From: a virus
Lineage: Duplodnaviria; Caudoviricetes
DNA length: 55,840 nucleotides
Reading direction: 5' to 3' (one strand)
Virus record (IMG/VR): IMGVR_UViG_3300037493_000570
Location: 1-55,840 of that record
Shown here: piece by piece, positions 1 through 55,840 of the stretch
Layout: each line of letters begins with the position of its first letter
Position numbering within the stretch: the first letter of the stretch is position 1
Made by a program: the position numbers and the translations under genes
The notes under the pieces: model-generated
What the model was told of the DNA's origin: nothing
The model's database searches: none
The model's input: only the letters and a program-made list of their open reading frames with translations

Positions 1-332
1 CATTGTCTACCGGTCTAAACGTTGACGAAGCAAGCACCACTTTCGCTGGTGTTCTAAACGGTAAGTACAAAGTGTATGTTGATCCATACTCTGCTAACCA
101 AGCAAATACTCAGTTCTTCGTAACTGGTTATAAAGGTACTTCCGCATTCGACGCTGGTCTTTTCTATTGCCCATACGTGCCGCTAGAAAAAGTTCGTGCT
201 ATCGATCCAGCTACCTTCCAACCAAAAATTGGTTTCAAAACCCGTTACGGCATGGTTGCTAACCCGTTCACTAGCTTGTCTTCTGGACAAAACATCTACT
301 ACAGAAAAGTCGCTGTGACAAATCTAATGTAA
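1..332 (+). CDS. gp23: Major capsid protein, C-terminal part (5'-truncated)
   Basis: T4-type gp23 C-terminal motifs DAGLFYCPYVPL, FQPKIGFKTRYGMVANPF, YYRKVAVTNLM. Confidence 0.97.
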   Translation, partial: LSTGLNVDEASTTFAGVLNGKYKVYVDPYSANQANTQFFVTGYKGTSAFDAGLFYCPYVPLEKVRAIDPATFQPKIGFKTRYGMVANPFTSLSSGQNIYYRKVAVTNLM

Positions 333-366
333 ATTGATAAAAAATCCAGCATAGACTGGATACTTT

Positions 367-392
367 AAAGGACCCTTCGGGGTCCTTTTTTT
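367..392 (+). terminator. Rho-independent terminator after gp23
   Basis: AAAGGACCC-TTCG-GGGTCCTTT hairpin (C-UUCG-G loop) plus T tract. Confidence 0.9.
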
Positions 393-879
393 ATGCCATA
401 TGAAAACTACCATCTTCTCGATATACTCGTTTCTTTCCACGTTTACCTTCTGATATTTTATTTTTAACATCATCTGATCGTTCAACGCCTTTTAATGGAG
501 ACGGTTTGCCTTTCATTGAATTGCTAATTTTTAGTTTAGTCTCTTCAGATTTTATTAATCCCAATTGATATAAACTAATTTTTAGTTTAGTCTCTTCATT
601 CATAGGCTTTCCAACATGAGATTGTCTATTCTTCTCATTAGCTTCTTCGCTGTGCGACTTACCCCTAAATGAACTAGGTTGACCTTTACGACCTTTACTA
701 ATGTTAGCTTTCCACGATTCAATATCATGGGTTTCACGGGTATAACCAGATATACCTTTGTTCCAAGGCACGTCGATAAAGATAGGGATTAGATGACCGT
801 CTTCTTCTAGTTGACTATAGTCAACACTGAAAGTCTTAAGAGACTCAAAGACGTCTGTAGATGGTGAATAAATATTCAT
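391..879 (-). CDS. NUMOD3-repeat DNA-binding protein; homing-endonuclease-like, no recognisable nuclease domain
   Basis: PWNKG plus several (H/M)SEETKxKIS repeats; SD AAGGA and late promoter upstream on the - strand. Confidence 0.75.
   Translation of the reverse strand: MNIYSPSTDVFESLKTFSVDYSQLEEDGHLIPIFIDVPWNKGISGYTRETHDIESWKANISKGRKGQPSSFRGKSHSEEANEKNRQSHVGKPMNEETKLKISLYQLGLIKSEETKLKISNSMKGKPSPLKGVERSDDVKNKISEGKRGKKRVYREDGSFHMA
524..598. repeat. Exact 24-bp direct repeat (524-547, 575-598) encoding EETKLKIS
   Basis: CTAATTTTTAGTTTAGTCTCTTCA twice, 51 nt apart. Confidence 0.9.
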
Positions 880-934
880 GCTGGCATTCCTTATTAATGT
901 TAGAATAGGTGGGAATTGGCGTTCCGTGACCTAT
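880..934 (-). promoter_or_regulatory. Structured 5' leader, copy 1
   Basis: Minus strand AUAGGU-CAC-GGAA-CGCCAA-UUCC-C-ACCUAU-UCUAACAUU-AAUAAGG-AAUGCCAGC-AUG; covaries with the copy at 23666-23720. Confidence 0.7.
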
Positions 935-937
935 ACC

Positions 938-945
938 TATTTATA
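938..945 (-). promoter_or_regulatory. T4-type late promoter TATAAATA (antisense)
   Basis: TATTTATA on the + strand, upstream of 391..879. Confidence 0.75.
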
Positions 946-976
946 TAAGATGAGCTTCGGTCTCCCTTTTTTTCGT

Positions 977-984
977 TATAAATA
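977..984 (+). promoter_or_regulatory. T4-type late promoter TATAAATA
   Basis: Exact gp55 consensus ending 5 nt before the ATG at 990. Confidence 0.85.
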
Positions 985-989
985 ATAGT

Positions 990-1523
990 ATGACTACAAT
1001 ACTTTCTACTCAAATTCCAGAGAACGTTAATCCATTATCGCCTAATGGATACCTGTTCACACTTCAAAGATTGTCAACATTAAGTTACTTTTGTCAAGAA
1101 GTATCTTTGCCTGCTATCACTCTACCTGAAGCAACGCAATCAACACCATTTTCTAAAGTTCCATTATCAGGTGATCAGATCGATTTCGACACGCTTAGAG
1201 TTCAGTTCTTAATTGATGATAAAATGGAAAACTATAAAGCAATTCATAATTGGATTATAGGATTAGGATTCCCAGAAAATTACGCACAGTATACTACTAC
1301 TATTGGCAGTGCCGTTCCGGCAGCAATGAGCGAGGTTGCAAAATCATCTTCAGATGCTACGCTAGTTATACTTGGAAACGACAACAATGCTATACAAACT
1401 ATTCAGTTTGCAGACTGCATCCCACAGAGTTTAGAAAGCATAACATTTACATCTACGAATCAAGATGTAACATACTTAATTGGAAGCGTAAACTTCGCGT
1501 ATTCTTATTACAGATTCATTTAA
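990..1523 (+). CDS. gp3: Tail completion / tube terminator protein (gp3-like)
   Basis: NPLSPNGY, FCQEVSLP, FLIDDKMENYKAIHNW, SDATL motifs; position between gp23 and uvsY. Confidence 0.8.
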   Translation: MTTILSTQIPENVNPLSPNGYLFTLQRLSTLSYFCQEVSLPAITLPEATQSTPFSKVPLSGDQIDFDTLRVQFLIDDKMENYKAIHNWIIGLGFPENYAQYTTTIGSAVPAAMSEVAKSSSDATLVILGNDNNAIQTIQFADCIPQSLESITFTSTNQDVTYLIGSVNFAYSYYRFI

Positions 1524-1556
1524 TTATTAGCCGAAAGGCTATCACTGAAATACATT

Positions 1557-1994
1557 ATGAACATTGAAGAACTCCATGACCTTTGGGACGTTGATTGCAA
1601 TATCAACAGTGATCACCTTGATCGTGAATCAGTTAAGAGCCCACAACTCCACGCAAAATATCTACGCCTTCTTATTCAACATAAGATGAAGTTGTCTGCG
1701 CTTACAGCAGAGTATAATACCCTACGACAAAAGAAATTCCGCTACTATCGCGGCGAGATGGGTAAGGACGAACTCATCGAATTGAATTGGAAGCAATGGC
1801 AAGGTATCAAACCACTAAAGAATGAGATGGATGAATTCCTTGAAGGCGACTCAGATCTTAACAAGATCAACATAAAGAGTGCATATATAAAAGGAATGGT
1901 AGAAGCTTTAGAGTCTATCCTTGGTCAAATAAAATCCCGTGATTGGCAAATTAAAAATGCTATCACCTGGAAACAATTCGTTGCTGGTGCATAA
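1557..1994 (+). CDS. uvsY: Recombination mediator UvsY
   Basis: LDRESVKSPQLHAKY, YYRG, IKNAITWKQF; precedes uvsW. Confidence 0.9.
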   Translation: MNIEELHDLWDVDCNINSDHLDRESVKSPQLHAKYLRLLIQHKMKLSALTAEYNTLRQKKFRYYRGEMGKDELIELNWKQWQGIKPLKNEMDEFLEGDSDLNKINIKSAYIKGMVEALESILGQIKSRDWQIKNAITWKQFVAGA

Positions 1995-3475
1995 TGATTA
2001 CAATTGAGAAGATAAACAACGTTCACTTACGGATCTATTCAGATCCTTCAATCACACAAGAACTATCGGAATTCTTTACCTTTCAGGTAGAGGGTTATAA
2101 GTTCACGCCTGCTTACAGAAGCGGACAGTGGGATGGGAAGATTCGCATGTATGATATGCACCGTAAGACGCTATACGTTGGTCTTCTTAAATACGTTATC
2201 GCTTTTGCAGAACGTAACGGATATGAAATTAAGTACAACAATGAAGTACTGCCTGCAAACACAATCACTCGTGAAGAGATAGTCGAATACGCTAAGTGGT
2301 TAAACCCGTGTTCTCGCGGTGTACCAATTGAGATCTACGACTATCAGGTAGACGCCGTCCATAAGGCACTAACGGATGAACGTGCTCTATTGTTATCTCC
2401 TACTGCATCGGGTAAGTCATTTATCATCTACACTACGATGAGATGGCACCTTGAGAACAAAAAGAAGTGTATCGTTATCGTTCCAACTACATCATTGGTT
2501 GAACAACTATACGCAGACTTTGCGGATTATTCTTCTGTTAACGGATGGAGAACAGATCGTCACTGCCAGAAACTATACAGTGGATTCACTAAGGATGTAC
2601 AAGCAGACGTGTTGATCACCACATGGCAATCAATCTATAAGCAACCCGCTGCCTGGTTCAATCAATTCGATGTTATCTTTGGCGACGAGGCTCATAACTT
2701 TAAAGCTAAGTCTCTTACTTCAGTCATGGATAAGATGGTTAACGTGCAATATCGTATAGGTACTACTGGTACACTCGACGATAAGAAGGTACACAAGCTT
2801 GTTCTAGAAGGAATCTTTGGACCAGTTCATAGAGTTATTTCTACTCGCGAGTTAATGGATTCAAACAGAGTTGCAAACCTTAAGATAACTTGTATCGTAC
2901 TAAAGTATGATGAGACATCTTGTAAGATCATGAACAAAGCTCAGTATCCAGATGAGATTAACTTTATCATTGGACACGAGAAGCGCAATAGATTCATTCG
3001 TAACCTTGCATTAAACTGTGAAGGCAATACGCTGGTGTTATTCCAAATGGTCGCTAAGCATGGCAAGATTCTACACGAGATGATTGCTGCTAAAGCTGGT
3101 GATAAGAGAAAGGTATTCTTTATCTACGGTGGAACTGATACGGATGCTAGAGAAGAAGCTCGTAAGCTTATGGAGAATGAAACAGACGCTATCTGTATCG
3201 CTTCATTCGGTGTATTCTCAACGGGTATAAATATTCCATCGATAGAGAACGTTATCTTTGCTTCACCAAGTAAGTCTAAGATTCGTAATCTACAATCTAT
3301 TGGTCGAGGATTAAGACTGAAAGAAGGTAAGACTCATTGTAATCTATATGATATCAGTGATGATCTACACTGGAAGTCTTATAAGAATCATACTCTTGGT
3401 CACTTAGCAGAAAGACTAAAGACGTATTCTGAAGAGAAGTTTGTCTATAAGATTGTTGAGGTTCCAGTTGAATGA
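1994..3475 (+). CDS. uvsW: SF2 helicase UvsW
   Basis: WDGKIR, SPTASGKS, DEAH, QSIGRGLR. Confidence 0.95.
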   Translation: MITIEKINNVHLRIYSDPSITQELSEFFTFQVEGYKFTPAYRSGQWDGKIRMYDMHRKTLYVGLLKYVIAFAERNGYEIKYNNEVLPANTITREEIVEYAKWLNPCSRGVPIEIYDYQVDAVHKALTDERALLLSPTASGKSFIIYTTMRWHLENKKKCIVIVPTTSLVEQLYADFADYSSVNGWRTDRHCQKLYSGFTKDVQADVLITTWQSIYKQPAAWFNQFDVIFGDEAHNFKAKSLTSVMDKMVNVQYRIGTTGTLDDKKVHKLVLEGIFGPVHRVISTRELMDSNRVANLKITCIVLKYDETSCKIMNKAQYPDEINFIIGHEKRNRFIRNLALNCEGNTLVLFQMVAKHGKILHEMIAAKAGDKRKVFFIYGGTDTDAREEARKLMENETDAICIASFGVFSTGINIPSIENVIFASPSKSKIRNLQSIGRGLRLKEGKTHCNLYDISDDLHWKSYKNHTLGHLAERLKTYSEEKFVYKIVEVPVE

Positions 3476-3818
3476 ATATGTAGTATTTAAACTAATCTCT
3501 GGTGAACAGATGATTGGTACATTATTGAACGATATCAGCGAAGGAATCGTTGTACTAGATCCGATAATTGTAAAGATGGTACATGTCGTTAGAGATGGCG
3601 AACATGTAGAACAAGCTATTACATCTAGATTCTGTCAGTTTGCAGAAGACAATATATTTGCTTTCCATCATAGGAACCTAATCTATAAAAAGAAACTAGA
3701 TCCTAATATGGTGCAATACTATGCTCGTATTATTAAAGCACTAGATGCTGAAGACAATAATATGCAACCAGCCAAAGCAGAACAGGTTGATATACCAAAG
3801 GATAGAATTCTTCATTAA
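3468..3818 (+). CDS. Conserved T4-like hypothetical (Sm-like fold); start probably TTG 3468
   Basis: FKLISGE motif; usual position between uvsW and gp55. Confidence 0.7.
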   Translation: MNEYVVFKLISGEQMIGTLLNDISEGIVVLDPIIVKMVHVVRDGEHVEQAITSRFCQFAEDNIFAFHHRNLIYKKKLDPNMVQYYARIIKALDAEDNNMQPAKAEQVDIPKDRILH

Positions 3819-3836
3819 TCTGAAATCCATAGATTT

Positions 3837-3865
3837 ATTATACCATCGGTTCTCACGGCTGTACA
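3837..3865 (-). promoter_or_regulatory. Antisense sigma70-type phage promoter
   Basis: Minus strand TGTACA-17 nt-TATAAT with extended TG. Confidence 0.65.
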
Positions 3866-3892
3866 ATCTAATTAATCTAATTGCAATCTAAT
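3865..3892. repeat. Three AATCTAAT direct repeats between divergent promoters
   Basis: Copies at 3865, 3874 and 3885. Confidence 0.75.
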
Positions 3893-3898
3893 CTTGAT

Positions 3899-3927
3899 TG
3901 TACATGTCCCAATCTTTAGTGTATAAT
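3899..3927 (+). promoter_or_regulatory. Early-type promoter for gp55
   Basis: TGTACA-17 nt-TATAAT. Confidence 0.75.
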
Positions 3928-3952
3928 TGAGTAAACACACTATGGAATTCTA

Positions 3953-4546
3953 ATGGCAACCCACTACGTCAATAACGCCCAGATGCTTGAGTCTATCAAG
4001 GATTATCGGGAAAAACTACTAGCTGCTAGAGCTAACTCCACAGACCTCCCGCGTATCCCAGAATACCTTGGCGAGTGTATCATGAAGATTGCTACCGGCC
4101 TAAGTAGGAAATCTAACTTTATCAATTATTCGTATAAAGACGATATGATTCTAGATGGAATTGAAAACTGCATCCATTGCATGCACTCCTTCGATCCAGA
4201 GAAATCCTCAAATCCCTTCTCCTACTTTACACAAGTAATCTACTTTGCTTTCCTTCGCCGCATCGCCAAGGAAAAGAAGCAATCGTACATCAAGGGTAAA
4301 CTCATCCAAGACATGGCATTCGACTCATTTGATCTACAAGGTCATGATGACGATGCAGACTTTAAGAATGCTTACACTGCGTTCATTCAGGCAAACTCTA
4401 ACTTTGACAATTCGTTTATAACGAATAAAGAAAAGAAAAAGAAAGAAAAGTTTGAACAGTCACTAGCAAATTTTATTGATGAACCAAAGATTGTTCCGAA
4501 TGAAGAGAACAATCCTTTCTTCAGTGATGAGACTCCTCTAGAATGA
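3953..4546 (+). CDS. gp55: Late-transcription sigma factor gp55
   Basis: HYVNN, YLGECIMKIA, NFINYSY, FDPEKSSNPFSYFTQ, AFLRRIAKEKKQ. Confidence 0.95.
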   Translation: MATHYVNNAQMLESIKDYREKLLAARANSTDLPRIPEYLGECIMKIATGLSRKSNFINYSYKDDMILDGIENCIHCMHSFDPEKSSNPFSYFTQVIYFAFLRRIAKEKKQSYIKGKLIQDMAFDSFDLQGHDDDADFKNAYTAFIQANSNFDNSFITNKEKKKKEKFEQSLANFIDEPKIVPNEENNPFFSDETPLE

Positions 4547-4698
4547 AAGATAGAGACTGGTTAGACAAAGTAGCTTTAGCAGCATCTGTATATTGCGAAT
4601 TCCCAAACACTGATGAAGCAGAAATCGATAAGTTTATTGAATTTTTATATTACGCTTATGGCTATGATAAGTTTTTGGAGATAAAGAAACATGAATAG
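4543..4698 (+). CDS. Small hypothetical protein (51 aa, not in ORF track)
   Basis: MKDRDWLDKVAL...; overlaps the gp55 stop and the next start. Confidence 0.65.
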   Translation: MKDRDWLDKVALAASVYCEFPNTDEAEIDKFIEFLYYAYGYDKFLEIKKHE

Positions 4699-5089
4699 AA
4701 TTGGATTTACGTGTTCAGCATTTGATTTGTTTCACGCTGGTCATGTATTGATGCTAGCAGAAGCAAAGTCACAATGTGATTATCTTATTGTAGGACTACA
4801 GACTGATCCTACTATAGATCGTCCAGAAAAGAACAAGCCAGTGCAATCTGTATTCGAACGATTCGTACAAGTTGAAGGATGCAAGCATGTTGATATGGTT
4901 ATCCCATATGCAACTGAAGCTGATCTGTTAAACATACTAAAATCAATTCATATCGATGTTCGTATTCTAGGCGAAGAGTACCAAAATAGAACGTTCACTG
5001 GTGAGGATCTTGACATAGAGATCTACTTTAATAAGCGTAGTCATGCTTTTAGCACTACTGAATTACGTGAAAGAATTAAGAAACAATGA
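4691..5089 (+). CDS. Glycerol-3-phosphate cytidylyltransferase-like (TagD family)
   Basis: FDLFHAGH (HIGH-type), LIVGLQTDP, STTELR. Confidence 0.85.
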   Translation: MNRIGFTCSAFDLFHAGHVLMLAEAKSQCDYLIVGLQTDPTIDRPEKNKPVQSVFERFVQVEGCKHVDMVIPYATEADLLNILKSIHIDVRILGEEYQNRTFTGEDLDIEIYFNKRSHAFSTTELRERIKKQ

Positions 5090-6141
5090 GAGTTGCAATC
5101 ATAACCGATCAACACTTTGGCGCTCGTGGTGACAGTGTTCAATGTTTAGATTACTATGAGAACTTCTATAAGAATGTTTTCTTTCCTAAGCTTAAAGAAC
5201 AGAACATTACTACGATGTTGATTCTTGGTGATACCTTCGACCGTCGAAAGTTTGTAAACTTTAACACTCTTTCTCGCACTAAACAGATGTTCTTCGATAA
5301 GGCTTTCGAAGCTGGTATCCTTATCACCATGATTGCTGGAAATCATGACACCTATTTCAAGAACACCAACGAAGTCAATAGTCCTGAGCTAACATTAAAA
5401 GAGTATCCTAACATTGTCATTGTTACAAGGCCAGAAACTGTTAATGTCGCTGGAACCCCAATTTGTTTTCTCCCTTGGATATGTGCCGACAACTACACAG
5501 ACTCCATGACTGAGATTAAGAATACCACCGCTGAGATCTGTATGGGTCACCTAGAGATCTCAGGTTTTGCAATGTATAGAGGAGTTGAATCACATGATGG
5601 ATTATCTAAAGAGTCGTTTAATAAGTTTGACATGGTTTTTTCCGGACACTATCATCATCGATCTAACGATGGTCATGTGTTTTATCTCGGCAACCCGTAT
5701 GAGTTAACGTGGCAAGACTATAAAGATCCTCGCGGATTCCACTTGTTCGATCTTGATACTCGTACACTAGAGTTTGTTCAGAATCCATATAGCCTATTTG
5801 AGCGATATGAATATGATGACACTAGAGAAGATCCAGATGGAGTTGACACTAGTTTCGTTACAGACAAATATGTAAAGATAGTGGTTATCAATAAGACTGA
5901 CTTCTATAAGTTTGATAAGTTTATCAATCGTGTCTATCTTCGCAATCCACTTGAAGTAAAGATCATTGAGAATTTCTCAGAGTTTAGCGATGGTCAAGTT
6001 GATGAGAACATTAATCTTGAGGATACTTCTAGTGTGTTATCGGATTATATCGACTCCGTTGAAACTGACGTAGACAAAGATAAGGTGAAGAATTTTATGA
6101 AAGCTTTATACACTGAAGCGCTTAATAAGGATGTTGTTTAA
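5086..6141 (+). CDS. gp47: Recombination endonuclease subunit gp47 (Mre11-like)
   Basis: TDQHFG, GDTFDRRK, GNHD, SGHYH. Confidence 0.95.
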   Translation: MRVAIITDQHFGARGDSVQCLDYYENFYKNVFFPKLKEQNITTMLILGDTFDRRKFVNFNTLSRTKQMFFDKAFEAGILITMIAGNHDTYFKNTNEVNSPELTLKEYPNIVIVTRPETVNVAGTPICFLPWICADNYTDSMTEIKNTTAEICMGHLEISGFAMYRGVESHDGLSKESFNKFDMVFSGHYHHRSNDGHVFYLGNPYELTWQDYKDPRGFHLFDLDTRTLEFVQNPYSLFERYEYDDTREDPDGVDTSFVTDKYVKIVVINKTDFYKFDKFINRVYLRNPLEVKIIENFSEFSDGQVDENINLEDTSSVLSDYIDSVETDVDKDKVKNFMKALYTEALNKDVV

Positions 6142-7853
6142 TGCTGATTTTTAAAACGTTGACATGGCAAAATTTTCTATCAACAGGTAACTCAGCTAAT
6201 AGTATTATCCTTAACAAATCTGCAAGCACTTTAGTCATTGGTAAGAATGGCGAAGGCAAGTCTACGATGTTAGACGCACTGACGTTTGCACTGTTTGGCA
6301 AACCATTCCGCAATATCAATAAGCCGCAATTGATAAACTCTATCAATGGTAAGGGTTGTGTTGTTACTATCGAGTTTGAAATTGGTACTGCTGAGTATAA
6401 GATTGTTCGTGGAATTAAACCAGGCATCTTTGAGATCTATCTTAATGGTGTTATGATCAATCAGGATGCTGCAGCAAAAGATTATCAAAAAGTTCTAGAG
6501 CAACAGATCCTACGTCTTAACTATAAGACATTCACTCAGGTTATCATTCTTGGTTCGGCATCGTTTGTTCCATTCATGCAACTACCTGCGTGGCAACGCC
6601 GTGAGGTGATTGAGGACATCCTTGACATTGGTATCTTTTCCACTATGAATTCTATTCTCAAAGAAAGAATTAGTGAGACTAAAGAAGAGATGCGTGACAT
6701 AGAGAATAAGATTGAGATCGCTAAGAACTCAGTGATTGCCCAAAGGAAAATCATTTCATCGATGGTGTCGTCTAAGCAAGAACAAGTAGATCACATTCGT
6801 AAACAGATCGCAGACAATGATGCTGAGATCAAAGCTAACGAAGATCGTTGGGAAGTGCTATCCGACAAGATGAATGAGATGATGGCAGCAGGTGACAACG
6901 CTAAGGAGCTTAAAGAAGACATTGACAAAGCTGCTGCTCTTCGTTCTAAGTTAAATTCTAAGAAAGAACACATTGAAGAAACACTTCAGTTCTTTGCAGA
7001 CAATACTACTTGTCCATCATGTGCTCAGGATATTCCACATGAGCACAAGACTAACATTGGTTCCAGATTCAATCAGGAGTATAGTGATAGCGTAGATAAC
7101 CTAAACGTTCTTCAGGAAGCCTATGACAATCTAATGGATCGTCAAAAGAAACTCAATGAATTAAACAAAGAACTGTTGGCGTTAAACGTACAGTCAAACG
7201 CTACAATTACTTCTAACAAGTTGCTAAGTCGAAGCAACAAGAAACTCAATGAAGATATTGAGGCAACCAAACAGGACACTGGAAACATTGATGTAGAGAA
7301 GCAGAAGCTCAAACAAGTTGCTGATGACGCGATAGTTCTAATCGATAAAAAGAATGAACTGTCGGCAGAGCGAAACATTCAAGAAGTATCCGCTCTACTG
7401 CTAAAGGACACCGGCATCAAGACTGCTATCATTAAGGAATACCTTCCTGTCATGAACAAGTTGATCAATGGTTACCTTACAGCTATGGACTTCTATGTAC
7501 ACTTTGAGCTAGATGAGTCCTTCAATGAGGTGATCAAGTCACGCTTTAGAGATGAGTTCACCTATGAGTCGTTCTCAGAAGGCGAGAAAATGCGCATCGA
7601 CCTAGCTATCTTGTTCACATGGCGCCAGATTGCTAAGATGAAGAACTCAGTGAATACGAATCTTCTAGTTCTCGATGAGATCTTTGATTCAAGCCTTGAC
7701 AACTCTGGTACAGACTACTTCCTGTCGATCATGAATGCCATCGGAGACAAGTCAAACATCTTTGTGATTAGTCATAAAGGCGACCAGTTGTTCGACAAGT
7801 TCCATTCAGTGATCAAGTTTGAGAAGAAAAACGACTTTTCCTCTATCGTTTAA
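6141..7853 (+). CDS. gp46: Recombination endonuclease ATPase gp46 (Rad50-like)
   Basis: GKNGEGKST, CPSC hook, FSEGEK, LDEIFDSSLD. Confidence 0.95.
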   Translation: MLIFKTLTWQNFLSTGNSANSIILNKSASTLVIGKNGEGKSTMLDALTFALFGKPFRNINKPQLINSINGKGCVVTIEFEIGTAEYKIVRGIKPGIFEIYLNGVMINQDAAAKDYQKVLEQQILRLNYKTFTQVIILGSASFVPFMQLPAWQRREVIEDILDIGIFSTMNSILKERISETKEEMRDIENKIEIAKNSVIAQRKIISSMVSSKQEQVDHIRKQIADNDAEIKANEDRWEVLSDKMNEMMAAGDNAKELKEDIDKAAALRSKLNSKKEHIEETLQFFADNTTCPSCAQDIPHEHKTNIGSRFNQEYSDSVDNLNVLQEAYDNLMDRQKKLNELNKELLALNVQSNATITSNKLLSRSNKKLNEDIEATKQDTGNIDVEKQKLKQVADDAIVLIDKKNELSAERNIQEVSALLLKDTGIKTAIIKEYLPVMNKLINGYLTAMDFYVHFELDESFNEVIKSRFRDEFTYESFSEGEKMRIDLAILFTWRQIAKMKNSVNTNLLVLDEIFDSSLDNSGTDYFLSIMNAIGDKSNIFVISHKGDQLFDKFHSVIKFEKKNDFSSIV

Positions 7854-7856
7854 CGG

Positions 7857-7885
7857 TGTACATTAATTCGTCTATTAGATATAAT
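7857..7885 (+). promoter_or_regulatory. Early-type promoter
   Basis: TGTACA-TTAATTCGTCTATTAGA-TATAAT. Confidence 0.85.
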
Positions 7886-7891
7886 AGACTC

Positions 7892-10000
7892 ATGGCAACA
7901 CAAACAAACACTCAATCTCAGGACATGCTGGCAAAACTGCTGGCTACCGAGAACATCAACATCATCCGCAGCAACATCAAGACTGCTGCGTTTGACATCA
8001 AAGGTCGTACTCTGCTCCTTCCTCGATGGAAGGAAATGACACCCACGATCGAAGAAATGCTCATGATGCATGAGGTCGGTCACGCCCTCTACACTAGTGC
8101 AGATACCTATGGCGTAGTCTTTGAGGAAAAGAAACATCTTAAAGACTACGCCAACGTGATTGAAGACGTCCGCATCGAAAAGAAGATGAAGGAACGCTAT
8201 CCTGGCTCACGTAAGTCATTCAACACTGGCTACCGCGAACTAAACGATCGTGACTTCTTTGGCGTCAAAGACCGTGATCTTTCTAAGTTACTATTGATTG
8301 ACCGCATCAACCTGTACTTCAAAGTTGGCTTCAACTGTGGTGTGCAATTCAATGCCGAAGAACAAGAACTGATTCGTCGAGTAGACAAGTGCTCTACCGA
8401 GAAGGAAGTAGTTGATCTGGCTGAAGAAATCTTTGCGTATAGTAAGGATGACATCAAAGAAAAGATCGAGAAGCGCAAGGCTGTAAATGTTCCTAGTCAA
8501 GGTGAAGAAATTGAAGATGCTGATGAAGACGAGTCTTCTATGTATGACGACTACATCGACGAAGATGAAGACGGCGAAGAGCAAGAAAAATCTCCACGTC
8601 AATCTTCCAAGCCACAGACGACTCCTCCAAATCCTGAACAAGAGATCATGGAAGATCTGAAGCCAACTACACTACAAAAGTTTGATGAAAAGTTAGAACA
8701 ACTTGCCGACGAATCGTTAGTCATTCGCTACTTCGAACCTGTATTGACTGAGACTCGTGAAGACATCATCATAAGTTATAAGAAGATCATGCCTGATTTT
8801 GCTGCGGCACTTACAGACAACGTTCTCCTTGCTAAATCTCGCATTGCAAAGTTTAAGTCTAATTCTTCTGGCATGGTGAACTATCTTGTCAAAGAGTTTG
8901 AAATGCGTAAGTCTGCTACTGCATATAAGCGTGCTAAGATCTCTAAACTTGGACAACTCGATAGTAGAAAGTTATACGCTTATAAGATTAAAGATGACTT
9001 GTTCCGCCAGATTATGACGGTGCAGGATGGTAAGAAACATGGTATGGTGTTTCTATTGGATTGGTCGGGTTCTATGTCTTCTTACATGGAGGAGACTATC
9101 GAACAAGTTATGAACTTAGCAATGTTCTGTCAGCGCATTCAGATTCCGTATCAAGTGTTTGCATTCGTCGATGGTTACTATGATGAAACTCGTAAAGCCG
9201 AACCTAAGATTATTGCTACTAATGACAATGGTCTCCATGGCCATGTAAATTTGTTAGAACTGTTCTCTAATAAGATGTCTAACGTTGAATTCAATAAGAT
9301 GATAGACTACATGATGTGTAAGCCATACTCAAGAGTTCGCAAATACAGTTTGCAGGGAACTCCATTGAATGAAGCGCTTCTATTCATGGTGGACTATCTT
9401 GGAAAGTTTATTGCTAACAATGGCGTAGAAAAGACTACATTCATCACACTGACTGATGGTGAGGGTGGGGCTCTTTCTGGAAACGTGAACTCTCGTATCA
9501 CAAATGGCCCAGCATATGAATATGATACCCTAGGCCAATACAAGAAAGTAAACGTCAAAACATACTTTCGCGATCCAATCACTAAGAAAGATTATGAACT
9601 TGGCGCAGAATCTCATGAACAAACTGGAACACTACTGAAGATCATCCGCGATAGACATCAAGTTAAAAGCGTGGCGTTCTTTATCATGGATGCTACTCAA
9701 CGAGCAACTGGTTCATTCGTTAGAATTAATATGCCAACAGGCAAAGGTTCAAGCGATATAGATCTATCTAATTCTATCTTAAGTTCTATGCGAAAAGACA
9801 AGTTCTGTATTCTTAAGACCGTTCCAGGTCGTGATGAGATGTACCTATTGCCATCCACATCTAAGATTCAGGATGATTCTTTGGGTAAGATCAATGAAGA
9901 CATGTCTGCTGCATCTATCGCACGCGTCTTGGGAAGCTCTATGAATGCTCGTAAGACTTCACGGATTGTTTTAAATAAATTTATTGGAATGGTTGCATAA
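7892..10000 (+). CDS. CobT-like protein: N-terminal HExxH metallopeptidase-like domain, acidic linker, VWA domain
   Basis: HEVGHALYT, NVIEDVRIE, LLDWSGSM (MIDAS), GTPLNEA, TDGE. Confidence 0.85.
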   Translation: MATQTNTQSQDMLAKLLATENINIIRSNIKTAAFDIKGRTLLLPRWKEMTPTIEEMLMMHEVGHALYTSADTYGVVFEEKKHLKDYANVIEDVRIEKKMKERYPGSRKSFNTGYRELNDRDFFGVKDRDLSKLLLIDRINLYFKVGFNCGVQFNAEEQELIRRVDKCSTEKEVVDLAEEIFAYSKDDIKEKIEKRKAVNVPSQGEEIEDADEDESSMYDDYIDEDEDGEEQEKSPRQSSKPQTTPPNPEQEIMEDLKPTTLQKFDEKLEQLADESLVIRYFEPVLTETREDIIISYKKIMPDFAAALTDNVLLAKSRIAKFKSNSSGMVNYLVKEFEMRKSATAYKRAKISKLGQLDSRKLYAYKIKDDLFRQIMTVQDGKKHGMVFLLDWSGSMSSYMEETIEQVMNLAMFCQRIQIPYQVFAFVDGYYDETRKAEPKIIATNDNGLHGHVNLLELFSNKMSNVEFNKMIDYMMCKPYSRVRKYSLQGTPLNEALLFMVDYLGKFIANNGVEKTTFITLTDGEGGALSGNVNSRITNGPAYEYDTLGQYKKVNVKTYFRDPITKKDYELGAESHEQTGTLLKIIRDRHQVKSVAFFIMDATQRATGSFVRINMPTGKGSSDIDLSNSILSSMRKDKFCILKTVPGRDEMYLLPSTSKIQDDSLGKINEDMSAASIARVLGSSMNARKTSRIVLNKFIGMVA

Positions 10001-10003
10001 CGG

Positions 10004-10032
10004 TGTACATTAATTCGTCTATTTGATATAAT
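10004..10032 (+). promoter_or_regulatory. Early-type promoter
   Basis: TGTACA-TTAATTCGTCTATTTGA-TATAAT; near-identical to 7857. Confidence 0.85.
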
Positions 10033-10059
10033 AGACCTATACCTATGGAGTTCTACATT

Positions 10060-11163
10060 ATGGATACAAATTTTCTCTCCTCTCTTTACGAAACATTCCC
10101 TGACTGCAAAGTTTCAGGACAGGTTTCACGTCAGCAAATCGTTGCAACCATGTCTGCTTTGAATACTACGAAGTGGCCAAATTGGCTCATGCAAAATCGA
10201 GTTGGTCGTGGTCTATACGCTGTTGCGACCGACGGCTCCGCACTCCCTAAACCTGAAATGACTAAGCCTATGGTTAAAAATGAAGAAGTCTCATCTTTGA
10301 TTCCAAAGGTTGACCCCAATTACGTTGCATTCGGCAACCATCGTGACATTGATACTATCATCAAGTCTCGCCAATTCTATCCTGCATATATTTCAGGACC
10401 AACGGGCAATGGTAAGTCTACTACTGTTGAGCAATGCTGCGCCAAAAACAAGCGTCCTCTCATTCGTGTCAATCTGAACATGATGACCGATGAAGATCAA
10501 CTCATTGGATCTAAAACATTGGTTGATGGTAACGTTGAAGTAGTTGAAGGTCCAGTGCTTATTGCAATGCGCTCAGGCATTCCTCTTTTGCTAGACGAAA
10601 TCGATGCTGGCTCTGCCAACACTCTTCTGTGTCTGCAACCTATCCTTGAAGGTAAGCCATTCTACTTCAAATTGAAGAATGAATTGGTCTATCCTGCCGA
10701 AGGATTCACTGTGTTCGCCACTGCTAACACCAAAGGTAAGGGTTCAGAAGATGGTCGCTACATCGGTACCAATGTATTGAATGAGGCGTTCCTTGAGCGC
10801 TTTGCAATCACCTTCAATCAGGAGTATCCATCTGCTGCTATTGAACGTAAGATTGTTATGAATCTAATGGAGTCCTACTCATGTAAAGATGAGGATTTTG
10901 CAGACACTCTCGTTAAGTGGGCTGATGCAATTCGTAGGACTTTTGCAGATGGCGGTGTAGATGAGACTATTACAACCCGCCGTTTGGTACACATTGTTCG
11001 TGCATTCTCTATCTTCAAGGATAAGAAGAAAGCCGTTGAATTGTGTATCAACAGATTTGACGATATCACTCGCAATGCTTTCGCAGATCTATTTGAAAAG
11101 GTTGCTACTCCCGCACCAGTAGTGAGTACTGCACCTCAATCATCAACTGAAATCCCCTTCTAA
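10060..11163 (+). CDS. cobS: CobS/MoxR-like AAA+ ATPase
   Basis: GPTGNGKS, LLLDEID, TANTKGKGS, NEAFLERF, TRRLVHI. Confidence 0.88.
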   Translation: MDTNFLSSLYETFPDCKVSGQVSRQQIVATMSALNTTKWPNWLMQNRVGRGLYAVATDGSALPKPEMTKPMVKNEEVSSLIPKVDPNYVAFGNHRDIDTIIKSRQFYPAYISGPTGNGKSTTVEQCCAKNKRPLIRVNLNMMTDEDQLIGSKTLVDGNVEVVEGPVLIAMRSGIPLLLDEIDAGSANTLLCLQPILEGKPFYFKLKNELVYPAEGFTVFATANTKGKGSEDGRYIGTNVLNEAFLERFAITFNQEYPSAAIERKIVMNLMESYSCKDEDFADTLVKWADAIRRTFADGGVDETITTRRLVHIVRAFSIFKDKKKAVELCINRFDDITRNAFADLFEKVATPAPVVSTAPQSSTEIPF

Positions 11164-11171
11164 GGAACTAT

Positions 11172-11528
11172 ATGAACTACACTAGCCTAACTAAAATTCA
11201 AAAGCGCTGCATCGATGCTTTCATCACTATTCGTCCAGCTCTGGCGTCCCAATACAGTATCACTCGTTCGGAGGTAGAAGAACTCTTTAATGAGCTACAT
11301 TCTAAACGTGCTGACGGAGGGGAAAAGATTGGGTATCCAATGTGGCTTGTCAAAGGCGACAAAGTTTCACGTGGACACTACAAATTCCCCGCACCCAATT
11401 TGCTTGAAGCTCAAGAAGCTCAGGCAAAATCAAATACCAAAGCTGCTGAAGAGTTGGTAAAGAATTCTGAAGAAGATAAAGAATTTTTTACTGAACTAGC
11501 AGAGTATGGTATAATGGAAGTAGCATAA
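11172..11528 (+). CDS. Hypothetical protein
   Basis: SD AAGGA; KIGYPMWL...RGHY resembles the WLM...GRGLY segment at the N-terminus of the upstream ATPase. Confidence 0.7.
   Translation: MNYTSLTKIQKRCIDAFITIRPALASQYSITRSEVEELFNELHSKRADGGEKIGYPMWLVKGDKVSRGHYKFPAPNLLEAQEAQAKSNTKAAEELVKNSEEDKEFFTELAEYGIMEVA
11487..11515 (+). promoter_or_regulatory. Early-type promoter inside the 3' end of a CDS
   Basis: TTTACT-17 nt-TATAAT with TG. Confidence 0.55.
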
Positions 11529-11558
11529 CAGCTATATCTTTAACATAATGGAGTTACT

Positions 11559-11804
11559 ATGAGTAAATTGTCTCGACTTGAAAAATACCTGAAATCAGGT
11601 TCTACTGCTACGCCTCGTCAAATCGCTGGTATGTTTGGATTGCAGAATCCAACCTCAGCTATCCACGCTCTTCGTAGCAAAGGTGTTTGCGTTTATGCAA
11701 ACAAAGCTACGCTGTCTACCGGTGAACCTACTGTTAAGTATTCTATCGGTACGCCCACCAAGAAAATGATTCAGATTGCACATTCCCTCGGTATGTTTGC
11801 TTAA
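11559..11804 (+). CDS. Small winged-HTH-like protein
   Basis: TPRQIAGMFGLQNPTSAIHALRSKG pattern; SD GGAG. Confidence 0.7.
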   Translation: MSKLSRLEKYLKSGSTATPRQIAGMFGLQNPTSAIHALRSKGVCVYANKATLSTGEPTVKYSIGTPTKKMIQIAHSLGMFA

Positions 11805-11811
11805 TTAGAAT

Positions 11812-11862
11812 TGTACTTTTATGGAGGATTGAGGTATAATAGTATCTCAATCCTCCTTTTTT
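11812..11862 (+). terminator. Terminator hairpin overlapping a promoter (TGTACT 11812, TATAAT 11835)
   Basis: GGAGGATTGAGGTA/TATCTCAATCCTCC stem plus T6. Confidence 0.75.
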
Positions 11863-11866
11863 AATT

Positions 11867-12199
11867 ATGAAAAGTAATCCTAAATCTCTCCCAGATGGCC
11901 GTAAATTCGACGGCGGTAAACTTCGTTATGGACTAATCCCTCCTCTTGCTCAGCAAGAAATGGTGAAAGTCCTCACGTTTGGCGCAGAAAAGTATGAACC
12001 AGATAATTGGAAATATGTTGAAGGCTCTATCACTCGTTACTTTGATGCTATGGAACGTCATGTCTGGGCATGGAAGATGGGTGAGGAATTAGATCCGGAG
12101 AGTGGAATCCATCACTTAGCTCATGCTATGTGTTGCCTTGCATTTCTCTATGAACATGATGTGAAATATACAAAGAAAGAACCAAATGGAACTAAGTAA
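11867..12199 (+). CDS. dATP/dGTP diphosphohydrolase-like (DUF5664-type) protein
   Basis: GRKFDGGKLRYGLIP, GAEKY..DNW, DPESGIHHLAHA. Confidence 0.8.
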   Translation: MKSNPKSLPDGRKFDGGKLRYGLIPPLAQQEMVKVLTFGAEKYEPDNWKYVEGSITRYFDAMERHVWAWKMGEELDPESGIHHLAHAMCCLAFLYEHDVKYTKKEPNGTK

Positions 12200-12842
12200 A
12201 GAAACACTGTCGTTGATTAAGAACTTCGCCGGTATCAATGGCAGCTTAATGCTTAAGCAAGGCAATAAGTTGTCTACAATTTCCGAAGGAAAGAACATCA
12301 TGGCAGAAGTGTCCATCGGTGAAGATCTTCCTATGGACTTCGGGATCTATGATCTAAACGAATTCCTGAACGTGGTGTCACTATTCTCGACTACTCAACT
12401 TGACTTCTCTGAGAAGTATGTTATGGTGTCTGATGGTGGTTCTAGCAAGATTAAATACTTTGCCGCTGGTGAAGGTGTAGTTAAGTCTGCTCCATCTACG
12501 ATTAAGTTTCCTCAACCAGACGTTGAGTTCAAGATTGATGCAGCACAACTTGCGATGATTCTTAAGACATCATCTGCATTGAAAGCAAGCGATCTATCCA
12601 TCGTTGGCGATGGTACCACCCTCAAGGTTTTGGTATCAGACAAGAAGAACGATACATCAAATGCATATGAAGTTACTATCGGCAAGACCGACGAAACCTT
12701 CAAAGCTAACCTCAAAGTTGAAAATCTTAAGATGCTTCCAGGCGATTATGATGTTGCTATCTCTAAGAAGAAAATCTCTCGCTTTAAGAGTGCAACTGAC
12801 TTGACTTATTTCGTTGCGGTTGAAGCTGACTCGGAGTTCTAA
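12186..12842 (+). CDS. gp45: Sliding clamp gp45
   Basis: LSKETLSLIKNFAGIN, FGIYDLNEFL, NLKMLPGDY, YFVAVE. Confidence 0.95.
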   Translation: MELSKETLSLIKNFAGINGSLMLKQGNKLSTISEGKNIMAEVSIGEDLPMDFGIYDLNEFLNVVSLFSTTQLDFSEKYVMVSDGGSSKIKYFAAGEGVVKSAPSTIKFPQPDVEFKIDAAQLAMILKTSSALKASDLSIVGDGTTLKVLVSDKKNDTSNAYEVTIGKTDETFKANLKVENLKMLPGDYDVAISKKKISRFKSATDLTYFVAVEADSEF

Positions 12843-12985
12843 TGTTAGAAGATGCATTCAAAGGAGTTGGAGAAGCCATCGCAACTGGCTTTATACTTCT
12901 TTGCATCTTTGTTCCACTGGGTCTTTGGAAACTAGTGGACATCATTATTTGGCTATTTCAACACGTGAAAATTAATATATTATGA
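12842..12985 (+). CDS. Small membrane protein (47 aa, not in ORF track)
   Basis: MLEDAFKGVGEAIATGFILLCIFVPLGLWKLVDIIIWLF...; coupled to gp45 and gp44. Confidence 0.65.
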   Translation: MLEDAFKGVGEAIATGFILLCIFVPLGLWKLVDIIIWLFQHVKINIL

Positions 12986-13920
12986 GCAATCAATATCTCT
13001 GGGTAGAACGTTATCGTCCACAAACGATTGACGAATGTATTCTACCTGAATCCATGAAGAAGACTTTCCGTGAATTTATCGACTCCGGAGAGTTGCCTAA
13101 TTTCTTATTCTGTGGTGGAGCTGGAGTGGGTAAGACCACTGTCGCTAAAGCACTATGTAATGAGATTGGTGCAGAGTATCTCTTCATCAATGGTTCAGAA
13201 GAATCCGGTATCGATGTTCTTCGTAGTAAGATTAAAAGCTTTGCATCTTCAGTATCCCTAACGGATGCTAAGAAAGTAGTTATCCTCGATGAGGCAGACT
13301 ATCTTAATGCTAACTCTACTCAACCTGCTCTTCGTGGTTTCATTGAAGAGTTTAGCAATAACTGTAGGTTCATCTTTACTTGTAACTTCAAGAATAGAAT
13401 CATTGAACCATTGCATTCTCGTTGTGCAGTTGTTGAATTTAAGGTAGAGAATAAAGACAAGCCCGCAATCATGGGTGCGTTCTACAAGCGTGTTGTTGGA
13501 ATCCTTAAAGGTGAGAACATTGAGTTTGAACCAAAAGTTGTTGTTGAACTAGTAACTAAGTACTTTCCAGACTATCGTCGTATTCTTAATGAGTTACAAC
13601 GATACTCAGTGAGTGGTACTATTGATGCTAGTTTGCTAGTAAACATTGGCGAAGAATCATACGCTGAGTTGATCAAGCATCTTAAGACTAAGAACTTCAC
13701 TGAGGTTCGTAAGTGGGTTGGTAAGAATTCTGATACTGAATCGACTGAATTGTTTCGCAAGTTTTACGATAAGGCTGTTGATATTCTAGAACAAGGATCT
13801 ATTCCTCAACTGGTTTTGATTCTTGCCGAGTACCAATATAAGGCTGCATTTGTTGCAGATCGTGAAATTAATACTATGGCCGCTCTGACTGAAATCATGG
13901 CACAACTAAAGTTTAAATAA
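12982..13920 (+). CDS. gp44: Clamp loader large subunit gp44
   Basis: LWVERYRP, GGAGVGKT, LDEADYL, SRC. Confidence 0.95.
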   Translation: MSNQYLWVERYRPQTIDECILPESMKKTFREFIDSGELPNFLFCGGAGVGKTTVAKALCNEIGAEYLFINGSEESGIDVLRSKIKSFASSVSLTDAKKVVILDEADYLNANSTQPALRGFIEEFSNNCRFIFTCNFKNRIIEPLHSRCAVVEFKVENKDKPAIMGAFYKRVVGILKGENIEFEPKVVVELVTKYFPDYRRILNELQRYSVSGTIDASLLVNIGEESYAELIKHLKTKNFTEVRKWVGKNSDTESTELFRKFYDKAVDILEQGSIPQLVLILAEYQYKAAFVADREINTMAALTEIMAQLKFK

Positions 13921-14237
13921 TGGAAGATTTTATTTTTTACACACTGCTCATTGGTGTAAGTTTTTATGCTGGTTGGTATGTTCGTGAGTTCAGTGCTACT
14001 CGTCGAGTGAAAAGTATGCTTGCAGAAATTCGTGAGAATGAAGAAGCAGAAGAATCATCTAGAACATATGCTACTATAGAACTAAAAGACAATATGATAT
14101 TCATGTATGATAAAGAAACGAATGTGTATCTTGGTCATGCTGAAAAGTTTGCAGATCTTGAAACTATGTTAAAAAATAAATTTCCAGATACTACATTCGC
14201 CGTTTCACGCGATGACATGTTGAAGTTGATGAAATGA
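13920..14237 (+). CDS. Hypothetical protein with N-terminal TM segment
   Basis: Hydrophobic N-terminus; translational coupling on both sides. Confidence 0.7.
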   Translation: MEDFIFYTLLIGVSFYAGWYVREFSATRRVKSMLAEIRENEEAEESSRTYATIELKDNMIFMYDKETNVYLGHAEKFADLETMLKNKFPDTTFAVSRDDMLKLMK

Positions 14238-14614
14238 GTTTCTTTGATTTTCTAAACGCAATCAACGACAGTAAGAAGGATCTGATTAAAGAAGATCCTC
14301 TTACTGAAAAAGATTACGTTCCATTCATGATCAATAGAGGACTGTCGTACTTTCCTGATACGATTATGTTTGCTAATGAAATGAACACACACGCTTCCAT
14401 TCCTAAGGACTGGCAGTTTGCATTCTATCTCAATGGCGTGAACAAAAAGAAACGATTCTCTAAGTGGCATAAGAAAGATCAGAACTCTGAGAACCTAAAG
14501 CTTGTCATGCGTGAATATAACTACTCATCTGAGAAAGCTGTTGTCGCATTGGAGTTACTCACTGATGAAAATCTTAAAGAACTTAGATTAAAATATACAG
14601 AAGGTGGTCGATAA
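14234..14614 (+). CDS. gp62: Clamp loader small subunit gp62
   Basis: FDFLNAIN, YVPFMINRGLS, ANEMN, KKRFSKW. Confidence 0.92.
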   Translation: MSFFDFLNAINDSKKDLIKEDPLTEKDYVPFMINRGLSYFPDTIMFANEMNTHASIPKDWQFAFYLNGVNKKKRFSKWHKKDQNSENLKLVMREYNYSSEKAVVALELLTDENLKELRLKYTEGGR

Positions 14615-14618
14615 GTCG

Positions 14619-14626
14619 TATAAATA
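14619..14626 (+). promoter_or_regulatory. Late promoter TATAAATA upstream of regA
   Basis: Exact consensus in the intergenic gap. Confidence 0.7.
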
Positions 14627-14672
14627 AATCCAGTCTAGCATGATATTATGAATATAATATAATAAAAAGGAA

Positions 14673-15101
14673 GTGAAGATGACTGAATTAATTTATTACG
14701 ATTGGACGCCGGATTCAATGCTTGAAGTGACGTTACCTGAACCTGATAATTTTCTCAAGGTTCGTGAAACTCTCACTCGCATTGGAGTGGCGTCTAGAAA
14801 AGATAAAACCCTGTACCAATCGTGCCATATCTTGCATAAGCAAGGTAGGTACTTTATTGTACATTTTAAAGAACTCTTTGCCTTAGACGGTAAAGAAGCC
14901 AATATCACTAATGGCGATATTGAACGCAGAAACACTATCACCGGTCTGCTAGCAGATTGGGGATTGTTAAAAATCGTTATTCTGTCTAAAGCAGAACAGC
15001 GAGTATCATTGTCTCAGATCAAGGTAGTATCTTTTAAAGAGAAACTTGAATGGACTTTAACAGCCAAATACAACATTGGCAAGAAACCCAGCATTAATTA
15101 A
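14673..15101 (+). CDS. regA: Translational repressor RegA
   Basis: FLKVRETLTRIGVAS, LYQSCHILHKQGRYFIVHFKELF. Confidence 0.97.
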   Translation: MKMTELIYYDWTPDSMLEVTLPEPDNFLKVRETLTRIGVASRKDKTLYQSCHILHKQGRYFIVHFKELFALDGKEANITNGDIERRNTITGLLADWGLLKIVILSKAEQRVSLSQIKVVSFKEKLEWTLTAKYNIGKKPSIN

Positions 15102-15112
15102 TGGAGATATAC

Positions 15113-15304
15113 ATGCTTAAATTTGAATTGACTCTCGACGAAGCCAACATGGTTCTTTCCGCTCTTGGTAAAGCACCATTCGAAGCCGTTGCTGGTTTGA
15201 TTAATAAACTACAACAACAGGCTCAGCCTCAGTTGCCAGCTCTAGAAGCTGCAGCTAAAGCAGCTGCTGATGCTGCCGATGCATCCGTTGTAACTGACGT
15301 TTAA
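15113..15304 (+). CDS. Small hypothetical protein
   Basis: SD GGAG; LTLDEANMVLSALGKAPF...LQQQAQPQ. Confidence 0.7.
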   Translation: MLKFELTLDEANMVLSALGKAPFEAVAGLINKLQQQAQPQLPALEAAAKAAADAADASVVTDV

Positions 15305-15491
15305 TTCTCAGGGATGGGAACTAGGCGGCACCCTAGTTAATAACTGCCACTAATCCACCTTAGGACCGTCGACGTAAACGGTTAGGATAGATTGTCTTAC
15401 TTTCTATCTGGGCGTCCGGGCAATTGCACTGTCACTCGTTAGTTGACCCTGTATTAAGTAAGCAGGACAACCGCTATGCCTTCGGGGTAGC
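15305..15491 (+). ncRNA. Candidate structured RNA / long hsp20 5' leader
   Basis: GC-richer intergenic region with a GNRA hairpin, H-type pseudoknot, multi-stem junction and UUCG hairpin. Confidence 0.5.
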
Positions 15492-15502
15492 AATTACTAA
15501 AA

Positions 15503-15517
15503 CTCGCTTAATAGGAG
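15503..15517 (+). promoter_or_regulatory. ROSE-like RNA thermometer hairpin over the hsp20 SD
   Basis: CUCGCU-UAAU-AGGAG: UCGCU pairs with the SD, G bulged. Confidence 0.6.
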
Positions 15518-15522
15518 AAATC

Positions 15523-16017
15523 ATGACTGATTTTAAACTCGGCAACATCTCGTTCGGTCCAATGTTCAAGGACTTCGACAAATACTTCGTAGGTTTTGAA
15601 GAGCAACATGCTCACATGCAGAAACTTCACGCAGACGTCACCAAAAACATTCCCGGCTATCCTCCATACAACATCAAGAAGACTGGTGATAATACATACA
15701 GTATCGAACTTGCAGTTGCTGGATTCGCTCAAAGCGAAATTGATATTGAAATCGATGGCGGTAAACTTATCGTCAAAGGTAATGCAGCATCAAAGGAAGA
15801 TGAGAAAGAAGAAAACTTCTTGTTCAAAGGTATTGCTAATCGCGGTTTCACCCGCGCATTCGCTATCGATGATTCTATCGAAGTAAAGAACGCTGAACTA
15901 TTCAATGGTATGCTAAAGATCGTTTTGGAACGTTTAATTCCTGAACAATCAAAGCCAAAGAAAGTTCCAGTAAAGACTAAAGGTCAAAAGCAATATTTGA
16001 CTGAAGAAGATCTGTGA
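15523..16017 (+). CDS. hsp20: Small heat-shock protein (Hsp20/IbpA family)
   Basis: YPPYNI, IELAVAGF, KGIANRGFTRAF, NGML; SD AGGAG fixes the start at 15523. Confidence 0.95.
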   Translation: MTDFKLGNISFGPMFKDFDKYFVGFEEQHAHMQKLHADVTKNIPGYPPYNIKKTGDNTYSIELAVAGFAQSEIDIEIDGGKLIVKGNAASKEDEKEENFLFKGIANRGFTRAFAIDDSIEVKNAELFNGMLKIVLERLIPEQSKPKKVPVKTKGQKQYLTEEDL

Positions 16018-16167
16018 AAGATGTAACCTCCAGTTTCTGGACATGGGTTAAACATACGTTTGCCCCCACACTACAGAAATGAGATTGAGGAATATCTCGC
16101 AGAATCTGCAAACCATTACGACCTTGAGCGTAGAATGCAAGTTCTTATGCACAGAGGAATGATCTAA
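16014..16167 (+). pseudogene. Small ORF split by a +1 frameshift at the C5 run (16063-16067)
   Basis: GTG frame MKDVTSSFWTWVKHTFAP continues in +1 as HYRNEIEEYLAESANHYDLERRMQVLMHRGMI. Confidence 0.5.
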
Positions 16168-16181
16168 CAATTGGAGTTATT

Positions 16182-16490
16182 ATGGCAGTGAAGGTTTACA
16201 AACTTATTAATGGTGAAGATATTATAGCAGAGATTGAGAAAGACACTCCAACGGAGATCGTTTTGAAAAATCCTGCTGCAATTATAGTACAACAAACGGC
16301 AGACGGAAGAGTCGGCGCATCCTTTGCACCATACGCTCCATTTGCTAAAGACAATACTGTAACGATCTACAAAACAGCAATTGCTGGTCATATGGAAGTA
16401 GATGTTAAATTGATCAACGAATATAATAGGATCTTCGGATCCGGCATCATGATTGCTTCGGCAGACGAGATGCCTAAGATGATCGTTTAA
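16182..16490 (+). CDS. Conserved T4-like hypothetical (Sm-like)
   Basis: KLINGEDIIA, LKNP, YNRIFGSGI; SD GGAG. Confidence 0.8.
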   Translation: MAVKVYKLINGEDIIAEIEKDTPTEIVLKNPAAIIVQQTADGRVGASFAPYAPFAKDNTVTIYKTAIAGHMEVDVKLINEYNRIFGSGIMIASADEMPKMIV

Positions 16491-16492
16491 AT

Positions 16493-16540
16493 TTTACTTT
16501 TAGTCCTAAACAGGGTATAATTAATTTTATATCCTGTTTT
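16493..16540 (+). promoter_or_regulatory. gp43 promoter (TTTACT 16493, TATAAT 16516) inside a hairpin
   Basis: AAACAGGGTATAA/TTATATCCTGTTT stem. Confidence 0.7.
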
Positions 16541-16550
16541 ACTTTATACT

Positions 16551-19079
16551 ATGCGATTCTATACATCAGTTAACCGCTATGGCAACTCCCTTCTCTATCG
16601 TGGATATGAGGACGGTGTTCGCGTCAAACGAAAGATTCCTTTCAAACCAACCCTGTACGTTAAAGGTAAGGGTCGATCAAAATTCAATGCTCTCGATGGG
16701 ACCAATGTAGATCCTATCAAACTTCCTTCTATGCGTGATGCAAAGGAGTTTGTCGAGAAGTATGAAGGTGTTGAGAACTTCAACATCTATGGCAACACTA
16801 ACTACATCGCTCAATTCATTGCTGAAGATTTTCCCGGTGAAATTAAGTTTGATCGTAACCTAATTCGAGTTCACACTATCGATATTGAGGTTGCATCTAA
16901 TGAAGGCTTCCCAGAACCAGATCAAGCTGCACACACTGTAACTGCAATTGGTATCAAAGATAGCATTCTTAATGTTTACTTTGTATGGGCACTCGGCGAC
17001 TATGACACAGAGAAAGCAATCATGAAAGATTGCCAGATTCGTTATATGAAGTGCAAGGATGAGGTCACACTTCTAAAACAATTCATTGCCTTTTGGCATG
17101 ATGAATTCCTATGCCCCGATGTAGTAACAGGTTGGAACATTCGTACATTCGATATTCCATATCTTGTCAATCGTATCAATCGTTTGCTTGGTGAAGATGA
17201 AGCTAAGAAGCTATCACCTTGGGGAATGGTTGAAGCTAAGATGGTTACTATGCGTAAAGGTATGGTTCAGGTGTATGAGATCACTGGCATTGCTCAGCTC
17301 GATTACCTTGATCTATTCCAGAAGTTTGGATATTCCTTTGGTCCACAAGAATCATACAAGCTAGATCACATCGCCGAAGTTGTTCTTGGTGAACGCAAGT
17401 TGGAATACGATGGTAGTCTATACAGTCTATATCTCACCGATCACCAGAAGTTCATTGATTACAACATCAAGGACGTGTGGCTTGTTGATCGTATGGAAGA
17501 TAAGATCGCTATGATTACGCTGTGTTTGACTATGGCGTATAAGGCTGGTGTCAACTACTCTGATACGATGGGTACTGTTGCAATCTGGGATGCATTGATT
17601 CACAGAACTCTGATGGCCGATAACATCATCATTCCGCCAAACAAGAATAGTTACAAGACTGACTATGAAGGTGGATACGTTAAAGATCCTCAGTGTGGAG
17701 TTCATGATTGGGTTGCTTCATTTGACGTTAACTCACTGTACCCAAACATCATTGTGCAATGGAACATGTCGCCCGAGACTATTCTCAAAGGTGATATTGA
17801 ACGCAACGTCAATGTAGATACATGTCTTGCTGGTCTTAAGAATACGACAGATAAGTCTATGGCTGGAACTGGGCAATACTTCTCCAAGCAGAAGCAAGGA
17901 TTTATGCCGAAGATCATTGAAGAAATGTATGATGAACGTGTTGTGATCAAGAAGAAGATGATCGAATCCAAGAAGGAACTCGAGAAGTGTGATCGCACCG
18001 ATAAAGTAGAAGTGTATCGTATTGAACGTGACATCGCTCACTTTGAAAACCAACAGACTGCGATTAAGATTCTGTTGAATTCACTCTATGGTGCTCTTGG
18101 CAACAAGTACTTCCGTTACTTCACGATGGAAATCGCTGAAGGTATCACCATCTCAGGCCAGATGATCATTAAGTGGGGTGAGAAATACATCAACAAGTAT
18201 CTGAATGATATGCTCAAGACCGATAAGGATTATGTTATCGCTATTGATACCGATTCTATCTACGTAAGTCTCAATGATCTAGTTCATAAAGTCTATGGTG
18301 CAGACGGCGTAGTCTCTATGCCTAAGGATAAGATCGTAGACTTCCTAAGTCGTGTTTGTTCTAAGATCGAAACTGATGTATTCGATAGATGCTTTGGTGA
18401 ACTTGGTGATAACTTAAATGTTTACAAACCTCGTATCACTATGAAGCGTGAGGGTATCGCCGATCGTGCAATCTGGACTGCAAAGAAACGATACATTCTA
18501 AACGTATTAGATAATGAAGGAGTTCGTTATGCGAAACCTAAACTTAAGATCATGGGCATTGAAGCGATCAAGTCGTCTACTCCGGGCACGTGCCGCAAGG
18601 CTTTTAAAGAGTTGTTTCAAGTGCTCATCAGTGGCACGGAAGTACAAACTCAAAGCTTTATTCAAGAGTTCCAGAAGAAATTTGATTCCCTCCCCGCTGA
18701 AGAGAAAGCGTTTCCTCGCGGGGTATCGTCGCTCAAGAAATACAGTGATGCAAAGTTGATCTACAAGAAGGGTACACCTATCAATTCACGGGCTTCGTTG
18801 TTATACAATCACATGCTGAAGCTGCACAAGTTGGAAAATAAGTATGAGGCTATTAAAGAAGGTGAAAAGATTAAGTACATTTATCTTAATCCTAGGAATC
18901 CTATGCGTGAAGATGTTATTGCATTCACTAGTATTCTGCCTCCTGAGTTTGGTCTCCATCGCTTTATTGACGATACGGTACAATTTGAAAAAGCTTTTCT
19001 CGATCCAGCAAAGATTATCATCCATTCTATCGGGTGGAGAGCAGAAGAGGAAGCATCACTAGAGGATTTCTTTTCTTGA
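16551..19079 (+). CDS. gp43: Family B DNA polymerase gp43
   Basis: DIEV exonuclease motif, SFDVNSLYP, KILLNSLYGALGN, IDTDS, C-terminal SLEDFFS. Confidence 0.98.
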   Translation: MRFYTSVNRYGNSLLYRGYEDGVRVKRKIPFKPTLYVKGKGRSKFNALDGTNVDPIKLPSMRDAKEFVEKYEGVENFNIYGNTNYIAQFIAEDFPGEIKFDRNLIRVHTIDIEVASNEGFPEPDQAAHTVTAIGIKDSILNVYFVWALGDYDTEKAIMKDCQIRYMKCKDEVTLLKQFIAFWHDEFLCPDVVTGWNIRTFDIPYLVNRINRLLGEDEAKKLSPWGMVEAKMVTMRKGMVQVYEITGIAQLDYLDLFQKFGYSFGPQESYKLDHIAEVVLGERKLEYDGSLYSLYLTDHQKFIDYNIKDVWLVDRMEDKIAMITLCLTMAYKAGVNYSDTMGTVAIWDALIHRTLMADNIIIPPNKNSYKTDYEGGYVKDPQCGVHDWVASFDVNSLYPNIIVQWNMSPETILKGDIERNVNVDTCLAGLKNTTDKSMAGTGQYFSKQKQGFMPKIIEEMYDERVVIKKKMIESKKELEKCDRTDKVEVYRIERDIAHFENQQTAIKILLNSLYGALGNKYFRYFTMEIAEGITISGQMIIKWGEKYINKYLNDMLKTDKDYVIAIDTDSIYVSLNDLVHKVYGADGVVSMPKDKIVDFLSRVCSKIETDVFDRCFGELGDNLNVYKPRITMKREGIADRAIWTAKKRYILNVLDNEGVRYAKPKLKIMGIEAIKSSTPGTCRKAFKELFQVLISGTEVQTQSFIQEFQKKFDSLPAEEKAFPRGVSSLKKYSDAKLIYKKGTPINSRASLLYNHMLKLHKLENKYEAIKEGEKIKYIYLNPRNPMREDVIAFTSILPPEFGLHRFIDDTVQFEKAFLDPAKIIIHSIGWRAEEEASLEDFFS

Positions 19080-19651
19080 AAAATCTATCACACTATGTTA
19101 AAGTTTACAACGACGTTTTCCCTAAAGACTTTTGTAAATCAATGATTGATCGATTTGAAACGCTTGATACTACGACAGCGCCATCTATGCGAGTGTCTGA
19201 TCATTCTTGGGATAAAGATTACAGACGTTTTCTAGAAGTAAACATCAAACAAGAACCTGTATTCGCTGATCTAATAGATCCTTATTATGATCGTATTAAA
19301 GAAGTTTACGCGCATTATAAACAGATGGTAGGCGCTGAATTTTTTCCATCTAAGTTCTCACTTGAAGAAGCTAGAATGAAGAGGTATTTAAACGACGACT
19401 ACGAGCAGTTTGGTTGGCATGTCGACATTGGAGATAAAGCTTCGGCTAGTAGATATTTAGTTATGTTTACTTATCTAAATGACGTAGAGGAAGGTGGCGA
19501 GACTGAGTTTCAGTCTAATTCGAATTTTACTGTTAAACCTATATGTGGTACAATGGTCGTTTTTCCTCCATCGTTTATGTTTCCTCATAGAGGCAGAAAG
19601 CCAATAAGTAATTCTAAATACATTCTTTCAACTTATTTGCACTATGCTTAG
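19076..19651 (+). CDS. 2OG-Fe(II) oxygenase (prolyl-4-hydroxylase-like)
   Basis: WHVD, YLNDVEEGGETEF, FPP..FPHRG; start probably TTG overlapping the gp43 stop. Confidence 0.85.
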   Translation: MKNLSHYVKVYNDVFPKDFCKSMIDRFETLDTTTAPSMRVSDHSWDKDYRRFLEVNIKQEPVFADLIDPYYDRIKEVYAHYKQMVGAEFFPSKFSLEEARMKRYLNDDYEQFGWHVDIGDKASASRYLVMFTYLNDVEEGGETEFQSNSNFTVKPICGTMVVFPPSFMFPHRGRKPISNSKYILSTYLHYA

Positions 19652-20162
19652 CTTTAATCGCTTCTGATATTTTCTTACGATGTTCTAAACTTTTAGATTT
19701 TCCAAGATTAGATTTAGATATTTTATCTTTAACTTCCTCTGATCTTGGTATACCCTTGAGTGCTTTTGAAACCTTTTGTTTTCTTTCATCGCTCGCTGGT
19801 TTAAACTTTACTGTTCTAGGTTTAGACATTTTACGTTTAGTTTCTTCAGAATGTGGTCCATACCTAGGAGGAAGCGATTTACCATTTGTCATATTTAAAA
19901 AATCATCTCGTCCTAAAGCATTCATTCTTCGCAAAACTCTATGTTCCCATTCTCTTGCATCATCTACATTAGAGAATGTTTTACGTATTTCATATTCAAA
20001 TGAATCTTTTCCAGTTTCTTCTATAAGAGTTTTGACTTTTTTCGAAGAAGTAAAATATGTATTCCATAAATCATTTGGCTGACAATTCATTGCATATCGC
20101 ACCCCATAATACATTTTTCCAGTAGGAATGTGTTTAATTAGATATGTGTATGGAGTGTTCAT
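19614..20162 (-). CDS. GIY-YIG-like homing endonuclease with NUMOD3 repeats
   Basis: PYTYLI...YYGVRY, YFTSS, EIRKTF, WEHRVL, HSEETKRKMS. Confidence 0.8.
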   Translation of the reverse strand: MNTPYTYLIKHIPTGKMYYGVRYAMNCQPNDLWNTYFTSSKKVKTLIEETGKDSFEYEIRKTFSNVDDAREWEHRVLRRMNALGRDDFLNMTNGKSLPPRYGPHSEETKRKMSKPRTVKFKPASDERKQKVSKALKGIPRSEEVKDKISKSNLGKSKSLEHRKKISEAIKAKHSANKLKECI

Positions 20163-20191
20163 GCTAAGTGGTAAGATGGTTTATATAGATC

Positions 20192-20199
20192 TATTTATA
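20192..20199 (-). promoter_or_regulatory. Late promoter TATAAATA (antisense)
   Basis: TATTTATA on the + strand, ~30 nt upstream of 20162. Confidence 0.7.
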
Positions 20200-20207
20200 A
20201 AATAGAT

Positions 20208-20236
20208 TGTACTCTATATCATGTTTATGATATAAT
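20208..20236 (+). promoter_or_regulatory. Early-type promoter for uvsX
   Basis: TGTACT-17 nt-TATAAT. Confidence 0.75.
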
Positions 20237-20281
20237 AAACTATATTTTGTCAACATACTTACACTACGCATAAGGAAATCT

Positions 20282-21367
20282 ATGAGCTTACTAGATAAAA
20301 TCAAAAAAAATACAACGATTAAAGACTCCGCTATTCTCGCACAAAGCAAGTTCTTCACCAAGAAGGATATGATTCAAACGGCAATCCCAGCAATGAACGT
20401 TGCATTGTCCGGTGAACTTGATGGTGGATTCGTTCCAGGTCTCACGCTATGGTGTGGTCCTTCAAAACACTTTAAGTCCATGTTCTCTTTGATCATGGCA
20501 AAGTCCTACATGGACAAATATCCAGATGCAGTCATGGTATTCTATGACTGCGAGTTTGGTACTCCCACTGCTTACTTCACAGCACTTCAAATCGATACAT
20601 CTAGAATTCTACACGTTCCAATCATGAACATGGAAGAATTCAAGTTCGATGTCATCAAACAACTTGAGAATCTTGATCGTGGAGATCGAGTTATCTTTGT
20701 TGTAGACTCCCTTGGTAACATGTCTTCCAAGAAAGAAATGGACGATGCTCTCGAGGGCAAATCAGTTGCCGACATGTCTCGCGCAAAACAGATGAAGTCT
20801 ATCTTCCGTATGATTACTCCATATCTGAATCGTCTTGACATTCCAATGGTAGCTGTTAATCACATCTACATGGAACAAGGATTGTATCCTAAGGCTATCG
20901 TATCAGGTGGAACTGGCGTTTATCTTTCAGCGGATAACATCTACATCCTTGGTCGTCAGCAAGAGAAGGAAGGTACCGACATCATCGGTTACAACTTCAT
21001 TATCAACGTTGAGAAATCTCGTTATGTTCGTGAGAAATCTAAGATTCCAGTTTGTGTTAAGTTCGAAGGTGGACTAAGCAAGTGGTCTGGACTTCTAGAC
21101 ATGGCGTTGGAATCTAAGCATGTTATCAAACCTAGCAATGGTTGGTATGCAAAGGTAGATCAATCGACCGGCGAGATGGAAGACAAGAAGTGGCGCATCA
21201 AGGATACTGAATCGAAAGAATTCTGGGGTTCCATTCTTATGGATGCATCATTTAGAAACTGGGTTAAAGAACGTTATCAAGTATCACACGGCGATATCAT
21301 TAATGATCATGAAATTTTAAGTGAAATGGAAACATATGCAGAAGACAACACCCCTGAGACCGCATAG
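20282..21367 (+). CDS. uvsX: RecA-like recombinase UvsX
   Basis: NVALSG, GPSKHFKS, YDCEFG, DSLGN, SGGTG, VEKSR. Confidence 0.96.
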   Translation: MSLLDKIKKNTTIKDSAILAQSKFFTKKDMIQTAIPAMNVALSGELDGGFVPGLTLWCGPSKHFKSMFSLIMAKSYMDKYPDAVMVFYDCEFGTPTAYFTALQIDTSRILHVPIMNMEEFKFDVIKQLENLDRGDRVIFVVDSLGNMSSKKEMDDALEGKSVADMSRAKQMKSIFRMITPYLNRLDIPMVAVNHIYMEQGLYPKAIVSGGTGVYLSADNIYILGRQQEKEGTDIIGYNFIINVEKSRYVREKSKIPVCVKFEGGLSKWSGLLDMALESKHVIKPSNGWYAKVDQSTGEMEDKKWRIKDTESKEFWGSILMDASFRNWVKERYQVSHGDIINDHEILSEMETYAEDNTPETA

Positions 21368-21719
21368 AGTCTTAGGTAAAACTTCAGCGGATGGTGAACT
21401 TCATGCATTGTCGTTCACCACCGGTGATTTTGCCGATATCATCTTCTCATATACTGACGTTAAGTTTATTGAGAATGATGATGTATTGACCATTGCATTT
21501 GAATATCATTTGCATGACGTCCCTCACCACTTAAAAGACTTTGATAAAGAAGTCTTTGAAAAAGAACTTGGTGATTTTATAACAGCACTACTCTATTATG
21601 GAATAGAGCGTGACAAGATGGGATTTATTGATGGCGAACAAAATAGAGAAGACGATTCTATCGAATCTGATGCACAACGAAGCGTACTGCCGGAAGGTGG
21701 TACCTTTTCTAAAGACTGA
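21336..21719 (+). CDS. gp40-like head-vertex assembly chaperone (putative)
   Basis: T4 gp40 position between uvsX and gp41; FSY..VKF.E...FEY...LGD pattern. Confidence 0.55.
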   Translation: MQKTTPLRPHRVLGKTSADGELHALSFTTGDFADIIFSYTDVKFIENDDVLTIAFEYHLHDVPHHLKDFDKEVFEKELGDFITALLYYGIERDKMGFIDGEQNREDDSIESDAQRSVLPEGGTFSKD

Positions 21720-23028
21720 GTATTTCACAGATCACTTTGAAAAAGTAGTTGCACAAGAGTTAGTAGAGTTCTTTACTCAATATAATAAGCCAGCGTCACT
21801 CGACATCCTTGCGATTCAACTCGGCAATCGCAAGGATCTTCGTGGTGAACAGTTGAGTCAGGTTGAAGCTTATATCAATGAGCTTACATTCAAAACAGAC
21901 AACGATGAATGGTTGTACAAGAATACTGAAGCCTTCTGTAAGAAGCAAGCAGTGTATAACGCAATCATCGATTCGTTTGAAATCATCGAAGGCAAAGACA
22001 AAGTTCGTACGGAGGATGCTATTCCATCCATGTTGTCAGATGCTCTATCAGTATCATTCGACTCATCCGTTGGTCACGATTACCTTGAAGACTTTGAGGA
22101 ACGATACGACTTCTATAATCGCACCGAAGAGAAACTAGAATTCGATCTAGATCTATTCAATAAGATTACGAAGGGTGGTCTATCCAAGAAGACTCTTAAC
22201 GTTATCCTCGCAGGAACTGGCGTTGGAAAATCATTGTTCATGTGTCACGTTGCAGCCGGTGCTTTAATGCAAGGTAAGAACGTTCTATACATCACAATGG
22301 AAATGGCCGAGGAACGTATTGCAGAACGTATCGATGCAAACCTGTTGAACATGACGATGGAAGAACTTGGTAAAGTAACCAAGGACATCTATGAAACACG
22401 TCTCGGCAAGTTGATTAAGAAGACAGCTGGCAAGTTAATCGTTAAGGAATACCCTACAGCGGCTGCGCACTCTGGACACTTTAAAGCATTGCTTGAAGAG
22501 TTAAAGATGAAACGCAACTTCATGCCTGATCTGATTGTTATCGATTATTTGAACATCTGTTCATCTGCTCGTATGAAAGCTGGTGCTGGTGTTAATTCAT
22601 ACACCTTCATTAAGTCTATTGCAGAAGAACTTCGTGGTCTTGCTGTTGAGTATAATGTACCAATCTTGTCTGCAACACAAACGACTCGTAGTGGATTCGG
22701 TAATACTGACGTTGGACTTGAAGATACCTCTGAATCGTTTGGTCTTCCAGCAACTACCGACTTTATGTTTGCATTGATCTCTACTGAAGAGCTTGAGAAT
22801 CTTAATCAGATCATGGTTAAGCAACTTAAGAACCGTTACAATGATGTGAATTACTATAAGCGATTCGTGATCGGTGTTGATAGGTCTCGTATGAAACTGT
22901 ATGATGTTGAGGAATCAGCACAAAAGAATATCTCTGATGCTGGTCAAGATGATGGTCCAGCTTTTGATAAGACTTCATTTGGCAAAAGGATGAAAAGTGC
23001 GGGAGACATGGATAATTTTAAATTTTAA
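21631..23028 (+). CDS. gp41: Replicative helicase gp41 (DnaB-like)
   Basis: [43 protein letters not shown]. Confidence 0.96.
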
Positions 23029-23665
23029 ATTTACAATTGCTAAAGTGCCATCTCTTCATTGCATTTCCCTTACCAATAGCATTACAATGTGGGCAAAAAG
23101 TTATACTTAAAGCCTGTGCCGAATTTGACATTTTTATTTTTGACTCTGTTGTCATTTTTCGGCCATTTAAAGATATTGAAAGTTTCAACTTAGTTTCTTC
23201 AGAAAGCGTTCTGCCTTTTAAAGAATTTGAAATTTGTTGTTTTCTTTCGACTGAAAGAATTCGACCTTTATTTGCGCTTGGTTGACCTTTTAATTTTTCA
23301 GAAATTGTCTTTTTAGTGAGTGTTGTATGCGGTTTAGTATGATGTCCTGGTTTTCCAAGTTTAGAATTAGAAATTTTTTTTCGTGATTCTAAACTTAATC
23401 CCAACATACCATCACCACCATCTGTTTTATTTATGAGTATGCCTGTAAAAAGATCTTTCCGACCCCACCATTTTATAAGTCTTCTTTCAATAGCTAAAGA
23501 ACCTAAATTTGTTAAGTTTGATTCTAATATTACTATTCTAGATTTATCTTTGGGGACTGAAACACCTGCTTGATGTTTACTGAAAGCTCTATTATTTTTA
23601 CCTTTGCCAATATAGTATGGAGTTCCATCTATACGAACATAAGCGTAGACGTAATAAATAAGCAT
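23018..23665 (-). CDS. GIY-YIG-like homing endonuclease with NUMOD3 repeats and C-terminal CPHC motif; start 23665
   Basis: [38 protein letters not shown]; SD AAGGAG. Confidence 0.85.
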
Positions 23666-23720
23666 GCTGGCACTCCTTAATAGTGTTAGAGCCCTTAGGT
23701 GTTCCACCACCGTGAAGGGC
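23666..23720 (-). promoter_or_regulatory. Structured 5' leader, copy 2
   Basis: Minus strand GCCCUU-CAC-GGUG-GUGGAA-CACC-U-AAGGGC-UCUAACACU-AUUAAGG-AGUGCCAGC-AUG. Confidence 0.7.
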
Positions 23721-23739
23721 ACTTTTTGATTGTATTATA

Positions 23740-23768
23740 TGTATTTATAATACAAAGTGTGTTATAAT
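23740..23768 (+). promoter_or_regulatory. Early-type promoter overlapping an antisense late promoter (23742-23749)
   Basis: TGTATT-17 nt-TATAAT on +; TATAAATA on -. Confidence 0.6.
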
Positions 23769-23785
23769 TGTTATTTGGAGAATAT

Positions 23786-24187
23786 ATGTCAATGAATTGG
23801 GTTAAAGACATGCAGGATATGCATGCAAAATTTGGTGTTAACACCGTCGTTCGTGGACTAGATAAAGCAAAGCTTACTGCGTTCATTCAATTTCGTATCA
23901 AGTTCTTGCAAGAAGAGCTTGATGAAATGATTGTGTCTGACAATGGTGATGATACCGTTGATGCATTGATCGATCTTTGTGTGGTTGCTATTGGAACTCT
24001 CGACGCTTTAGATGTTAATGCATACACTGCTTGGGATAGAGTGTTAGAAGCAAACATGGCAAAAGAAGTTGGTATCAAAGCAAGTCGTCCTAATCCATTG
24101 GGACTGCCTGACTTGATTAAGCCAGAGGGTTGGACTGCTCCAAGCCATGCTGATAATGTTGGACTGCTAAGCAAGGTACAAAAATAA
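23786..24187 (+). CDS. MazG/PRA-PH-like nucleoside triphosphate pyrophosphohydrolase
   Basis: LQEELDE, VDALIDL, VLEANMAK, DLIKPEGW. Confidence 0.85.
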   Translation: MSMNWVKDMQDMHAKFGVNTVVRGLDKAKLTAFIQFRIKFLQEELDEMIVSDNGDDTVDALIDLCVVAIGTLDALDVNAYTAWDRVLEANMAKEVGIKASRPNPLGLPDLIKPEGWTAPSHADNVGLLSKVQK

Positions 24188-25152
24188 TGTTTTCACTCAC
24201 CGTGTTTAAGTCAATCTTTGACAATAAGACGGACACTCGTATTGACTTTGAAACCTTTGAAAAGTTTGAGAAGTCACTGTACTACCTTTCTACGATTAAG
24301 GGATACAAGGCTAAGCGCGGTGAGTTTGTAAAACACGCATCGCCTCTTATATCACCGGCTGTTTATAAGCCGGACACTACTAGAGCAAATGCAAATGTAA
24401 TTGAATGGGCTGGCTGGGCCGCGCTCGATGTTGATAATGCAACCTATGATGGAGATCTTGAAGATGCCTTGGCTAAATTATATCCAGACATTTATTACAT
24501 TTGTTATTCTACTGCTAGCAGTACAAGGGCTACGCCGAAGTTCCGTCTCGTATTCCCACTTAACAGATCTGTTGGGAGTGAAGAGATCAAACATTTCTGG
24601 TTTGCACTCAACACAGAATTTGGCATGGTGGGAGATACCCAGACTAAAGACTTATCTCGAATGTATTACGTACCTGCGATATATCCTAATGCTCATAATT
24701 TTATCTTCACTCATCGCACTGATAAATTCCTTGATGTTGATGTTCTACTGAGTAAGCATCCATTCACTGCTCCAAGCACGTCTAGTTCTTTTATGGATAG
24801 ACTACCTGAGAATATGCAGAAGGAGATCATCAAGCATCGTCAACAGAAACTATCCGAAGACAAGAAAGAATTCGAATGGACTTCATATAACGACTGTCCA
24901 TTCCTAAGCAAGAATCTGATAAGTGACTATAAGACTATTTCTAGAGTGGATGGCTCAGGTCGATATTCTATGATCTATAAAATCATGACCAGCATTGCAT
25001 GTAATGCAATCAAACGTAAATACCCCATCACTGAATATGAAATCGTTGATATCGTTCGCAATTTGGATCGTGACACTAGCAATCGCTACGCTAAGCGCCC
25101 TCTTAATGTTGAAGCTTCCAGAGCTATTGAGTTCGCATATCGCAATGTTTAG
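24187..25152 (+). CDS. Archaeo-eukaryotic primase (AEP/PrimPol)-like protein
   Basis: WAALDVD (DxD), YSTASS...PKFRLVFPL, DTQTKDLSRMYYVP; helical C-terminal domain; lies after the helicase. Confidence 0.75.
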   Translation: MFSLTVFKSIFDNKTDTRIDFETFEKFEKSLYYLSTIKGYKAKRGEFVKHASPLISPAVYKPDTTRANANVIEWAGWAALDVDNATYDGDLEDALAKLYPDIYYICYSTASSTRATPKFRLVFPLNRSVGSEEIKHFWFALNTEFGMVGDTQTKDLSRMYYVPAIYPNAHNFIFTHRTDKFLDVDVLLSKHPFTAPSTSSSFMDRLPENMQKEIIKHRQQKLSEDKKEFEWTSYNDCPFLSKNLISDYKTISRVDGSGRYSMIYKIMTSIACNAIKRKYPITEYEIVDIVRNLDRDTSNRYAKRPLNVEASRAIEFAYRNV

Positions 25153-25181
25153 TGTACTTTAATTCGTCTTTGTGATATAAT
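25153..25181 (+). promoter_or_regulatory. Early-type promoter heading the modification block
   Basis: TGTACT-TTAATTCGTCTTTGTGA-TATAAT. Confidence 0.8.
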
Positions 25182-25206
25182 AGAATTTACTGAATAGGAT
25201 TACTAC

Positions 25207-25419
25207 ATGAATGAACATGACTATAATAACCTACAATTTTTACTAACCTCAAGCGAAGAAGTTATCGCTGATTGGTTTCTAAAAACCAGTGCTGATGATA
25301 TTGAATACGCTATGCAAATCATGGCAGCTGCAAGTAAAGAAATGAGTTTCATCACAGGCGAAATTAGTGACGATGATTGCACTGAAGCAAATGAAGTTCT
25401 GCAAAAGTTCATGCTATGA
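25207..25419 (+). CDS. Hypothetical protein
   Basis: SD AGGA; coupled to the next gene. Confidence 0.7.
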   Translation: MNEHDYNNLQFLLTSSEEVIADWFLKTSADDIEYAMQIMAAASKEMSFITGEISDDDCTEANEVLQKFML

Positions 25420-25850
25420 CTAATCAAGAAACGCTTGGAACTATTGGTGAGATTTATTACCAAGCTATCTTTGGTGGATTGCTTTCAGATTACAAATATG
25501 ATGGTGATAAAGACCTCGTACAAGCAGATGGACTTCAAGTAGAAATAAAAACACAAAGCCGCTTACGCGGTTCTAATGCGTTCACCGTCAATAAAGCAAA
25601 CGTAAATAACTTAAACAAGTGCTTGTATGTTGATAGATTAATTTTTATAGAATATAGTCTTAGTGATATAATAATTATATATGAATGTACTAATCGTAGA
25701 AGCGTATTTGGTACTTTAACAAATGATGGTCGTAATATGGCATGTTGGCCTATTGACCAAATGCAAATTCTTAAAAAAGTAAAACACCCAAAGCTCGCAG
25801 AAATTATGCGCAACTTCTCTAACTCTGAAACTCTAGGACATTTTGAATGA
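25416..25850 (+). CDS. Putative PD-(D/E)xK nuclease-fold protein
   Basis: GTIGE...DKDL...VEIKTQ; AT-rich codons. Confidence 0.5.
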   Translation: MTNQETLGTIGEIYYQAIFGGLLSDYKYDGDKDLVQADGLQVEIKTQSRLRGSNAFTVNKANVNNLNKCLYVDRLIFIEYSLSDIIIIYECTNRRSVFGTLTNDGRNMACWPIDQMQILKKVKHPKLAEIMRNFSNSETLGHFE

Positions 25851-26305
25851 CTGATAAACAATTTACTCGCTACTCTGCAAACGTACTTCTTGAAGCAGCA
25901 GCTATTCAAGAAAAGAAAGGCCAGGATTATCAGAATCCTTTGAGTCGCGTTCGCCAAGTAGATCACTACCCTCGTGGTGTTCATAGCATTCTCGACACAG
26001 TGAATGGCAAAGTTCTTCGTATGGTTTCGGTTCTTGAAACTATGGAAGCTGGCGGCAAAGTAAACTTTGAATCCGTTGAAGATTCAGCGCTTGATGCAAT
26101 CAACTATTTGTCATTTATCGTAGCATATATGCGTGGTGAAGTTGATGGACAGGATGGCACTAAAGACATCTTCAATCGCCGCATTAGTAAAGCAACGCAT
26201 CCAACAACTGCATTGACCCCAGAAAAGTTCAGACCACAAACTTCTGGTACAATTACTGTGAATAACGCCATGAGTTCAGGTTGGCCGGTGAAAGGTGCAG
26301 AATGA
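25847..26305 (+). CDS. Nucleotide-modification-associated all-alpha pyrophosphatase-like protein
   Basis: KKGQDY...K..R...ESVEDSALDAINY. Confidence 0.65.
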   Translation: MTDKQFTRYSANVLLEAAAIQEKKGQDYQNPLSRVRQVDHYPRGVHSILDTVNGKVLRMVSVLETMEAGGKVNFESVEDSALDAINYLSFIVAYMRGEVDGQDGTKDIFNRRISKATHPTTALTPEKFRPQTSGTITVNNAMSSGWPVKGAE

Positions 26306-27027
26306 CAGTTCATAATATTCGTCACTTCTTTGCTCAACTATATCAATCAAAGAAATTTGTAACTGATAAGTCAGGCGTAAAGACTATTGAAATTGTAAAT
26401 GCTAATTTTGTTGCAGCTTCGCCTTCTATCTTTGGTGCCGTCAACAACGAATATGTGAGTCGTGAAATTCGTTGGTATGAAGGCCAATCATTGAATGTCA
26501 ATGATATTCCAGGTGGCACTCCCGCTATCTGGAAACAAGTTGCAGACAAAGATGGTTTCATTAATAGCAACTATGGTTGGTGTGTTTTCTCTGCTGATAA
26601 CAATCATCAGTTTGCAAATGCTGTAGCTGAACTAGAAGAGCGTCCCGATTCTCGTCGTGCTATCATGATCTATACTCGTCCTGAGATGTGGGGTGATCAT
26701 AATAAGAATGGTCGTTCCGACTTCATGTGCACTAACACAGTCCAATACTTGATTCGCGATAATCGTGTTTCTGCTATCGTCAATATGCGTAGCAATGATG
26801 CATGGGCTGGATACCGAAATGACTATGCTTGGCAGTTCTATATGCTATCATTGGTTACAAACAAGTTAAACACTCGTGGTAACGCATACCGTATGGGTGA
26901 TATCCATTGGAATGCAGGATCACTCCACATCTATGAACGTCAGTTCTATCTGATCGATCACTTTATTAAAACCGGTGAAACCTCAATCACCAAAGAAGAG
27001 TATGACACAAAGTACAATTTGGCGTGA
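26302..27027 (+). CDS. gp42: dCMP hydroxymethylase (thymidylate synthase fold)
   Basis: INSNYGW, SDFMCTNTVQYLIRD, NMRSNDAWAGYRNDYAWQ (Asp at the TS Asn site), GSLHIYER. Confidence 0.9.
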   Translation: MTVHNIRHFFAQLYQSKKFVTDKSGVKTIEIVNANFVAASPSIFGAVNNEYVSREIRWYEGQSLNVNDIPGGTPAIWKQVADKDGFINSNYGWCVFSADNNHQFANAVAELEERPDSRRAIMIYTRPEMWGDHNKNGRSDFMCTNTVQYLIRDNRVSAIVNMRSNDAWAGYRNDYAWQFYMLSLVTNKLNTRGNAYRMGDIHWNAGSLHIYERQFYLIDHFIKTGETSITKEEYDTKYNLA

Positions 27028-27454
27028 TCGTTATTTAGATCTAGCAAAGCAGGTTTCTACTTGGAGTAAAGATCCAAGTAGAAAAATCGGTGCTGTTGCT
27101 GTAGGATCTAAAGGTCAGATTCTATCACAGGGATTCAATGGATTCCCTCGTGGTATCCTTGATAGTGCTGATCGTTATAATGATCGTCCCACGAAGTATA
27201 AGCTTGTAGTTCATGCTGAAATGAATGTGATCTACAATGCAACATTCAATGGAGTGTCTTTAGATGGTGCATCCTTATACGTCTATGGACTTCCCGTTTG
27301 TTCTGAATGCGCTAAGGGTATCATCCAAGTTGGAATTAAAAATGTTGTCATCTATACCGATGATGTAGTTCCAGCAGTATGGACAGATGCTTATGAATTG
27401 ACTTATGATATGTTTAAAGAAAGTGATGTGCAATGCGAGTGGATCCAATCTTAA
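27002..27454 (+). CDS. cd: dCMP deaminase
   Basis: WSKDPS, GFNGFPRG, HAEMN, PVCSECAK. Confidence 0.9.
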   Translation: MTQSTIWRDRYLDLAKQVSTWSKDPSRKIGAVAVGSKGQILSQGFNGFPRGILDSADRYNDRPTKYKLVVHAEMNVIYNATFNGVSLDGASLYVYGLPVCSECAKGIIQVGIKNVVIYTDDVVPAVWTDAYELTYDMFKESDVQCEWIQS

Positions 27455-27804
27455 TCGTTGGAATTTGTCCTTCTAATAAACCCCTATTGAAAAATAGTAA
27501 GAACGCTTCGCTTGATCGTCTTAGTACTTGGATGGATCATTTAAATGTCCAGCATTTTTCTTTCATAAATACGTTTGACACACCCGGTAATCCGCGTATG
27601 TCCAATGTAGATTTTGAAGCATTGGAAAAAGCGTGTAAAGGTTATGTCAACGTATTAGCACTTGGCAATTTTGTTGCTGATGTACTATGTAAGATTAACG
27701 TAAGGCATTATGTAATGCCTCATCCATCACCACTCAATAGAAATCTGAATCATAAGTGGTGGGTTGAATTGATGTTAGAAGATTGTAAGGATTATCTCAA
27801 ATGA
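27433..27804 (+). CDS. Small uracil-DNA-glycosylase-superfamily-like protein
   Basis: LIVGICPS, LALGN, PHPSPLNR. Confidence 0.6.
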   Translation: MRVDPILIVGICPSNKPLLKNSKNASLDRLSTWMDHLNVQHFSFINTFDTPGNPRMSNVDFEALEKACKGYVNVLALGNFVADVLCKINVRHYVMPHPSPLNRNLNHKWWVELMLEDCKDYLK

Positions 27805-29024
27805 AAATCGCATTTATTATGGGCCGTGGCGTTGAAGGTTGCGGCGTAACTAAGTTTACTCTAGAACAGAACGATTGGTTCTTGCGTCAAGGTATTGAAT
27901 CAACGATATATTCTCCTAAGGATAAATCGTGGACTCGCAAGAATTCTCATGACTGTTCGACGATACAGACTTTGAAGTTTGCTAAAGATGAAGATGCAAA
28001 CCTTGTGATTGCAGGATGCAATGCAGCCGATGCTGTTATCATTACATCGCTTCCTTCTGATTCCCATCCAGCCGCATGCATTGCTAACTTCAAACGTATC
28101 CTTGCATCTATCACTAAGCCAATCGTTTTGATTCAGCTAGATCATAAGTCTGCATCCATTAAACGCAATGCGGCATTGGACGAATCTATTAATGCATCGG
28201 CTGTTATGTTTTCGTTGTCGCGTAAAAACGACTTTGCTGAATATGTTAATGCTATGACTGGAGCATCTGGTCTTGCATCTTTCTTTGACGATGACTCAGT
28301 TCAAAAAGAAATCTTTGCATATCAGGTTGGTTATACATTTGAACCAGCCAAGCAAAAATACTGGAAAGACATTAAAGAACAAGATCCATTACATCACAAA
28401 TGGATTGGCCGCACCACTTCGTGGAAAGGCTATCAACAAATGTTCCACTTCCACAATAACTTCTTGCGTCCCAATGGATACATGACAACGTTTGAAGGTA
28501 TTGAAAAGTCACCAGCATATCTTGGGTTCAAAGAACTATCTGAATTTCATCCTATGGTTGGCGAAGATCCACGAACGTCGGATCTGTCAAAAGCATATGG
28601 CGATCTAGCTTATGTCTTTGGCCCATACAACAATGATGAGATGCTGGAACGAATTTCTCGATGTGGATTCGGCTATCAGCTGTCATTGCTTGGTGAGAAG
28701 TACATTGAGAATGCATTGGAATATACTCATTGCGAAATCGTAGCAACTGGAACTACTCCTGTATTTCGTGCAGGATGGGGACGACGTGCTAAACACCGTA
28801 CTCTTGATACTCCATTGATCGACTGTAAGAACAATGGAACTGTTTGGCTAGATGATGATAACATGCAACCAGCATTGGATCTTATCAATAAGCTAAGTAA
28901 GGATGATGTTATGCGCGATGAATATCGTCACATGGCATATGAGTTCTATAAAGAGCATCAGGATTCTGAACATATCTTTAGTGATATGTGGAACAAGATG
29001 AAACCTTACATTGTAAAAGCATGA
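27801..29024 (+). CDS. agt: DNA alpha-glucosyltransferase homolog (hmC glycosyltransferase)
   Basis: MGRGVEGCGVTKFTLEQ, WIGRTTSWKG, EGIEKSPA, GFGYQLS, LEYTHCE as in T4 AGT. Confidence 0.88.
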   Translation: MKIAFIMGRGVEGCGVTKFTLEQNDWFLRQGIESTIYSPKDKSWTRKNSHDCSTIQTLKFAKDEDANLVIAGCNAADAVIITSLPSDSHPAACIANFKRILASITKPIVLIQLDHKSASIKRNAALDESINASAVMFSLSRKNDFAEYVNAMTGASGLASFFDDDSVQKEIFAYQVGYTFEPAKQKYWKDIKEQDPLHHKWIGRTTSWKGYQQMFHFHNNFLRPNGYMTTFEGIEKSPAYLGFKELSEFHPMVGEDPRTSDLSKAYGDLAYVFGPYNNDEMLERISRCGFGYQLSLLGEKYIENALEYTHCEIVATGTTPVFRAGWGRRAKHRTLDTPLIDCKNNGTVWLDDDNMQPALDLINKLSKDDVMRDEYRHMAYEFYKEHQDSEHIFSDMWNKMKPYIVKA

Positions 29025-29863
29025 AAATCTTAGTAACAGGAGGAGCAGGATTCGTTGGATCCTCGCTCTGTGAAAGACTTCAACAGTCTGGGCATTCCGT
29101 ATCATCGGTTGATAACTATTTTACCGGTAGCATGTATAATCATGTTGACGATGTGACGTATTACGATTGCGATACCAAGAATATTCTAACACTTGGTCTT
29201 GAGAATGATTTTCAACTAGTGTATCACCTTGGCGAATATTCTAGAGTAGAACAATCTTACGATGATTTGAATACGGTGTTGGATTACAATCTATATTCCA
29301 TAGCACCGGTTGTAGAGTTTGCTAAGAATTGCAATGCAAAGTTAATTTATTCTGGCTCAAGCACTAAGTTCTCTGCAGCTGGTGGATCGTTATCTCCCTA
29401 TGCATGGACCAAAACAGTCAACGCTGATTACGTTAAGAACTATTCTGAATGGTATGGTTTAGACTATGCTATCACTTACTTCTACAATGTCTATGGAAAC
29501 CGCGAAATTTGTGACGGTAAATATAGTACTGTAGTTGCAAAGTTTCTTAAGATGAAACGCGAAGGTGCGACAACTTTACCTGTAACTTCTCCTGGCACGC
29601 AGCAAAGAAACTTCACACACGTTGATGACATTGTTGATGCGCTGATTCTGATTGGTGAACATGGTAAAGGCGATGGATATGGTATTGGATCCGACGATGC
29701 GTATTCTATTGTGGAACTTGCTGAAATGATTGGCTTAAACGTTGACATGAGAGCTGCAGTAAAAGGTAATAGACTTAGTGCACCAGTGAAGTCTGAAAAG
29801 ACTATCGCACTAGGATGGAACACAAAACGAAACTTGAAAGAATACATTAAATCATGTCTATAA
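29021..29863 (+). CDS. NAD-dependent nucleotide-sugar epimerase/dehydratase (extended SDR)
   Basis: VTGGAGFVG, DNYFTG, SPYAWTK (YxxxK), NVYG, RNFTHVDD. Confidence 0.9.
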   Translation: MKILVTGGAGFVGSSLCERLQQSGHSVSSVDNYFTGSMYNHVDDVTYYDCDTKNILTLGLENDFQLVYHLGEYSRVEQSYDDLNTVLDYNLYSIAPVVEFAKNCNAKLIYSGSSTKFSAAGGSLSPYAWTKTVNADYVKNYSEWYGLDYAITYFYNVYGNREICDGKYSTVVAKFLKMKREGATTLPVTSPGTQQRNFTHVDDIVDALILIGEHGKGDGYGIGSDDAYSIVELAEMIGLNVDMRAAVKGNRLSAPVKSEKTIALGWNTKRNLKEYIKSCL

Positions 29864-30711
29864 ACATTGGTATTATTGGTCACGGCTTTGTCGGCAAGGC
29901 TGTTGAATTTGGATTTGATACTCCTGAGGTTGATCAGTATCTGGTAGATCCTAATTACGGAACTACTGTCGCTTCAATGTTTGATAATTTTGATCCGCAT
30001 ATCGTTTTCATTGCAGTACCAACTCCAATGAGTGATGATGGTACGATCAATTCATCTATCATTGAGCAAGTATTCTTAGATCTTAGCAAAGCAGACTCAA
30101 AACCAATTGCAGTAATTAAGTCTACCATTACTCCTGAAGTTATCTCAAAGATCAAAGCCGTGTATCCACGTGTTATCTACAATCCTGAGTTTCTTACAGA
30201 GCGTAATGCAAATCATGATTTTGTAAATGCACCTATGCTTATCATTGGTGGTGAAAATGAAAGTGACATGCGATTTATCAAATCGGCGTATGACACGTAT
30301 TCAAAGTGTGTGCCATGTGAAACATTCTTTGTTGATCTAGAAGCAGCATCGATGATTAAGTACACGCTGAATTGCTTTATGGCTACCAAGGTTTTATTCT
30401 TTAATCAGATCAATTCAATCTTTAAAGCAAGCGGAACTGAAACAGATTGGAATGATTTTGTTTCAATCATTAAAGCAGATCCTCGAGTTGGCGATAGTCA
30501 TATGGCAGTCCCAGGTCCTGATGGCCGTTATGGTTACGGTGGTGCATGTTTCCCTAAAGATACAACTGCATTGGTTAAATATTCTAAAAACATCGGTGTT
30601 CCCTTCACCGCATTGGAAGAAGTTGTAAAGGCTAATCAAAAGATTAGAAGCCAGTACACTGATTTAGATGCTCGTGAAAAAGAACAAAACGTGAGCTTTA
30701 AAGCGTTATGA
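29854..30711 (+). CDS. UDP-glucose/GDP-mannose 6-dehydrogenase family (short, no C-terminal domain)
   Basis: GHGFVG, VPTP, KST, NPEFL, GYGGACFPKD. Confidence 0.9.
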   Translation: MSINIGIIGHGFVGKAVEFGFDTPEVDQYLVDPNYGTTVASMFDNFDPHIVFIAVPTPMSDDGTINSSIIEQVFLDLSKADSKPIAVIKSTITPEVISKIKAVYPRVIYNPEFLTERNANHDFVNAPMLIIGGENESDMRFIKSAYDTYSKCVPCETFFVDLEAASMIKYTLNCFMATKVLFFNQINSIFKASGTETDWNDFVSIIKADPRVGDSHMAVPGPDGRYGYGGACFPKDTTALVKYSKNIGVPFTALEEVVKANQKIRSQYTDLDAREKEQNVSFKAL

Positions 30712-31889
30712 AACATGCATCTATAGTTCCACTAATTGGTGGAGAAACTCTTGGTCAAATGGCAGCCTTCGGCACTAAGCCAGATTACTTACTTTCATAC
30801 TCTCCGTTTAGTAATAATGATTCGCACTTGGTTAATCACCTTAAAGACGTCCCTTACATCTTACTTGATCAGGGCGGTCGTCATCCTCACTATGTTGATG
30901 TTGTCAACGCTGTCTGTCCTTGTGCTGGGTTATCTTCTTTATCACCTTCAGCTAATTCCGATGCAGCAGTTAATGATTGGTTAACAACTACTGCTAAGTA
31001 CGTGTTGGAAGAAATGAAGCCACAGGTTCTATGGGGAGAGAATGCACCACGATTCGCTGGCTCAATGGGTAAACCAATCGTAGATAAGCTTCATAAACTT
31101 GCTACTGATAATGGTTATACGATGTCAGTGTATAGGACTAAGTCCCTATTGCATGGACTAAGTCAAGTAAGAGAACGATCGTTCTATTTCTTTTGGCAGG
31201 GCGATACCATTCCCGTCTTCAATTATTTTGATCGTCCAAATAAAAAGATTGAAGATCTGCTCACTGGTGTACCTAAAGATGCAAGCCAGCAAGAAGTAAC
31301 TAACAAGAAGATTCCTTCAAAGGACGATCCTTACTATCGTTACGTGCTAGAAGAGCTTGAAGGCGGCATCACTCACGCCGAGTTCGCGGCCAAGTTAACA
31401 TCGTCATATGATGTGATGCACTACATCGAATCAAAGACGAACTATCTTGAGGTTAAGAAGTGGGCTGAGAAGCAAGGTCTTACTAAGATGGCAGGCAAGT
31501 GTCAATTTATGCATGATAAGCTCGCAGCTGGTGGTAACATTATGAGACGTGCTTCTTATATTCCAAAGAATTATAGCGGTGCATTCGTTGGCCATCTTCC
31601 AACAAGTATGACTCATCCAGTAGAAGATCGTTATCTAACGTATCGTGAATGCATGACCATGATGGGTCTACCCAATGATTTTGAGTTGCTAAGTCCAGCA
31701 AAGAATCTGAATCATGTATGCCAGAACGTACCTGTTGGAACTGCTACAGATATGGCTATGGAAGTTAAAGCATCGTTGGAGGGTAAGCGCGATAGAGTAA
31801 ATGCTTCGCTGCTCTATCAGTTTAACAACAATAAAACATATGAGATTCGAGACACTGAACCCATACAGAGTTTAGAAAGTTTCTTCTAA
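30708..31889 (+). CDS. C5-cytosine methyltransferase-like protein with atypical motif I
   Basis: CPCAGLS (IV), GENAP (VI), QVRER (VIII), RYLTYREC (IX), QNVP (X); motif I reads IVPLIGG. Confidence 0.75.
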   Translation: MKHASIVPLIGGETLGQMAAFGTKPDYLLSYSPFSNNDSHLVNHLKDVPYILLDQGGRHPHYVDVVNAVCPCAGLSSLSPSANSDAAVNDWLTTTAKYVLEEMKPQVLWGENAPRFAGSMGKPIVDKLHKLATDNGYTMSVYRTKSLLHGLSQVRERSFYFFWQGDTIPVFNYFDRPNKKIEDLLTGVPKDASQQEVTNKKIPSKDDPYYRYVLEELEGGITHAEFAAKLTSSYDVMHYIESKTNYLEVKKWAEKQGLTKMAGKCQFMHDKLAAGGNIMRRASYIPKNYSGAFVGHLPTSMTHPVEDRYLTYRECMTMMGLPNDFELLSPAKNLNHVCQNVPVGTATDMAMEVKASLEGKRDRVNASLLYQFNNNKTYEIRDTEPIQSLESFF

Positions 31890-31891
31890 TA

Positions 31892-31911
31892 AAATGCCCT
31901 TCGGGGCATTT
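31892..31911 (+). terminator. Terminator-like hairpin closing the modification operon
   Basis: AAATGCCC-TTCG-GGGCATTT. Confidence 0.8.
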
Positions 31912-31959
31912 GTAGTTTATAATAAATAGAATAAGTAAAACTTTATAGATGGAATAATC

Positions 31960-32775
31960 ATGGCAGCTTCAGAAGGCGTAGACTTAGAATTCGCTATAGT
32001 AGATCATATAAGAATGACTAATGGCACTTTAATAAGTCCAAATAGAAAATATTCTACTAAGATTGAACAACAGGCTAAGAAGTGTGCAGAACATGTATTC
32101 GATTTTGCTGGAAATAAAAAAGTAGAAGCATGGCACTCGGACGATAATACAAATCCATTTCATGTTTCAATTTCTGCAAAACCAGAACCTAAAACAGACG
32201 TAGTGTTTAAAATTGGCAATACGATATACACTGCTTCAGTTAAAATGGCCGGTCCAGTTCAATTAGCATCAGGCCAAGGAGTTAGTACTGCGGAATTGTT
32301 TGAGGCCGCAGCACAGCATCTAAACAACAAAGCAAAATCCAAAGTTTTAGAATCTATTATACATGAATTGCGAACAATGCCAACTAGATTGCTATCGGAA
32401 GGCAATAAACCTAGAATCATGGGTGAAGGTAAGCAGAAAATAATAGATGAATTTATAAAAAATGGTAAAGTTATTACTGATAAAAGTTATGATGTATGGC
32501 TACAGAATAATAAGCCAATGTTAATGACAAAGTTACTTGATTATGTTGAAAGCGATCATGATTTTAAAGTTGCTTTACTGTACGAGTCCATGACTGGCGA
32601 AAAGACATTGTCAAAATATAAAGGTGCTGTAGCTAATAGTATCATTAGTCCTAAAGGATTCTATGAAATAGACGGTTCATACGTCAATAGTATTTTTTCA
32701 CGAGTGAAATTCGACATTAGAGGTAAGTCTAGAAGCGGCATTACCGGTGTGGCTTTTAGAATTGACTTAAATTAA
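31960..32775 (+). CDS. Hypothetical, restriction-endonuclease-fold candidate
   Basis: E...PKTDVV...ASVK pattern; AATAAATA late-like box upstream. Confidence 0.6.
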   Translation: MAASEGVDLEFAIVDHIRMTNGTLISPNRKYSTKIEQQAKKCAEHVFDFAGNKKVEAWHSDDNTNPFHVSISAKPEPKTDVVFKIGNTIYTASVKMAGPVQLASGQGVSTAELFEAAAQHLNNKAKSKVLESIIHELRTMPTRLLSEGNKPRIMGEGKQKIIDEFIKNGKVITDKSYDVWLQNNKPMLMTKLLDYVESDHDFKVALLYESMTGEKTLSKYKGAVANSIISPKGFYEIDGSYVNSIFSRVKFDIRGKSRSGITGVAFRIDLN

Positions 32776-32788
32776 TAGCGATAGACAG

Positions 32789-32817
32789 TGTACAATAAAT
32801 CTAATTTGTGGTATAAT
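32789..32817 (+). promoter_or_regulatory. Early-type promoter
   Basis: TGTACA-17 nt-TATAAT. Confidence 0.75.
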
Positions 32818-32834
32818 ACTACTATAAAGACAAC

Positions 32835-34064
32835 ATGCTAAACTTAAAAGACTACCTCAAAGAAGAAAAAAACGTTCACATGGAACACATTGAAGACCTC
32901 ATCTTCAATGAAGGTGTTATCGGCACTCGTAAAGCCATCAACTTTCTGCAAGACTTACGCGACATGCTCGCTGGTCACAGTAAGACCAAGATCACCGCAA
33001 CGGTGAAATGGGATGGGGCTCCAGCTATCTTCGCTGGAGTAGATCCTCGCGATGGAAAATTCTTTGTAGCAAAGAAGGGTATCTTCAATAAGAATCCTAA
33101 GGTCTATAAAACCAATGCTGACATTGACGCTGAATTGAGTGGCGATCTTGCTACAAAATTTAAGACTGCTCTCAAAGAATTCTCAAAGCTTGGTATCAAA
33201 TCCGGTGTATATCAGGGTGACCTTATGTTCACCGATGATAAGAAGACTGAGTCTATCGATGGCGAGAAGTTCATTACGTTTCATCCAAACACGATCATGT
33301 ATGCAGTGCCATATAGTTCAGAACTCGGTAAGAAGATTCGTTCTGCTAAGATCGGAGTGATCTGGCATACTACCTACGTCGGCGATTCTTTCGAATCAAT
33401 GTCTGCTTCATTTGGTAAGACTATCGTTGACAAACTTAATGACGTACCATCTATCTGGATGGATGATGCAAACTATAAAGACTATTCTGGTACAGCAACA
33501 TTCACTGCTGCAGAAACTAAAGAAGTCACTGCAGTACTATCTCGTGCAGGAACTCTATTTGGATCTATTAGTGCTCCAACGCTGAATGCAATCAGCGCTG
33601 ATGAAGACTTGCTAATGGCTGTCAAGACTTTCACTAATTCAAAGATTCGTAAGGGTGAATACATCACCAACACTAAAGCTCACGTGCAAGAACTCTATCA
33701 TTGGATCCATGATAGATACGAAAAAGAAATCGAAAAGAAAAAGACTCCTGCTGGAAAGAAAACTCAGGAAGATATGCGTAAGAAGATCCTAAGCTTCTTT
33801 GCTCATCACGATCAAAATCAAATCGTTGCAATCTTTGATCTTGCAAACTTGCTAGTAGAAGCGAAAGCGCTGATCGTTGCTAAGATGAATCAGGCTGGAC
33901 ATGTTAGCACATTCCTTAAGACTTCTGATGGTTTCAAAACAACTGGAGTAGAAGGTTTCGTTGCTATTGATCACCTTACTGGTGGAGCTGTAAAGATCGT
34001 AGATCGTATGGAATTTAGCAAGGCTAATTTTAGCCCACTTATAATCAAAGGATGGACAAAATGA
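32835..34064 (+). CDS. Conserved T4-like protein with KWDG ligase/nucleotidyltransferase-like motif
   Basis: HMEHIED, TVKWDGAPA, QGDLMF, EGFV, VKIVDRMEFS. Confidence 0.75.
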   Translation: MLNLKDYLKEEKNVHMEHIEDLIFNEGVIGTRKAINFLQDLRDMLAGHSKTKITATVKWDGAPAIFAGVDPRDGKFFVAKKGIFNKNPKVYKTNADIDAELSGDLATKFKTALKEFSKLGIKSGVYQGDLMFTDDKKTESIDGEKFITFHPNTIMYAVPYSSELGKKIRSAKIGVIWHTTYVGDSFESMSASFGKTIVDKLNDVPSIWMDDANYKDYSGTATFTAAETKEVTAVLSRAGTLFGSISAPTLNAISADEDLLMAVKTFTNSKIRKGEYITNTKAHVQELYHWIHDRYEKEIEKKKTPAGKKTQEDMRKKILSFFAHHDQNQIVAIFDLANLLVEAKALIVAKMNQAGHVSTFLKTSDGFKTTGVEGFVAIDHLTGGAVKIVDRMEFSKANFSPLIIKGWTK

Positions 34065-34600
34065 TAGATTTTAAAACTTACTTAGAAGAAGTTAAACGAG
34101 GCCTATGGGCAAACATTCACGCTAAAAGAAAGCGAATTAAAGCCGGTTCAGGCGAGAAGATGCGTAAGCCAGGAAGTAAGGGAGCTCCATCTGAAGCTGA
34201 CCTAAAGTCCGCAGCAGAATCTGTTGAGAACCAGTTTGACATTATTGAAGAGCTAGTGATGGATTTAGCTGAAATGCATAATGTCGATCCAGAAGTTATC
34301 TGGGAAGATTTTGAATCTGTTGACGACACCGAACTTTATGAATATGCTATTGATGCTAAAGGGCATAAGAGTTCTACGGGTGGACTGACACAAAAAGGTG
34401 TTGACGCTTACAACGCAAAGACTGGTGGAAATCTTAAGACAGCAGTAACAACTCCACCTTCTAAATTAAAGCCTGGTTCAAAAGCTGCTAATCGTCGTAA
34501 GTCTTTCTGTGCTAGAATGGGCGGAGTTGAAGGTCCAATGAAAGATGACAAAGGTCGACCAACTCGTAAAGCACTAGCTCTTAGAAAATGGAATTGCTAA
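34061..34600 (+). CDS. Putative internal head protein with two basic modules
   Basis: MIDFKTYLEE start; GLWANIHAKRKR and GGLTQKG...RRKSFCARM...LRKWNC modules. Confidence 0.7.
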   Translation: MIDFKTYLEEVKRGLWANIHAKRKRIKAGSGEKMRKPGSKGAPSEADLKSAAESVENQFDIIEELVMDLAEMHNVDPEVIWEDFESVDDTELYEYAIDAKGHKSSTGGLTQKGVDAYNAKTGGNLKTAVTTPPSKLKPGSKAANRRKSFCARMGGVEGPMKDDKGRPTRKALALRKWNC

Positions 34601-34746
34601 TGATTACGTTTAAAGATTGGTTAAAGGAGGAGAATACTCAAGGTGATGAAGGAACTGATAAGCTCACTAAGCATCGTAAGAAGCTTACACCCAATGAATT
34701 GCCAGTTACTCCCGAACCACTTAAGAATTTTGAAACGTATAAATAA
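34600..34746 (+). CDS. Small protein (48 aa, not in ORF track)
   Basis: MITFKDWLKEENTQGDEGTDKLTKHRKKLTPNE...; coupled to the upstream stop. Confidence 0.7.
   Translation: MITFKDWLKEENTQGDEGTDKLTKHRKKLTPNELPVTPEPLKNFETYK
34738..34745 (+). promoter_or_regulatory. Late promoter TATAAATA
   Basis: Exact consensus 30 nt before the ATG at 34776. Confidence 0.7.
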
Positions 34747-34775
34747 ACTATAACAATTTGTATTGATGGAATAAA

Positions 34776-36839
34776 ATGAAAAAACTAAGACAGGTCTTAA
34801 AGGAACTGCCATCTAGAAAAGTAGTGTTCGCCTTTGGTCGCTTTCAGCCACCAACTACAGGCCATGAACTGCTTGTCAACATAGTTAAAAAGGTCGCCTC
34901 TGCACAGAAGGCCGATCATGTCATCTTCGCTTCACGAACACATGACAAAAAATCCAACCCACTTCCAGTAGATCGTAAGGTATATTACCTTAAGAGAATG
35001 TTTCCAAAGACTAATTTCGTCGCAGCTAATGACGAAGTTCGTACTTTCATTGAAGCAGCTAAGATGCTGTCTGGTAAGTATAAGAATCTAGTGATGATCG
35101 CAGGATCAGATAGAGTTCCAGAATACAAGAAGATCCTTGAAAAATACAATGGCGATGTATTCCATTTTGATACTGTTGAAGTAGTATCGGCTGGTGAACG
35201 TGATCCAGACGCTGATAGCGCTTCTGGCATGTCCGGCACTAAGATGAGAGCTGCAGCGGCTGATGGCGACTATAAGAAGTTTAAGACAGGTCTTCCGAAA
35301 GCACTCACAGATCTTGACGGCAGACGTCTCATGAATGAGATTCGTACCGGCATGGGAATGGAAGTCGTTAAGGAACAAGTTAAGTTTGAAACAAATGATA
35401 CCCGTGAAAAATACTATTCTGGTCAGATCTTTAACATTGGCGAGAAAGTAACTGATGGTCAAAACATCTTTGAAATTATTGATCGTGGTTCTAATTATAT
35501 CACAGTCGTTAATGAATCCGGAGCTACAAGTAAGAAGTGGCTCAACTCAGTACGACCAATCGTAGTTGAAGACGTTAAACCTGGTTACGCGCCAAAGCAG
35601 ATCAGCTACAAGGGTTACACTACTAAGAACTTCGATAGATCTGAAGATGCGGCAAAAGCTTTTCAAGATACTATCGATAGAGAAGGTGACCCAGTCGCGA
35701 TCCTAAATGCTATCAAAGCAACTGACACGTACATGGGTCTTAATGACAAACACCTTACAGGTGAAAAGTTCACAGATCAAGAAAAAGAAACATGGATAGC
35801 CGCACACGAAAAAGCTAGAGAGTCTTTAAATAGAGTCGGCGAATTTGCTCATCATCAAGACTATTGGCATACTCATCAGCATGAGTTAGAGGGCGTACTC
35901 ATTCCTTATGATGAGACTGGTAAAGAAGAAATGCGCGAACAAAAAGAAAGACTAGAAGAAATGAAATTCTCATCAATAGACAGAATCAAAGTAGCACGCA
36001 TTATTGCCGGTTCACTTGGAGTACCAGATGTAGAAGAAAAATCTGGTCCAGCTGAAATGGTAAACCAAGGTCTACGTTTCATTAAGAACAAACGCATGAC
36101 TCCAGAAGCTTGGAACGTCATTAAGAATATGCTTCAAATGGCGACAGATGCTGGCATTAAGTTTGATCAGAACATCGTTAAGAATAAAGTTGAAGAATCG
36201 GTAGACAAAAAGAACGGTGACTCTGATAAAGAAGTAGAGCACGATGAAAAACCAGACCACGGCAAAGTTGGTAGAAGTCTTGGCGGATCGAACGACTCAC
36301 ACCGTAGAATGAAAGTTAAGTACGCTTTAGGCGAAGAGTCTGAGCGTGAAGAACTTGAAGATGAAGGTCTATCAGATGAAGAGATCGACGACATGATCGG
36401 CAAGCTTAGTGATGATGATTATCTAGAAGCATATGACGATGAAGAGCTATCAGTTATCGACGACGAAACTGGTGAGCATCTCCACGATTTAAAAGAAGAA
36501 GCTCTAATGGAAGTTCTTTCAAGAGCTGAAAGAGTTAGAGCTAAGATTAGGTTTGCAAAATCAGAAGCAAAACGCGAACGTAAGACTCGCATTGCTCTAA
36601 AGACTAGATCTACTTCAAAGACTATTAATACTCGCGCCCGCCGCATGGCAGTTAATATGATGAAGATGAGGATCGCTAAGAAGCCTCTCAATACACTCTC
36701 AGTTGGTGAGAAAGAAAGAATCGAGAGAATCATAGCTAAGAGAAAAGTAGTCATTGGTCGTATCGCAATGAAGATGGCGCCGAGAGTGCGCAAGATTGAA
36801 AACGATAGACTAGTACATAGAACATACACTAAGGGTTAA
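34776..36839 (+). CDS. Cytidyltransferase-like (HIGH) protein with long acidic/basic C-terminal modules
   Basis: FGRFQPPTTGH, AGSDR, SAGERDPD, SGTKMR. Confidence 0.85.
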   Translation: MKKLRQVLKELPSRKVVFAFGRFQPPTTGHELLVNIVKKVASAQKADHVIFASRTHDKKSNPLPVDRKVYYLKRMFPKTNFVAANDEVRTFIEAAKMLSGKYKNLVMIAGSDRVPEYKKILEKYNGDVFHFDTVEVVSAGERDPDADSASGMSGTKMRAAAADGDYKKFKTGLPKALTDLDGRRLMNEIRTGMGMEVVKEQVKFETNDTREKYYSGQIFNIGEKVTDGQNIFEIIDRGSNYITVVNESGATSKKWLNSVRPIVVEDVKPGYAPKQISYKGYTTKNFDRSEDAAKAFQDTIDREGDPVAILNAIKATDTYMGLNDKHLTGEKFTDQEKETWIAAHEKARESLNRVGEFAHHQDYWHTHQHELEGVLIPYDETGKEEMREQKERLEEMKFSSIDRIKVARIIAGSLGVPDVEEKSGPAEMVNQGLRFIKNKRMTPEAWNVIKNMLQMATDAGIKFDQNIVKNKVEESVDKKNGDSDKEVEHDEKPDHGKVGRSLGGSNDSHRRMKVKYALGEESEREELEDEGLSDEEIDDMIGKLSDDDYLEAYDDEELSVIDDETGEHLHDLKEEALMEVLSRAERVRAKIRFAKSEAKRERKTRIALKTRSTSKTINTRARRMAVNMMKMRIAKKPLNTLSVGEKERIERIIAKRKVVIGRIAMKMAPRVRKIENDRLVHRTYTKG

Positions 36840-36840
36840 T

Positions 36841-37287
36841 ATGGATGCACTAGTATCATCATTGAAAACAGTAATGGCAAATACATTTGTCATGTACTTC
36901 AAAGCACAGGGATTCCATTGGAACGTTGAAGGTATTCACTTTAGTCAATATCATAGTTTCTTTGGCGACATCTATAGTGATCTATACGGTGCAACTGATC
37001 CACTAGCTGAGAACATTAGAAAACTTGGCGAGTATGCTCCTAGAAGTCTCGCTGAAATGTACAAGTATACTACTCTCGTTGAATCAGACATCGTTGGAAT
37101 CAACTTGAAAGAAATGCTAAATAGTCTGCTAACGGATAATACAGAAGTGCTTAGTTCATTGAATAGAACTTTTGCACTAGCAAATACCGCTAATGAACAA
37201 GGACTTGCTGATTATCTTGCACAACGAATCGACTCACACAAGAAACACGAATGGCAATTAAAGTCATCACTAAAGGGACAAGAATGA
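36841..37287 (+). CDS. dps: Dps/ferritin-like protein
   Basis: FHWNVEG..F...H, DPLAENIRKLG, HKKHEWQL. Confidence 0.88.
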   Translation: MDALVSSLKTVMANTFVMYFKAQGFHWNVEGIHFSQYHSFFGDIYSDLYGATDPLAENIRKLGEYAPRSLAEMYKYTTLVESDIVGINLKEMLNSLLTDNTEVLSSLNRTFALANTANEQGLADYLAQRIDSHKKHEWQLKSSLKGQE

Positions 37288-38696
37288 GCACTCTTAAAAA
37301 TATTTTAGAGCAACGCGGCATGCCATGTTGTGGCGGTTGCGGAATGCGCATGAAGATGATGGAGGGTACTTGCCCTGATTGTGGAATTAACTATGGATTA
37401 AGCATGGGTGCTAAGAACGCACCTGGTATGTCTGAAGAAAAAGAAGAAGAACCAACAACCGATTTTAAATTGGATAAACTTGGTAGAAAAATCAAAGCAT
37501 CAAAAATCGTATTCAACCAAGGTGAAGACGATTCAACAAAGAGAGTACAAGAAAACATGAAAACCACATATAAAGATATGATCACTGCGTACTCGGCAAT
37601 GCGCGTTGAGTCACTTCAACTTGAAGACGAGATCAACGAAGTCTTATCTAAAGACGCTGCAGCTGGCGAATGGATTAGTGACTTCGTTAATAGTGATAAT
37701 CCAAAGTTTGCTGGTAAGTCTAAAGAGAAACGTAAGCAGATGGCACTGGCTGCTTACTACGCTAAGCAAAAGAATGAAGAAGTTGAGATTGACGAAGTAG
37801 CTGCATGGAATCCAATCAAACACATTCCTAAAGAAAATCAAAACAAAGCCATCAAGACAGCAGCTAAAGATGTAAAGCGTGGTAGCTATGCTGACCGCGC
37901 CGCACTACTAAAAGCCGGTGGCGTTAAAAAAGAAGAAGTCGAGATCGAAGAAGGCGAAGTACCTGCTCATATGAAGGGCAAACAAAAACCATACGTGTCT
38001 TCTTCTGGTGGTGACCATGAAGTGTTAGGTAACGTTGGTCAAGTTAAAGCAACCTTCACACAAAAAGAACATGGTAAGGAAGCTAAAGCTAAAGCAATTG
38101 CTCACCTTAAGAAAAACTATGATACCTACATGAAAGAAGAGATCGATCTAGAAGAAGCAGATAAAATCTCTACAGCTCAAATGGGCCACGCTGGTAAGAC
38201 AACAATCAAGCACATCAAGAATCCAGACGTTACACAACGTATGGCAGCTCATGATGTAAAATCATACGCCGATCGTATTGCTCTTCTTAAAGATGCAAAG
38301 CGCAAGGGTAACTTAAAGGAAGACGACATGCAAGAATCAGCATTCGATTGGAAGAACGCTCCAAGAGAAAAATGGGATAAGACAAAGACATCTACTTACC
38401 ATGATGTAAAGAAGATCTCTACTGGAACTGTTTACACTAAGCAGTTCGATAAGGATGGCACATCTAAAGGAACTGGTGGCGATGCTGCAGCTAAGGCAGA
38501 GAATGCTCCTAAGCGCGGCCGTGGTCGTCCAAAGAAAGACAAGTTTGCTGAGTCCGTTGAGATCCTCATGTCTCTATCAGAAGAGCAGTTTGACTCTATG
38601 ATGGAAGACGGCTTCGATACATTCTTTGAAGCATACGAACAACTAGACGAAGAGTCTAAAGCCGCTCTTAAGTCTTGCGGCAAATCAACAAAATAA
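37284..38696 (+). CDS. Modular charged protein, probable internal head polyprotein
   Basis: Basic modules separated by EEVEIDE/EEVEIEE/EEIDLEE linkers; SYADRxALLK repeat; AT-hook RGRGRPK. Confidence 0.7.
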   Translation: MSTLKNILEQRGMPCCGGCGMRMKMMEGTCPDCGINYGLSMGAKNAPGMSEEKEEEPTTDFKLDKLGRKIKASKIVFNQGEDDSTKRVQENMKTTYKDMITAYSAMRVESLQLEDEINEVLSKDAAAGEWISDFVNSDNPKFAGKSKEKRKQMALAAYYAKQKNEEVEIDEVAAWNPIKHIPKENQNKAIKTAAKDVKRGSYADRAALLKAGGVKKEEVEIEEGEVPAHMKGKQKPYVSSSGGDHEVLGNVGQVKATFTQKEHGKEAKAKAIAHLKKNYDTYMKEEIDLEEADKISTAQMGHAGKTTIKHIKNPDVTQRMAAHDVKSYADRIALLKDAKRKGNLKEDDMQESAFDWKNAPREKWDKTKTSTYHDVKKISTGTVYTKQFDKDGTSKGTGGDAAAKAENAPKRGRGRPKKDKFAESVEILMSLSEEQFDSMMEDGFDTFFEAYEQLDEESKAALKSCGKSTK

Positions 38697-38712
38697 TTCA
38701 AGGAGAATAAAA

Positions 38713-39276
38713 ATGGCACTATGGGGAAAAACCGACGCAACACTTAGCAAGCCTAAGTATCTTAACGCTACAGACGCGGCTAACGCAGTTTTCGTATCGG
38801 CAGAAGAAGCAGTTCTAAAGACAAACAAAGACAAAGGTATCACTGGCGCAGGCTGGTGGTTAGTAACCGAGCACAAGGATAACAGCGGCGCAAATCGCTA
38901 CAATTCTGAATGCCTAGTAGCAATGAGCGTTGCTAACGCAGTATCTGGCGACGCAGCAGATGACACTAAAGTCGCAGACGTTGAAGTTACATTGACTATT
39001 GGCACCCAACCAACAGCTCAGTCTTCAGTATCCGGTGCAGCAACATTCGCAGTGGTAGCAACAGCTTCTAGCGGTGCAGTTACATATCAATGGCAACGTG
39101 CTCTAGCAGCTACGCCAACTCGCTTCACTAATGTATCAGGCGCTACATCAGCTTCCCTAGTACTAAGCGGAGTTGTTGCTGGTGACACTGGCAACAAGTA
39201 TCGTGCTGTTCTAAGTTCTGACTCTGGTGCAGTTAAGGTTAATTCCGACGCAGCTACACTAACTTTCGGTTCTTAA
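38713..39276 (+). CDS. Virion protein with C-terminal Ig-like domain
   Basis: MALWG, GWW, ECLVAM; QP...TYQWQ...YR...SDAATLT; SD AAGGAG. Confidence 0.8.
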   Translation: MALWGKTDATLSKPKYLNATDAANAVFVSAEEAVLKTNKDKGITGAGWWLVTEHKDNSGANRYNSECLVAMSVANAVSGDAADDTKVADVEVTLTIGTQPTAQSSVSGAATFAVVATASSGAVTYQWQRALAATPTRFTNVSGATSASLVLSGVVAGDTGNKYRAVLSSDSGAVKVNSDAATLTFGS

Positions 39277-39280
39277 TAGA

Positions 39281-39300
39281 AGGGGCTTCGGCCCCTCTTT
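39281..39300 (+). terminator. Terminator
   Basis: AGGGGC-TTCG-GCCCCT followed by CTTT. Confidence 0.8.
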
Positions 39301-39303
39301 AAT

Positions 39304-39675
39304 ATGAAATTAACTGATAGTAATTTTCTTCTATACGCAATGCGCCACTATGATAATATACAGTGCCAAACAATAGAAGAGTTTGAAGAGGATCTAAAGA
39401 AGCTTCTTTACGTTAAGAAGCTTCTTTCTCGTTATAAAAATGATAATGATTTAAAAGAAAAATTAATTCTGAATCATATCATTGTACTATATAATGTATT
39501 CGGTGATGCACTTACTAATATGATATTTTTTAAGATAGATAAAGAACATTGGCCAGCGTTAACAACATTCTTAGTTTGTGTTAACCGTATGCCAGATGTA
39601 GTAGAATTCCACGGGATTGTGTTGTCAGATATAACTCTGGATCAGAACATAATTTCAGCACTAAGAAAGATCTAA
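39304..39675 (+). CDS. Conserved T4-like hypothetical
   Basis: NFLLYAMRHYDN, EFEEDLK, LILNHIIVLYNVFG. Confidence 0.8.
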   Translation: MKLTDSNFLLYAMRHYDNIQCQTIEEFEEDLKKLLYVKKLLSRYKNDNDLKEKLILNHIIVLYNVFGDALTNMIFFKIDKEHWPALTTFLVCVNRMPDVVEFHGIVLSDITLDQNIISALRKI

Positions 39676-39676
39676 G

Positions 39677-40210
39677 ATGATTGATAACCTAATAGCATTC
39701 AGAATTCTGTATATGCTCGTTACATCATTCGATAAGACGGATGCATTCAAACTTGGTATCATCGATGCCGATGGAAATCCTCTTAAAAAGATTAAAGACC
39801 TAAAGACGTCTGAAGAGAAAGACGCGTACGACATGCTCGACCGTTTGGTATTCTCGTTGAAGAGACTACTCGCAAAGCTACCAGGTGGTAGTAGTAAGAT
39901 CGCCAGTCTAGCCGCAGCGTATTGGTTGGTCAAGGAGTCGTATGAGACTCAAGAAGTAGTTACTCAAGAACAACTAAATAGTCTTGTGGATCTCATTGAA
40001 TCAAATCAGATCGTGTTGAAAGAACAATCAGAAATTCAGGGTTACTTAAGTCTTACAGAAGACGGCGCTATCGCTAATGTTGCTGGTGCAGCTACTGCGA
40101 CTGATAAGCCTGTTGTTAAGTTGAACAAAAAGAATAAGCCAGTGTCTAGCATAATTGGTACTCCTAATTATGTTGTGCGCCGTAATAAAAAAATCACACC
40201 GATGGGATGA
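39677..40210 (+). CDS. Conserved T4-like hypothetical
   Basis: FDKTDAFKLGIIDADG, RLVFSLKRLL. Confidence 0.8.
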   Translation: MIDNLIAFRILYMLVTSFDKTDAFKLGIIDADGNPLKKIKDLKTSEEKDAYDMLDRLVFSLKRLLAKLPGGSSKIASLAAAYWLVKESYETQEVVTQEQLNSLVDLIESNQIVLKEQSEIQGYLSLTEDGAIANVAGAATATDKPVVKLNKKNKPVSSIIGTPNYVVRRNKKITPMG

Positions 40211-41202
40211 ACATGAAAAACTTTACAGAATTCAATACAGAGTTAGATGAAGCTCTTGACACTCATGAAATTGCAATGTCTCACAAAGACAAAGCATCTA
40301 AGGCGCTAGAGACTAGTGATATGAAGGCGTATCACCACCACATGTCAAATCACCACGAATCTATGGGTCAGTGGCATGAGTCTAAAGGTCGTCACTCTGC
40401 TGCCGATCGTGAGTACGCCAAAGGCGAAGAACACCACGAAAAGAGTCTTAAGCCAGACAACAGCAGAACCGTTGGTGCAAAGAATGAATCCGCTATCTGC
40501 TCTGCCTGCCAATCTGATCCTTGCATCTGTGATGACTCTCATGGATTTGTAACTGAAGCCGCTCAAGGCCACGCCATTGAAGCTCACGGTATTCGTGGCA
40601 TGAAGGGTACTCCTTGGAGAAAGACATTCAAGAGTCACGAGCTCCTAGCAGATTGGGCAGATAAGAACGACAGCATTGAAGTTCATGGTATTCGTGATTT
40701 AGAACATGTTAAGACTGGCAAGAAGTCTCCAACAATGAAAGAAGAAGCTCAAGCTATGCATAGAGTTGGTGTGACGGTATCTGAAAAAGATCATCCAATG
40801 GTCTCTAAGCGTTCAGAAAAACAACAGAAGCGTGTTATAGTAACTGCTGCAGATAAAGATGAAGCTGTATCAAAAGCTAAGAAGTTCTATACTAAGCAAG
40901 GTTATCATGTGCATGATACTGAGTATCTTTCAGTACAACCTAAGAGTTCATTGAAGACTGAAGAAGCGGTGTTATCATTTAACCAATTTATTGATATAAT
41001 CGAATCAGCAACTTGGTATAGCAAAGAAAAGTTCATGGCAGATGCTGAGAAGAAACACGGTAAGATTACCCACACATCTCGTGATAAAGATGGTAGAACG
41101 CATTACCATATCGCTGGCGGACAGACAAGTGGAATGAGCGATACTGATGGCGAAGGTTCTACTTCATACAATGTTCACGCTAAGCCACACACTGCTAAGT
41201 AA
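40207..41202 (+). CDS. His-rich modular protein, probable internal head protein
   Basis: MKNFTEFNTELDE start; modules bounded by xNE/xTE/xKEE. Confidence 0.65.
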   Translation: MNMKNFTEFNTELDEALDTHEIAMSHKDKASKALETSDMKAYHHHMSNHHESMGQWHESKGRHSAADREYAKGEEHHEKSLKPDNSRTVGAKNESAICSACQSDPCICDDSHGFVTEAAQGHAIEAHGIRGMKGTPWRKTFKSHELLADWADKNDSIEVHGIRDLEHVKTGKKSPTMKEEAQAMHRVGVTVSEKDHPMVSKRSEKQQKRVIVTAADKDEAVSKAKKFYTKQGYHVHDTEYLSVQPKSSLKTEEAVLSFNQFIDIIESATWYSKEKFMADAEKKHGKITHTSRDKDGRTHYHIAGGQTSGMSDTDGEGSTSYNVHAKPHTAK

Positions 41203-41204
41203 TT

Positions 41205-41774
41205 ATGTGGTTACTCAGCTTCATTCCAGCCTATGCATTCCACCTACTGACTCTAGTTGGAGTCGTGGGTGTTATCGCATGTCTACTTCCAATTCCGTAT
41301 AAGTCTATAGTTCAAATCATTTCAGTGATCGTCCTATCGTTCTCTCTATACATGGAGGGTGGAATCTCTAATCAAGCGGAGTGGGAAGCTAAGGTGGCTC
41401 AAGTTAAATTAGACATGGCAGTAAAAGAAGTCAAGTCAGTAGAAGTCACAACTAAAATAGTTACTAAATATGTAAAGCAAATACAAATTGTCAAGGAGAC
41501 AGGCGATGTTATCATTAAGCAAATTCCAATGTACATTACAAAGAACGATGATTCTATGTGCGCTGTGCCTAATGGTTTCGTCTTGCTCCACGACAGTGCC
41601 AGTCGCAATGAAGTTCCCGACTCCACCAGAGTCCCTAATGCAGGCGCCTCCAATGTTAAAATCTCTGAAGTCGCCGGAACAGTTATTGAAAACTACACCA
41701 CTTATTACCAACTTGCCGAGCAATTAAAGTCTCTGCAAGATTGGGTAAAAGAACAGCAACGAATATATAAGTGA
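41205..41774 (+). CDS. Inner-membrane spanin (Rz-like)
   Basis: N-terminal TM helices, coiled coil, C.VPNGFVLLHD; contains an embedded lipoprotein frame. Confidence 0.7.
   Translation: MWLLSFIPAYAFHLLTLVGVVGVIACLLPIPYKSIVQIISVIVLSFSLYMEGGISNQAEWEAKVAQVKLDMAVKEVKSVEVTTKIVTKYVKQIQIVKETGDVIIKQIPMYITKNDDSMCAVPNGFVLLHDSASRNEVPDSTRVPNAGASNVKISEVAGTVIENYTTYYQLAEQLKSLQDWVKEQQRIYK
41506..41727 (+). CDS. Embedded outer-membrane spanin (Rz1-like lipoprotein)
   Basis: SD AAGGAG 7 nt before ATG 41506; lipobox VSSC; Pro-rich mature part; +1 frame. Confidence 0.65.
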   Translation: MLSLSKFQCTLQRTMILCALCLMVSSCSTTVPVAMKFPTPPESLMQAPPMLKSLKSPEQLLKTTPLITNLPSN

Positions 41775-41781
41775 GTATGTA

Positions 41782-42222
41782 ATGGCCAACGAAGTAGAAG
41801 TAGAAGTACTAAAGAGCGTAGTTAAAAAACTAGACTCTTCACTCGATAAAATTACTGAAGTAAGTAACAGCATCGCAAAGCTATTAGCTGTGCATGACGA
41901 AAGGTTGAGTTCCTTGGAAAAAATAAGCGATAAACGAGAAGACGAGATCAAAGATCTTCATTCCCGTATTACAACTCAGACCCGCGAGATCTTCGATAAA
42001 TTAGAACTCATGGAAGCTAGAATCGAAAGACGTATCGCCGAAGGTGGTATCGCTACGTCTTCACAGCACGATAGAATCAACGCTGAAATGAAAGCAGAGA
42101 TCCACAAGATCTCTGAAAGAATCACGCTCCTTGAAGGATGGCGCTGGTATGTACTAGGCGCTGCAGCTGTAGTAGGTTGGATCTTATCTAAGTATGGAGA
42201 TTTGACAAGTCTTCTAAAATAG
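41782..42222 (+). CDS. Coiled-coil protein with C-terminal TM (possibly lysis-related)
   Basis: LLAVHDERL, LHSRIT, LEGWRWYVLGAA. Confidence 0.7.
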   Translation: MANEVEVEVLKSVVKKLDSSLDKITEVSNSIAKLLAVHDERLSSLEKISDKREDEIKDLHSRITTQTREIFDKLELMEARIERRIAEGGIATSSQHDRINAEMKAEIHKISERITLLEGWRWYVLGAAAVVGWILSKYGDLTSLLK

Positions 42223-42224
42223 TT

Positions 42225-42253
42225 TGTACTTCTTTTCCTCGATGATATATAAT
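42225..42253 (+). promoter_or_regulatory. Early-type promoter for the thyX-nrd operon
   Basis: TGTACT-17 nt-TATAAT. Confidence 0.7.
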
Positions 42254-42284
42254 GGACTATGTGAATTTATTAATGGAGATGTCT

Positions 42285-42965
42285 GTGCAAAGTGTAAAAT
42301 TAATTTCGTCGTCAAAGCCTTCTAAAGAACTCGTTTTAGAAGGTCTTTATGATGTTCAAGAACTCATCGCATATTGCGCTCGAGTATCAAACCCGTCTAA
42401 CCAGTTGAACACTGGGTCTTCAGACAAACTAATCAAGTATCTAATCAAACACCAGCATTGGTCGCCGCTCGAAATGGTGTCTGCGTGTTTAGAGATTGAA
42501 ACCACCCGCGATATTGCTCGCCAGATTCTACGTCATCGTAGCTTCTCATTCCAAGAATTCTCGCAACGATATGCAGATCCAACCAAGGATCTTTCTTTCG
42601 TTACTCGTGAGGCTCGTCTTCAAGACACAAAGAATCGTCAGAACTCGATTGAAACTGATAATCTTGCACTACAGTCGTTTTGGGAAACTCGTCAACAACG
42701 TGTTATCGATGAAAGCAAAGCCGCATATGAATGGGCAATTGCTAATGGTATTGCTAAAGAACAAGCTCGGGCCGTTCTACCCGAAGGTTTGACTACATCG
42801 CGTATGTATGTCAATGGAACTCTTAGATCATGGATTCACTTCATCCAAGTACGATCAGATGCTGCAACTCAAAAAGAACATCGTTTGATTGCGATTGAAT
42901 GCGCTAAGATTATCGCTGAGATCTTTCCTTTGATGAATGAAATATATAGTAACCAAGCAGTATAA
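42285..42965 (+). CDS. thyX: Flavin-dependent thymidylate synthase
   Basis: ARVS, HWSPLE, RHRSFSFQEFSQRY, EQARAVLP, TQKEHR; start probably GTG after GGAG. Confidence 0.95.
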   Translation: MQSVKLISSSKPSKELVLEGLYDVQELIAYCARVSNPSNQLNTGSSDKLIKYLIKHQHWSPLEMVSACLEIETTRDIARQILRHRSFSFQEFSQRYADPTKDLSFVTREARLQDTKNRQNSIETDNLALQSFWETRQQRVIDESKAAYEWAIANGIAKEQARAVLPEGLTTSRMYVNGTLRSWIHFIQVRSDAATQKEHRLIAIECAKIIAEIFPLMNEIYSNQAV

Positions 42966-42976
42966 TAAGGAAAATA

Positions 42977-44764
42977 ATGAATGATGTAATTCATGGAATC
43001 ACAGTAGACTACTCACGCGATAGTCTATTTGATGAACTCGGTAAGATTAGACTCCAAGAATCTTACATGAAAGATGGTGAGGTATCACCGCAAGAAAGGT
43101 TCGCATATGTATCATCGATGTTTGGAAGCAATCCAGAACACGCACAACGATTATATGAATACTCCAGTCTTCATTGGTTGTCTTACGCTACTCCCATTCT
43201 TTCTTTTGGTCGCAGTAAGCGTGGTCTCCCTATATCATGTTTTCTTAACTATATCGAAGATACTGCGGAAGGTCTAGTTGATAATCTATCAGAAACTAAT
43301 TGGCTCAGTATGCTCGGCGGCGGTGTGGGTATTGGTTTTGGTATTCGCTCTGCCGATGATAAGTCTACTGGCATTATGCCACACCTTAAAATGTACGATG
43401 CTTCTTCTTTGGCGTATCGTCAAGGTCGTACTCGTCGTGGCTCTTATGCCGCTTATCTTGATATTTCTCATCCCGATATTATTCCTTTCTTAGAGATGCG
43501 AAAGCCAACCGGCGATCAAAATCTTCGCACATTGAATATGCACCACGGTGTTAATATTCCCGATGCATTCATGGACATCATTGAGAAGTGCATGCTCGAT
43601 CCAGAAGCAGACGACTCATGGAATCTAGTAGATCCGGCAAGCCACGAAATTCGTGAAACAGTTTCAGCTAAGCACCTATGGCAACAACTGCTTGAATTGC
43701 GTATGATGACTGGTGAACCTTATCTTCACTTCATTGATGAGTCTAATCGTAAGCTTCCAAAATGGCTTAAAGATAAAGGTCTAAAGGTACACCAGTCTAA
43801 CTTGTGTTCAGAGATCATTCTACCAACCAACAAAGATCGCACCGCAGTGTGCTGCTTATCATCATTAAACTTGGAGTACTGGGATGCTTGGAAAGATCAC
43901 CCAACCTTTCTTCGGGACGTTGCTGAGATGCTTGATAACGTTCTACAGTATTTCATTGATAATGCTCCTAGTAGCATACAAAGAGCAAGATATAGTGCTC
44001 AGCTTGAACGCTCTATCGGTATTGGTGCCCTCGGCTTTCATGCACTACTTCAGAAGAACAACATTGCATGGGAAAGTGTAGTAGCAAAATCACTGAACAT
44101 GAGAATGTTTAAAACAATTCGGAGTAAATTGAATGAAGCTAATCAAAGTCTGGGATTGGAACGAGGCGAAGCGCCTGACGCTAAAGGTACTGGTAATCGC
44201 TTTAGTCATCTTATGGCTATCGCTCCCAATGCTTCTTCTTCCATTCTTATGGGCAACACTAGTCCTTCTGTTGAACCTTATCGTGCCAATGCTTATCGCC
44301 AAGATACTCTATCGGGTTCTCACCTAAATAAGAACCGATTCCTTGATGCTCTATTGCGTACTAAACTTAAAGACAGCGAGATGCAGGAAGTATGGTCTTC
44401 CATCATGGCTAACGACGGTTCGGTTCAACACCTAACAGTATTGACCGAACAGGAGAAAGAAGTCTTTAAGACTGCTATGGAGATCGATCAACGTTGGGTC
44501 ATCGAACACGCCGCTGATCGTCAGGAATATATTGATCAAGCGCAGTCTATCAACGTATTCTTTAGACCTGATAGTAGCATCAAGTACATCCACGCAGTAC
44601 ACTACCTTGCTTGGAAGAAGAAGCTTAAGACGCTATACTACTGCCGTTCTGAAAAGATTGGTAAAGCAGACAAGGTGTCTAAGAAGGTTGAACGTGAAAT
44701 TATTAAAGAACTAGATATGCGATCAATCGCTGAGGGCAATGATTGCATTGCATGTGAAGGATGA
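42977..44764 (+). CDS. nrdA: Class I ribonucleotide reductase alpha subunit (no ATP cone)
   Basis: ISCFL, SNLCSEI, VCCLSS, APNASSS, TLYY, C-terminal CIAC. Confidence 0.95.
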   Translation: MNDVIHGITVDYSRDSLFDELGKIRLQESYMKDGEVSPQERFAYVSSMFGSNPEHAQRLYEYSSLHWLSYATPILSFGRSKRGLPISCFLNYIEDTAEGLVDNLSETNWLSMLGGGVGIGFGIRSADDKSTGIMPHLKMYDASSLAYRQGRTRRGSYAAYLDISHPDIIPFLEMRKPTGDQNLRTLNMHHGVNIPDAFMDIIEKCMLDPEADDSWNLVDPASHEIRETVSAKHLWQQLLELRMMTGEPYLHFIDESNRKLPKWLKDKGLKVHQSNLCSEIILPTNKDRTAVCCLSSLNLEYWDAWKDHPTFLRDVAEMLDNVLQYFIDNAPSSIQRARYSAQLERSIGIGALGFHALLQKNNIAWESVVAKSLNMRMFKTIRSKLNEANQSLGLERGEAPDAKGTGNRFSHLMAIAPNASSSILMGNTSPSVEPYRANAYRQDTLSGSHLNKNRFLDALLRTKLKDSEMQEVWSSIMANDGSVQHLTVLTEQEKEVFKTAMEIDQRWVIEHAADRQEYIDQAQSINVFFRPDSSIKYIHAVHYLAWKKKLKTLYYCRSEKIGKADKVSKKVEREIIKELDMRSIAEGNDCIACEG

Positions 44765-44767
44765 TAC

Positions 44768-44917
44768 ATGTGGAAACTATGGGCAAAAGCTCTAGGTGAA
44801 AAAGCATCAAGCAACAATAACGAAGCAGATAGAATAGCAATCATCAGAACACTAATTGTTATGGTGTATGTGATCACAAACTTCTTTATTGTTGCTGGAG
44901 TTATTAGACATTGGTAA
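44768..44917 (+). CDS. Small membrane protein (49 aa, not in ORF track)
   Basis: MWKLWAKALGEK...EADRIAIIRT...IVAGVIRHW. Confidence 0.75.
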   Translation: MWKLWAKALGEKASSNNNEADRIAIIRTLIVMVYVITNFFIVAGVIRHW

Positions 44918-44924
44918 GGAGTAT

Positions 44925-45182
44925 ATGAGAGAAATATTAAAATTCAGTGCATCATGGTGTGGACCATGTAAGACACTATCAAACGTAATTAAGAGTTCAG
45001 GAGATCTTGGCGTCACTATTACTGAAGTTGACATCGATGAACAATTAGATCTTGCTACTAAGTATAGTATCAGATCAGTTCCAACAATGGTTATGTTGGA
45101 AAGTGGACATGAAATTAAACGTATGACTGGTGTTATGACATCACAACAATTGAAAGACTTCGTAGAATATGAAACTATTTAA
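44925..45182 (+). CDS. Thioredoxin
   Basis: WCGPC, SVPT; SD AAGGAG. Confidence 0.9.
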   Translation: MREILKFSASWCGPCKTLSNVIKSSGDLGVTITEVDIDEQLDLATKYSIRSVPTMVMLESGHEIKRMTGVMTSQQLKDFVEYETI

Positions 45183-45612
45183 GTTATTAGCAGTTCTATC
45201 ACTCTCGGCGTGTTCTATTACATTTGCCGCAGATAAAGTAGAATCAAAACTATATGACTGGAAAGTCGAAAAAGTACTCGATGGAGACACCATTAAGTTT
45301 CAAGTGGGATTCCTTCCAACTGAGATTAAACCGTTTCTATCAGTGCGTGTTAACGGAGTAGACACTCCGGAAAAGAAACCACGTAACAAATGCGATAAGG
45401 AAGATCTATTAGCTCAGAAGGCGAGTAAATTTACTAAGGACGCAGTCGCTAGCGCAAAGTCTATTAAGGTGACCATCGATGGATGGGACAAGTACGGTGG
45501 ACGAATCCTCGGTGATGTTATCCTCGATGGGAAGAGTCTTTCCGCCATGTTAATTCAAAGTGGCAACGCTCGCGAATATCATGGAGAAGCAAAGCAAAGT
45601 TGGTGTAACTAA
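45169..45612 (+). CDS. Staphylococcal-nuclease-like protein with signal peptide
   Basis: VLDGDT, VRVNGVDTPE, DKYGGRILG; N-terminal signal with LSAC. Confidence 0.85.
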   Translation: MKLFKLLAVLSLSACSITFAADKVESKLYDWKVEKVLDGDTIKFQVGFLPTEIKPFLSVRVNGVDTPEKKPRNKCDKEDLLAQKASKFTKDAVASAKSIKVTIDGWDKYGGRILGDVILDGKSLSAMLIQSGNAREYHGEAKQSWCN

Positions 45613-45617
45613 CTATC

Positions 45618-45633
45618 GGGGCTTCGGCCCCTT
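45618..45633 (+). terminator. UUCG hairpin (weak T tract)
   Basis: GGGGC-TTCG-GCCCC-TT. Confidence 0.6.
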
Positions 45634-45647
45634 GTAATTTAAGTATA

Positions 45648-45693
45648 GACTTAAATAATAATTCTAAATTTTGCCAGAATTATTATTTAAGTC
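45648..45693. repeat. Perfect 18-bp inverted repeat upstream of nrdB
   Basis: GACTTAAATAATAATTCT-10 nt-AGAATTATTATTTAAGTC. Confidence 0.9.
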
Positions 45694-45717
45694 AATCTAA
45701 CAAAGATTGGACTAATA

Positions 45718-46731
45718 ATGATTAAACCAAAAGGCAAAAAAATGACAAGAACTTCGAATAATCTACTGTCTGAACGCAATTCGTTCAAACCGTTTAACTA
45801 CCCTTGGGCCTATGACGCATGGCTAAAGCATGAACAATCACATTGGCTTCATACTGAAGTACCGATGGCAGAGGATGTAAAAGACTGGAAAAAGAAGTTG
45901 ACTATCCCAGAGAAACAGTTCTTGACCCACATTTTTAGATTCTTTACGCAAGGTGATATTGACGTTGCTGGTGGATATGTTAAGAACTATCTACCTTACT
46001 TCCCTCAACCAGAAGTACGTATGATGTTGTTGGGATTCGCTGCACGTGAAGCACTACACATTGCTGCATATTCTCACTTGATTGAAACGTTGGGTCTACC
46101 AGAAACTACATATAATGAGTTCCTTGAGTATGCAGAGATGAAAGAGAAACACGACTATGTGTTAGACCTATCTGCTCAAAATACTACTAAGGAAAATACA
46201 GCTAAGCACATCGCAGTGTTCTCTGCATTTACCGAAGGCATGCAGTTGTTCTCTTCATTCATCATGCTGTTGAACTTTCCTCGTCATGGTAAGATGAAAG
46301 GCATGGGCCAAATCGTTACATGGTCTATTGTTGATGAGACTCAACACACCGAAGGAATGATCAAGTTATTCCGTGAATATATAAAAGAGAACTCTGAGAT
46401 TTGGAACGACCAACTCAAGGGTGAACTATATACCATTGCTGAACGCATGGTGGAACTTGAAGATAAGTTCATTGATCTAGCTTTCGCACTTGGTGGCATG
46501 CAGGATTTAAACGCTGCTGACGTCAAGGGTTATATCCGCTACATCACTGATCGTCGCCTGATTAGCTTAGGCTTAAAGGGTATCTTCAAAGTTAAGAAGA
46601 ATCCATTGCCGTGGGTTGAAGAAATGATCAACGCGCCTATTCATGGAAACTTCTTTGAAAATCGAGTCACCGATTACGCTAAAGGCGCACTTGGTGGCAC
46701 CTGGAATGACGTATGGGGAAAGGCAGCATAA
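45718..46731 (+). CDS. nrdB: Class I ribonucleotide reductase beta subunit
   Basis: FFTQGD, EALHIAAY, FTEG, DETQH, NFFE.RVTDY. Confidence 0.95.
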   Translation: MIKPKGKKMTRTSNNLLSERNSFKPFNYPWAYDAWLKHEQSHWLHTEVPMAEDVKDWKKKLTIPEKQFLTHIFRFFTQGDIDVAGGYVKNYLPYFPQPEVRMMLLGFAAREALHIAAYSHLIETLGLPETTYNEFLEYAEMKEKHDYVLDLSAQNTTKENTAKHIAVFSAFTEGMQLFSSFIMLLNFPRHGKMKGMGQIVTWSIVDETQHTEGMIKLFREYIKENSEIWNDQLKGELYTIAERMVELEDKFIDLAFALGGMQDLNAADVKGYIRYITDRRLISLGLKGIFKVKKNPLPWVEEMINAPIHGNFFENRVTDYAKGALGGTWNDVWGKAA

Positions 46732-46886
46732 TGACAGCTAGCAGATTATTCGAGTGCTCACAGTGTGGTGCTTTTGGTAAAATTACATTAAAGAGTGAAG
46801 ACCATGAAAAGTCTTCAATCGTCTGCTGCCCAGTTTGTGCAGCCGATATAAGTGAGGATGAAAAATATGACGACGAAGAAGATTGA
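46731..46886 (+). CDS. Small zinc-ribbon protein (51 aa, not in ORF track)
   Basis: CSQC...CPVC with an acidic tail. Confidence 0.7.
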   Translation: MTASRLFECSQCGAFGKITLKSEDHEKSSIVCCPVCAADISEDEKYDDEED

Positions 46887-47181
46887 TAAGATAATTATAT
46901 ACTACAACGATGGAACATTCGAAGAAGTTAAAACTGGCGTTCATGATGTGGCGCCTAAACAAGATACGGGTCCTACTATCACAATTGGCAAGCAAAATGT
47001 GAATACGTATCCACCGCAGTGGCCACCTCTTCAGTATCCACCCGGAGTACGTGGAGTTGATCACCCTTGGACATATGGCAACGTAACTTGTAGCGACACT
47101 CTAGGGAATAAATATACCATTGCAACTAATAGTAATGGTAATGTGGACTTTTCAAACAACATTGGTAGAGAGTTTACCTGA
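46867..47181 (+). CDS. Hypothetical protein
   Basis: ORF overlapping both neighbours; SD GAGG. Confidence 0.6.
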   Translation: MTTKKIDKIIIYYNDGTFEEVKTGVHDVAPKQDTGPTITIGKQNVNTYPPQWPPLQYPPGVRGVDHPWTYGNVTCSDTLGNKYTIATNSNGNVDFSNNIGREFT

Positions 47182-47566
47182 TGACTGCGTTGGTTTTGTT
47201 TATTTAATTACAAACAAAACCAACGATAGAAAGTATGTCGGTAAGAAATTAGCGAAGTTCTCTAAGACCGCTTATAAAACCGTGGTCTTAAAAAACGGCA
47301 CTAAGAAAAAGAAGAAGATCAAGTCGAAGATCGACTCTGATTGGATAACCTACTATGGTTCTAGCGTAGAACTGAGCAAAGATATAGCGTTACTCGGTGA
47401 AGACAATTTCACTCGGGAGATTCTATTCTATTGTAAGTCTAAGGCGGAATGTTCATACATCGAAGCTAGGGAGCAATTCACCCGGCGAGTACTTGAGTCA
47501 ACTGAGTACTATAATGGACAGATATCAGTGCGGGTCCACGGCTCGCATATCATAGGAAAAATATGA
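47141..47566 (+). CDS. GIY-YIG family nuclease-like protein
   Basis: GFVYLITN...YVGKK, SDW..YYGS, FTREIL, YYNGQI. Confidence 0.8.
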   Translation: MWTFQTTLVESLPDDCVGFVYLITNKTNDRKYVGKKLAKFSKTAYKTVVLKNGTKKKKKIKSKIDSDWITYYGSSVELSKDIALLGEDNFTREILFYCKSKAECSYIEAREQFTRRVLESTEYYNGQISVRVHGSHIIGKI

Positions 47567-48453
47567 CATATATGTTATTTTTGTCGGCCATAGCTCTCTC
47601 AAGCGTGGCTGCTTATTATTCAATCATGGGATTGGTCGCGATCTTCTCAGGCGCTGTGACGTCTATCGCGGTTATGGGAGGAGTTCTAGAAGTTTCTAAA
47701 TTAGTTGTCACATCGTGGCTCTATAGAAACTGGAAGGAGACGCCGAGGTTATTAAAGGCTTACTTTATTACGGCGATCGTTGTGCTCATGCTTATTACTA
47801 GCATGGGTATATTCGGATACCTGTCTAAGGCTCACTTAGAACAAGGCATGTCATCAGGTAATGCATCTGCTGAAGTCGCATTACTTGATGAAAAAATCAT
47901 CATTCAAAAGGAAAATATAAATGCAGCTCGTAAAACACTTTCTCAACTGGATTCACAAGTTGACGCAACCCTCAGTCGGAGTACTGACACCGCCGGAGCC
48001 CTCAGTTCCGGTTCTGTTAGAAGAGGTCAAACCAAAGAGCGTACCCGTCTCATCGAAGAGATCGGCACCAGCCAAAAAGAGATCGCCAGACTCAACGAAG
48101 AGCGAGCCCCCAAAGCGACGGAACTTCGCAAAGTCGAAGCCGAAGTCGGTCCAATCAAGTACATCGCAGCCTTAATCTACGATGATAGTCAGGACACCAA
48201 CACACTAGAGAAAGCCGTCAGGGTTATCATTCTAATGTTGGTGTTCGTCTTCGACCCGCTTGCGGTGTTGATGTTCATTGCTGTCAATCAATCAACAGCT
48301 GTGCCGTTGAGGAATAGATCAATACAATTCCATGAAGACGACCGAGTTGAAGATGAGGATACGGACATCCATTTGAATAGCAGTGTCCTCGTCAAAGATC
48401 AGTTCATCATAGAGAAGTGGTCTAACGGTAACCAGCATAAGCAGGTAAGTTGA
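47563..48453 (+). CDS. Membrane protein with coiled coil
   Basis: Three N-terminal TMs, ITSMGIFGYLSKAH, EAEVGPIKYIA, VFDPLAV. Confidence 0.8.
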   Translation: MTYMLFLSAIALSSVAAYYSIMGLVAIFSGAVTSIAVMGGVLEVSKLVVTSWLYRNWKETPRLLKAYFITAIVVLMLITSMGIFGYLSKAHLEQGMSSGNASAEVALLDEKIIIQKENINAARKTLSQLDSQVDATLSRSTDTAGALSSGSVRRGQTKERTRLIEEIGTSQKEIARLNEERAPKATELRKVEAEVGPIKYIAALIYDDSQDTNTLEKAVRVIILMLVFVFDPLAVLMFIAVNQSTAVPLRNRSIQFHEDDRVEDEDTDIHLNSSVLVKDQFIIEKWSNGNQHKQVS

Positions 48454-48463
48454 TTAAATTTAT

Positions 48464-48541
48464 TGTACACTCGTATATCGCAATGATATAATAGAACTCT
48501 GTTCCCGCAGAGTGTACAATAATTCGTTAGTGTGTTATAAT
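48464..48541 (+). promoter_or_regulatory. Tandem early-type promoters (48464-48492, 48513-48541)
   Basis: Two TGTACA-17 nt-TATAAT with an ACTCTG/CAGAGT hairpin between them. Confidence 0.75.
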
Positions 48542-48546
48542 CAATT

Positions 48547-49146
48547 ATGACATTCACTACCACTGAAAAAACAAAGATACTAAGACTCAAGTCTGAACTG
48601 ACTGCGCAGTTCTCAGTTAAGATGTCTGCAATATCAGATAGTCTATTCCAAGCTCAAGTTCGTGAGAACTGTATCATCACTGGTGGGGCTATAGCATCTT
48701 GCTTCCACAGCGAGAAGATCAACGACATTGATCTATATGCTAAGACAAAAATATCTCTAGACGCTCTTAAGTCATACATTCTTGAATCAATGAAGGCTGA
48801 CATCAAGGAGATGAAGGCTTATGATCTTGATGATGCAATCCCTCCAGCTAGAACTCACATGATCACTAACAACGCTGTTACCCTGAAAGGTGACCTACAG
48901 TTCATCTATCTTGGTACTGCTGATCAATGTAGACTAAAGTTTGACTTCATACATTGCATGCCTTGGTTTGACGTCAAGACTCAGAAGCTCTACATCTCAA
49001 AAGATCAATATGACTCTATTGCAACAAAGCGATTGTATGTCAACGCTCTAGGAGAACCTGCGAAGTTTAGACGAATAGACAAATACACTAAGCGCGGTTG
49101 GGGGATTGACCGCGTTATATATGATCAAGCACTAAAGGAAGTATAA
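48547..49146 (+). CDS. Pol-beta-type nucleotidyltransferase-like protein
   Basis: ITGGAI...INDIDLY, FDF, RIDKY..RGW. Confidence 0.65.
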   Translation: MTFTTTEKTKILRLKSELTAQFSVKMSAISDSLFQAQVRENCIITGGAIASCFHSEKINDIDLYAKTKISLDALKSYILESMKADIKEMKAYDLDDAIPPARTHMITNNAVTLKGDLQFIYLGTADQCRLKFDFIHCMPWFDVKTQKLYISKDQYDSIATKRLYVNALGEPAKFRRIDKYTKRGWGIDRVIYDQALKEV

Positions 49147-49337
49147 TGAGTGGACTAGGATTTATTGCCCGTGAAGCAGACACAATCTGTGAACTGTGTG
49201 GCGTAGAGGACGAATGCCGTCCTTATGGACCTAAGGGAGAGCAGATCTGCTTTGACTGTGGCATGAAAAATGAAGAACTAACGAAGCAACGCATGAACGA
49301 ATACATCTTTGGCGACCTTAAAAGCCCTGTACATTAA
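49146..49337 (+). CDS. Small Cys-rich protein
   Basis: CELC...RPYG...CFDC; SD AAGGA. Confidence 0.7.
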   Translation: MSGLGFIAREADTICELCGVEDECRPYGPKGEQICFDCGMKNEELTKQRMNEYIFGDLKSPVH

Positions 49338-49356
49338 TTCGTTTTAGTGGTATAAT
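49328..49356 (+). promoter_or_regulatory. Early-type promoter
   Basis: TGTACA-TTAATTCGTTTTAGTGG-TATAAT. Confidence 0.8.
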
Positions 49357-49382
49357 TATCTCATACAAACAAATTCTATATT

Positions 49383-50444
49383 ATGACTTACTTTATTCGT
49401 TCCGGTAACCAATTTGACGTATCTGCCGATGCAGCGCTCGACATTCGTGATGTACTGCCAGCAGGTAATTACATCGTCAAAGAACGCCCAATGGGTGGGC
49501 CACTCTTCTTGGAGATGGTTGATAACTTCACTCCTCTAAAGAAGCTGTATGGCAACACCACTCGCCATGCAAGTCGTATCATCAACACGTACCGTGATCG
49601 TGGCTCAAGCACCGGTGTTCTGTTGAATGGTGAGAAGGGTTCAGGCAAGACTTTACTAGCTCGTCAACTGTCCATTGAGTGTGCTGAAATTGGAATTCCT
49701 ACTATCATCATTAATGCACCTTGGACTGGTGATAAGTTCAACAAGTTCATGCAGGACATCTCTCAAGAGTGTATGGTTCTATTCGACGAATTTGAGAAGG
49801 TCTATGATTCTAATGAGCAGGAAGTTATTCTGACGCTGTTAGATGGAGTATTTCCTTCACGTAAGCTGTTCGTATTGACTTGTAACGACAAGTGGCGCAT
49901 TGACTCTCACATGCGTAATCGTCCAGGCCGCATCTTCTACATGTTGGACTTCAAAGGATTGGAAGCAGACTTCATTGCTGAGTACTGTGAAGACAACCTG
50001 AAGAACAAGTCCTACATTGAGAAAGTTTGTCAAGTTGGTGCTATGTTCGCACAGTTTAACTTTGACATGTTGAAGGCATTGATTGAGGAAATGAATCGCT
50101 ACGATGAGACTCCACAAGAAGCGTTGGCTATGTTAAATGCTAAGCCTGAGTTTGCAGGTGAAAGCAAGTTCAAGGCCGAAGTGCGAGTTAAGGGTAAGAT
50201 GGTCGATAGAGATGATTATGAACCCGAGCGTTGGAGTGGCAATCCACTCACTTCTAGCTCTATTCATGTATCGTATGATCCTGAACCTGATAACGATGAT
50301 TCTAATCATAAGTATCTTCAATTCGCAACTGAAGATCTGATTCAAGTGATGCCGAAGGAAGGCCGCTTTGTCTACAAGCAAGGTGATGTAGAACTCACGT
50401 TGATTCGTGAGCAAGAGAAGACATTCCACTGGGATGCATTTTGA
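49383..50444 (+). CDS. AAA+ ATPase
   Basis: GEKGSGKT, FDEFEK, LLDG, NRPGR. Confidence 0.9.
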   Translation: MTYFIRSGNQFDVSADAALDIRDVLPAGNYIVKERPMGGPLFLEMVDNFTPLKKLYGNTTRHASRIINTYRDRGSSTGVLLNGEKGSGKTLLARQLSIECAEIGIPTIIINAPWTGDKFNKFMQDISQECMVLFDEFEKVYDSNEQEVILTLLDGVFPSRKLFVLTCNDKWRIDSHMRNRPGRIFYMLDFKGLEADFIAEYCEDNLKNKSYIEKVCQVGAMFAQFNFDMLKALIEEMNRYDETPQEALAMLNAKPEFAGESKFKAEVRVKGKMVDRDDYEPERWSGNPLTSSSIHVSYDPEPDNDDSNHKYLQFATEDLIQVMPKEGRFVYKQGDVELTLIREQEKTFHWDAF

Positions 50445-50617
50445 TTAAGATCTTTGCTATCTTTGGCTTGCTGGCTATCCTAGTAATGGGTTGCATTGCA
50501 CTTTTTCAGAATACAAGTAATACACAAAAGCGTGTTATTCTGAAAGTTGTGTGGTATGGGTTTATCTGTTCTGCGGTTTCTGCAGTTGTTCTTTCTTTTA
50601 TTGTTTTGTTATTTTAA
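50441..50617 (+). CDS. Small two-TM membrane protein (58 aa, TTG start, not in ORF track)
   Basis: Two hydrophobic segments; fills the gap before the SPFH gene. Confidence 0.6.
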   Translation: MIKIFAIFGLLAILVMGCIALFQNTSNTQKRVILKVVWYGFICSAVSAVVLSFIVLLF

Positions 50618-50624
50618 GGTTAAT

Positions 50625-51422
50625 ATGAAATCGTTATTTAAAATTGTTATGCTCGTCGCTGCTGTAGTTTCTCTTCAAGCGTGCACTCGTATTGAGACTG
50701 GTGAAGTTGGTGTTCGTTTGAATGCTAGCAAACAAGTTGAAGGCGCTGAATTGCAGCCAGGCGGGTTTTATCAAACTCTAGTTGGCTCAGTGATCACTTT
50801 CCCAGTTAAAGATCTTTCAATCAATGTTGAAAACAAGTCTCCAATGGCTTCAGACAATTCAGCACTGGCTGATTTTGATATGACTGTTGTTTATGCAATC
50901 AATCCAACTTCTGCTGCTGAATTGTATTCTACTAAGTCTCGTTCATTCCATGCTGAGAACAAAGGTGATATCTATCTGATGTATAACTACATGACGACTC
51001 TATCTAATAACGCTGCATATAAAGTTGTTCGTCAATATAAGTCATTGGAAGTTGCAGACAATCGTGCTAAGATTGAAGCTGAAATTCGTGATGCAGTCCA
51101 TGAGCAACTAAAGTCTGAAAAATTAGATAGTGCACTTTCTTTGACTGTAGTTCAAGTTCGTTCGATCTTGCCTAATGCAGAAATCTTAAAATCTGCGACT
51201 GAATATGTTAAAGCTCAGAATGAACTGAAGATCAAAGAAACTGAAGTTCAAATTGCTAAGAAAGAATCTGAACGTATGGCAGCACTATCTGCTAACTCTG
51301 GCACCTCAATTGCTTACATGCAAGCTCAGGCTGCTATGAAAATCGCGGAAGGTATCGCCAATGGTAAGGTTAACACCATCGTAGTTCCTATGGACTTCAA
51401 AGGTATCGTTAACGTTAAATAA
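50625..51422 (+). CDS. SPFH/band-7 family protein with lipobox
   Basis: LQAC, RIETGEVGV, C-terminal coiled coil. Confidence 0.85.
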   Translation: MKSLFKIVMLVAAVVSLQACTRIETGEVGVRLNASKQVEGAELQPGGFYQTLVGSVITFPVKDLSINVENKSPMASDNSALADFDMTVVYAINPTSAAELYSTKSRSFHAENKGDIYLMYNYMTTLSNNAAYKVVRQYKSLEVADNRAKIEAEIRDAVHEQLKSEKLDSALSLTVVQVRSILPNAEILKSATEYVKAQNELKIKETEVQIAKKESERMAALSANSGTSIAYMQAQAAMKIAEGIANGKVNTIVVPMDFKGIVNVK

Positions 51423-51423
51423 A

Positions 51424-51469
51424 AAAGGGCCTTCGGGCCCTTTACTTTTATTCGTCTATATGATATAAT
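51424..51469 (+). terminator. Terminator fused to an early promoter (TTTACT 51441, TATAAT 51464)
   Basis: AAAGGGCC-TTCG-GGCCCTTT runs into the -35 box. Confidence 0.8.
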
Positions 51470-51474
51470 ACATT

Positions 51475-52029
51475 ATGAACTATATTACAAGCGATATCCA
51501 CTTCGGACATAAAAACATTATGTCCTTTTGTCCCGTTTCACGTGCCTTCGGTGAAGGTGACGTTGTCAGAATGGATGAAGAAATCATTCGTCGTTGGAAC
51601 TCTGCAATCCAACCAGAAGACCATACCTACATCCTTGGTGATATCGCCTTCTGCAATGCTGAAAAGGCGGTACAACACCTTCGTAGGTTAAACGGCACTA
51701 AGACACTTATCGTTGGCAATCATGATGCTAAGCTCATAAAGAACGAAGAGTTCTGTGCTGAATTCATTGCTATCCATGACTATCTTACTGTGCAGGTGGA
51801 TGGAACTAAGATAGTCATGTTCCATTACCCTATTGCGGAATGGGATCAGATGCATCGAGGTGCAGTACACTTCCATGGGCACCTTCATGGTGGAGTGAGT
51901 GGCATGGAAGCATATCGTTGTCTTGACGTTGGCATGGACGGCTATAACTGCTATCCTTGGCATTTAAACACAGCAATCACTCAAGCGCTTAAAGGCCAGA
52001 TCAAAAGTCATCATCAGAAAGGTGTCTAA
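51475..52029 (+). CDS. Calcineurin-like metallophosphoesterase
   Basis: SDIHFGH, GD, GNHD, HYP, HGHLH. Confidence 0.9.
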   Translation: MNYITSDIHFGHKNIMSFCPVSRAFGEGDVVRMDEEIIRRWNSAIQPEDHTYILGDIAFCNAEKAVQHLRRLNGTKTLIVGNHDAKLIKNEEFCAEFIAIHDYLTVQVDGTKIVMFHYPIAEWDQMHRGAVHFHGHLHGGVSGMEAYRCLDVGMDGYNCYPWHLNTAITQALKGQIKSHHQKGV

Positions 52030-52495
52030 TATGCCAGTGTGTTATCAATTAGTTGGAGTGCCCGGTGTAGGTAAGTCTACATGGGTTAAGAATCAAACTC
52101 ACTTATTAGGACTTACTATTGTGTCTACTGATTATTGGGTTGAGCAATATGCCAAGAGCCAAGACATGACATATTCTGATGTGTTTGAGGTTACAATGCC
52201 TTATGCTATAGAACAGATGTTAGAACAAGTTAGATTAGCATCAAAGTATAATCACAGCATAGTCTGGGATCAGACTTCTACTACGGTCGCGAGTCGTAAA
52301 AAGAAGTTTAACATGTTGCCTAACTATGAGCACATAGCTGTGGTGTTTATTACACCACTACGCGGTGAATTGGACGTACGCTTGAGTGGTCGTCCCGGTA
52401 AACATATTCCAAAGAATGTAGTAGACTCTATGATTGCAGGCTTTGAAATGCCTACTCTCGAAGAGGGATTTGAAGAAATCGTGATTGTACATTAA
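52022..52495 (+). CDS. P-loop polynucleotide-kinase-like protein
   Basis: GVPGVGKST, STD, WDQT, IP..V..SM, EEGF. Confidence 0.8.
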   Translation: MSNMPVCYQLVGVPGVGKSTWVKNQTHLLGLTIVSTDYWVEQYAKSQDMTYSDVFEVTMPYAIEQMLEQVRLASKYNHSIVWDQTSTTVASRKKKFNMLPNYEHIAVVFITPLRGELDVRLSGRPGKHIPKNVVDSMIAGFEMPTLEEGFEEIVIVH

Positions 52496-52514
52496 ATCGT
52501 CTTTGTTTTATAAT
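52486..52514 (+). promoter_or_regulatory. Early-type promoter
   Basis: TGTACA-TTAAATCGTCTTTGTTT-TATAAT. Confidence 0.75.
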
Positions 52515-52532
52515 TAATTTTTAAGGTAACCC

Positions 52533-52760
52533 ATGCAAGGAGATAAACCAGTGGCAGCATTATTTAGAGCCAAGATTGAACCCCAGGACGTGATGACAAT
52601 CACGAAATTTACAACTCTCAAGGAGGGATGGATGATTAAGTCAGATTTTGATCAAAGCTTAGAATATGTTGCAGTCAAGGTATTTCCAACTGAAGCATCT
52701 GCTAAAGCATCATCTGGTGGAGCAACTCCGATCAAGGTGAAAGTAGAGTGGCAACTGTGA
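52533..52760 (+). CDS. Hypothetical protein
   Basis: Follows a promoter; SD AAGG. Confidence 0.65.
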   Translation: MQGDKPVAALFRAKIEPQDVMTITKFTTLKEGWMIKSDFDQSLEYVAVKVFPTEASAKASSGGATPIKVKVEWQL

Positions 52761-52969
52761 ACATCGACTATAACACCTTCTATAGACTTCGCGTAGATGT
52801 TTATAAGAACAATGATGATCTATTTCAACTTGTGTTAGAACGAGTTGACATCAATAAAGATCCTACACTAAAAGCATTCACTGAATCTAAGCAGGAATAT
52901 TTCTTTAACAAACAACAACTGAAGGACTTCGTTGAACATCTCAATGAAGCAACACATGATTACTTCTAA
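52748..52969 (+). CDS. Hypothetical protein
   Basis: Overlapping operon ORF. Confidence 0.6.
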   Translation: MATVNIDYNTFYRLRVDVYKNNDDLFQLVLERVDINKDPTLKAFTESKQEYFFNKQQLKDFVEHLNEATHDYF

Positions 52970-53288
52970 TTCGCCCATCGACTTCTCAAGTATCGCTACA
53001 GCATCTGGCGGTACTGATTCTTACACAAACACTCCTGAATTTAAGGAATGGCTTGTAAGTCTTTTGTCTGATGGTAAACCAACCACAGTCACTTTCACTA
53101 AGAAAGATGGCAGTGCCCGAGTTATGCGATGCACCCGCAATCCTGAACTGATCCCCACCGAACAACATCCATCAACTGAGTCTACTCGTAAAGCTTCAAC
53201 GACCAGCGTTACAGCATTCGATCTAGATAAAAATGAATGGCGTTCATTCCTTCCTGAAAACATTACACACATTAATTATGAATTCTAA
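52956..53288 (+). CDS. SH3/WYL-like beta-barrel protein
   Basis: VTFTKKDGSARVMRCT, FDLDKNEWRSF. Confidence 0.8.
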   Translation: MITSNSPIDFSSIATASGGTDSYTNTPEFKEWLVSLLSDGKPTTVTFTKKDGSARVMRCTRNPELIPTEQHPSTESTRKASTTSVTAFDLDKNEWRSFLPENITHINYEF

Positions 53289-53466
53289 TCTAACCGCTAT
53301 TGCTCTCATTGCTCTGATCATTGCCCTCGTCGTATTTGGCCCTTGGGTTACTATCTGGACGTTGAACACTTTGTTCCCTCTATTGTCAATTCCATTTAAT
53401 CTCGCAACTTGGTTCGCAGTTATCTGGCTTGGTGCTTTCTTTAAAACAACCGTGAAGACTAAATAA
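53278..53466 (+). CDS. Small membrane protein
   Basis: GPWVTIWTLNTLFP...TWFA. Confidence 0.7.
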   Translation: MNSNLTAIALIALIIALVVFGPWVTIWTLNTLFPLLSIPFNLATWFAVIWLGAFFKTTVKTK

Positions 53467-53729
53467 TGACTCAAATCTCTAGCCCCGCAGATCGCGTTAA
53501 GATCAAGAAGATGCTTGGAGAGATCTCCGACTCCTACACACGCATGGCTGCTGAGCGTGACCTGATCAAGGAGACCATCAAGGAGATGGCTGATGACTTC
53601 GAGCTTCCCAAGCGTACGCTCAATAAGATGGCTAAGACCTATTACAAGCAGTCCTTCTTTAAAGATAGCGCGGATCATGAAGAGTTTGAAAGTCTCTATC
53701 AGACCATCGTAGAGCTGAAAAATCCTTAA
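53466..53729 (+). CDS. dsbA: T4 DsbA-like dsDNA-binding protein
   Basis: EIS.S..R...ERDLIKE...KMAKTYYKQ; near rnh as in T4. Confidence 0.75.
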   Translation: MTQISSPADRVKIKKMLGEISDSYTRMAAERDLIKETIKEMADDFELPKRTLNKMAKTYYKQSFFKDSADHEEFESLYQTIVELKNP

Positions 53730-53747
53730 AAATGTTACGTATAGCCG

Positions 53748-53776
53748 TGTACATTAATTCGTCTATGGTATATAAT
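53748..53776 (+). promoter_or_regulatory. Early-type promoter
   Basis: TGTACA-TTAATTCGTCTATGGTA-TATAAT. Confidence 0.8.
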
Positions 53777-53800
53777 AGATCATAATCTGGAGAAAAGTAC

Positions 53801-55039
53801 ATGGCTACTACAAAAGCAAAACCCATTAAAGAAGTAAAAGTGGCACCTATCGTGGTGCCAGCGCCTATCGCTAAGGCAGTTCCAAAGGAAGTGAAATTGC
53901 TTCCAAGCGAAAAGCGCAATCTCAAACGCCGTGAAGTAGCAGCAAAGGCTGAACAGGTCTTTGGCACTGGCAAAGGTAGTGCTGAACCTAAGATCAATCC
54001 TATGACATATACGATTGATCTTATGCGTGCATTGAATTATTATAATGCTGCATACGACAGTAAAGACAAACGTAAATGGGCAATGGCCTATGTTGGCAAA
54101 GCACAGGCAAATGAGTTTGATGCTTTGTCTGACTATCACTTCAATTCTGTTGGAACAATCATTCGTATGAAAATGCGTGATGTATTCCTTGAGCCTAAAG
54201 AACTTGACTTCATTGATACTAAATTACAAGAGTTGCGTGAACTATCAGCTGCAGGTGGTTTGACTACATCTTCACTTAAAGGTGGTCCTAAAATTAAAGT
54301 CGATAAGCCAGTCGTATCAGTTCAAGATCGTGTAATCGAAAATGCTTCAAAGCACATCGGTGAAATCAATGGAATGCTTGATGAATTCATTCTTAATGAT
54401 GTTGAACTAGATGTTGCATCATACCTCAAAAGCAATGATGTAAGTCCTGCTGTAAGCAAACTTATTCCACCTGCGTTTATTCGTATGATTGCTGAACTCA
54501 AAGAAGCAATCAAAGGTGAAGACAAACAATTAGTTGAAGGTTATTCTTATCTTAAGAAGATGAAGCTTAAAAAGCTTTTGAAGTCTTATGAAAGTATTGC
54601 AGATGCATGCAGTCAACAGGTTGTTAGTGCCAAAGCAATTAAGAAGCCTACCATTCGAGTTATCAAAGAAAAGCCTGCATCAGTGATTGCAAACAAAGTT
54701 AAGTTCCTACGTGAATTCCCTGAACTTGGTTTGAAATCAGTTATGCCAGCGACAATCGTTGGTGCTTCTGAAGCATGGATTTACAACACTAAGTACAAGA
54801 AGATTCAAGTCTATCGTGCACTTGGTGATGGCAAACTCTCACTTAAAGGTACTACCATCATTAACTATGAAGTAGCATCCTCTGATTCTAAGACTGTGCG
54901 TAAGCCTGAAACAGTTAAGCTCTTTGTTGCAATGGCTCGCAAGACTATAGCTACAGAGTACAAAGCATTGACTACGAAAGTTGCTGCAGTTAACGGTCGT
55001 ATAAATGAAGACTCTATTATCCTTAAGGTGTTCGCATGA
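53801..55039 (+). CDS. Conserved T4-like hypothetical
   Basis: ALNYYN, QLVEGYS, IVGA..W.YNTKYKK, KTVRKPE, NGRINE. Confidence 0.8.
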   Translation: MATTKAKPIKEVKVAPIVVPAPIAKAVPKEVKLLPSEKRNLKRREVAAKAEQVFGTGKGSAEPKINPMTYTIDLMRALNYYNAAYDSKDKRKWAMAYVGKAQANEFDALSDYHFNSVGTIIRMKMRDVFLEPKELDFIDTKLQELRELSAAGGLTTSSLKGGPKIKVDKPVVSVQDRVIENASKHIGEINGMLDEFILNDVELDVASYLKSNDVSPAVSKLIPPAFIRMIAELKEAIKGEDKQLVEGYSYLKKMKLKKLLKSYESIADACSQQVVSAKAIKKPTIRVIKEKPASVIANKVKFLREFPELGLKSVMPATIVGASEAWIYNTKYKKIQVYRALGDGKLSLKGTTIINYEVASSDSKTVRKPETVKLFVAMARKTIATEYKALTTKVAAVNGRINEDSIILKVFA

Positions 55040-55840
55040 TTTTAATTGACTATTCAGCAGTATGTGTTGCGGCAATTCTTGCCTTCTCTGCTGATCTTAA
55101 ACGTGGTTCTGAGAATGAAAAGAAAGATCTCATTCGCCACGTAGCACTGTCTTCTATCCGTTCTTACAAAAAGAAGTACAGCAAGGAATTCGGTGAAATT
55201 GTTATCGCTTGTGATGGTCGCCACTACTGGCGCCGTGAAGTGTTTCAATATTACAAAGGCAATCGTAAGAAAGCCCGTGAAGCATCTGACATCGATTGGA
55301 AGTTGATCTTCGATACGCTGTCTGAGATTCGTAATGATCTGATCGCTCACTTCCCATACAAAGTTATCCTTATTGATCGTGCCGAAGGTGACGATGTCAT
55401 TGCTGTGATCACTGAATCTACTCAAGAGTTTGGTCAGTTTGAACCAGTGATGATCGTATCTTCTGATAACGACTTCGTTCAGCTTCAAGAATACGACAAC
55501 GTAAAGCAATTTAGTCCTATGACTAAGAAATTAATTGCAGTAAATAAGAAGCAACTTCATGAAAAGCTTATCACTCACGTAGTGAAAGCCGGTGATGATG
55601 GTATCCCCAACATCCTATCTGCCGATGACGTCTTTATGACTGGAACTCGTCAGACTTCTGTAAGTGCTAAGCGTCTCGCTGAATTCATTGAGATCGGTAT
55701 CGATGCATGTCGCAATGATCTTGAGCGTGCACGCTGGCAGCGTAACTATACCATGACTAGTTTCAAGTGTATTCCTGAAGACATTAAGGAATCCATCCTT
55801 ACCGCCTACGCTGTCAAGGCTACCGGTGATAAGAACTCGA
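55036..55840 (+). CDS. rnh: T4-type RNase H / 5'-3' exonuclease (3'-truncated)
   Basis: MILIDYS, IACD..YWRR..F.YYKGNRKK, EGDDVIA, SSDNDF.QL, GDDGIPNILS. Confidence 0.93.
   Translation, partial: MILIDYSAVCVAAILAFSADLKRGSENEKKDLIRHVALSSIRSYKKKYSKEFGEIVIACDGRHYWRREVFQYYKGNRKKAREASDIDWKLIFDTLSEIRNDLIAHFPYKVILIDRAEGDDVIAVITESTQEFGQFEPVMIVSSDNDFVQLQEYDNVKQFSPMTKKLIAVNKKQLHEKLITHVVKAGDDGIPNILSADDVFMTGTRQTSVSAKRLAEFIEIGIDACRNDLERARWQRNYTMTSFKCIPEDIKESILTAYAVKATGDKNS

Follow-up and report, generated by a model that had tools for sequence, protein, structure and literature searches.

The stretch of DNA analysed here, referred to as the window, comprises 55,840 nucleotides of the Caudoviricetes record IMGVR_UViG_3300037493_000570 and contains two copies of a conserved element, each placed directly before the start of a gene on the - strand. 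These genes had been described in the initial annotation as NUMOD3 genes lying antisense to their neighbours, and both statements hold. A domain scan detected NUMOD3 in the two proteins with E values of 6e-13 and 5e-9; the first gene is antisense to the flanking capsid-end gene and to the gene starting at 990, and the second is inserted antisense between the gp41 helicase gene and a MazG-like gene. In cultured relatives, mazG directly follows gp41. The genes and the conserved layouts before them are located as follows:

391 to 879, - strand: target gene of copy 1, encoding a 162-aa NUMOD3 protein in which no catalytic domain was recognised
934 to 877, - strand: layout of copy 1
23018 to 23665, - strand: target gene of copy 2, encoding a protein of 215 aa that carries NUMOD3 and, judged by eye, a GIY-YIG-like N-terminus
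23720 to 23663, - strand: layout of copy 2

When the letters were read again, the layout given in the initial annotation was found to be exact in both copies. On the - strand, P1 (6 bp), CAC, P2 (4 bp), a 6-nt loop, P2', one Y, P1' and TCTAACAYT follow each other, and these are succeeded by a 7-nt loop ending AAGG, ARTGCCAGC and the start of the gene, ATG NNT ATT TAT. Comparison of the two copies also agreed with the observation that their stem sequences are unlike while the pairing is kept. With at most 3 mismatches allowed, the window contains two occurrences of the 28-nt conserved block, compared with 0.00 expected from 100 shuffles. The covariance model R1 scored the two copies with 80.5 and 80.4 bits and the third-ranked place in the window with 11.6 bits, while the model R2 gave 93.5 and 82.6 bits and no other match in the window at E<=1. 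The covariance-model matches span positions 877-941 (copy 1) and 23663-23727 (copy 2). A coding origin of the conserved block was rejected, as a 1-nt indel shifts the reading frame between the copies and copy 1 has a TAG at the start of P1; some copies do have an open in-frame reading before the ATG.

Further homologs were sought with covariance models and patterns in virus and metagenome contigs, which yielded 233 distinct relatives. The parser rules treated G·U and A·C alike for these elements, and the invariance of CTAAC and CCAG is partly imposed by the search patterns and by the parser, which required CAG. One pattern match (L117) has no CRC bulge and is a chance match, and it was dropped from the accessibility, long-range-helix and codon counts. 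A contig of ~165 kb carries 1-6 copies of the element, and the stems and loops diverge between the copies within one genome. In agreement with the initial annotation, which could not assign the structure to a named family, a search of the whole window on both strands against Rfam 15 gave 0 matches at gathering thresholds. At E<=10, the two loci of 2.4-3 kb returned 8 weak matches, of which one overlapped an element; this match, to the human lncRNA model PCA3_2, was rejected at 14 bits against a gathering score of 100. A blastn comparison of four natural copies with 50,697 phage records, intended to identify cultured carriers, returned 19-36-nt matches at chance level (E 3-10), megablast of both loci gave no match, and R2 detected no element in S-PM2, Melnitz, S-H38, S-SSM5 and P-TIM68. 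In cellular genomes, six pattern matches were obtained, of which R2 confirms one at 76.5 bits, on a 5.9-kb contig of a Flavobacteriaceae MAG, and another weakly at 22.4 bits; the other four proved to be chance matches in the R2 check.

Nearly all relatives directly precede a gene of the homing-endonuclease type (NUMOD3, GIY-YIG, HNH) in T4-like phages. The downstream ORF is 100-300 aa long in 207 of the 221 elements whose ORF ends inside the locus and shorter than 60 aa in 10 of them. A scan of 82 downstream proteins recovered NUMOD3 (37), GIY-YIG (17), HNH_3 (7), HNH (5), the I-TevI DNA-binding domain (5), SegE (3) and HNH_5 (3), so that the associated ORFs carry the GIY-YIG or HNH and/or NUMOD modules by which homing-endonuclease genes are recognised, and the structure is indeed common to very different endonuclease genes, as initially proposed. 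Clustering of 211 downstream proteins by blastp placed 197 in one single-linkage cluster, joined by shared modules, and did not separate the nuclease families.

The covariation of the structure claimed on the basis of the two copies was upheld in the larger set. Alignment of 36 relatives (35 distinct) with MAFFT shows pairing in 98.8% of 490 cells, and both sides have changed in 11 of 14 pairs; none of 500 shuffles reached the observed pairing, and slid controls remained at 31.6-43.3%. RNAalifold independently predicts the same structure.

The strand of this structure had to be revised. The initial annotation had placed the RNA on the - strand, in the 5' UTR of the endonuclease mRNA, and this is contradicted by the wobbles, the pairing of the linkers and the folding energies, which favour the + strand. 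Read on the endonuclease-sense strand, the non-Watson-Crick helix cells of the 233 elements comprise 52 A·C and 2 G·U (P1 13/0, P2 pairs 1-3 5/0, P3 core 34/2). An A·C on this strand is a G·U wobble on the opposite strand, and the asymmetry therefore identifies the folded strand, for RNA and single-stranded DNA alike. The cells are drawn from at least 20 different sequence contexts, and the asymmetry persists in those subsets in which the search pattern left the respective helix free. In addition, the segments described as conserved linkers pair with each other on the antisense strand (CUGGCAYU/ARUGUUAG, with two G·U) and form an 8-bp hairpin; their conservation stands, but they are the two arms of a helix and therefore not linkers. 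The antisense MFE is below the sense MFE in 232 of 233 elements, with means of -18.2 and -13.6 kcal/mol. In the window, the - strand folds are thermodynamically unremarkable (z -0.74 for copy 1, -1.48 for copy 2), and the + strand folds of the same DNA are better (z -1.06 for copy 1; -22.5 kcal/mol and z -3.08 for copy 2). The fold thus most likely resides on the window's + strand, opposite the endonuclease genes, and wobbles, pairing and MFE agree in indicating a structure selected opposite its target gene, as in a cis-antisense small RNA. On this strand, the following parts can be distinguished:

868 to 874, + strand: copy 1, late-promoter-like box ATAAATA within endonuclease codons 2-4 (R2 alignment); putative promoter of an antisense RNA with a predicted start near G880
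881 to 903, + strand: copy 1, antisense hairpin 1 with an 8-bp stem CUGGCAUU/AAUGUUAG including two G·U pairs (fold); its 7-nt loop CCUUAUU is complementary to the endonuclease Shine-Dalgarno region
905 to 934, + strand: copy 1, antisense hairpin 2, terminator-like (fold and alignment pairing), with stems of 6 bp and 4 bp around a 1-nt bulge (G), then a loop of 6 nt and a bulge of 3 nt (GUG)
935 to 945, + strand: copy 1, tail ACC-UAUUUAUA 3' of hairpin 2 (R2 alignment), complementary to the endonuclease gene's own late promoter TATAAATA (945 to 938, - strand)
952 to 973, + strand: copy 1, extra small UUCG-loop hairpin followed by seven T (read by eye)
23654 to 23660, + strand: copy 2, late-promoter-like box ATAAATA within endonuclease codons 2-4
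23667 to 23689, + strand: copy 2, antisense hairpin 1, CUGGCACU/AGUGUUAG with loop CCUUAAU (fold and alignment pairing)
23691 to 23727, + strand: copy 2, antisense hairpin 2 and AC-UUUUU, GCCCUU-A-GGUG ... CACC-GUG-AAGGGC, in the form of an intrinsic terminator
23742 to 23749, - strand: copy 2, late promoter TATAAATA of the sense strand, at a distance of 21 nt upstream from the structure instead of abutting it

For a larger alignment (A4), 146 elements were chosen from the 215 that differ in their stems, with preference for the rarest stem combinations, and 138 of these entered the alignment. Those left out were the second copy of L075, L165, L256 and L205 with long insertions in hairpin 1, L143 and L144, in which the parser had mis-registered hairpin 1, and the near-duplicates L364 and L371; seven of these eight show the same two hairpins in their antisense MFE folds, and the second copy of L075 has an alternative first hairpin. 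On the antisense strand of A4, with 18 pairs, 98.9% of 2479 cells are paired and 15 of the 18 pairs show both-side changes, compared with 0 of 500 shuffles reaching the observed value and 30-46% pairing in slid controls, while the same columns read on the sense strand are paired to 88.3%. The pairs of hairpin 1 (23-48 to 33-41 of A4) are 96.7-98.8% paired; hairpin 2 is paired to 100% and 98.5%, with both-side changes in all 10 pairs.

As the wobble asymmetry is shared by RNA and single-stranded DNA, a function of the element at the DNA level has to be considered, either as single-stranded-DNA hairpins or as a ~75-bp recombination or recognition block between the inverted boxes TATAAATA and TATTTATA, behind which different endonuclease genes swap in. 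The pairs are nearly all Watson-Crick with some G·T, which DNA hairpins tolerate, the block is flanked by inverted AT-rich boxes, and the cassette ends identically before GIY-YIG, HNH and NUMOD3-only genes. However, the conserved tandem G·U, the spacing between promoter and hairpin, and the hairpin with a U-tail are typical of an RNA gene, and no associated nuclease or transposase is known to act on DNA hairpins. The free divergence of stems between copies within one genome furthermore makes it doubtful that a protein recognises a fixed sequence in the stems, so that we regard this explanation as very unlikely.

Hairpins of similar composition have been reported before. Among the "fractured genes" that occur in marine metagenomes, Dassa et al. 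described free-standing endonuclease genes whose 5' UTRs contain hairpins with TATAAATA and two conserved motifs complementary to each other (Dassa et al., 2009; PMC2677866). Judged from the text of that report, these are very probably the same element or a close relative, which reduces the novelty of the element. The hairpins were read there as sense-strand, translational elements of the mobE type, and the accessible part of the article contains neither a covariation test nor a strand analysis (Dassa et al., 2009; PMC2677866). The assignment to the mRNA, made in 2009 and again in the initial annotation, is reversed by the G·U/A·C asymmetry.

According to this sense-strand interpretation, the hairpins would belong to the endonuclease mRNA, P1/P2 would serve to stabilise its 5' end or to bind a protein, and the small hairpin would tune translation by holding the Shine-Dalgarno sequence. 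The late promoter's location upstream of the structure, as initially noted, is compatible with this: in 197 of 233 elements, 3-6 nt separate the end of TAAATA from P1, and in 186 of them the distance is 3 or 5 nt, so that a late mRNA would start at the foot of P1. P1 and P2 are also more than 98% Watson-Crick and would fold on the sense strand too, where the P1/P2 hairpin may have a role of its own. In both copies, the small hairpin contains the Shine-Dalgarno sequence in its loop and 3' arm; it is, however, only 4 bp long. On the sense strand, moreover, the invariant linkers are left unpaired or with two A·C mismatches and, as shown above, A·C far outnumber G·U and the fold is weaker in all elements but one. 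We therefore consider it unlikely that the mRNA is the principal carrier of the structure.

The closest precedent for structures in the mRNA is found in the T-even phages, where RBS-sequestering hairpins are reported for I-TevI, I-TevII, I-TevIII, segB and Aeh1 mobE, while the hairpin of seg43(25) is non-sequestering (PMC2988022). In the cases covered by the accessible part of that article, a stable sense hairpin includes the Shine-Dalgarno sequence and the late promoter lies within its 5' arm (PMC2988022). The element shares with them a late promoter and an RNA structure before a homing-endonuclease gene, and a presumed limit on nuclease expression. It differs from these descriptions in that the promoter lies upstream instead of in a 5' arm, P1 does not pair with the Shine-Dalgarno sequence, the sense hairpin around the latter has 4 bp, and the other strand is selected. 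When read-through and late transcripts of 83 elements were folded, the accessibility of the Shine-Dalgarno sequence was 0.52 and 0.59, respectively. This small difference of 0.07 excluded T4-type escape of late transcripts as the main mechanism, in line with the initial annotation, in which this logic had been judged not to fit.

A variant of differential occlusion would have AUAAAUA in the read-through RNA pair with UAUUUAU at codons 3-4 and shut the start, from which the late RNA would escape. The two boxes are complementary and flank the leader, and the principle is established for I-TevI, segB and mobE (PMC2988022). The helix, however, consists only of AU pairs and would close a multiloop of ~75 nt, and native partners pair hardly better than swapped ones (-4.78 vs -4.64 kcal/mol, permutation p = 0.23). 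Since the promoter RNA and codons 3-4 do not co-vary beyond their constant cores, this long-range helix was rejected, and together with the small difference in accessibility this makes the variant scarcely credible. A pseudoknot between the P2 loop and UGCCAGC was also discarded by inspection, as the loop sequences vary too much for it.

On the antisense strand, the sequences on both sides of the two hairpins are conserved as well. Judged by sequence match only, the box over codons 2-4 reads NATAAATA in 141, NATATATA in 40 and TATAATN in 16 of the 233 elements, with 36 containing neither ATAAATA, ATATATA nor TATAAT. The gap between NATAAATA and GCUG, where the first hairpin begins, is 5 nt in 108 of the 141 elements. 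The distance between TATTTA and CAGC is kept in 20 of 156 elements although the reading frame differs, and the ATT TAT codons are therefore at least partly a box at the nucleotide level; codon 2 ends in T in 70 of 79 cases, whatever the amino acid. The codons overlapped by the box also look constrained at the peptide level (Ile/Thr-Tyr, with ATT, ATA and ATC all used), but an explanation by the peptide only, partly true in view of the synonymous ATA and ATC, is insufficient given the frame-shifted TATTTA. After hairpin 2, the tail contains a mean of 5.5 T in the first 10 nt (199 elements), and still 5.15 in the 34 elements without an abutting sense promoter, such as copy 2 with ACTTTTTG. The U-rich tail begins 3-5 nt past the stem and is interrupted by A, and a simple terminator scanner flagged the hairpin-2 end of neither window copy. 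The extra hairpin at 952 to 973 might possibly be a back-up terminator of the antisense RNA; it was likewise unflagged by the scanner and was not chosen by RNAfold in a 107-nt fold.

These conserved ends could also be read as an antisense-strand terminator or insulator without a discrete small RNA, which would stop backward transcription across the endonuclease gene, shield the neighbouring phage gene and render the cassette transcriptionally self-contained. The conserved hairpin with its T-rich tail would be expected under this explanation, and copy 1 has back-to-back terminators at its 3' end. The genomic context is divided: in 29 of 61 contexts, both neighbours run antisense to the endonuclease gene, which would suit an insulator, but in 19 of 61 they share its orientation. 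In copy 1, a canonical terminator at 367-388 already lies in the path of the upstream + strand transcript ahead of the gene. Above all, the equally conserved hairpin 1, the box and the fixed 5-nt spacing are left unexplained, and we consider termination as the sole function rather improbable.

The explanation that we favour by a modest degree is that the element is a cis-antisense RNA gene of ~65 nt that covers the ribosome-binding site of the endonuclease, similar to FinP or IS10 RNA-OUT. The analysis establishes the structure with its covariation and folded strand, its link to endonuclease genes and the places of the promoter-like and terminator-like sequences, and we infer the production of this RNA, its start and end, and its effect on the endonuclease. 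The cassette would be a mobile expression unit for free-standing homing-endonuclease genes of T4-like phages, with the late promoter TATAAATA, a leader of ~60 nt, the Shine-Dalgarno sequence and the ATG on the endonuclease strand. On the opposite strand, the box NATAAATA would start the RNA at the foot of the 8-bp hairpin, whose loop would present the exact complement of the Shine-Dalgarno sequence, and one nucleotide further the bulged 10-bp hairpin and the U-rich tail, usually the complement of the sense late promoter, would end it. Because the two transcripts would be fully complementary over the translation-initiation region and both made late, the antisense RNA would bind the mRNA of the endonuclease, probably with an initial loop-loop contact. 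The duplex would lower translation and/or lead to cleavage, and the nuclease would thereby be held at a tolerable level.

FinP is a cis-antisense RNA of ~70-80 nt directed against the traJ mRNA of F-like plasmids, which has two stem-loops with a very short spacer, complements the target 5' UTR including the ribosome-binding site, and uses the second stem-loop and a U-tail as a terminator. The element resembles the FinP/traJ pair in its two stem-loops, the short spacer, the covered ribosome-binding site and the mirror-image hairpins in target and regulator. Unlike FinP, to which it has no sequence similarity, it faces a homing-endonuclease gene in a lytic T4-like phage, its promoters are T4-late-like and its terminator tail doubles as the complement of the sense promoter; we know of no FinO-like partner. 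In IS10, RNA-OUT starts just inside the transposase gene and covers the translation start, the convergent promoters being tens of bp apart, and it consists of one long stem-loop pairing with the 5' end of RNA-IN. Here too, a structured antisense RNA would hold down the nuclease or transposase gene of a mobile element, but the element has two hairpins, its overlap extends over the whole leader, and its stems differ between copies in one genome. The PeSL (promoter-early stem-loop) cassettes of T4-type phages contain early promoters of the sigma-70 type and have no fixed link to endonuclease genes. Like them, the element is a short module of promoter and stem-loop before unrelated genes and may mediate modular shuffling, whereas its boxes are of the late type and the module takes in the Shine-Dalgarno sequence and the first codons.

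An expressed antisense RNA opposite a homing-endonuclease gene is also described in the accessible text on CfrI of cyanophage S-PM2, like the element in a T4-like phage of aquatic bacteria, where it is co-expressed with the gene (PMC2984593). CfrI is ~225 nt long and also overlaps psbA (Millard et al., 2010, via PMC2984593). Since R2 gave no match at E<=1 in S-PM2 (NC_006820), CfrI does not belong to the same family as the element.

In a further reading, which we put forward as speculation, the cassette would be a portable self-regulating "driver", in which one stretch of ~75 bp would give rise, from two convergent late promoters, to the endonuclease mRNA and a structured antisense RNA, and each promoter would double as part of the end or start region of the other transcript. 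Because stems and loops diverge among the 1-6 copies per genome, each antisense RNA would be specific to its own endonuclease, as with plasmid incompatibility alleles, and repeat-mediated deletions would be avoided. In its boldest form, a stable nuclease and an unstable antisense RNA would constitute an addiction module resembling type I toxin-antitoxin systems and make the gene hard to lose.

Homing endonucleases are the main selfish elements of T4-like phages, and sense-strand RBS hairpins and autorepression are the explanations given so far for how the phage, or the element itself, renders a DNA-cutting enzyme harmless. If the cis-antisense RNA proposed here is real, it would represent a third layer of control, portable between genes and present in hundreds of GIY-YIG, HNH and NUMOD3 genes of abundant uncultured aquatic phages. 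It would also explain the insertion of endonuclease genes in either orientation, which is apparent from the fact that about half of them are antisense to their neighbours. The models R1 and R2 provide an easily searchable marker for endonuclease cassettes in metagenomes; in five uncultured contigs, R2 scores 45-94 bits at 14 places.

The two copies of the element in the window (877-941 and 23663-23727) stand at the starts of the following genes.

879..391, - strand: endonuclease gene 1, antisense to its + strand neighbours, with NUMOD3 modules
23665..23018, - strand: endonuclease gene 2, antisense to its + strand neighbours, with NUMOD3 modules

Reading the - strand before both genes recovered the layout described in the initial annotation, with the same spacing and "linkers", and with stems that are unlike between the two copies yet paired in each. 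Covariance models matched exactly these two places in the window, and a 28-nt conserved block occurs twice there as opposed to 0.00 expected. The claimed covariation was borne out when 36 copies, in endonuclease-sense orientation, were aligned with MAFFT without regard to structure: 98.8% of the cells were paired, a value reached by 0 of 500 shuffles (slid controls 32-43%), and both sides had changed in 11 of 14 pairs; RNAalifold predicted the same structure. Divergent copies that the model recovered from whole contigs have further compensatory changes in the small hairpin, which covers the Shine-Dalgarno sequence, and the set retrieved with the first-stem pattern held dozens of different paired arms of this hairpin among the matches listed.

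While the structure and its association with endonuclease genes held, the folding strand is the antisense one and not that of the endonuclease 5' untranslated region; a sense-strand leader structure, with which the pairing described so far would agree, is unlikely. A cell that reads as an A·C mismatch on one strand reads as a G·U wobble on its complement, and our parser accepted both equally. Among the 233 distinct elements obtained after parsing, changes on one side of a pair only were almost absent. Non-Watson-Crick cells were few, stemmed from at least 20 distinct sequence contexts and were lopsided: on the sense strand, A·C stood against G·U at 13 to 0 in P1 (the 6-bp stem of the bulged hairpin), 5 to 0 in pairs 1-3 of P2 (its 4-bp stem) and 34 to 2 in the core of the small hairpin. 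The ratio was still 12:0 in the 147 elements in which the search pattern had left P1 free, and 34:2 in the 97 in which this applied to the small hairpin. The "linkers" UCUAAC and GCCAG, described as conserved in the annotation, are two arms of one helix on the + strand (CUGGCAYU/ARUGUUAG, with two G·U pairs) and thus form an 8-bp hairpin adjoining the bulged one. The window copies fold at -15.5 and -22.5 kcal/mol on the + strand (z -1.06 and -3.08) and at -8.4 and -17.9 kcal/mol on the - strand (z -0.74 and -1.48), and the antisense strand gives the stabler fold in 232 of the 233 elements. The 138 aligned antisense sequences give 18 pairs with 2479 cells, of which 98.9% are standard pairs, with the outermost three of the 8-bp helix partly imposed by the search patterns and the parser's CAG requirement; 15 of the 18 change on both sides, 0 of 500 shuffles reach this result, slid controls gave 30-46%, and the same columns on the sense strand were 88.3% paired. 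Eight of the 146 picked rows had been left out of this alignment, and their minimum free energy folds contained the same two hairpins in seven cases and an alternative first hairpin in the eighth.

PMC2988020 describes T4 late promoters as TATA boxes of 8 bp that precede the start site by roughly one helical turn. Upstream of the hairpins on the antisense strand, a box in endonuclease codons 2-4 reads NATAAATA in 141 of the 233 elements, NATATATA in 40, TATAATN in 16 and otherwise in 36, and 5 nt separate NATAAATA from GCUG in 108 of the 141. Since a T4 late box lies about 6 nt from its start site, the antisense start is predicted at the G right before the first helix. Conservation of the box goes beyond the peptide to the nucleotides; codon 2 ends in T in 70 of 79 elements regardless of the amino acid, and TATTTA lies in another reading frame in 20 of 156 elements, with its distance to CAGC mostly kept. 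A role of the element at the DNA level is very unlikely.

The tail after the bulged hairpin is T-rich on the antisense strand (mean 5.5 T in 10 nt) and in most elements complements the late promoter of the endonuclease gene itself; the 34 elements without an abutting sense promoter have 5.15 T, e.g., ACTTTTTG in window copy 2. A simple terminator scanner flagged neither window copy. Stems with internal loops are expected to escape it, and hairpin and tail are a candidate terminator. Were the element a terminator or insulator only, with no discrete RNA made, hairpin and tail would be accounted for; next to the conserved box, this appears improbable. The simplest account, to which we give slightly better than even chances, is a gene for a predicted cis-antisense RNA of ~65 nt, because a promoter-like box, a 5' hairpin, a 1-nt spacer and a terminator-like hairpin are all selected on the antisense strand. 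The Shine-Dalgarno sequence is complementary to the loop of the 5'-terminal antisense hairpin. The endonuclease mRNA would begin at or just inside P1, the sense TAAATA ending 3 or 5 nt upstream of P1 in 186 of 233 elements, and the antisense RNA would pair with its leader and lower translation or mRNA stability. Differential occlusion of the T4 type, in which the ribosome binding site would be hidden in read-through and free in late RNA, is hardly probable at all, as both the folding of the two RNAs and a test for a helix between promoter and codons 3-4 speak against it.

FinP/traJ and IS10 RNA-OUT/RNA-IN are pairs of antisense RNA and target, which the proposed RNA resembles. According to PMC2984593, S-PM2 expresses CfrI, an RNA antisense to a homing-endonuclease gene and hence a precedent in a T4-like phage; it is not homologous to the element, because our covariance model R2 finds no match in S-PM2. 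Apart from CfrI, we found no antisense RNA family described at endonuclease gene starts in the main text of full-text literature available outside subscription. The accessible text of Dassa et al. 2009 (PMC2677866) reports hairpins 5' of 15 of 16 free-standing endonuclease ORFs from marine metagenomic "fractured genes", with TATAAATA in ten and two conserved motifs complementary on the stem, read by analogy to the mobE RBS hairpin. Judging from that text, these are very probably the same element, so its existence is not new. New are the family size, the covariation, the lack of a counterpart in Rfam or in cultured phages, and the assignment of the fold to the antisense strand with its promoter-like and terminator-like features. 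The annotated observation is confirmed and its interpretation supported in part; we class the element as a predicted cis-antisense RNA that controls a mobile nuclease gene.

In the virus collection, exact patterns from the 3' part matched 10, 58, at least 118, 59 and 61 stretches, and the commonest first stem alone at least 120, mostly new loci with a different 3' part among the matches listed. At least 119 stretches were matched by pattern in the metagenome collection and six in cellular genomes; of these six, one on a short MAG contig is strongly confirmed by the model and a second weakly. The copy numbers on five contigs of 160-169 kb are 1, 1, 3, 3 and 6. No Rfam family matches the element, in line with the annotation, which could name none, and nucleotide and R2 searches found it in no cultured phage record. 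Of 228 loci of ≥5 kb, 144 each have at least one non-endonuclease gene (≥200 aa) in common with the window; the N-terminal sequences of these genes suggest T4-type replication and recombination functions (candidates: clamp loader, clamp, polymerase, gp46/47-like, UvsX, UvsW, NrdB). In one metagenome subfamily (e.g., L306, L311, L331, L366, L368), TATAAT(T/C) replaces the antisense ATAAATA at the same position and a different AT-rich box replaces the sense TATAAATA (antisense tail GTTTAATATAC), which may indicate a phage group with other promoter consensus sequences.

The ORF after the element ends within the locus for 221 elements and measures 100-300 aa in 207, 60-99 aa in 4 and <60 aa in 10. 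A Pfam scan of 82 downstream proteins gave NUMOD3 (37), GIY-YIG (17), HNH_3 (7), HNH (5), the I-TevI DNA-binding domain (5), SegE (3) and HNH_5 (3). Relative to both neighbours, 29 of 61 contexts are antisense, 19 co-oriented, 8 mixed and 5 unclear. The ten elements with an ORF <60 aa (L079, L084, L119, L145, L173, L217, L242, L255, L256, L341) are therefore solo or decayed cassettes; a locus with the hairpin kept and the endonuclease gene absent is mentioned in the accessible text of Dassa et al. (PMC2677866). In one lineage, L003-L010 (e.g., L003 2402-2500, -), a further ATG ~90 nt upstream, itself preceded by a good Shine-Dalgarno sequence, is in frame across the whole element into the HNH gene and could be a remnant of the invaded host gene's start or give an alternative long protein form.

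The window is a 55.8-kb fragment from an uncultured virus record, whose gp41-type helicase shares 63.6% identity with its counterpart in Methylophilales phage Melnitz and about 57-63% with those of cyanomyoviruses, all Kyanoviridae, and which therefore belongs to a T4-like phage of aquatic bacteria. In cultured relatives, mazG directly follows gp41 (in S-H38 and S-SSM5 directly or overlapping), whereas gene 2 of the window lies between them in reversed orientation. Gene 1 (391-879, -) has NUMOD3 repeats only, with no recognisable GIY-YIG or HNH domain. It retains the full cassette and may be degenerate, or a derivative limited to DNA binding. Further features of the window are the following.

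20162..19614, - strand: third homing-endonuclease gene (182 aa), SegE-type GIY-YIG and NUMOD3
20199..20192, - strand: TATAAATA box upstream of this gene
367-388, + strand: terminator stem and T run, side of the capsid-like gene
361-344, - strand: terminator stem and T run, side of endonuclease gene 1
977-984, + strand: TATAAATA box, then 5 nt and the ATG (990) of the next + strand gene
23754-23790, + strand: extended -10-like TGTTATAAT, shortly 5' of GGAG and the ATG of a MazG-like gene

The third gene, antisense between a 205-aa + strand ORF and a UvsX-like gene, has the upstream box and neither a structured element nor an obvious Shine-Dalgarno sequence, so the element marks only a subset of endonuclease genes. 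Between the ends of the capsid-like gene and gene 1, the canonical terminators stand back-to-back at 344-388, and gene 1 is thus transcriptionally fenced at its 3' end. A late transcript from the 977-984 box would start almost at the ATG and have little or no leader, unless translation in fact begins further downstream. The MazG-like gene would be served by a sigma-70-type promoter of its own, downstream from the cassette insertion.

What the first reader, a model, noticed from the sequence alone, without database searches (positions are those of the whole stretch)
26302..31889. Cytosine-hypermodification operon predicting 5-hmC with a non-glucose sugar
Seen: seven genes with overlapping starts and stops, ending at a UUCG hairpin. 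They encode dCMP hydroxymethylase, dCMP deaminase, a UDG-fold protein, an AGT homolog, an SDR epimerase/dehydratase, a UDP-glucose-dehydrogenase-family enzyme and a C5-MTase-like protein. Known: T4 gp42 makes hm-dCMP (Asp replaces the TS Asn, as in RNDYAW here), and AGT glucosylates it with host UDP-glucose, so T4 needs no sugar genes. Inference: this phage makes its own donor, e.g. UDP-Glc to UDP-glucuronate, then galacturonate, xylose or arabinose (DNYFTG recalls UDP-GlcA decarboxylases). That would give uronosyl- or pentosyl-hmC, probably against restriction or CRISPR. I do not know of this combination being characterised.
Basis: partly seen in the sequence, partly recalled or inferred. Interest (0 to 1): 0.9.

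Follow-up and report, generated by a model that had tools for sequence, protein, structure and literature searches.

The report
Phage hmC operon with own sugar-donor genes
An uncultured aquatic T4-like phage carries, in one tightly packed operon, the genes to make hydroxymethylcytosine DNA and to decorate it with a sugar that it probably makes itself from UDP-glucuronate, a variant of a known anti-restriction strategy.

Summary
The seven overlapping genes and the UUCG hairpin are real. The thymidylate-synthase homolog is a T4-type dCMP hydroxymethylase: 59% identical to T4 gp42, with Asp, not Asn, at the position reported to mark 5-hydroxy-dCMP synthases. The AGT homolog is full length. The 'UGDH' is a two-domain form of about 285 aa. 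It keeps the catalytic Cys motif but lacks the UDP-binding domain, and it belongs to a large family found mostly on viral contigs. The SDR fits neither the UDP-glucuronate 4-epimerase nor the decarboxylase signature.

An AGT-anchored scan kept 80 viral loci. AGT abuts the C5-methyltransferase-like gene directly in 70. The junction holds the SDR alone in 5, the UGDH alone in 1, and both only in the window's twin contig. More distant relatives carry AGT, a clear UDP-glucuronate 4-epimerase, the mini-UGDH and the methyltransferase. The window's operon is a mosaic, with AGT and SDR sharing one source.

Best reading (0.45): a hexuronic acid on 5-hmC. Rivals are a pentose, or sugar genes serving another glycan. 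Hexuronate-5hmC and phage-made sugar donors are already published, so this is a new variant of a known kind. Interest 0.6.

The parts
25847..26305 (+). MazG-like protein, a candidate dCTP/dUTP pyrophosphohydrolase, coupled by ATGA to the hydroxymethylase gene
   Evidence: PHROGs phrog_1485 and phrog_18404 'hydrolase', E 2.5e-11 and 6.3e-11. No Pfam, NCBIfam or PDB match. Conserved upstream of the thymidylate-synthase homolog in relatives. The function is inferred.
26302..27027 (+). dCMP hydroxymethylase (T4 gp42 type)
   Evidence: PDB 1b49 (T4 deoxycytidylate hydroxymethylase), E 4.8e-92. 59% identical to T4 gp42. SDFMCTN and MRSNDAWAGYRNDYAW motifs: catalytic Cys; Asp at the ThyA L143, D169 and N177 positions, whereas RB69 gp48 has Asn at the D169 position (rule taken from PMC13326640, sections 24 and 28).
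26975..27454 (+). dCMP deaminase. The start is uncertain: GTG at 26975 or ATG at 27002.
   Evidence: PF00383, E 9.4e-18. phrog_174, E 1.3e-42. HAE and PVCSEC motifs in the translation.
27433..27804 (+). Small (123 aa) UDG-superfamily-like protein of unknown activity
   Evidence: PF03167, E 5e-4, below its cut-off. The family alignment keeps GxxPS and PHPSPxNR motifs. AF2 pLDDT 85. The Foldseek top hits include UDG 5gn2, MUG 1mtl (TMq 0.66) and vaccinia D4, but none at E <= 0.001.
27801..29024 (+). AGT-family (T4 alpha-glucosyltransferase-like) DNA glycosyltransferase
   Evidence: PF11440, E 9.9e-78, full length. phrog_2888, E 2.3e-95. 40% identical to T4 a-gt, with 31 invariant columns across 13 sequences.
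29021..29863 (+). Extended SDR ('W-type', 280 aa) of unresolved specificity, probably acting on UDP-glucuronate
   Evidence: PF01370, E 3.8e-36. No NCBIfam model over its cut-off. Best PDB matches are a UDP-glucose 4-epimerase (7ys8, 3.7e-19) and UXS1 (1.6e-17). It follows a full-length UGDH in Vibrio phage Kuja and in an Oceanospirillaceae MAG.
29854..30711 (+). Two-domain UDP-glucose-dehydrogenase-like enzyme (285 aa), with no UDP-binding domain
   Evidence: PF03721 and PF00984 only. It aligns to residues ~79-306 of 450-aa UGDHs. There is no PF03720 anywhere in the window, with the control ringing in 14 of 14 genomes. Foldseek finds only UGDH/GMD chains, TMq 0.51-0.67 and TMt 0.35-0.50. GGACFPKD, NPEFLxE and KYxxN are invariant in the family.
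30708..31889 (+). C5-cytosine-methyltransferase-like protein, the conserved partner of AGT
   Evidence: PF00145, E 2.3e-15 and 57.3 bits. Invariant CPCAGLS, WGENAP, QxRxR and CQxVP motifs in 12 homologs. It lies directly downstream of AGT in 70 of 80 AGT loci.
31892..31911 (+). UUCG-loop hairpin, terminator-like
   Evidence: An 8-bp stem with 4 GC pairs and a TTCG loop, then a T-rich tail. It is identical in the twin contig, while the next gene differs.

Best explanation
The phage replaces dC by 5-hydroxymethyl-dC before replication. The steps are a MazG-like dCTPase candidate, a T4-type dCMP hydroxymethylase and a dCMP deaminase. After replication, the AGT-family transferase puts a sugar on the hydroxymethyl group. 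The donor is made by the phage from host UDP-glucose. The two-domain UGDH oxidises C6 to give UDP-glucuronate, and the SDR then remodels it, most likely by 4-epimerisation to UDP-galacturonate. The DNA would then carry hexuronosyl-5hmC, a negatively charged glycan that should block restriction enzymes and CRISPR nucleases and escape defences that recognise glucosyl-hmC.

Shown: the gene identities, the 5hm-type (not 5ho-type) active site, the absence of the UDP-binding domain, the gene order and its variants in relatives.

Inferred: every substrate and product, the donor accepted by the AGT homolog, and the role in defence evasion.
For: 1. hmC route. 59% identity to T4 gp42. PDB 1b49, E 4.8e-92. 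Asp at the positions equivalent to ThyA L143, D169 and N177.

2. Position of the sugar genes. They lie between AGT and the methyltransferase-like gene, with overlapping stops and starts.

3. Same order in distant relatives. Eight more divergent loci (L011, L013, L016, L025, L035, L036, L059, L061; AGT 34-46% identical in the five of them compared) have AGT-SDR-UGDH-MT5. L006, cut after the UGDH, has AGT-SDR-UGDH. The L035 SDR, taken as representative, matches solved UDP-glucuronate 4-epimerases (6zl6/6zld/6zll, E 3.6e-48; 5u4q, E 4e-79; PDB identities checked in PMC11519531). It keeps FTVYGPWGRPDMA. That enzyme needs UDP-glucuronate.

4. Catalytic residues. Those of the mini-UGDH are invariant across 18 family members.

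5. SDR neighbours of the mini-UGDH. An SDR is the immediate neighbour in 45 of 80 loci.

6. The window-type SDR follows full-length UGDHs in Kuja and in a bacterial MAG.

7. Mosaic structure. The window's TS, dCD and MT5 are closest to a lineage without sugar genes (80, 89 and 85%). AGT and SDR are both closest to another lineage (71 and 69%). The UGDH is closest to a third (64%, where AGT is only 37%). AGT and SDR therefore appear to travel together.

8. Precedent. Phage GT plus epimerase pairs gave hexuronic-acid-5hmC (433 amu) in E. coli (bioRxiv 10.1101/2023.12.21.572611, passages).
Against: - No chemistry was done; all substrates are inferred.
- The UGDH lacks the domain that binds UDP in every solved relative and scores below NCBIfam cut-offs.
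- The window's own SDR is not the 4-epimerase type. It has no FTVYGPxxRPDMA, and no model names it.
- 70 of the 80 kept AGT loci have no sugar gene at the junction.
- 48 of 80 mini-UGDH loci show no TS, dCD, MT5, AGT or TAGT in the stretch fetched.
- One 177.5-kb contig (86% complete) with SDR plus UGDH has neither a thymidylate-synthase homolog nor Tet_JBP.
- SDR-UGDH often sits in the same primase-to-UvsX slot without any hmC genes, so part of the linkage may reflect a shared insertion site.
- No AGT residue could be tied to donor choice.
- The UGDH-anchored sample is biased towards loci that have the gene.
Confidence: 0.45

Rival explanations
1. Pentosyl-5hmC. The SDR oxidises C4 of UDP-glucuronate, the keto-acid loses CO2, and the product is UDP-xylose or a UDP-4-keto-pentose. 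The AGT homolog transfers that pentose.
For: The SDR pairs with UGDHs but lacks the 4-epimerase's carboxylate-holding motif. Passages of PMC12338863 say that disrupting this hold turns the 4-epimerase into a primitive UDP-xylose synthase. Human UXS1 is among the best PDB matches (E 1.6e-17). A pentose on cytosine is reported for Shewanella phage Thanatos (PMC12838424, abstract).
Against: The Glu that human UXS1 has two residues after the catalytic Thr aligns with Thr here, and there is no acidic residue in YSGSSTKF. That ArnA and other decarboxylases share this Glu is recalled, not tested. The alignment lies next to an indel, so this is not decisive. Five relatives carry this SDR with AGT but no UGDH, which fits an epimerase of a common host sugar better.
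Confidence: 0.2
2. The DNA carries plain alpha-glucosyl-5hmC as in T4. The SDR and mini-UGDH are auxiliary genes for another glycan (host envelope, capsule or a phage protein) that happen to sit in a variable slot of the replication module.
For: 70 of 80 AGT loci manage without them. 48 of 80 mini-UGDH loci show no hmC genes nearby. One contig, 86% complete, has the cassette but no TS homolog or Tet_JBP. A pelagimyophage survey files UDP-glucose 6-dehydrogenase under LPS-related auxiliary genes (PMC7029224, passage). SDR-UGDH lies between primase and UvsX in phage C48C1 without AGT.
Against: The genes are inserted inside the hmC module, between AGT and its constant partner, with overlapping codons. 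Sugar genes differ at that same junction in at least three places on the AGT tree. AGT and SDR share one source in the mosaic. C48C1 has a Tet_JBP protein next to a UDP-galactopyranose mutase, so it too may glycosylate DNA. Loci with the unrelated DNA glycosyltransferase TAGT also carry SDR-UGDH beside the methyltransferase gene.
Confidence: 0.2
3. Oxidation on the DNA. The AGT homolog adds glucose from host UDP-glucose, and the two-domain dehydrogenase then oxidises the DNA-bound glucose to glucuronate. It would need no UDP-binding domain.
For: The UDP-binding domain is missing while the whole catalytic set is kept. L007/L141 has AGT-UGDH-MT5 with no SDR.
Against: The commonest partner is a full-length UDP-glucuronate 4-epimerase, which needs the free nucleotide sugar. 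The family also occurs where no DNA glycosyltransferase was found. A conserved 25-residue tail with two invariant Arg could stand in for the lost domain.
Confidence: 0.05

Closest known systems
T4 hmC pathway: gp42 dCMP hydroxymethylase, cd dCMP deaminase, gp56 dCTPase, alpha-glucosyltransferase
   Same: The hydroxymethylase is 59% identical and has the same active-site residues. The AGT family member is full length and 40% identical. A dCMP deaminase is present.
   Different: T4 uses host UDP-glucose and has no sugar genes. Here an SDR and a UGDH-like gene follow AGT. A C5-methyltransferase-like gene is the constant partner of AGT, and T4 has none (recalled). The genes form one overlapping operon, whereas in T4 genes 42 and a-gt lie about 11 kb apart.
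Metagenomic phage glycosyltransferase plus sugar-epimerase pairs that hypermodify 5hmC ('subclass II', bioRxiv 10.1101/2023.12.21.572611)
   Same: A DNA glycosyltransferase depends on a neighbouring epimerase. Hexuronic-acid-5hmC was observed (passages).
   Different: There, 5hmC comes from a C5-methyltransferase plus TET after replication, and the donor precursor came from E. coli. The text I searched has no 'AGT' and no sugar dehydrogenase. Here the route is the pre-replicative thymidylate-synthase type, with an AGT-family enzyme and the phage's own UGDH-like gene. Supplements were closed, so I could not check whether any of their contigs matches.
Phage-encoded donor pathways for glycosylated 5-hydroxycytosine: RB69 and DLP3 UDP-arabinose, RL38J1 UDP-galactofuranose (PMC13326640); Thanatos UDP-xylose pyrophosphorylase (PMC12838424)
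   Same: The phage makes its own nucleotide sugar, and the genes are clustered with the thymidylate-synthase homolog and the glycosyltransferase.
   Different: Those thymidylate-synthase homologs carry Asn at ThyA position 169 and make 5-hydroxy-dCMP. The window has Asp there. The sugar enzymes also differ: isomerase, kinase, pyrophosphorylase or mutase there, against dehydrogenase plus SDR here.
UDP-glucose 6-dehydrogenase (three-domain; e.g. PDB 3gg2, 1dli)
   Same: Rossmann and central domains. Cys, Lys, Asn, Asp and Glu catalytic residues. The fold.
   Different: No C-terminal UDP-binding domain and a shortened N-terminal domain, about 285 aa against 377-464 aa. It forms a large family of its own: the best 120 of 3813 hits are 263-309 aa, and all 80 viral loci have frames of 265-336 codons.
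UDP-glucuronate 4-epimerase (B. cereus UGAepi, PDB 6ZLD/6ZLL)
   Same: The SDR beside the mini-UGDH in 29 of 80 loci is of this type by best local match. Its representative, from L035, scores E 3.6e-48 against the solved enzyme and has the motif.
   Different: The window's own SDR is a different lineage (E about 1e-7 to 1e-12 against that type), and it lacks the motif.

Membership tests
T4-type dCMP hydroxymethylase (5hm, not 5ho) | Thymidylate-synthase fold with the catalytic Cys | tested here: met
   PF00303, 50.3 bits against a 24.3-bit cut-off. SDFMCTN aligns with T4 gp42.
T4-type dCMP hydroxymethylase (5hm, not 5ho) | Asp in place of ThyA Asn177 (dCMP specificity), and an acidic residue in place of Leu143 | tested here: met
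   RNDYAW and SDFMC are identical to T4 gp42. The rule comes from PMC13326640, section 24.
T4-type dCMP hydroxymethylase (5hm, not 5ho) | Asp kept at ThyA position 169 (Asn marks 5-hydroxy-dCMP synthases) | tested here: met
   The window and T4 have MRSND; RB69 gp48 has MRSQN. The rule comes from PMC13326640, section 28.
T4-type dCMP hydroxymethylase (5hm, not 5ho) | Makes 5-hm-dCMP from dCMP and methylene-tetrahydrofolate | not testable with these tools
   Needs an enzyme assay or LC-MS.
AGT (T4 alpha-glucosyltransferase family, PF11440) | Full-length match over the family cut-off | tested here: met
   262.1 bits against a 25-bit cut-off, profile 1-353 of 355.
AGT (T4 alpha-glucosyltransferase family, PF11440) | Uses UDP-glucose as donor on 5hmC in DNA | not testable with these tools
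   A comparison of AGTs with and without sugar genes gave 12 differing columns, none interpretable.
UDP-glucose 6-dehydrogenase | NAD-binding and central domains with the GGxCxxKD catalytic Cys | tested here: met
   PF03721 and PF00984. GGACFPKD is invariant in 18 sequences.
UDP-glucose 6-dehydrogenase | C-terminal UDP-binding domain (PF03720) | tested here: not met
   The protein ends at the position of residue ~306 of 450-aa enzymes. There is no PF03720 in the window, and the control rings in 14 of 14 genomes. TMt is only 0.35-0.50.
UDP-glucose 6-dehydrogenase | Score over a curated equivalog cut-off | tested here: not met
   TIGR03026, 137.7 bits against 189.8. The UGDH equivalogs score 76-109 bits against 670-757.
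UDP-glucuronate 4-epimerase | FTVYGPxxRPDMA region that holds the carboxylate; close match to solved enzymes | tested here: not met
   The window SDR has FYNVYGNREI. The solved UDP-glucuronate 4-epimerase scores only E 7.6e-14, behind 19 other PDB sequences. The feature is met by the relatives' SDR, as represented by the L035 protein.
UDP-glucuronate decarboxylase (UXS/ArnA type) | Glu two residues after the catalytic Ser/Thr | tested here: not met
   The UXS1 TSE triplet aligns with SST in the window. The alignment is next to an indel.
DNA C5-cytosine methyltransferase | Motifs IV (PC), VI (ENx), VIII (QxRxR) and X | tested here: met
   CPCAGLS, WGENAP, QVRERSF and CQNVPV are invariant in 12 homologs. 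PF00145, 57.3 bits against a 22-bit cut-off. The motif names are recalled.
DNA C5-cytosine methyltransferase | SAM-binding motif I (FxGxG) | tested here: inconclusive
   The N-terminus reads VPLIGGE. The Pfam match starts only at residue 62. NCBIfam dcm scores 25.4 bits against 100.65.
Uracil-DNA glycosylase superfamily | Family match over the cut-off, or a significant structural match | tested here: inconclusive
   20.6 bits against 24.3. Profile search of the PDB: best E 0.011. Foldseek: best E 5.5e-3, with UDG, MUG and D4 among the top hits.

The most novel reading that the evidence does not exclude
The two-domain dehydrogenase has lost its UDP-binding domain because its substrate is not a nucleotide sugar. 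It would oxidise glucose already attached to 5hmC in DNA. That would be the first enzyme known to tailor a DNA-bound sugar after transfer.
Probability: 0.06. Interest if true: 0.85.

Novelty: new variant of a known kind. Interest (0 to 1): 0.6.

Why it matters
If the prediction holds, a widespread group of uncultured aquatic T4-like phages carries acidic or otherwise non-glucose sugars on hmC. Such DNA would resist restriction enzymes and Cas nucleases. It would also be hard to sequence or clone and easy to miss in viromes.

The junction between AGT and the methyltransferase-like gene offers a natural series in related phages: no sugar gene, SDR alone, UGDH alone, or both. This series could show how donor supply and transferase specificity evolve together.

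The two-domain UGDH family poses a clean enzymology question: how is a nucleotide sugar bound without the nucleotide-binding domain? The family gave 3813 database hits at E <= 1e-10 (full-length enzymes not excluded) and at least 589 viral stretches.

Tried and rejected
1. Near-identical DNA in 50,697 phage records: none. No cultured close relative exists. The best DNA polymerase match is 49%.

2. NCBIfam naming of the SDR, UGDH, AGT, MT5, UDG-like and MazG-like proteins: nothing over a cut-off.

3. Residues that separate AGTs linked to sugar genes from T4-type AGTs: 12 columns. They are confounded with ancestry and cannot be mapped to the donor pocket. Dropped.

4. UDG-like protein: the profile search of the PDB gave nothing significant. 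The fold search is only suggestive.

5. MazG-like proteins against the PDB: best E 0.24 and 0.013. The dCTPase role stays an inference.

6. ESM Atlas for the SDR: only generic 'epimerase/dehydratase' and 'heptose epimerase' cluster names, mostly viral. No help with specificity.

7. Cluster look-up of seven mini-UGDH relatives: only generic names and Tara gene tags.

8. C48C1 first looked like a counter-example (cassette, but no TS, AGT or TAGT). It then turned out to have a Tet_JBP protein beside a UDP-galactopyranose mutase. I count it for neither side.

9. I considered a split gene supplying the missing UGDH domain. No PF03720 is present in the window.

10. I considered a 5-hydroxycytosine pathway (RB69 type). 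It is rejected on the Asp/Asn test.

11. Not used: complex prediction, the look-up of sequencing runs, read laying and the search of protein representatives, because no claim here rests on binding, expression or deeper homology. Supplementary files of the papers were closed, so I could not compare the window with the contigs of the 2023 preprint.

12. Literature searches behind 'not found in print'. None returned this gene combination or a two-domain phage UGDH. The library lacks most subscription journals.

Full report
WHAT THE WINDOW IS. The window is a whole IMG/VR virus record of 55,840 bases that CheckV rates 34% complete. It holds the replication module of a T4-like phage: family-B DNA polymerase, UvsX, DnaB-like helicase, clamp loader, SbcCD-like nuclease and both ribonucleotide reductase subunits. 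No phage record has near-identical DNA over the operon. The best polymerase matches are Phage C48C1 (49%), marine cyanophages and Methylophilales phage Melnitz (about 46%). It is therefore an uncultured aquatic lineage. A second IMG/VR contig, L004/L091, carries an almost identical operon.

THE OBSERVATION. All seven ORFs exist at the stated coordinates, and every junction overlaps. The UUCG hairpin at 31892-31911 follows the last stop codon. The overlapping run actually starts further upstream. It includes two orphan ORFs and a MazG-like protein whose stop overlaps the hydroxymethylase start.

HYDROXYMETHYL OR HYDROXY. A 2026 paper (PMC13326640; abstract and sections 24, 25, 27 and 28 read) shows that some phage thymidylate-synthase homologs make 5-hydroxy-dCMP, which is then arabinosylated. 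It reports that these enzymes carry Asn where E. coli ThyA has Asp169. An acidic residue at Leu143 and Asp at Asn177 mark dCMP use and a non-methyl product. In my alignment the window protein and T4 gp42 both read SDFMCTN and MRSND...RNDYAWQ, whereas RB69 gp48 reads MRSQN. The window protein is 59% identical to T4 gp42 and hits its crystal structure at E 4.8e-92. Six homologs from related loci also keep Asp. The pathway therefore starts from 5-hydroxymethyl-dCMP.

THE SUGAR GENES. The UGDH-like protein is 285 aa. It aligns to residues ~79-306 of 450-aa enzymes, and no PF03720 domain exists anywhere in the window. Its AF2 model (pLDDT 85.4) finds only UGDH and GDP-mannose dehydrogenase chains of 377-464 aa, covering about half of each. 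This is not a truncation accident. A database search returned 3813 proteins at E <= 1e-10, and the best 120 are all 263-309 aa with the same two domains. At least 589 viral stretches encode a relative, and all 80 loci fetched have frames of 265-336 codons. The catalytic residues are invariant (NPEFLxE, KYxxN, GGACFPKD), and so is a 25-residue tail with two Arg. The model is poorly defined at the Cys loop and the tail.

The window's SDR (280 aa) reaches no curated cut-off. Its best solved relatives are a UDP-glucose 4-epimerase, Pal and human UXS1, at E 1e-17 to 1e-19. It has the YxxxK motif and a Ser/Thr triplet, but no Glu at the position of UXS1's TSE Glu and none of the acidic pair that I recall for 4,6-dehydratases. 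It also lacks the FTVYGPxxRPDMA region of UDP-glucuronate 4-epimerases.

RELATIVES, ANCHORED ON THE UGDH (biased towards having it). I took the 80 best viral loci and screened them with the window's proteins. An SDR is the immediate neighbour of the mini-UGDH in 45 loci: 40 upstream and 5 downstream.
- By best local match, 29 are of one type (24 upstream, 5 downstream). Its representative, from L035, matches solved UDP-glucuronate 4-epimerases: 6zl6/6zld/6zll at E 3.6e-48, 5u4q at E 4e-79, and MoeE5. The PDB codes are confirmed as that enzyme in PMC11519531.
- Of the rest, 8 are a short third type, 4 are the window type and 4 are a fourth type. The script pooled the last two groups as 'SDR'.

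AGT homologs occur in 10 loci. Eight of these show the order AGT-SDR-UGDH-MT5. L006 shows AGT-SDR-UGDH before the contig ends, and L007 has AGT-UGDH-MT5 with no SDR. Eight further loci match the TAGT glycosyltransferase of L023 (PF20691). In seven of them the order is TS-dCD-TAGT-MT5-SDR-UGDH.

Against this, 48 of the 80 loci show none of TS, dCD, MT5, AGT or TAGT in the stretch fetched. Many of those contigs are short.

RELATIVES, ANCHORED ON AGT (the fairer test). A scan with an AGT alignment found 305 relatives, and the best 80 (48-100% identical) were kept. Between AGT and the methyltransferase-like gene there is:
- nothing in 70 loci;
- the window-type SDR alone in 5 (L092-L096, AGT 68-69% identical in the scan);
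- the UGDH alone in 1 (L141, the same contig as L007);
- both only in L091, the window's twin.
Three loci end at a contig edge.

No mini-UGDH is found elsewhere on five of these contigs. One of them is a 141.9-kb contig with terminal repeats, of the type with no sugar gene.

The conserved core is therefore TS-dCD-(UDG-like)-AGT-MT5, presumably giving glucosyl-hmC. Sugar genes are occasional inserts at one junction. On a quick maximum-likelihood tree of 93 AGTs (LG+G4), the window groups with the SDR-only loci (support 100). The UGDH-only locus is nested among loci without sugar genes (99). At least three changes of state are needed. I left out L002, L004 and L091 as copies of the window.

MOSAIC. 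Pairwise identities show three different sources.
- The window's TS, dCD and MT5 are closest to L097, which has no sugar genes: 80, 89 and 85%, while AGT is 62%.
- Its AGT and SDR are closest to L092: 71 and 69%, while TS is 60% and MT5 is 51%.
- Its UGDH is closest to L006: 64%, while AGT is 37%.
AGT and the SDR thus seem to have arrived together. This is what one expects if the transferase is tuned to the SDR's product. The argument rests on identities only; I ran no formal test of incongruence.

WHAT THE WINDOW'S SDR WORKS ON. It directly follows a full-length UGDH in Vibrio phage Kuja (48% identical). It also follows a three-domain UGDH in an Oceanospirillaceae MAG (55%). Both point to UDP-glucuronate. 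Its presence without a UGDH in L092-L096 points instead to a common host sugar, or to host UDP-glucuronate. Passages of PMC12338863 say that a 4-epimerase which loses its grip on the carboxylate becomes a primitive UDP-xylose synthase. An SDR that oxidises C4 of UDP-glucuronate without that grip could therefore decarboxylate. I cannot decide between a hexuronate and a pentose for this phage. For the relatives with the 4-epimerase, galacturonate is the natural prediction.

COUNTER-EVIDENCE AND CAVEATS. SDR-UGDH often lies between the primase-like gene and UvsX without any hmC genes. Part of the linkage may therefore come from a shared variable slot, and this weakens the TAGT argument in particular. 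Phage C48C1 has the cassette but no TS homolog, AGT or TAGT. It does, however, have a Tet_JBP protein followed by an unknown gene and a UDP-galactopyranose mutase. One 177.5-kb contig (86% complete) has the cassette and neither TS nor Tet_JBP.

THE OTHER GENES. The methyltransferase-like protein keeps the C5-attack motifs in all 12 homologs aligned. It is the most constant neighbour of AGT. Its role in a genome where C5 is already substituted is unexplained. No Tet_JBP or TAGT is present in the window. The UDG-like protein keeps GxxPS and PHPSPxNR motifs, but its fold assignment is only suggestive.

WHAT IS KNOWN. The T4 paradigm is textbook knowledge. Hexuronic-acid-5hmC made by metagenomic phage GT plus epimerase pairs is described in bioRxiv 10.1101/2023.12.21.572611 (passages and section 9). 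That text does not mention AGT or a sugar dehydrogenase. Phage-made UDP-arabinose and UDP-galactofuranose for 5-hydroxycytosine are in PMC13326640. A pentose on cytosine with a phage UDP-xylose pyrophosphorylase is in PMC12838424 (abstract and section 9). A pelagimyophage survey lists UDP-glucose 6-dehydrogenase as LPS-related (PMC7029224, passage). Seven literature searches returned no description of this operon type or of a two-domain phage UGDH.

VERDICT. The finding is a real, coherent operon that has not, as far as I could find, been characterised. It is a new variant of a known strategy, not a new kind. Most probable product: a UDP-glucuronate-derived sugar on 5hmC (hexuronate 0.45, pentose 0.2). 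Probability that the sugar genes serve something else: 0.2. Interest 0.6.

Noticed in passing
window 31860-31889; alignment A9 and A6: The methyltransferase-like family ends in a conserved ...LE-x-F(F) tail (invariant Leu and Phe). AGTs of several distant relatives (L006, L011, L016, L025, L035, L036, L061) end in a similar tail, mostly GLEEF(F). It resembles the short C-terminal tails by which T4 proteins dock on the sliding clamp (recalled), so both enzymes may ride the replisome.
   Followed up: no
window 19034-19651: A 2OG-Fe(II) oxygenase (PF13640, E 3.8e-11; phrog_61) lies directly after the DNA polymerase gene. It is not a Tet_JBP match.
   Followed up: partly
window 25207-25850: Two orphan ORFs (70 and 144 aa) belong to the same run of overlapping genes upstream of the MazG-like gene. 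No Pfam or PHROG family was found.
   Followed up: partly
window 31960-32775 versus L004 about 12160 onward: The gene after the terminator (phrog_22045, unknown) is replaced by unrelated sequence in the otherwise near-identical twin contig. The hairpin and the spacer are conserved.
   Followed up: partly
window 23018-23722 (- strand): A homing-endonuclease-like gene (NUMOD3; phrog_314) lies on the opposite strand between the helicase and the first MazG-like gene.
   Followed up: no
L257 4584-8031 (Phage C48C1, record 49583-53030): A Tet_JBP dioxygenase (472 aa), an unknown 344-aa protein and a UDP-galactopyranose mutase stand in a row, about 12 kb from that phage's SDR plus mini-UGDH pair. The only methyltransferase I looked at is an N6-adenine type. 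This looks like another, undescribed DNA glycosylation route.
   Followed up: partly
L003, L171-L173 (Vibrio phage Kuja): This Ackermannviridae phage has a full-length UGDH plus the window-type SDR. About 60 kb away it has two TAGT-domain proteins (open frames of 463 and 449 aa) and a thymidylate-synthase homolog.
   Followed up: partly
L019 5412-6113; L040 2084-3622; L050 3768-5060: Other neighbours of the mini-UGDH in viral contigs: a phosphomannomutase-like HAD protein, a B12-binding radical-SAM protein and a myo-inositol-1-phosphate-synthase-like protein. The family sits in varied sugar contexts.
   Followed up: no
window 32835-36839: A DUF6267 protein (E 1.6e-109) is followed, after a small DUF6321 gene, by a 687-aa protein that PHROGs calls a cytidyltransferase (phrog_3041, E 3.1e-73) but Pfam does not recognise.
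   Followed up: no
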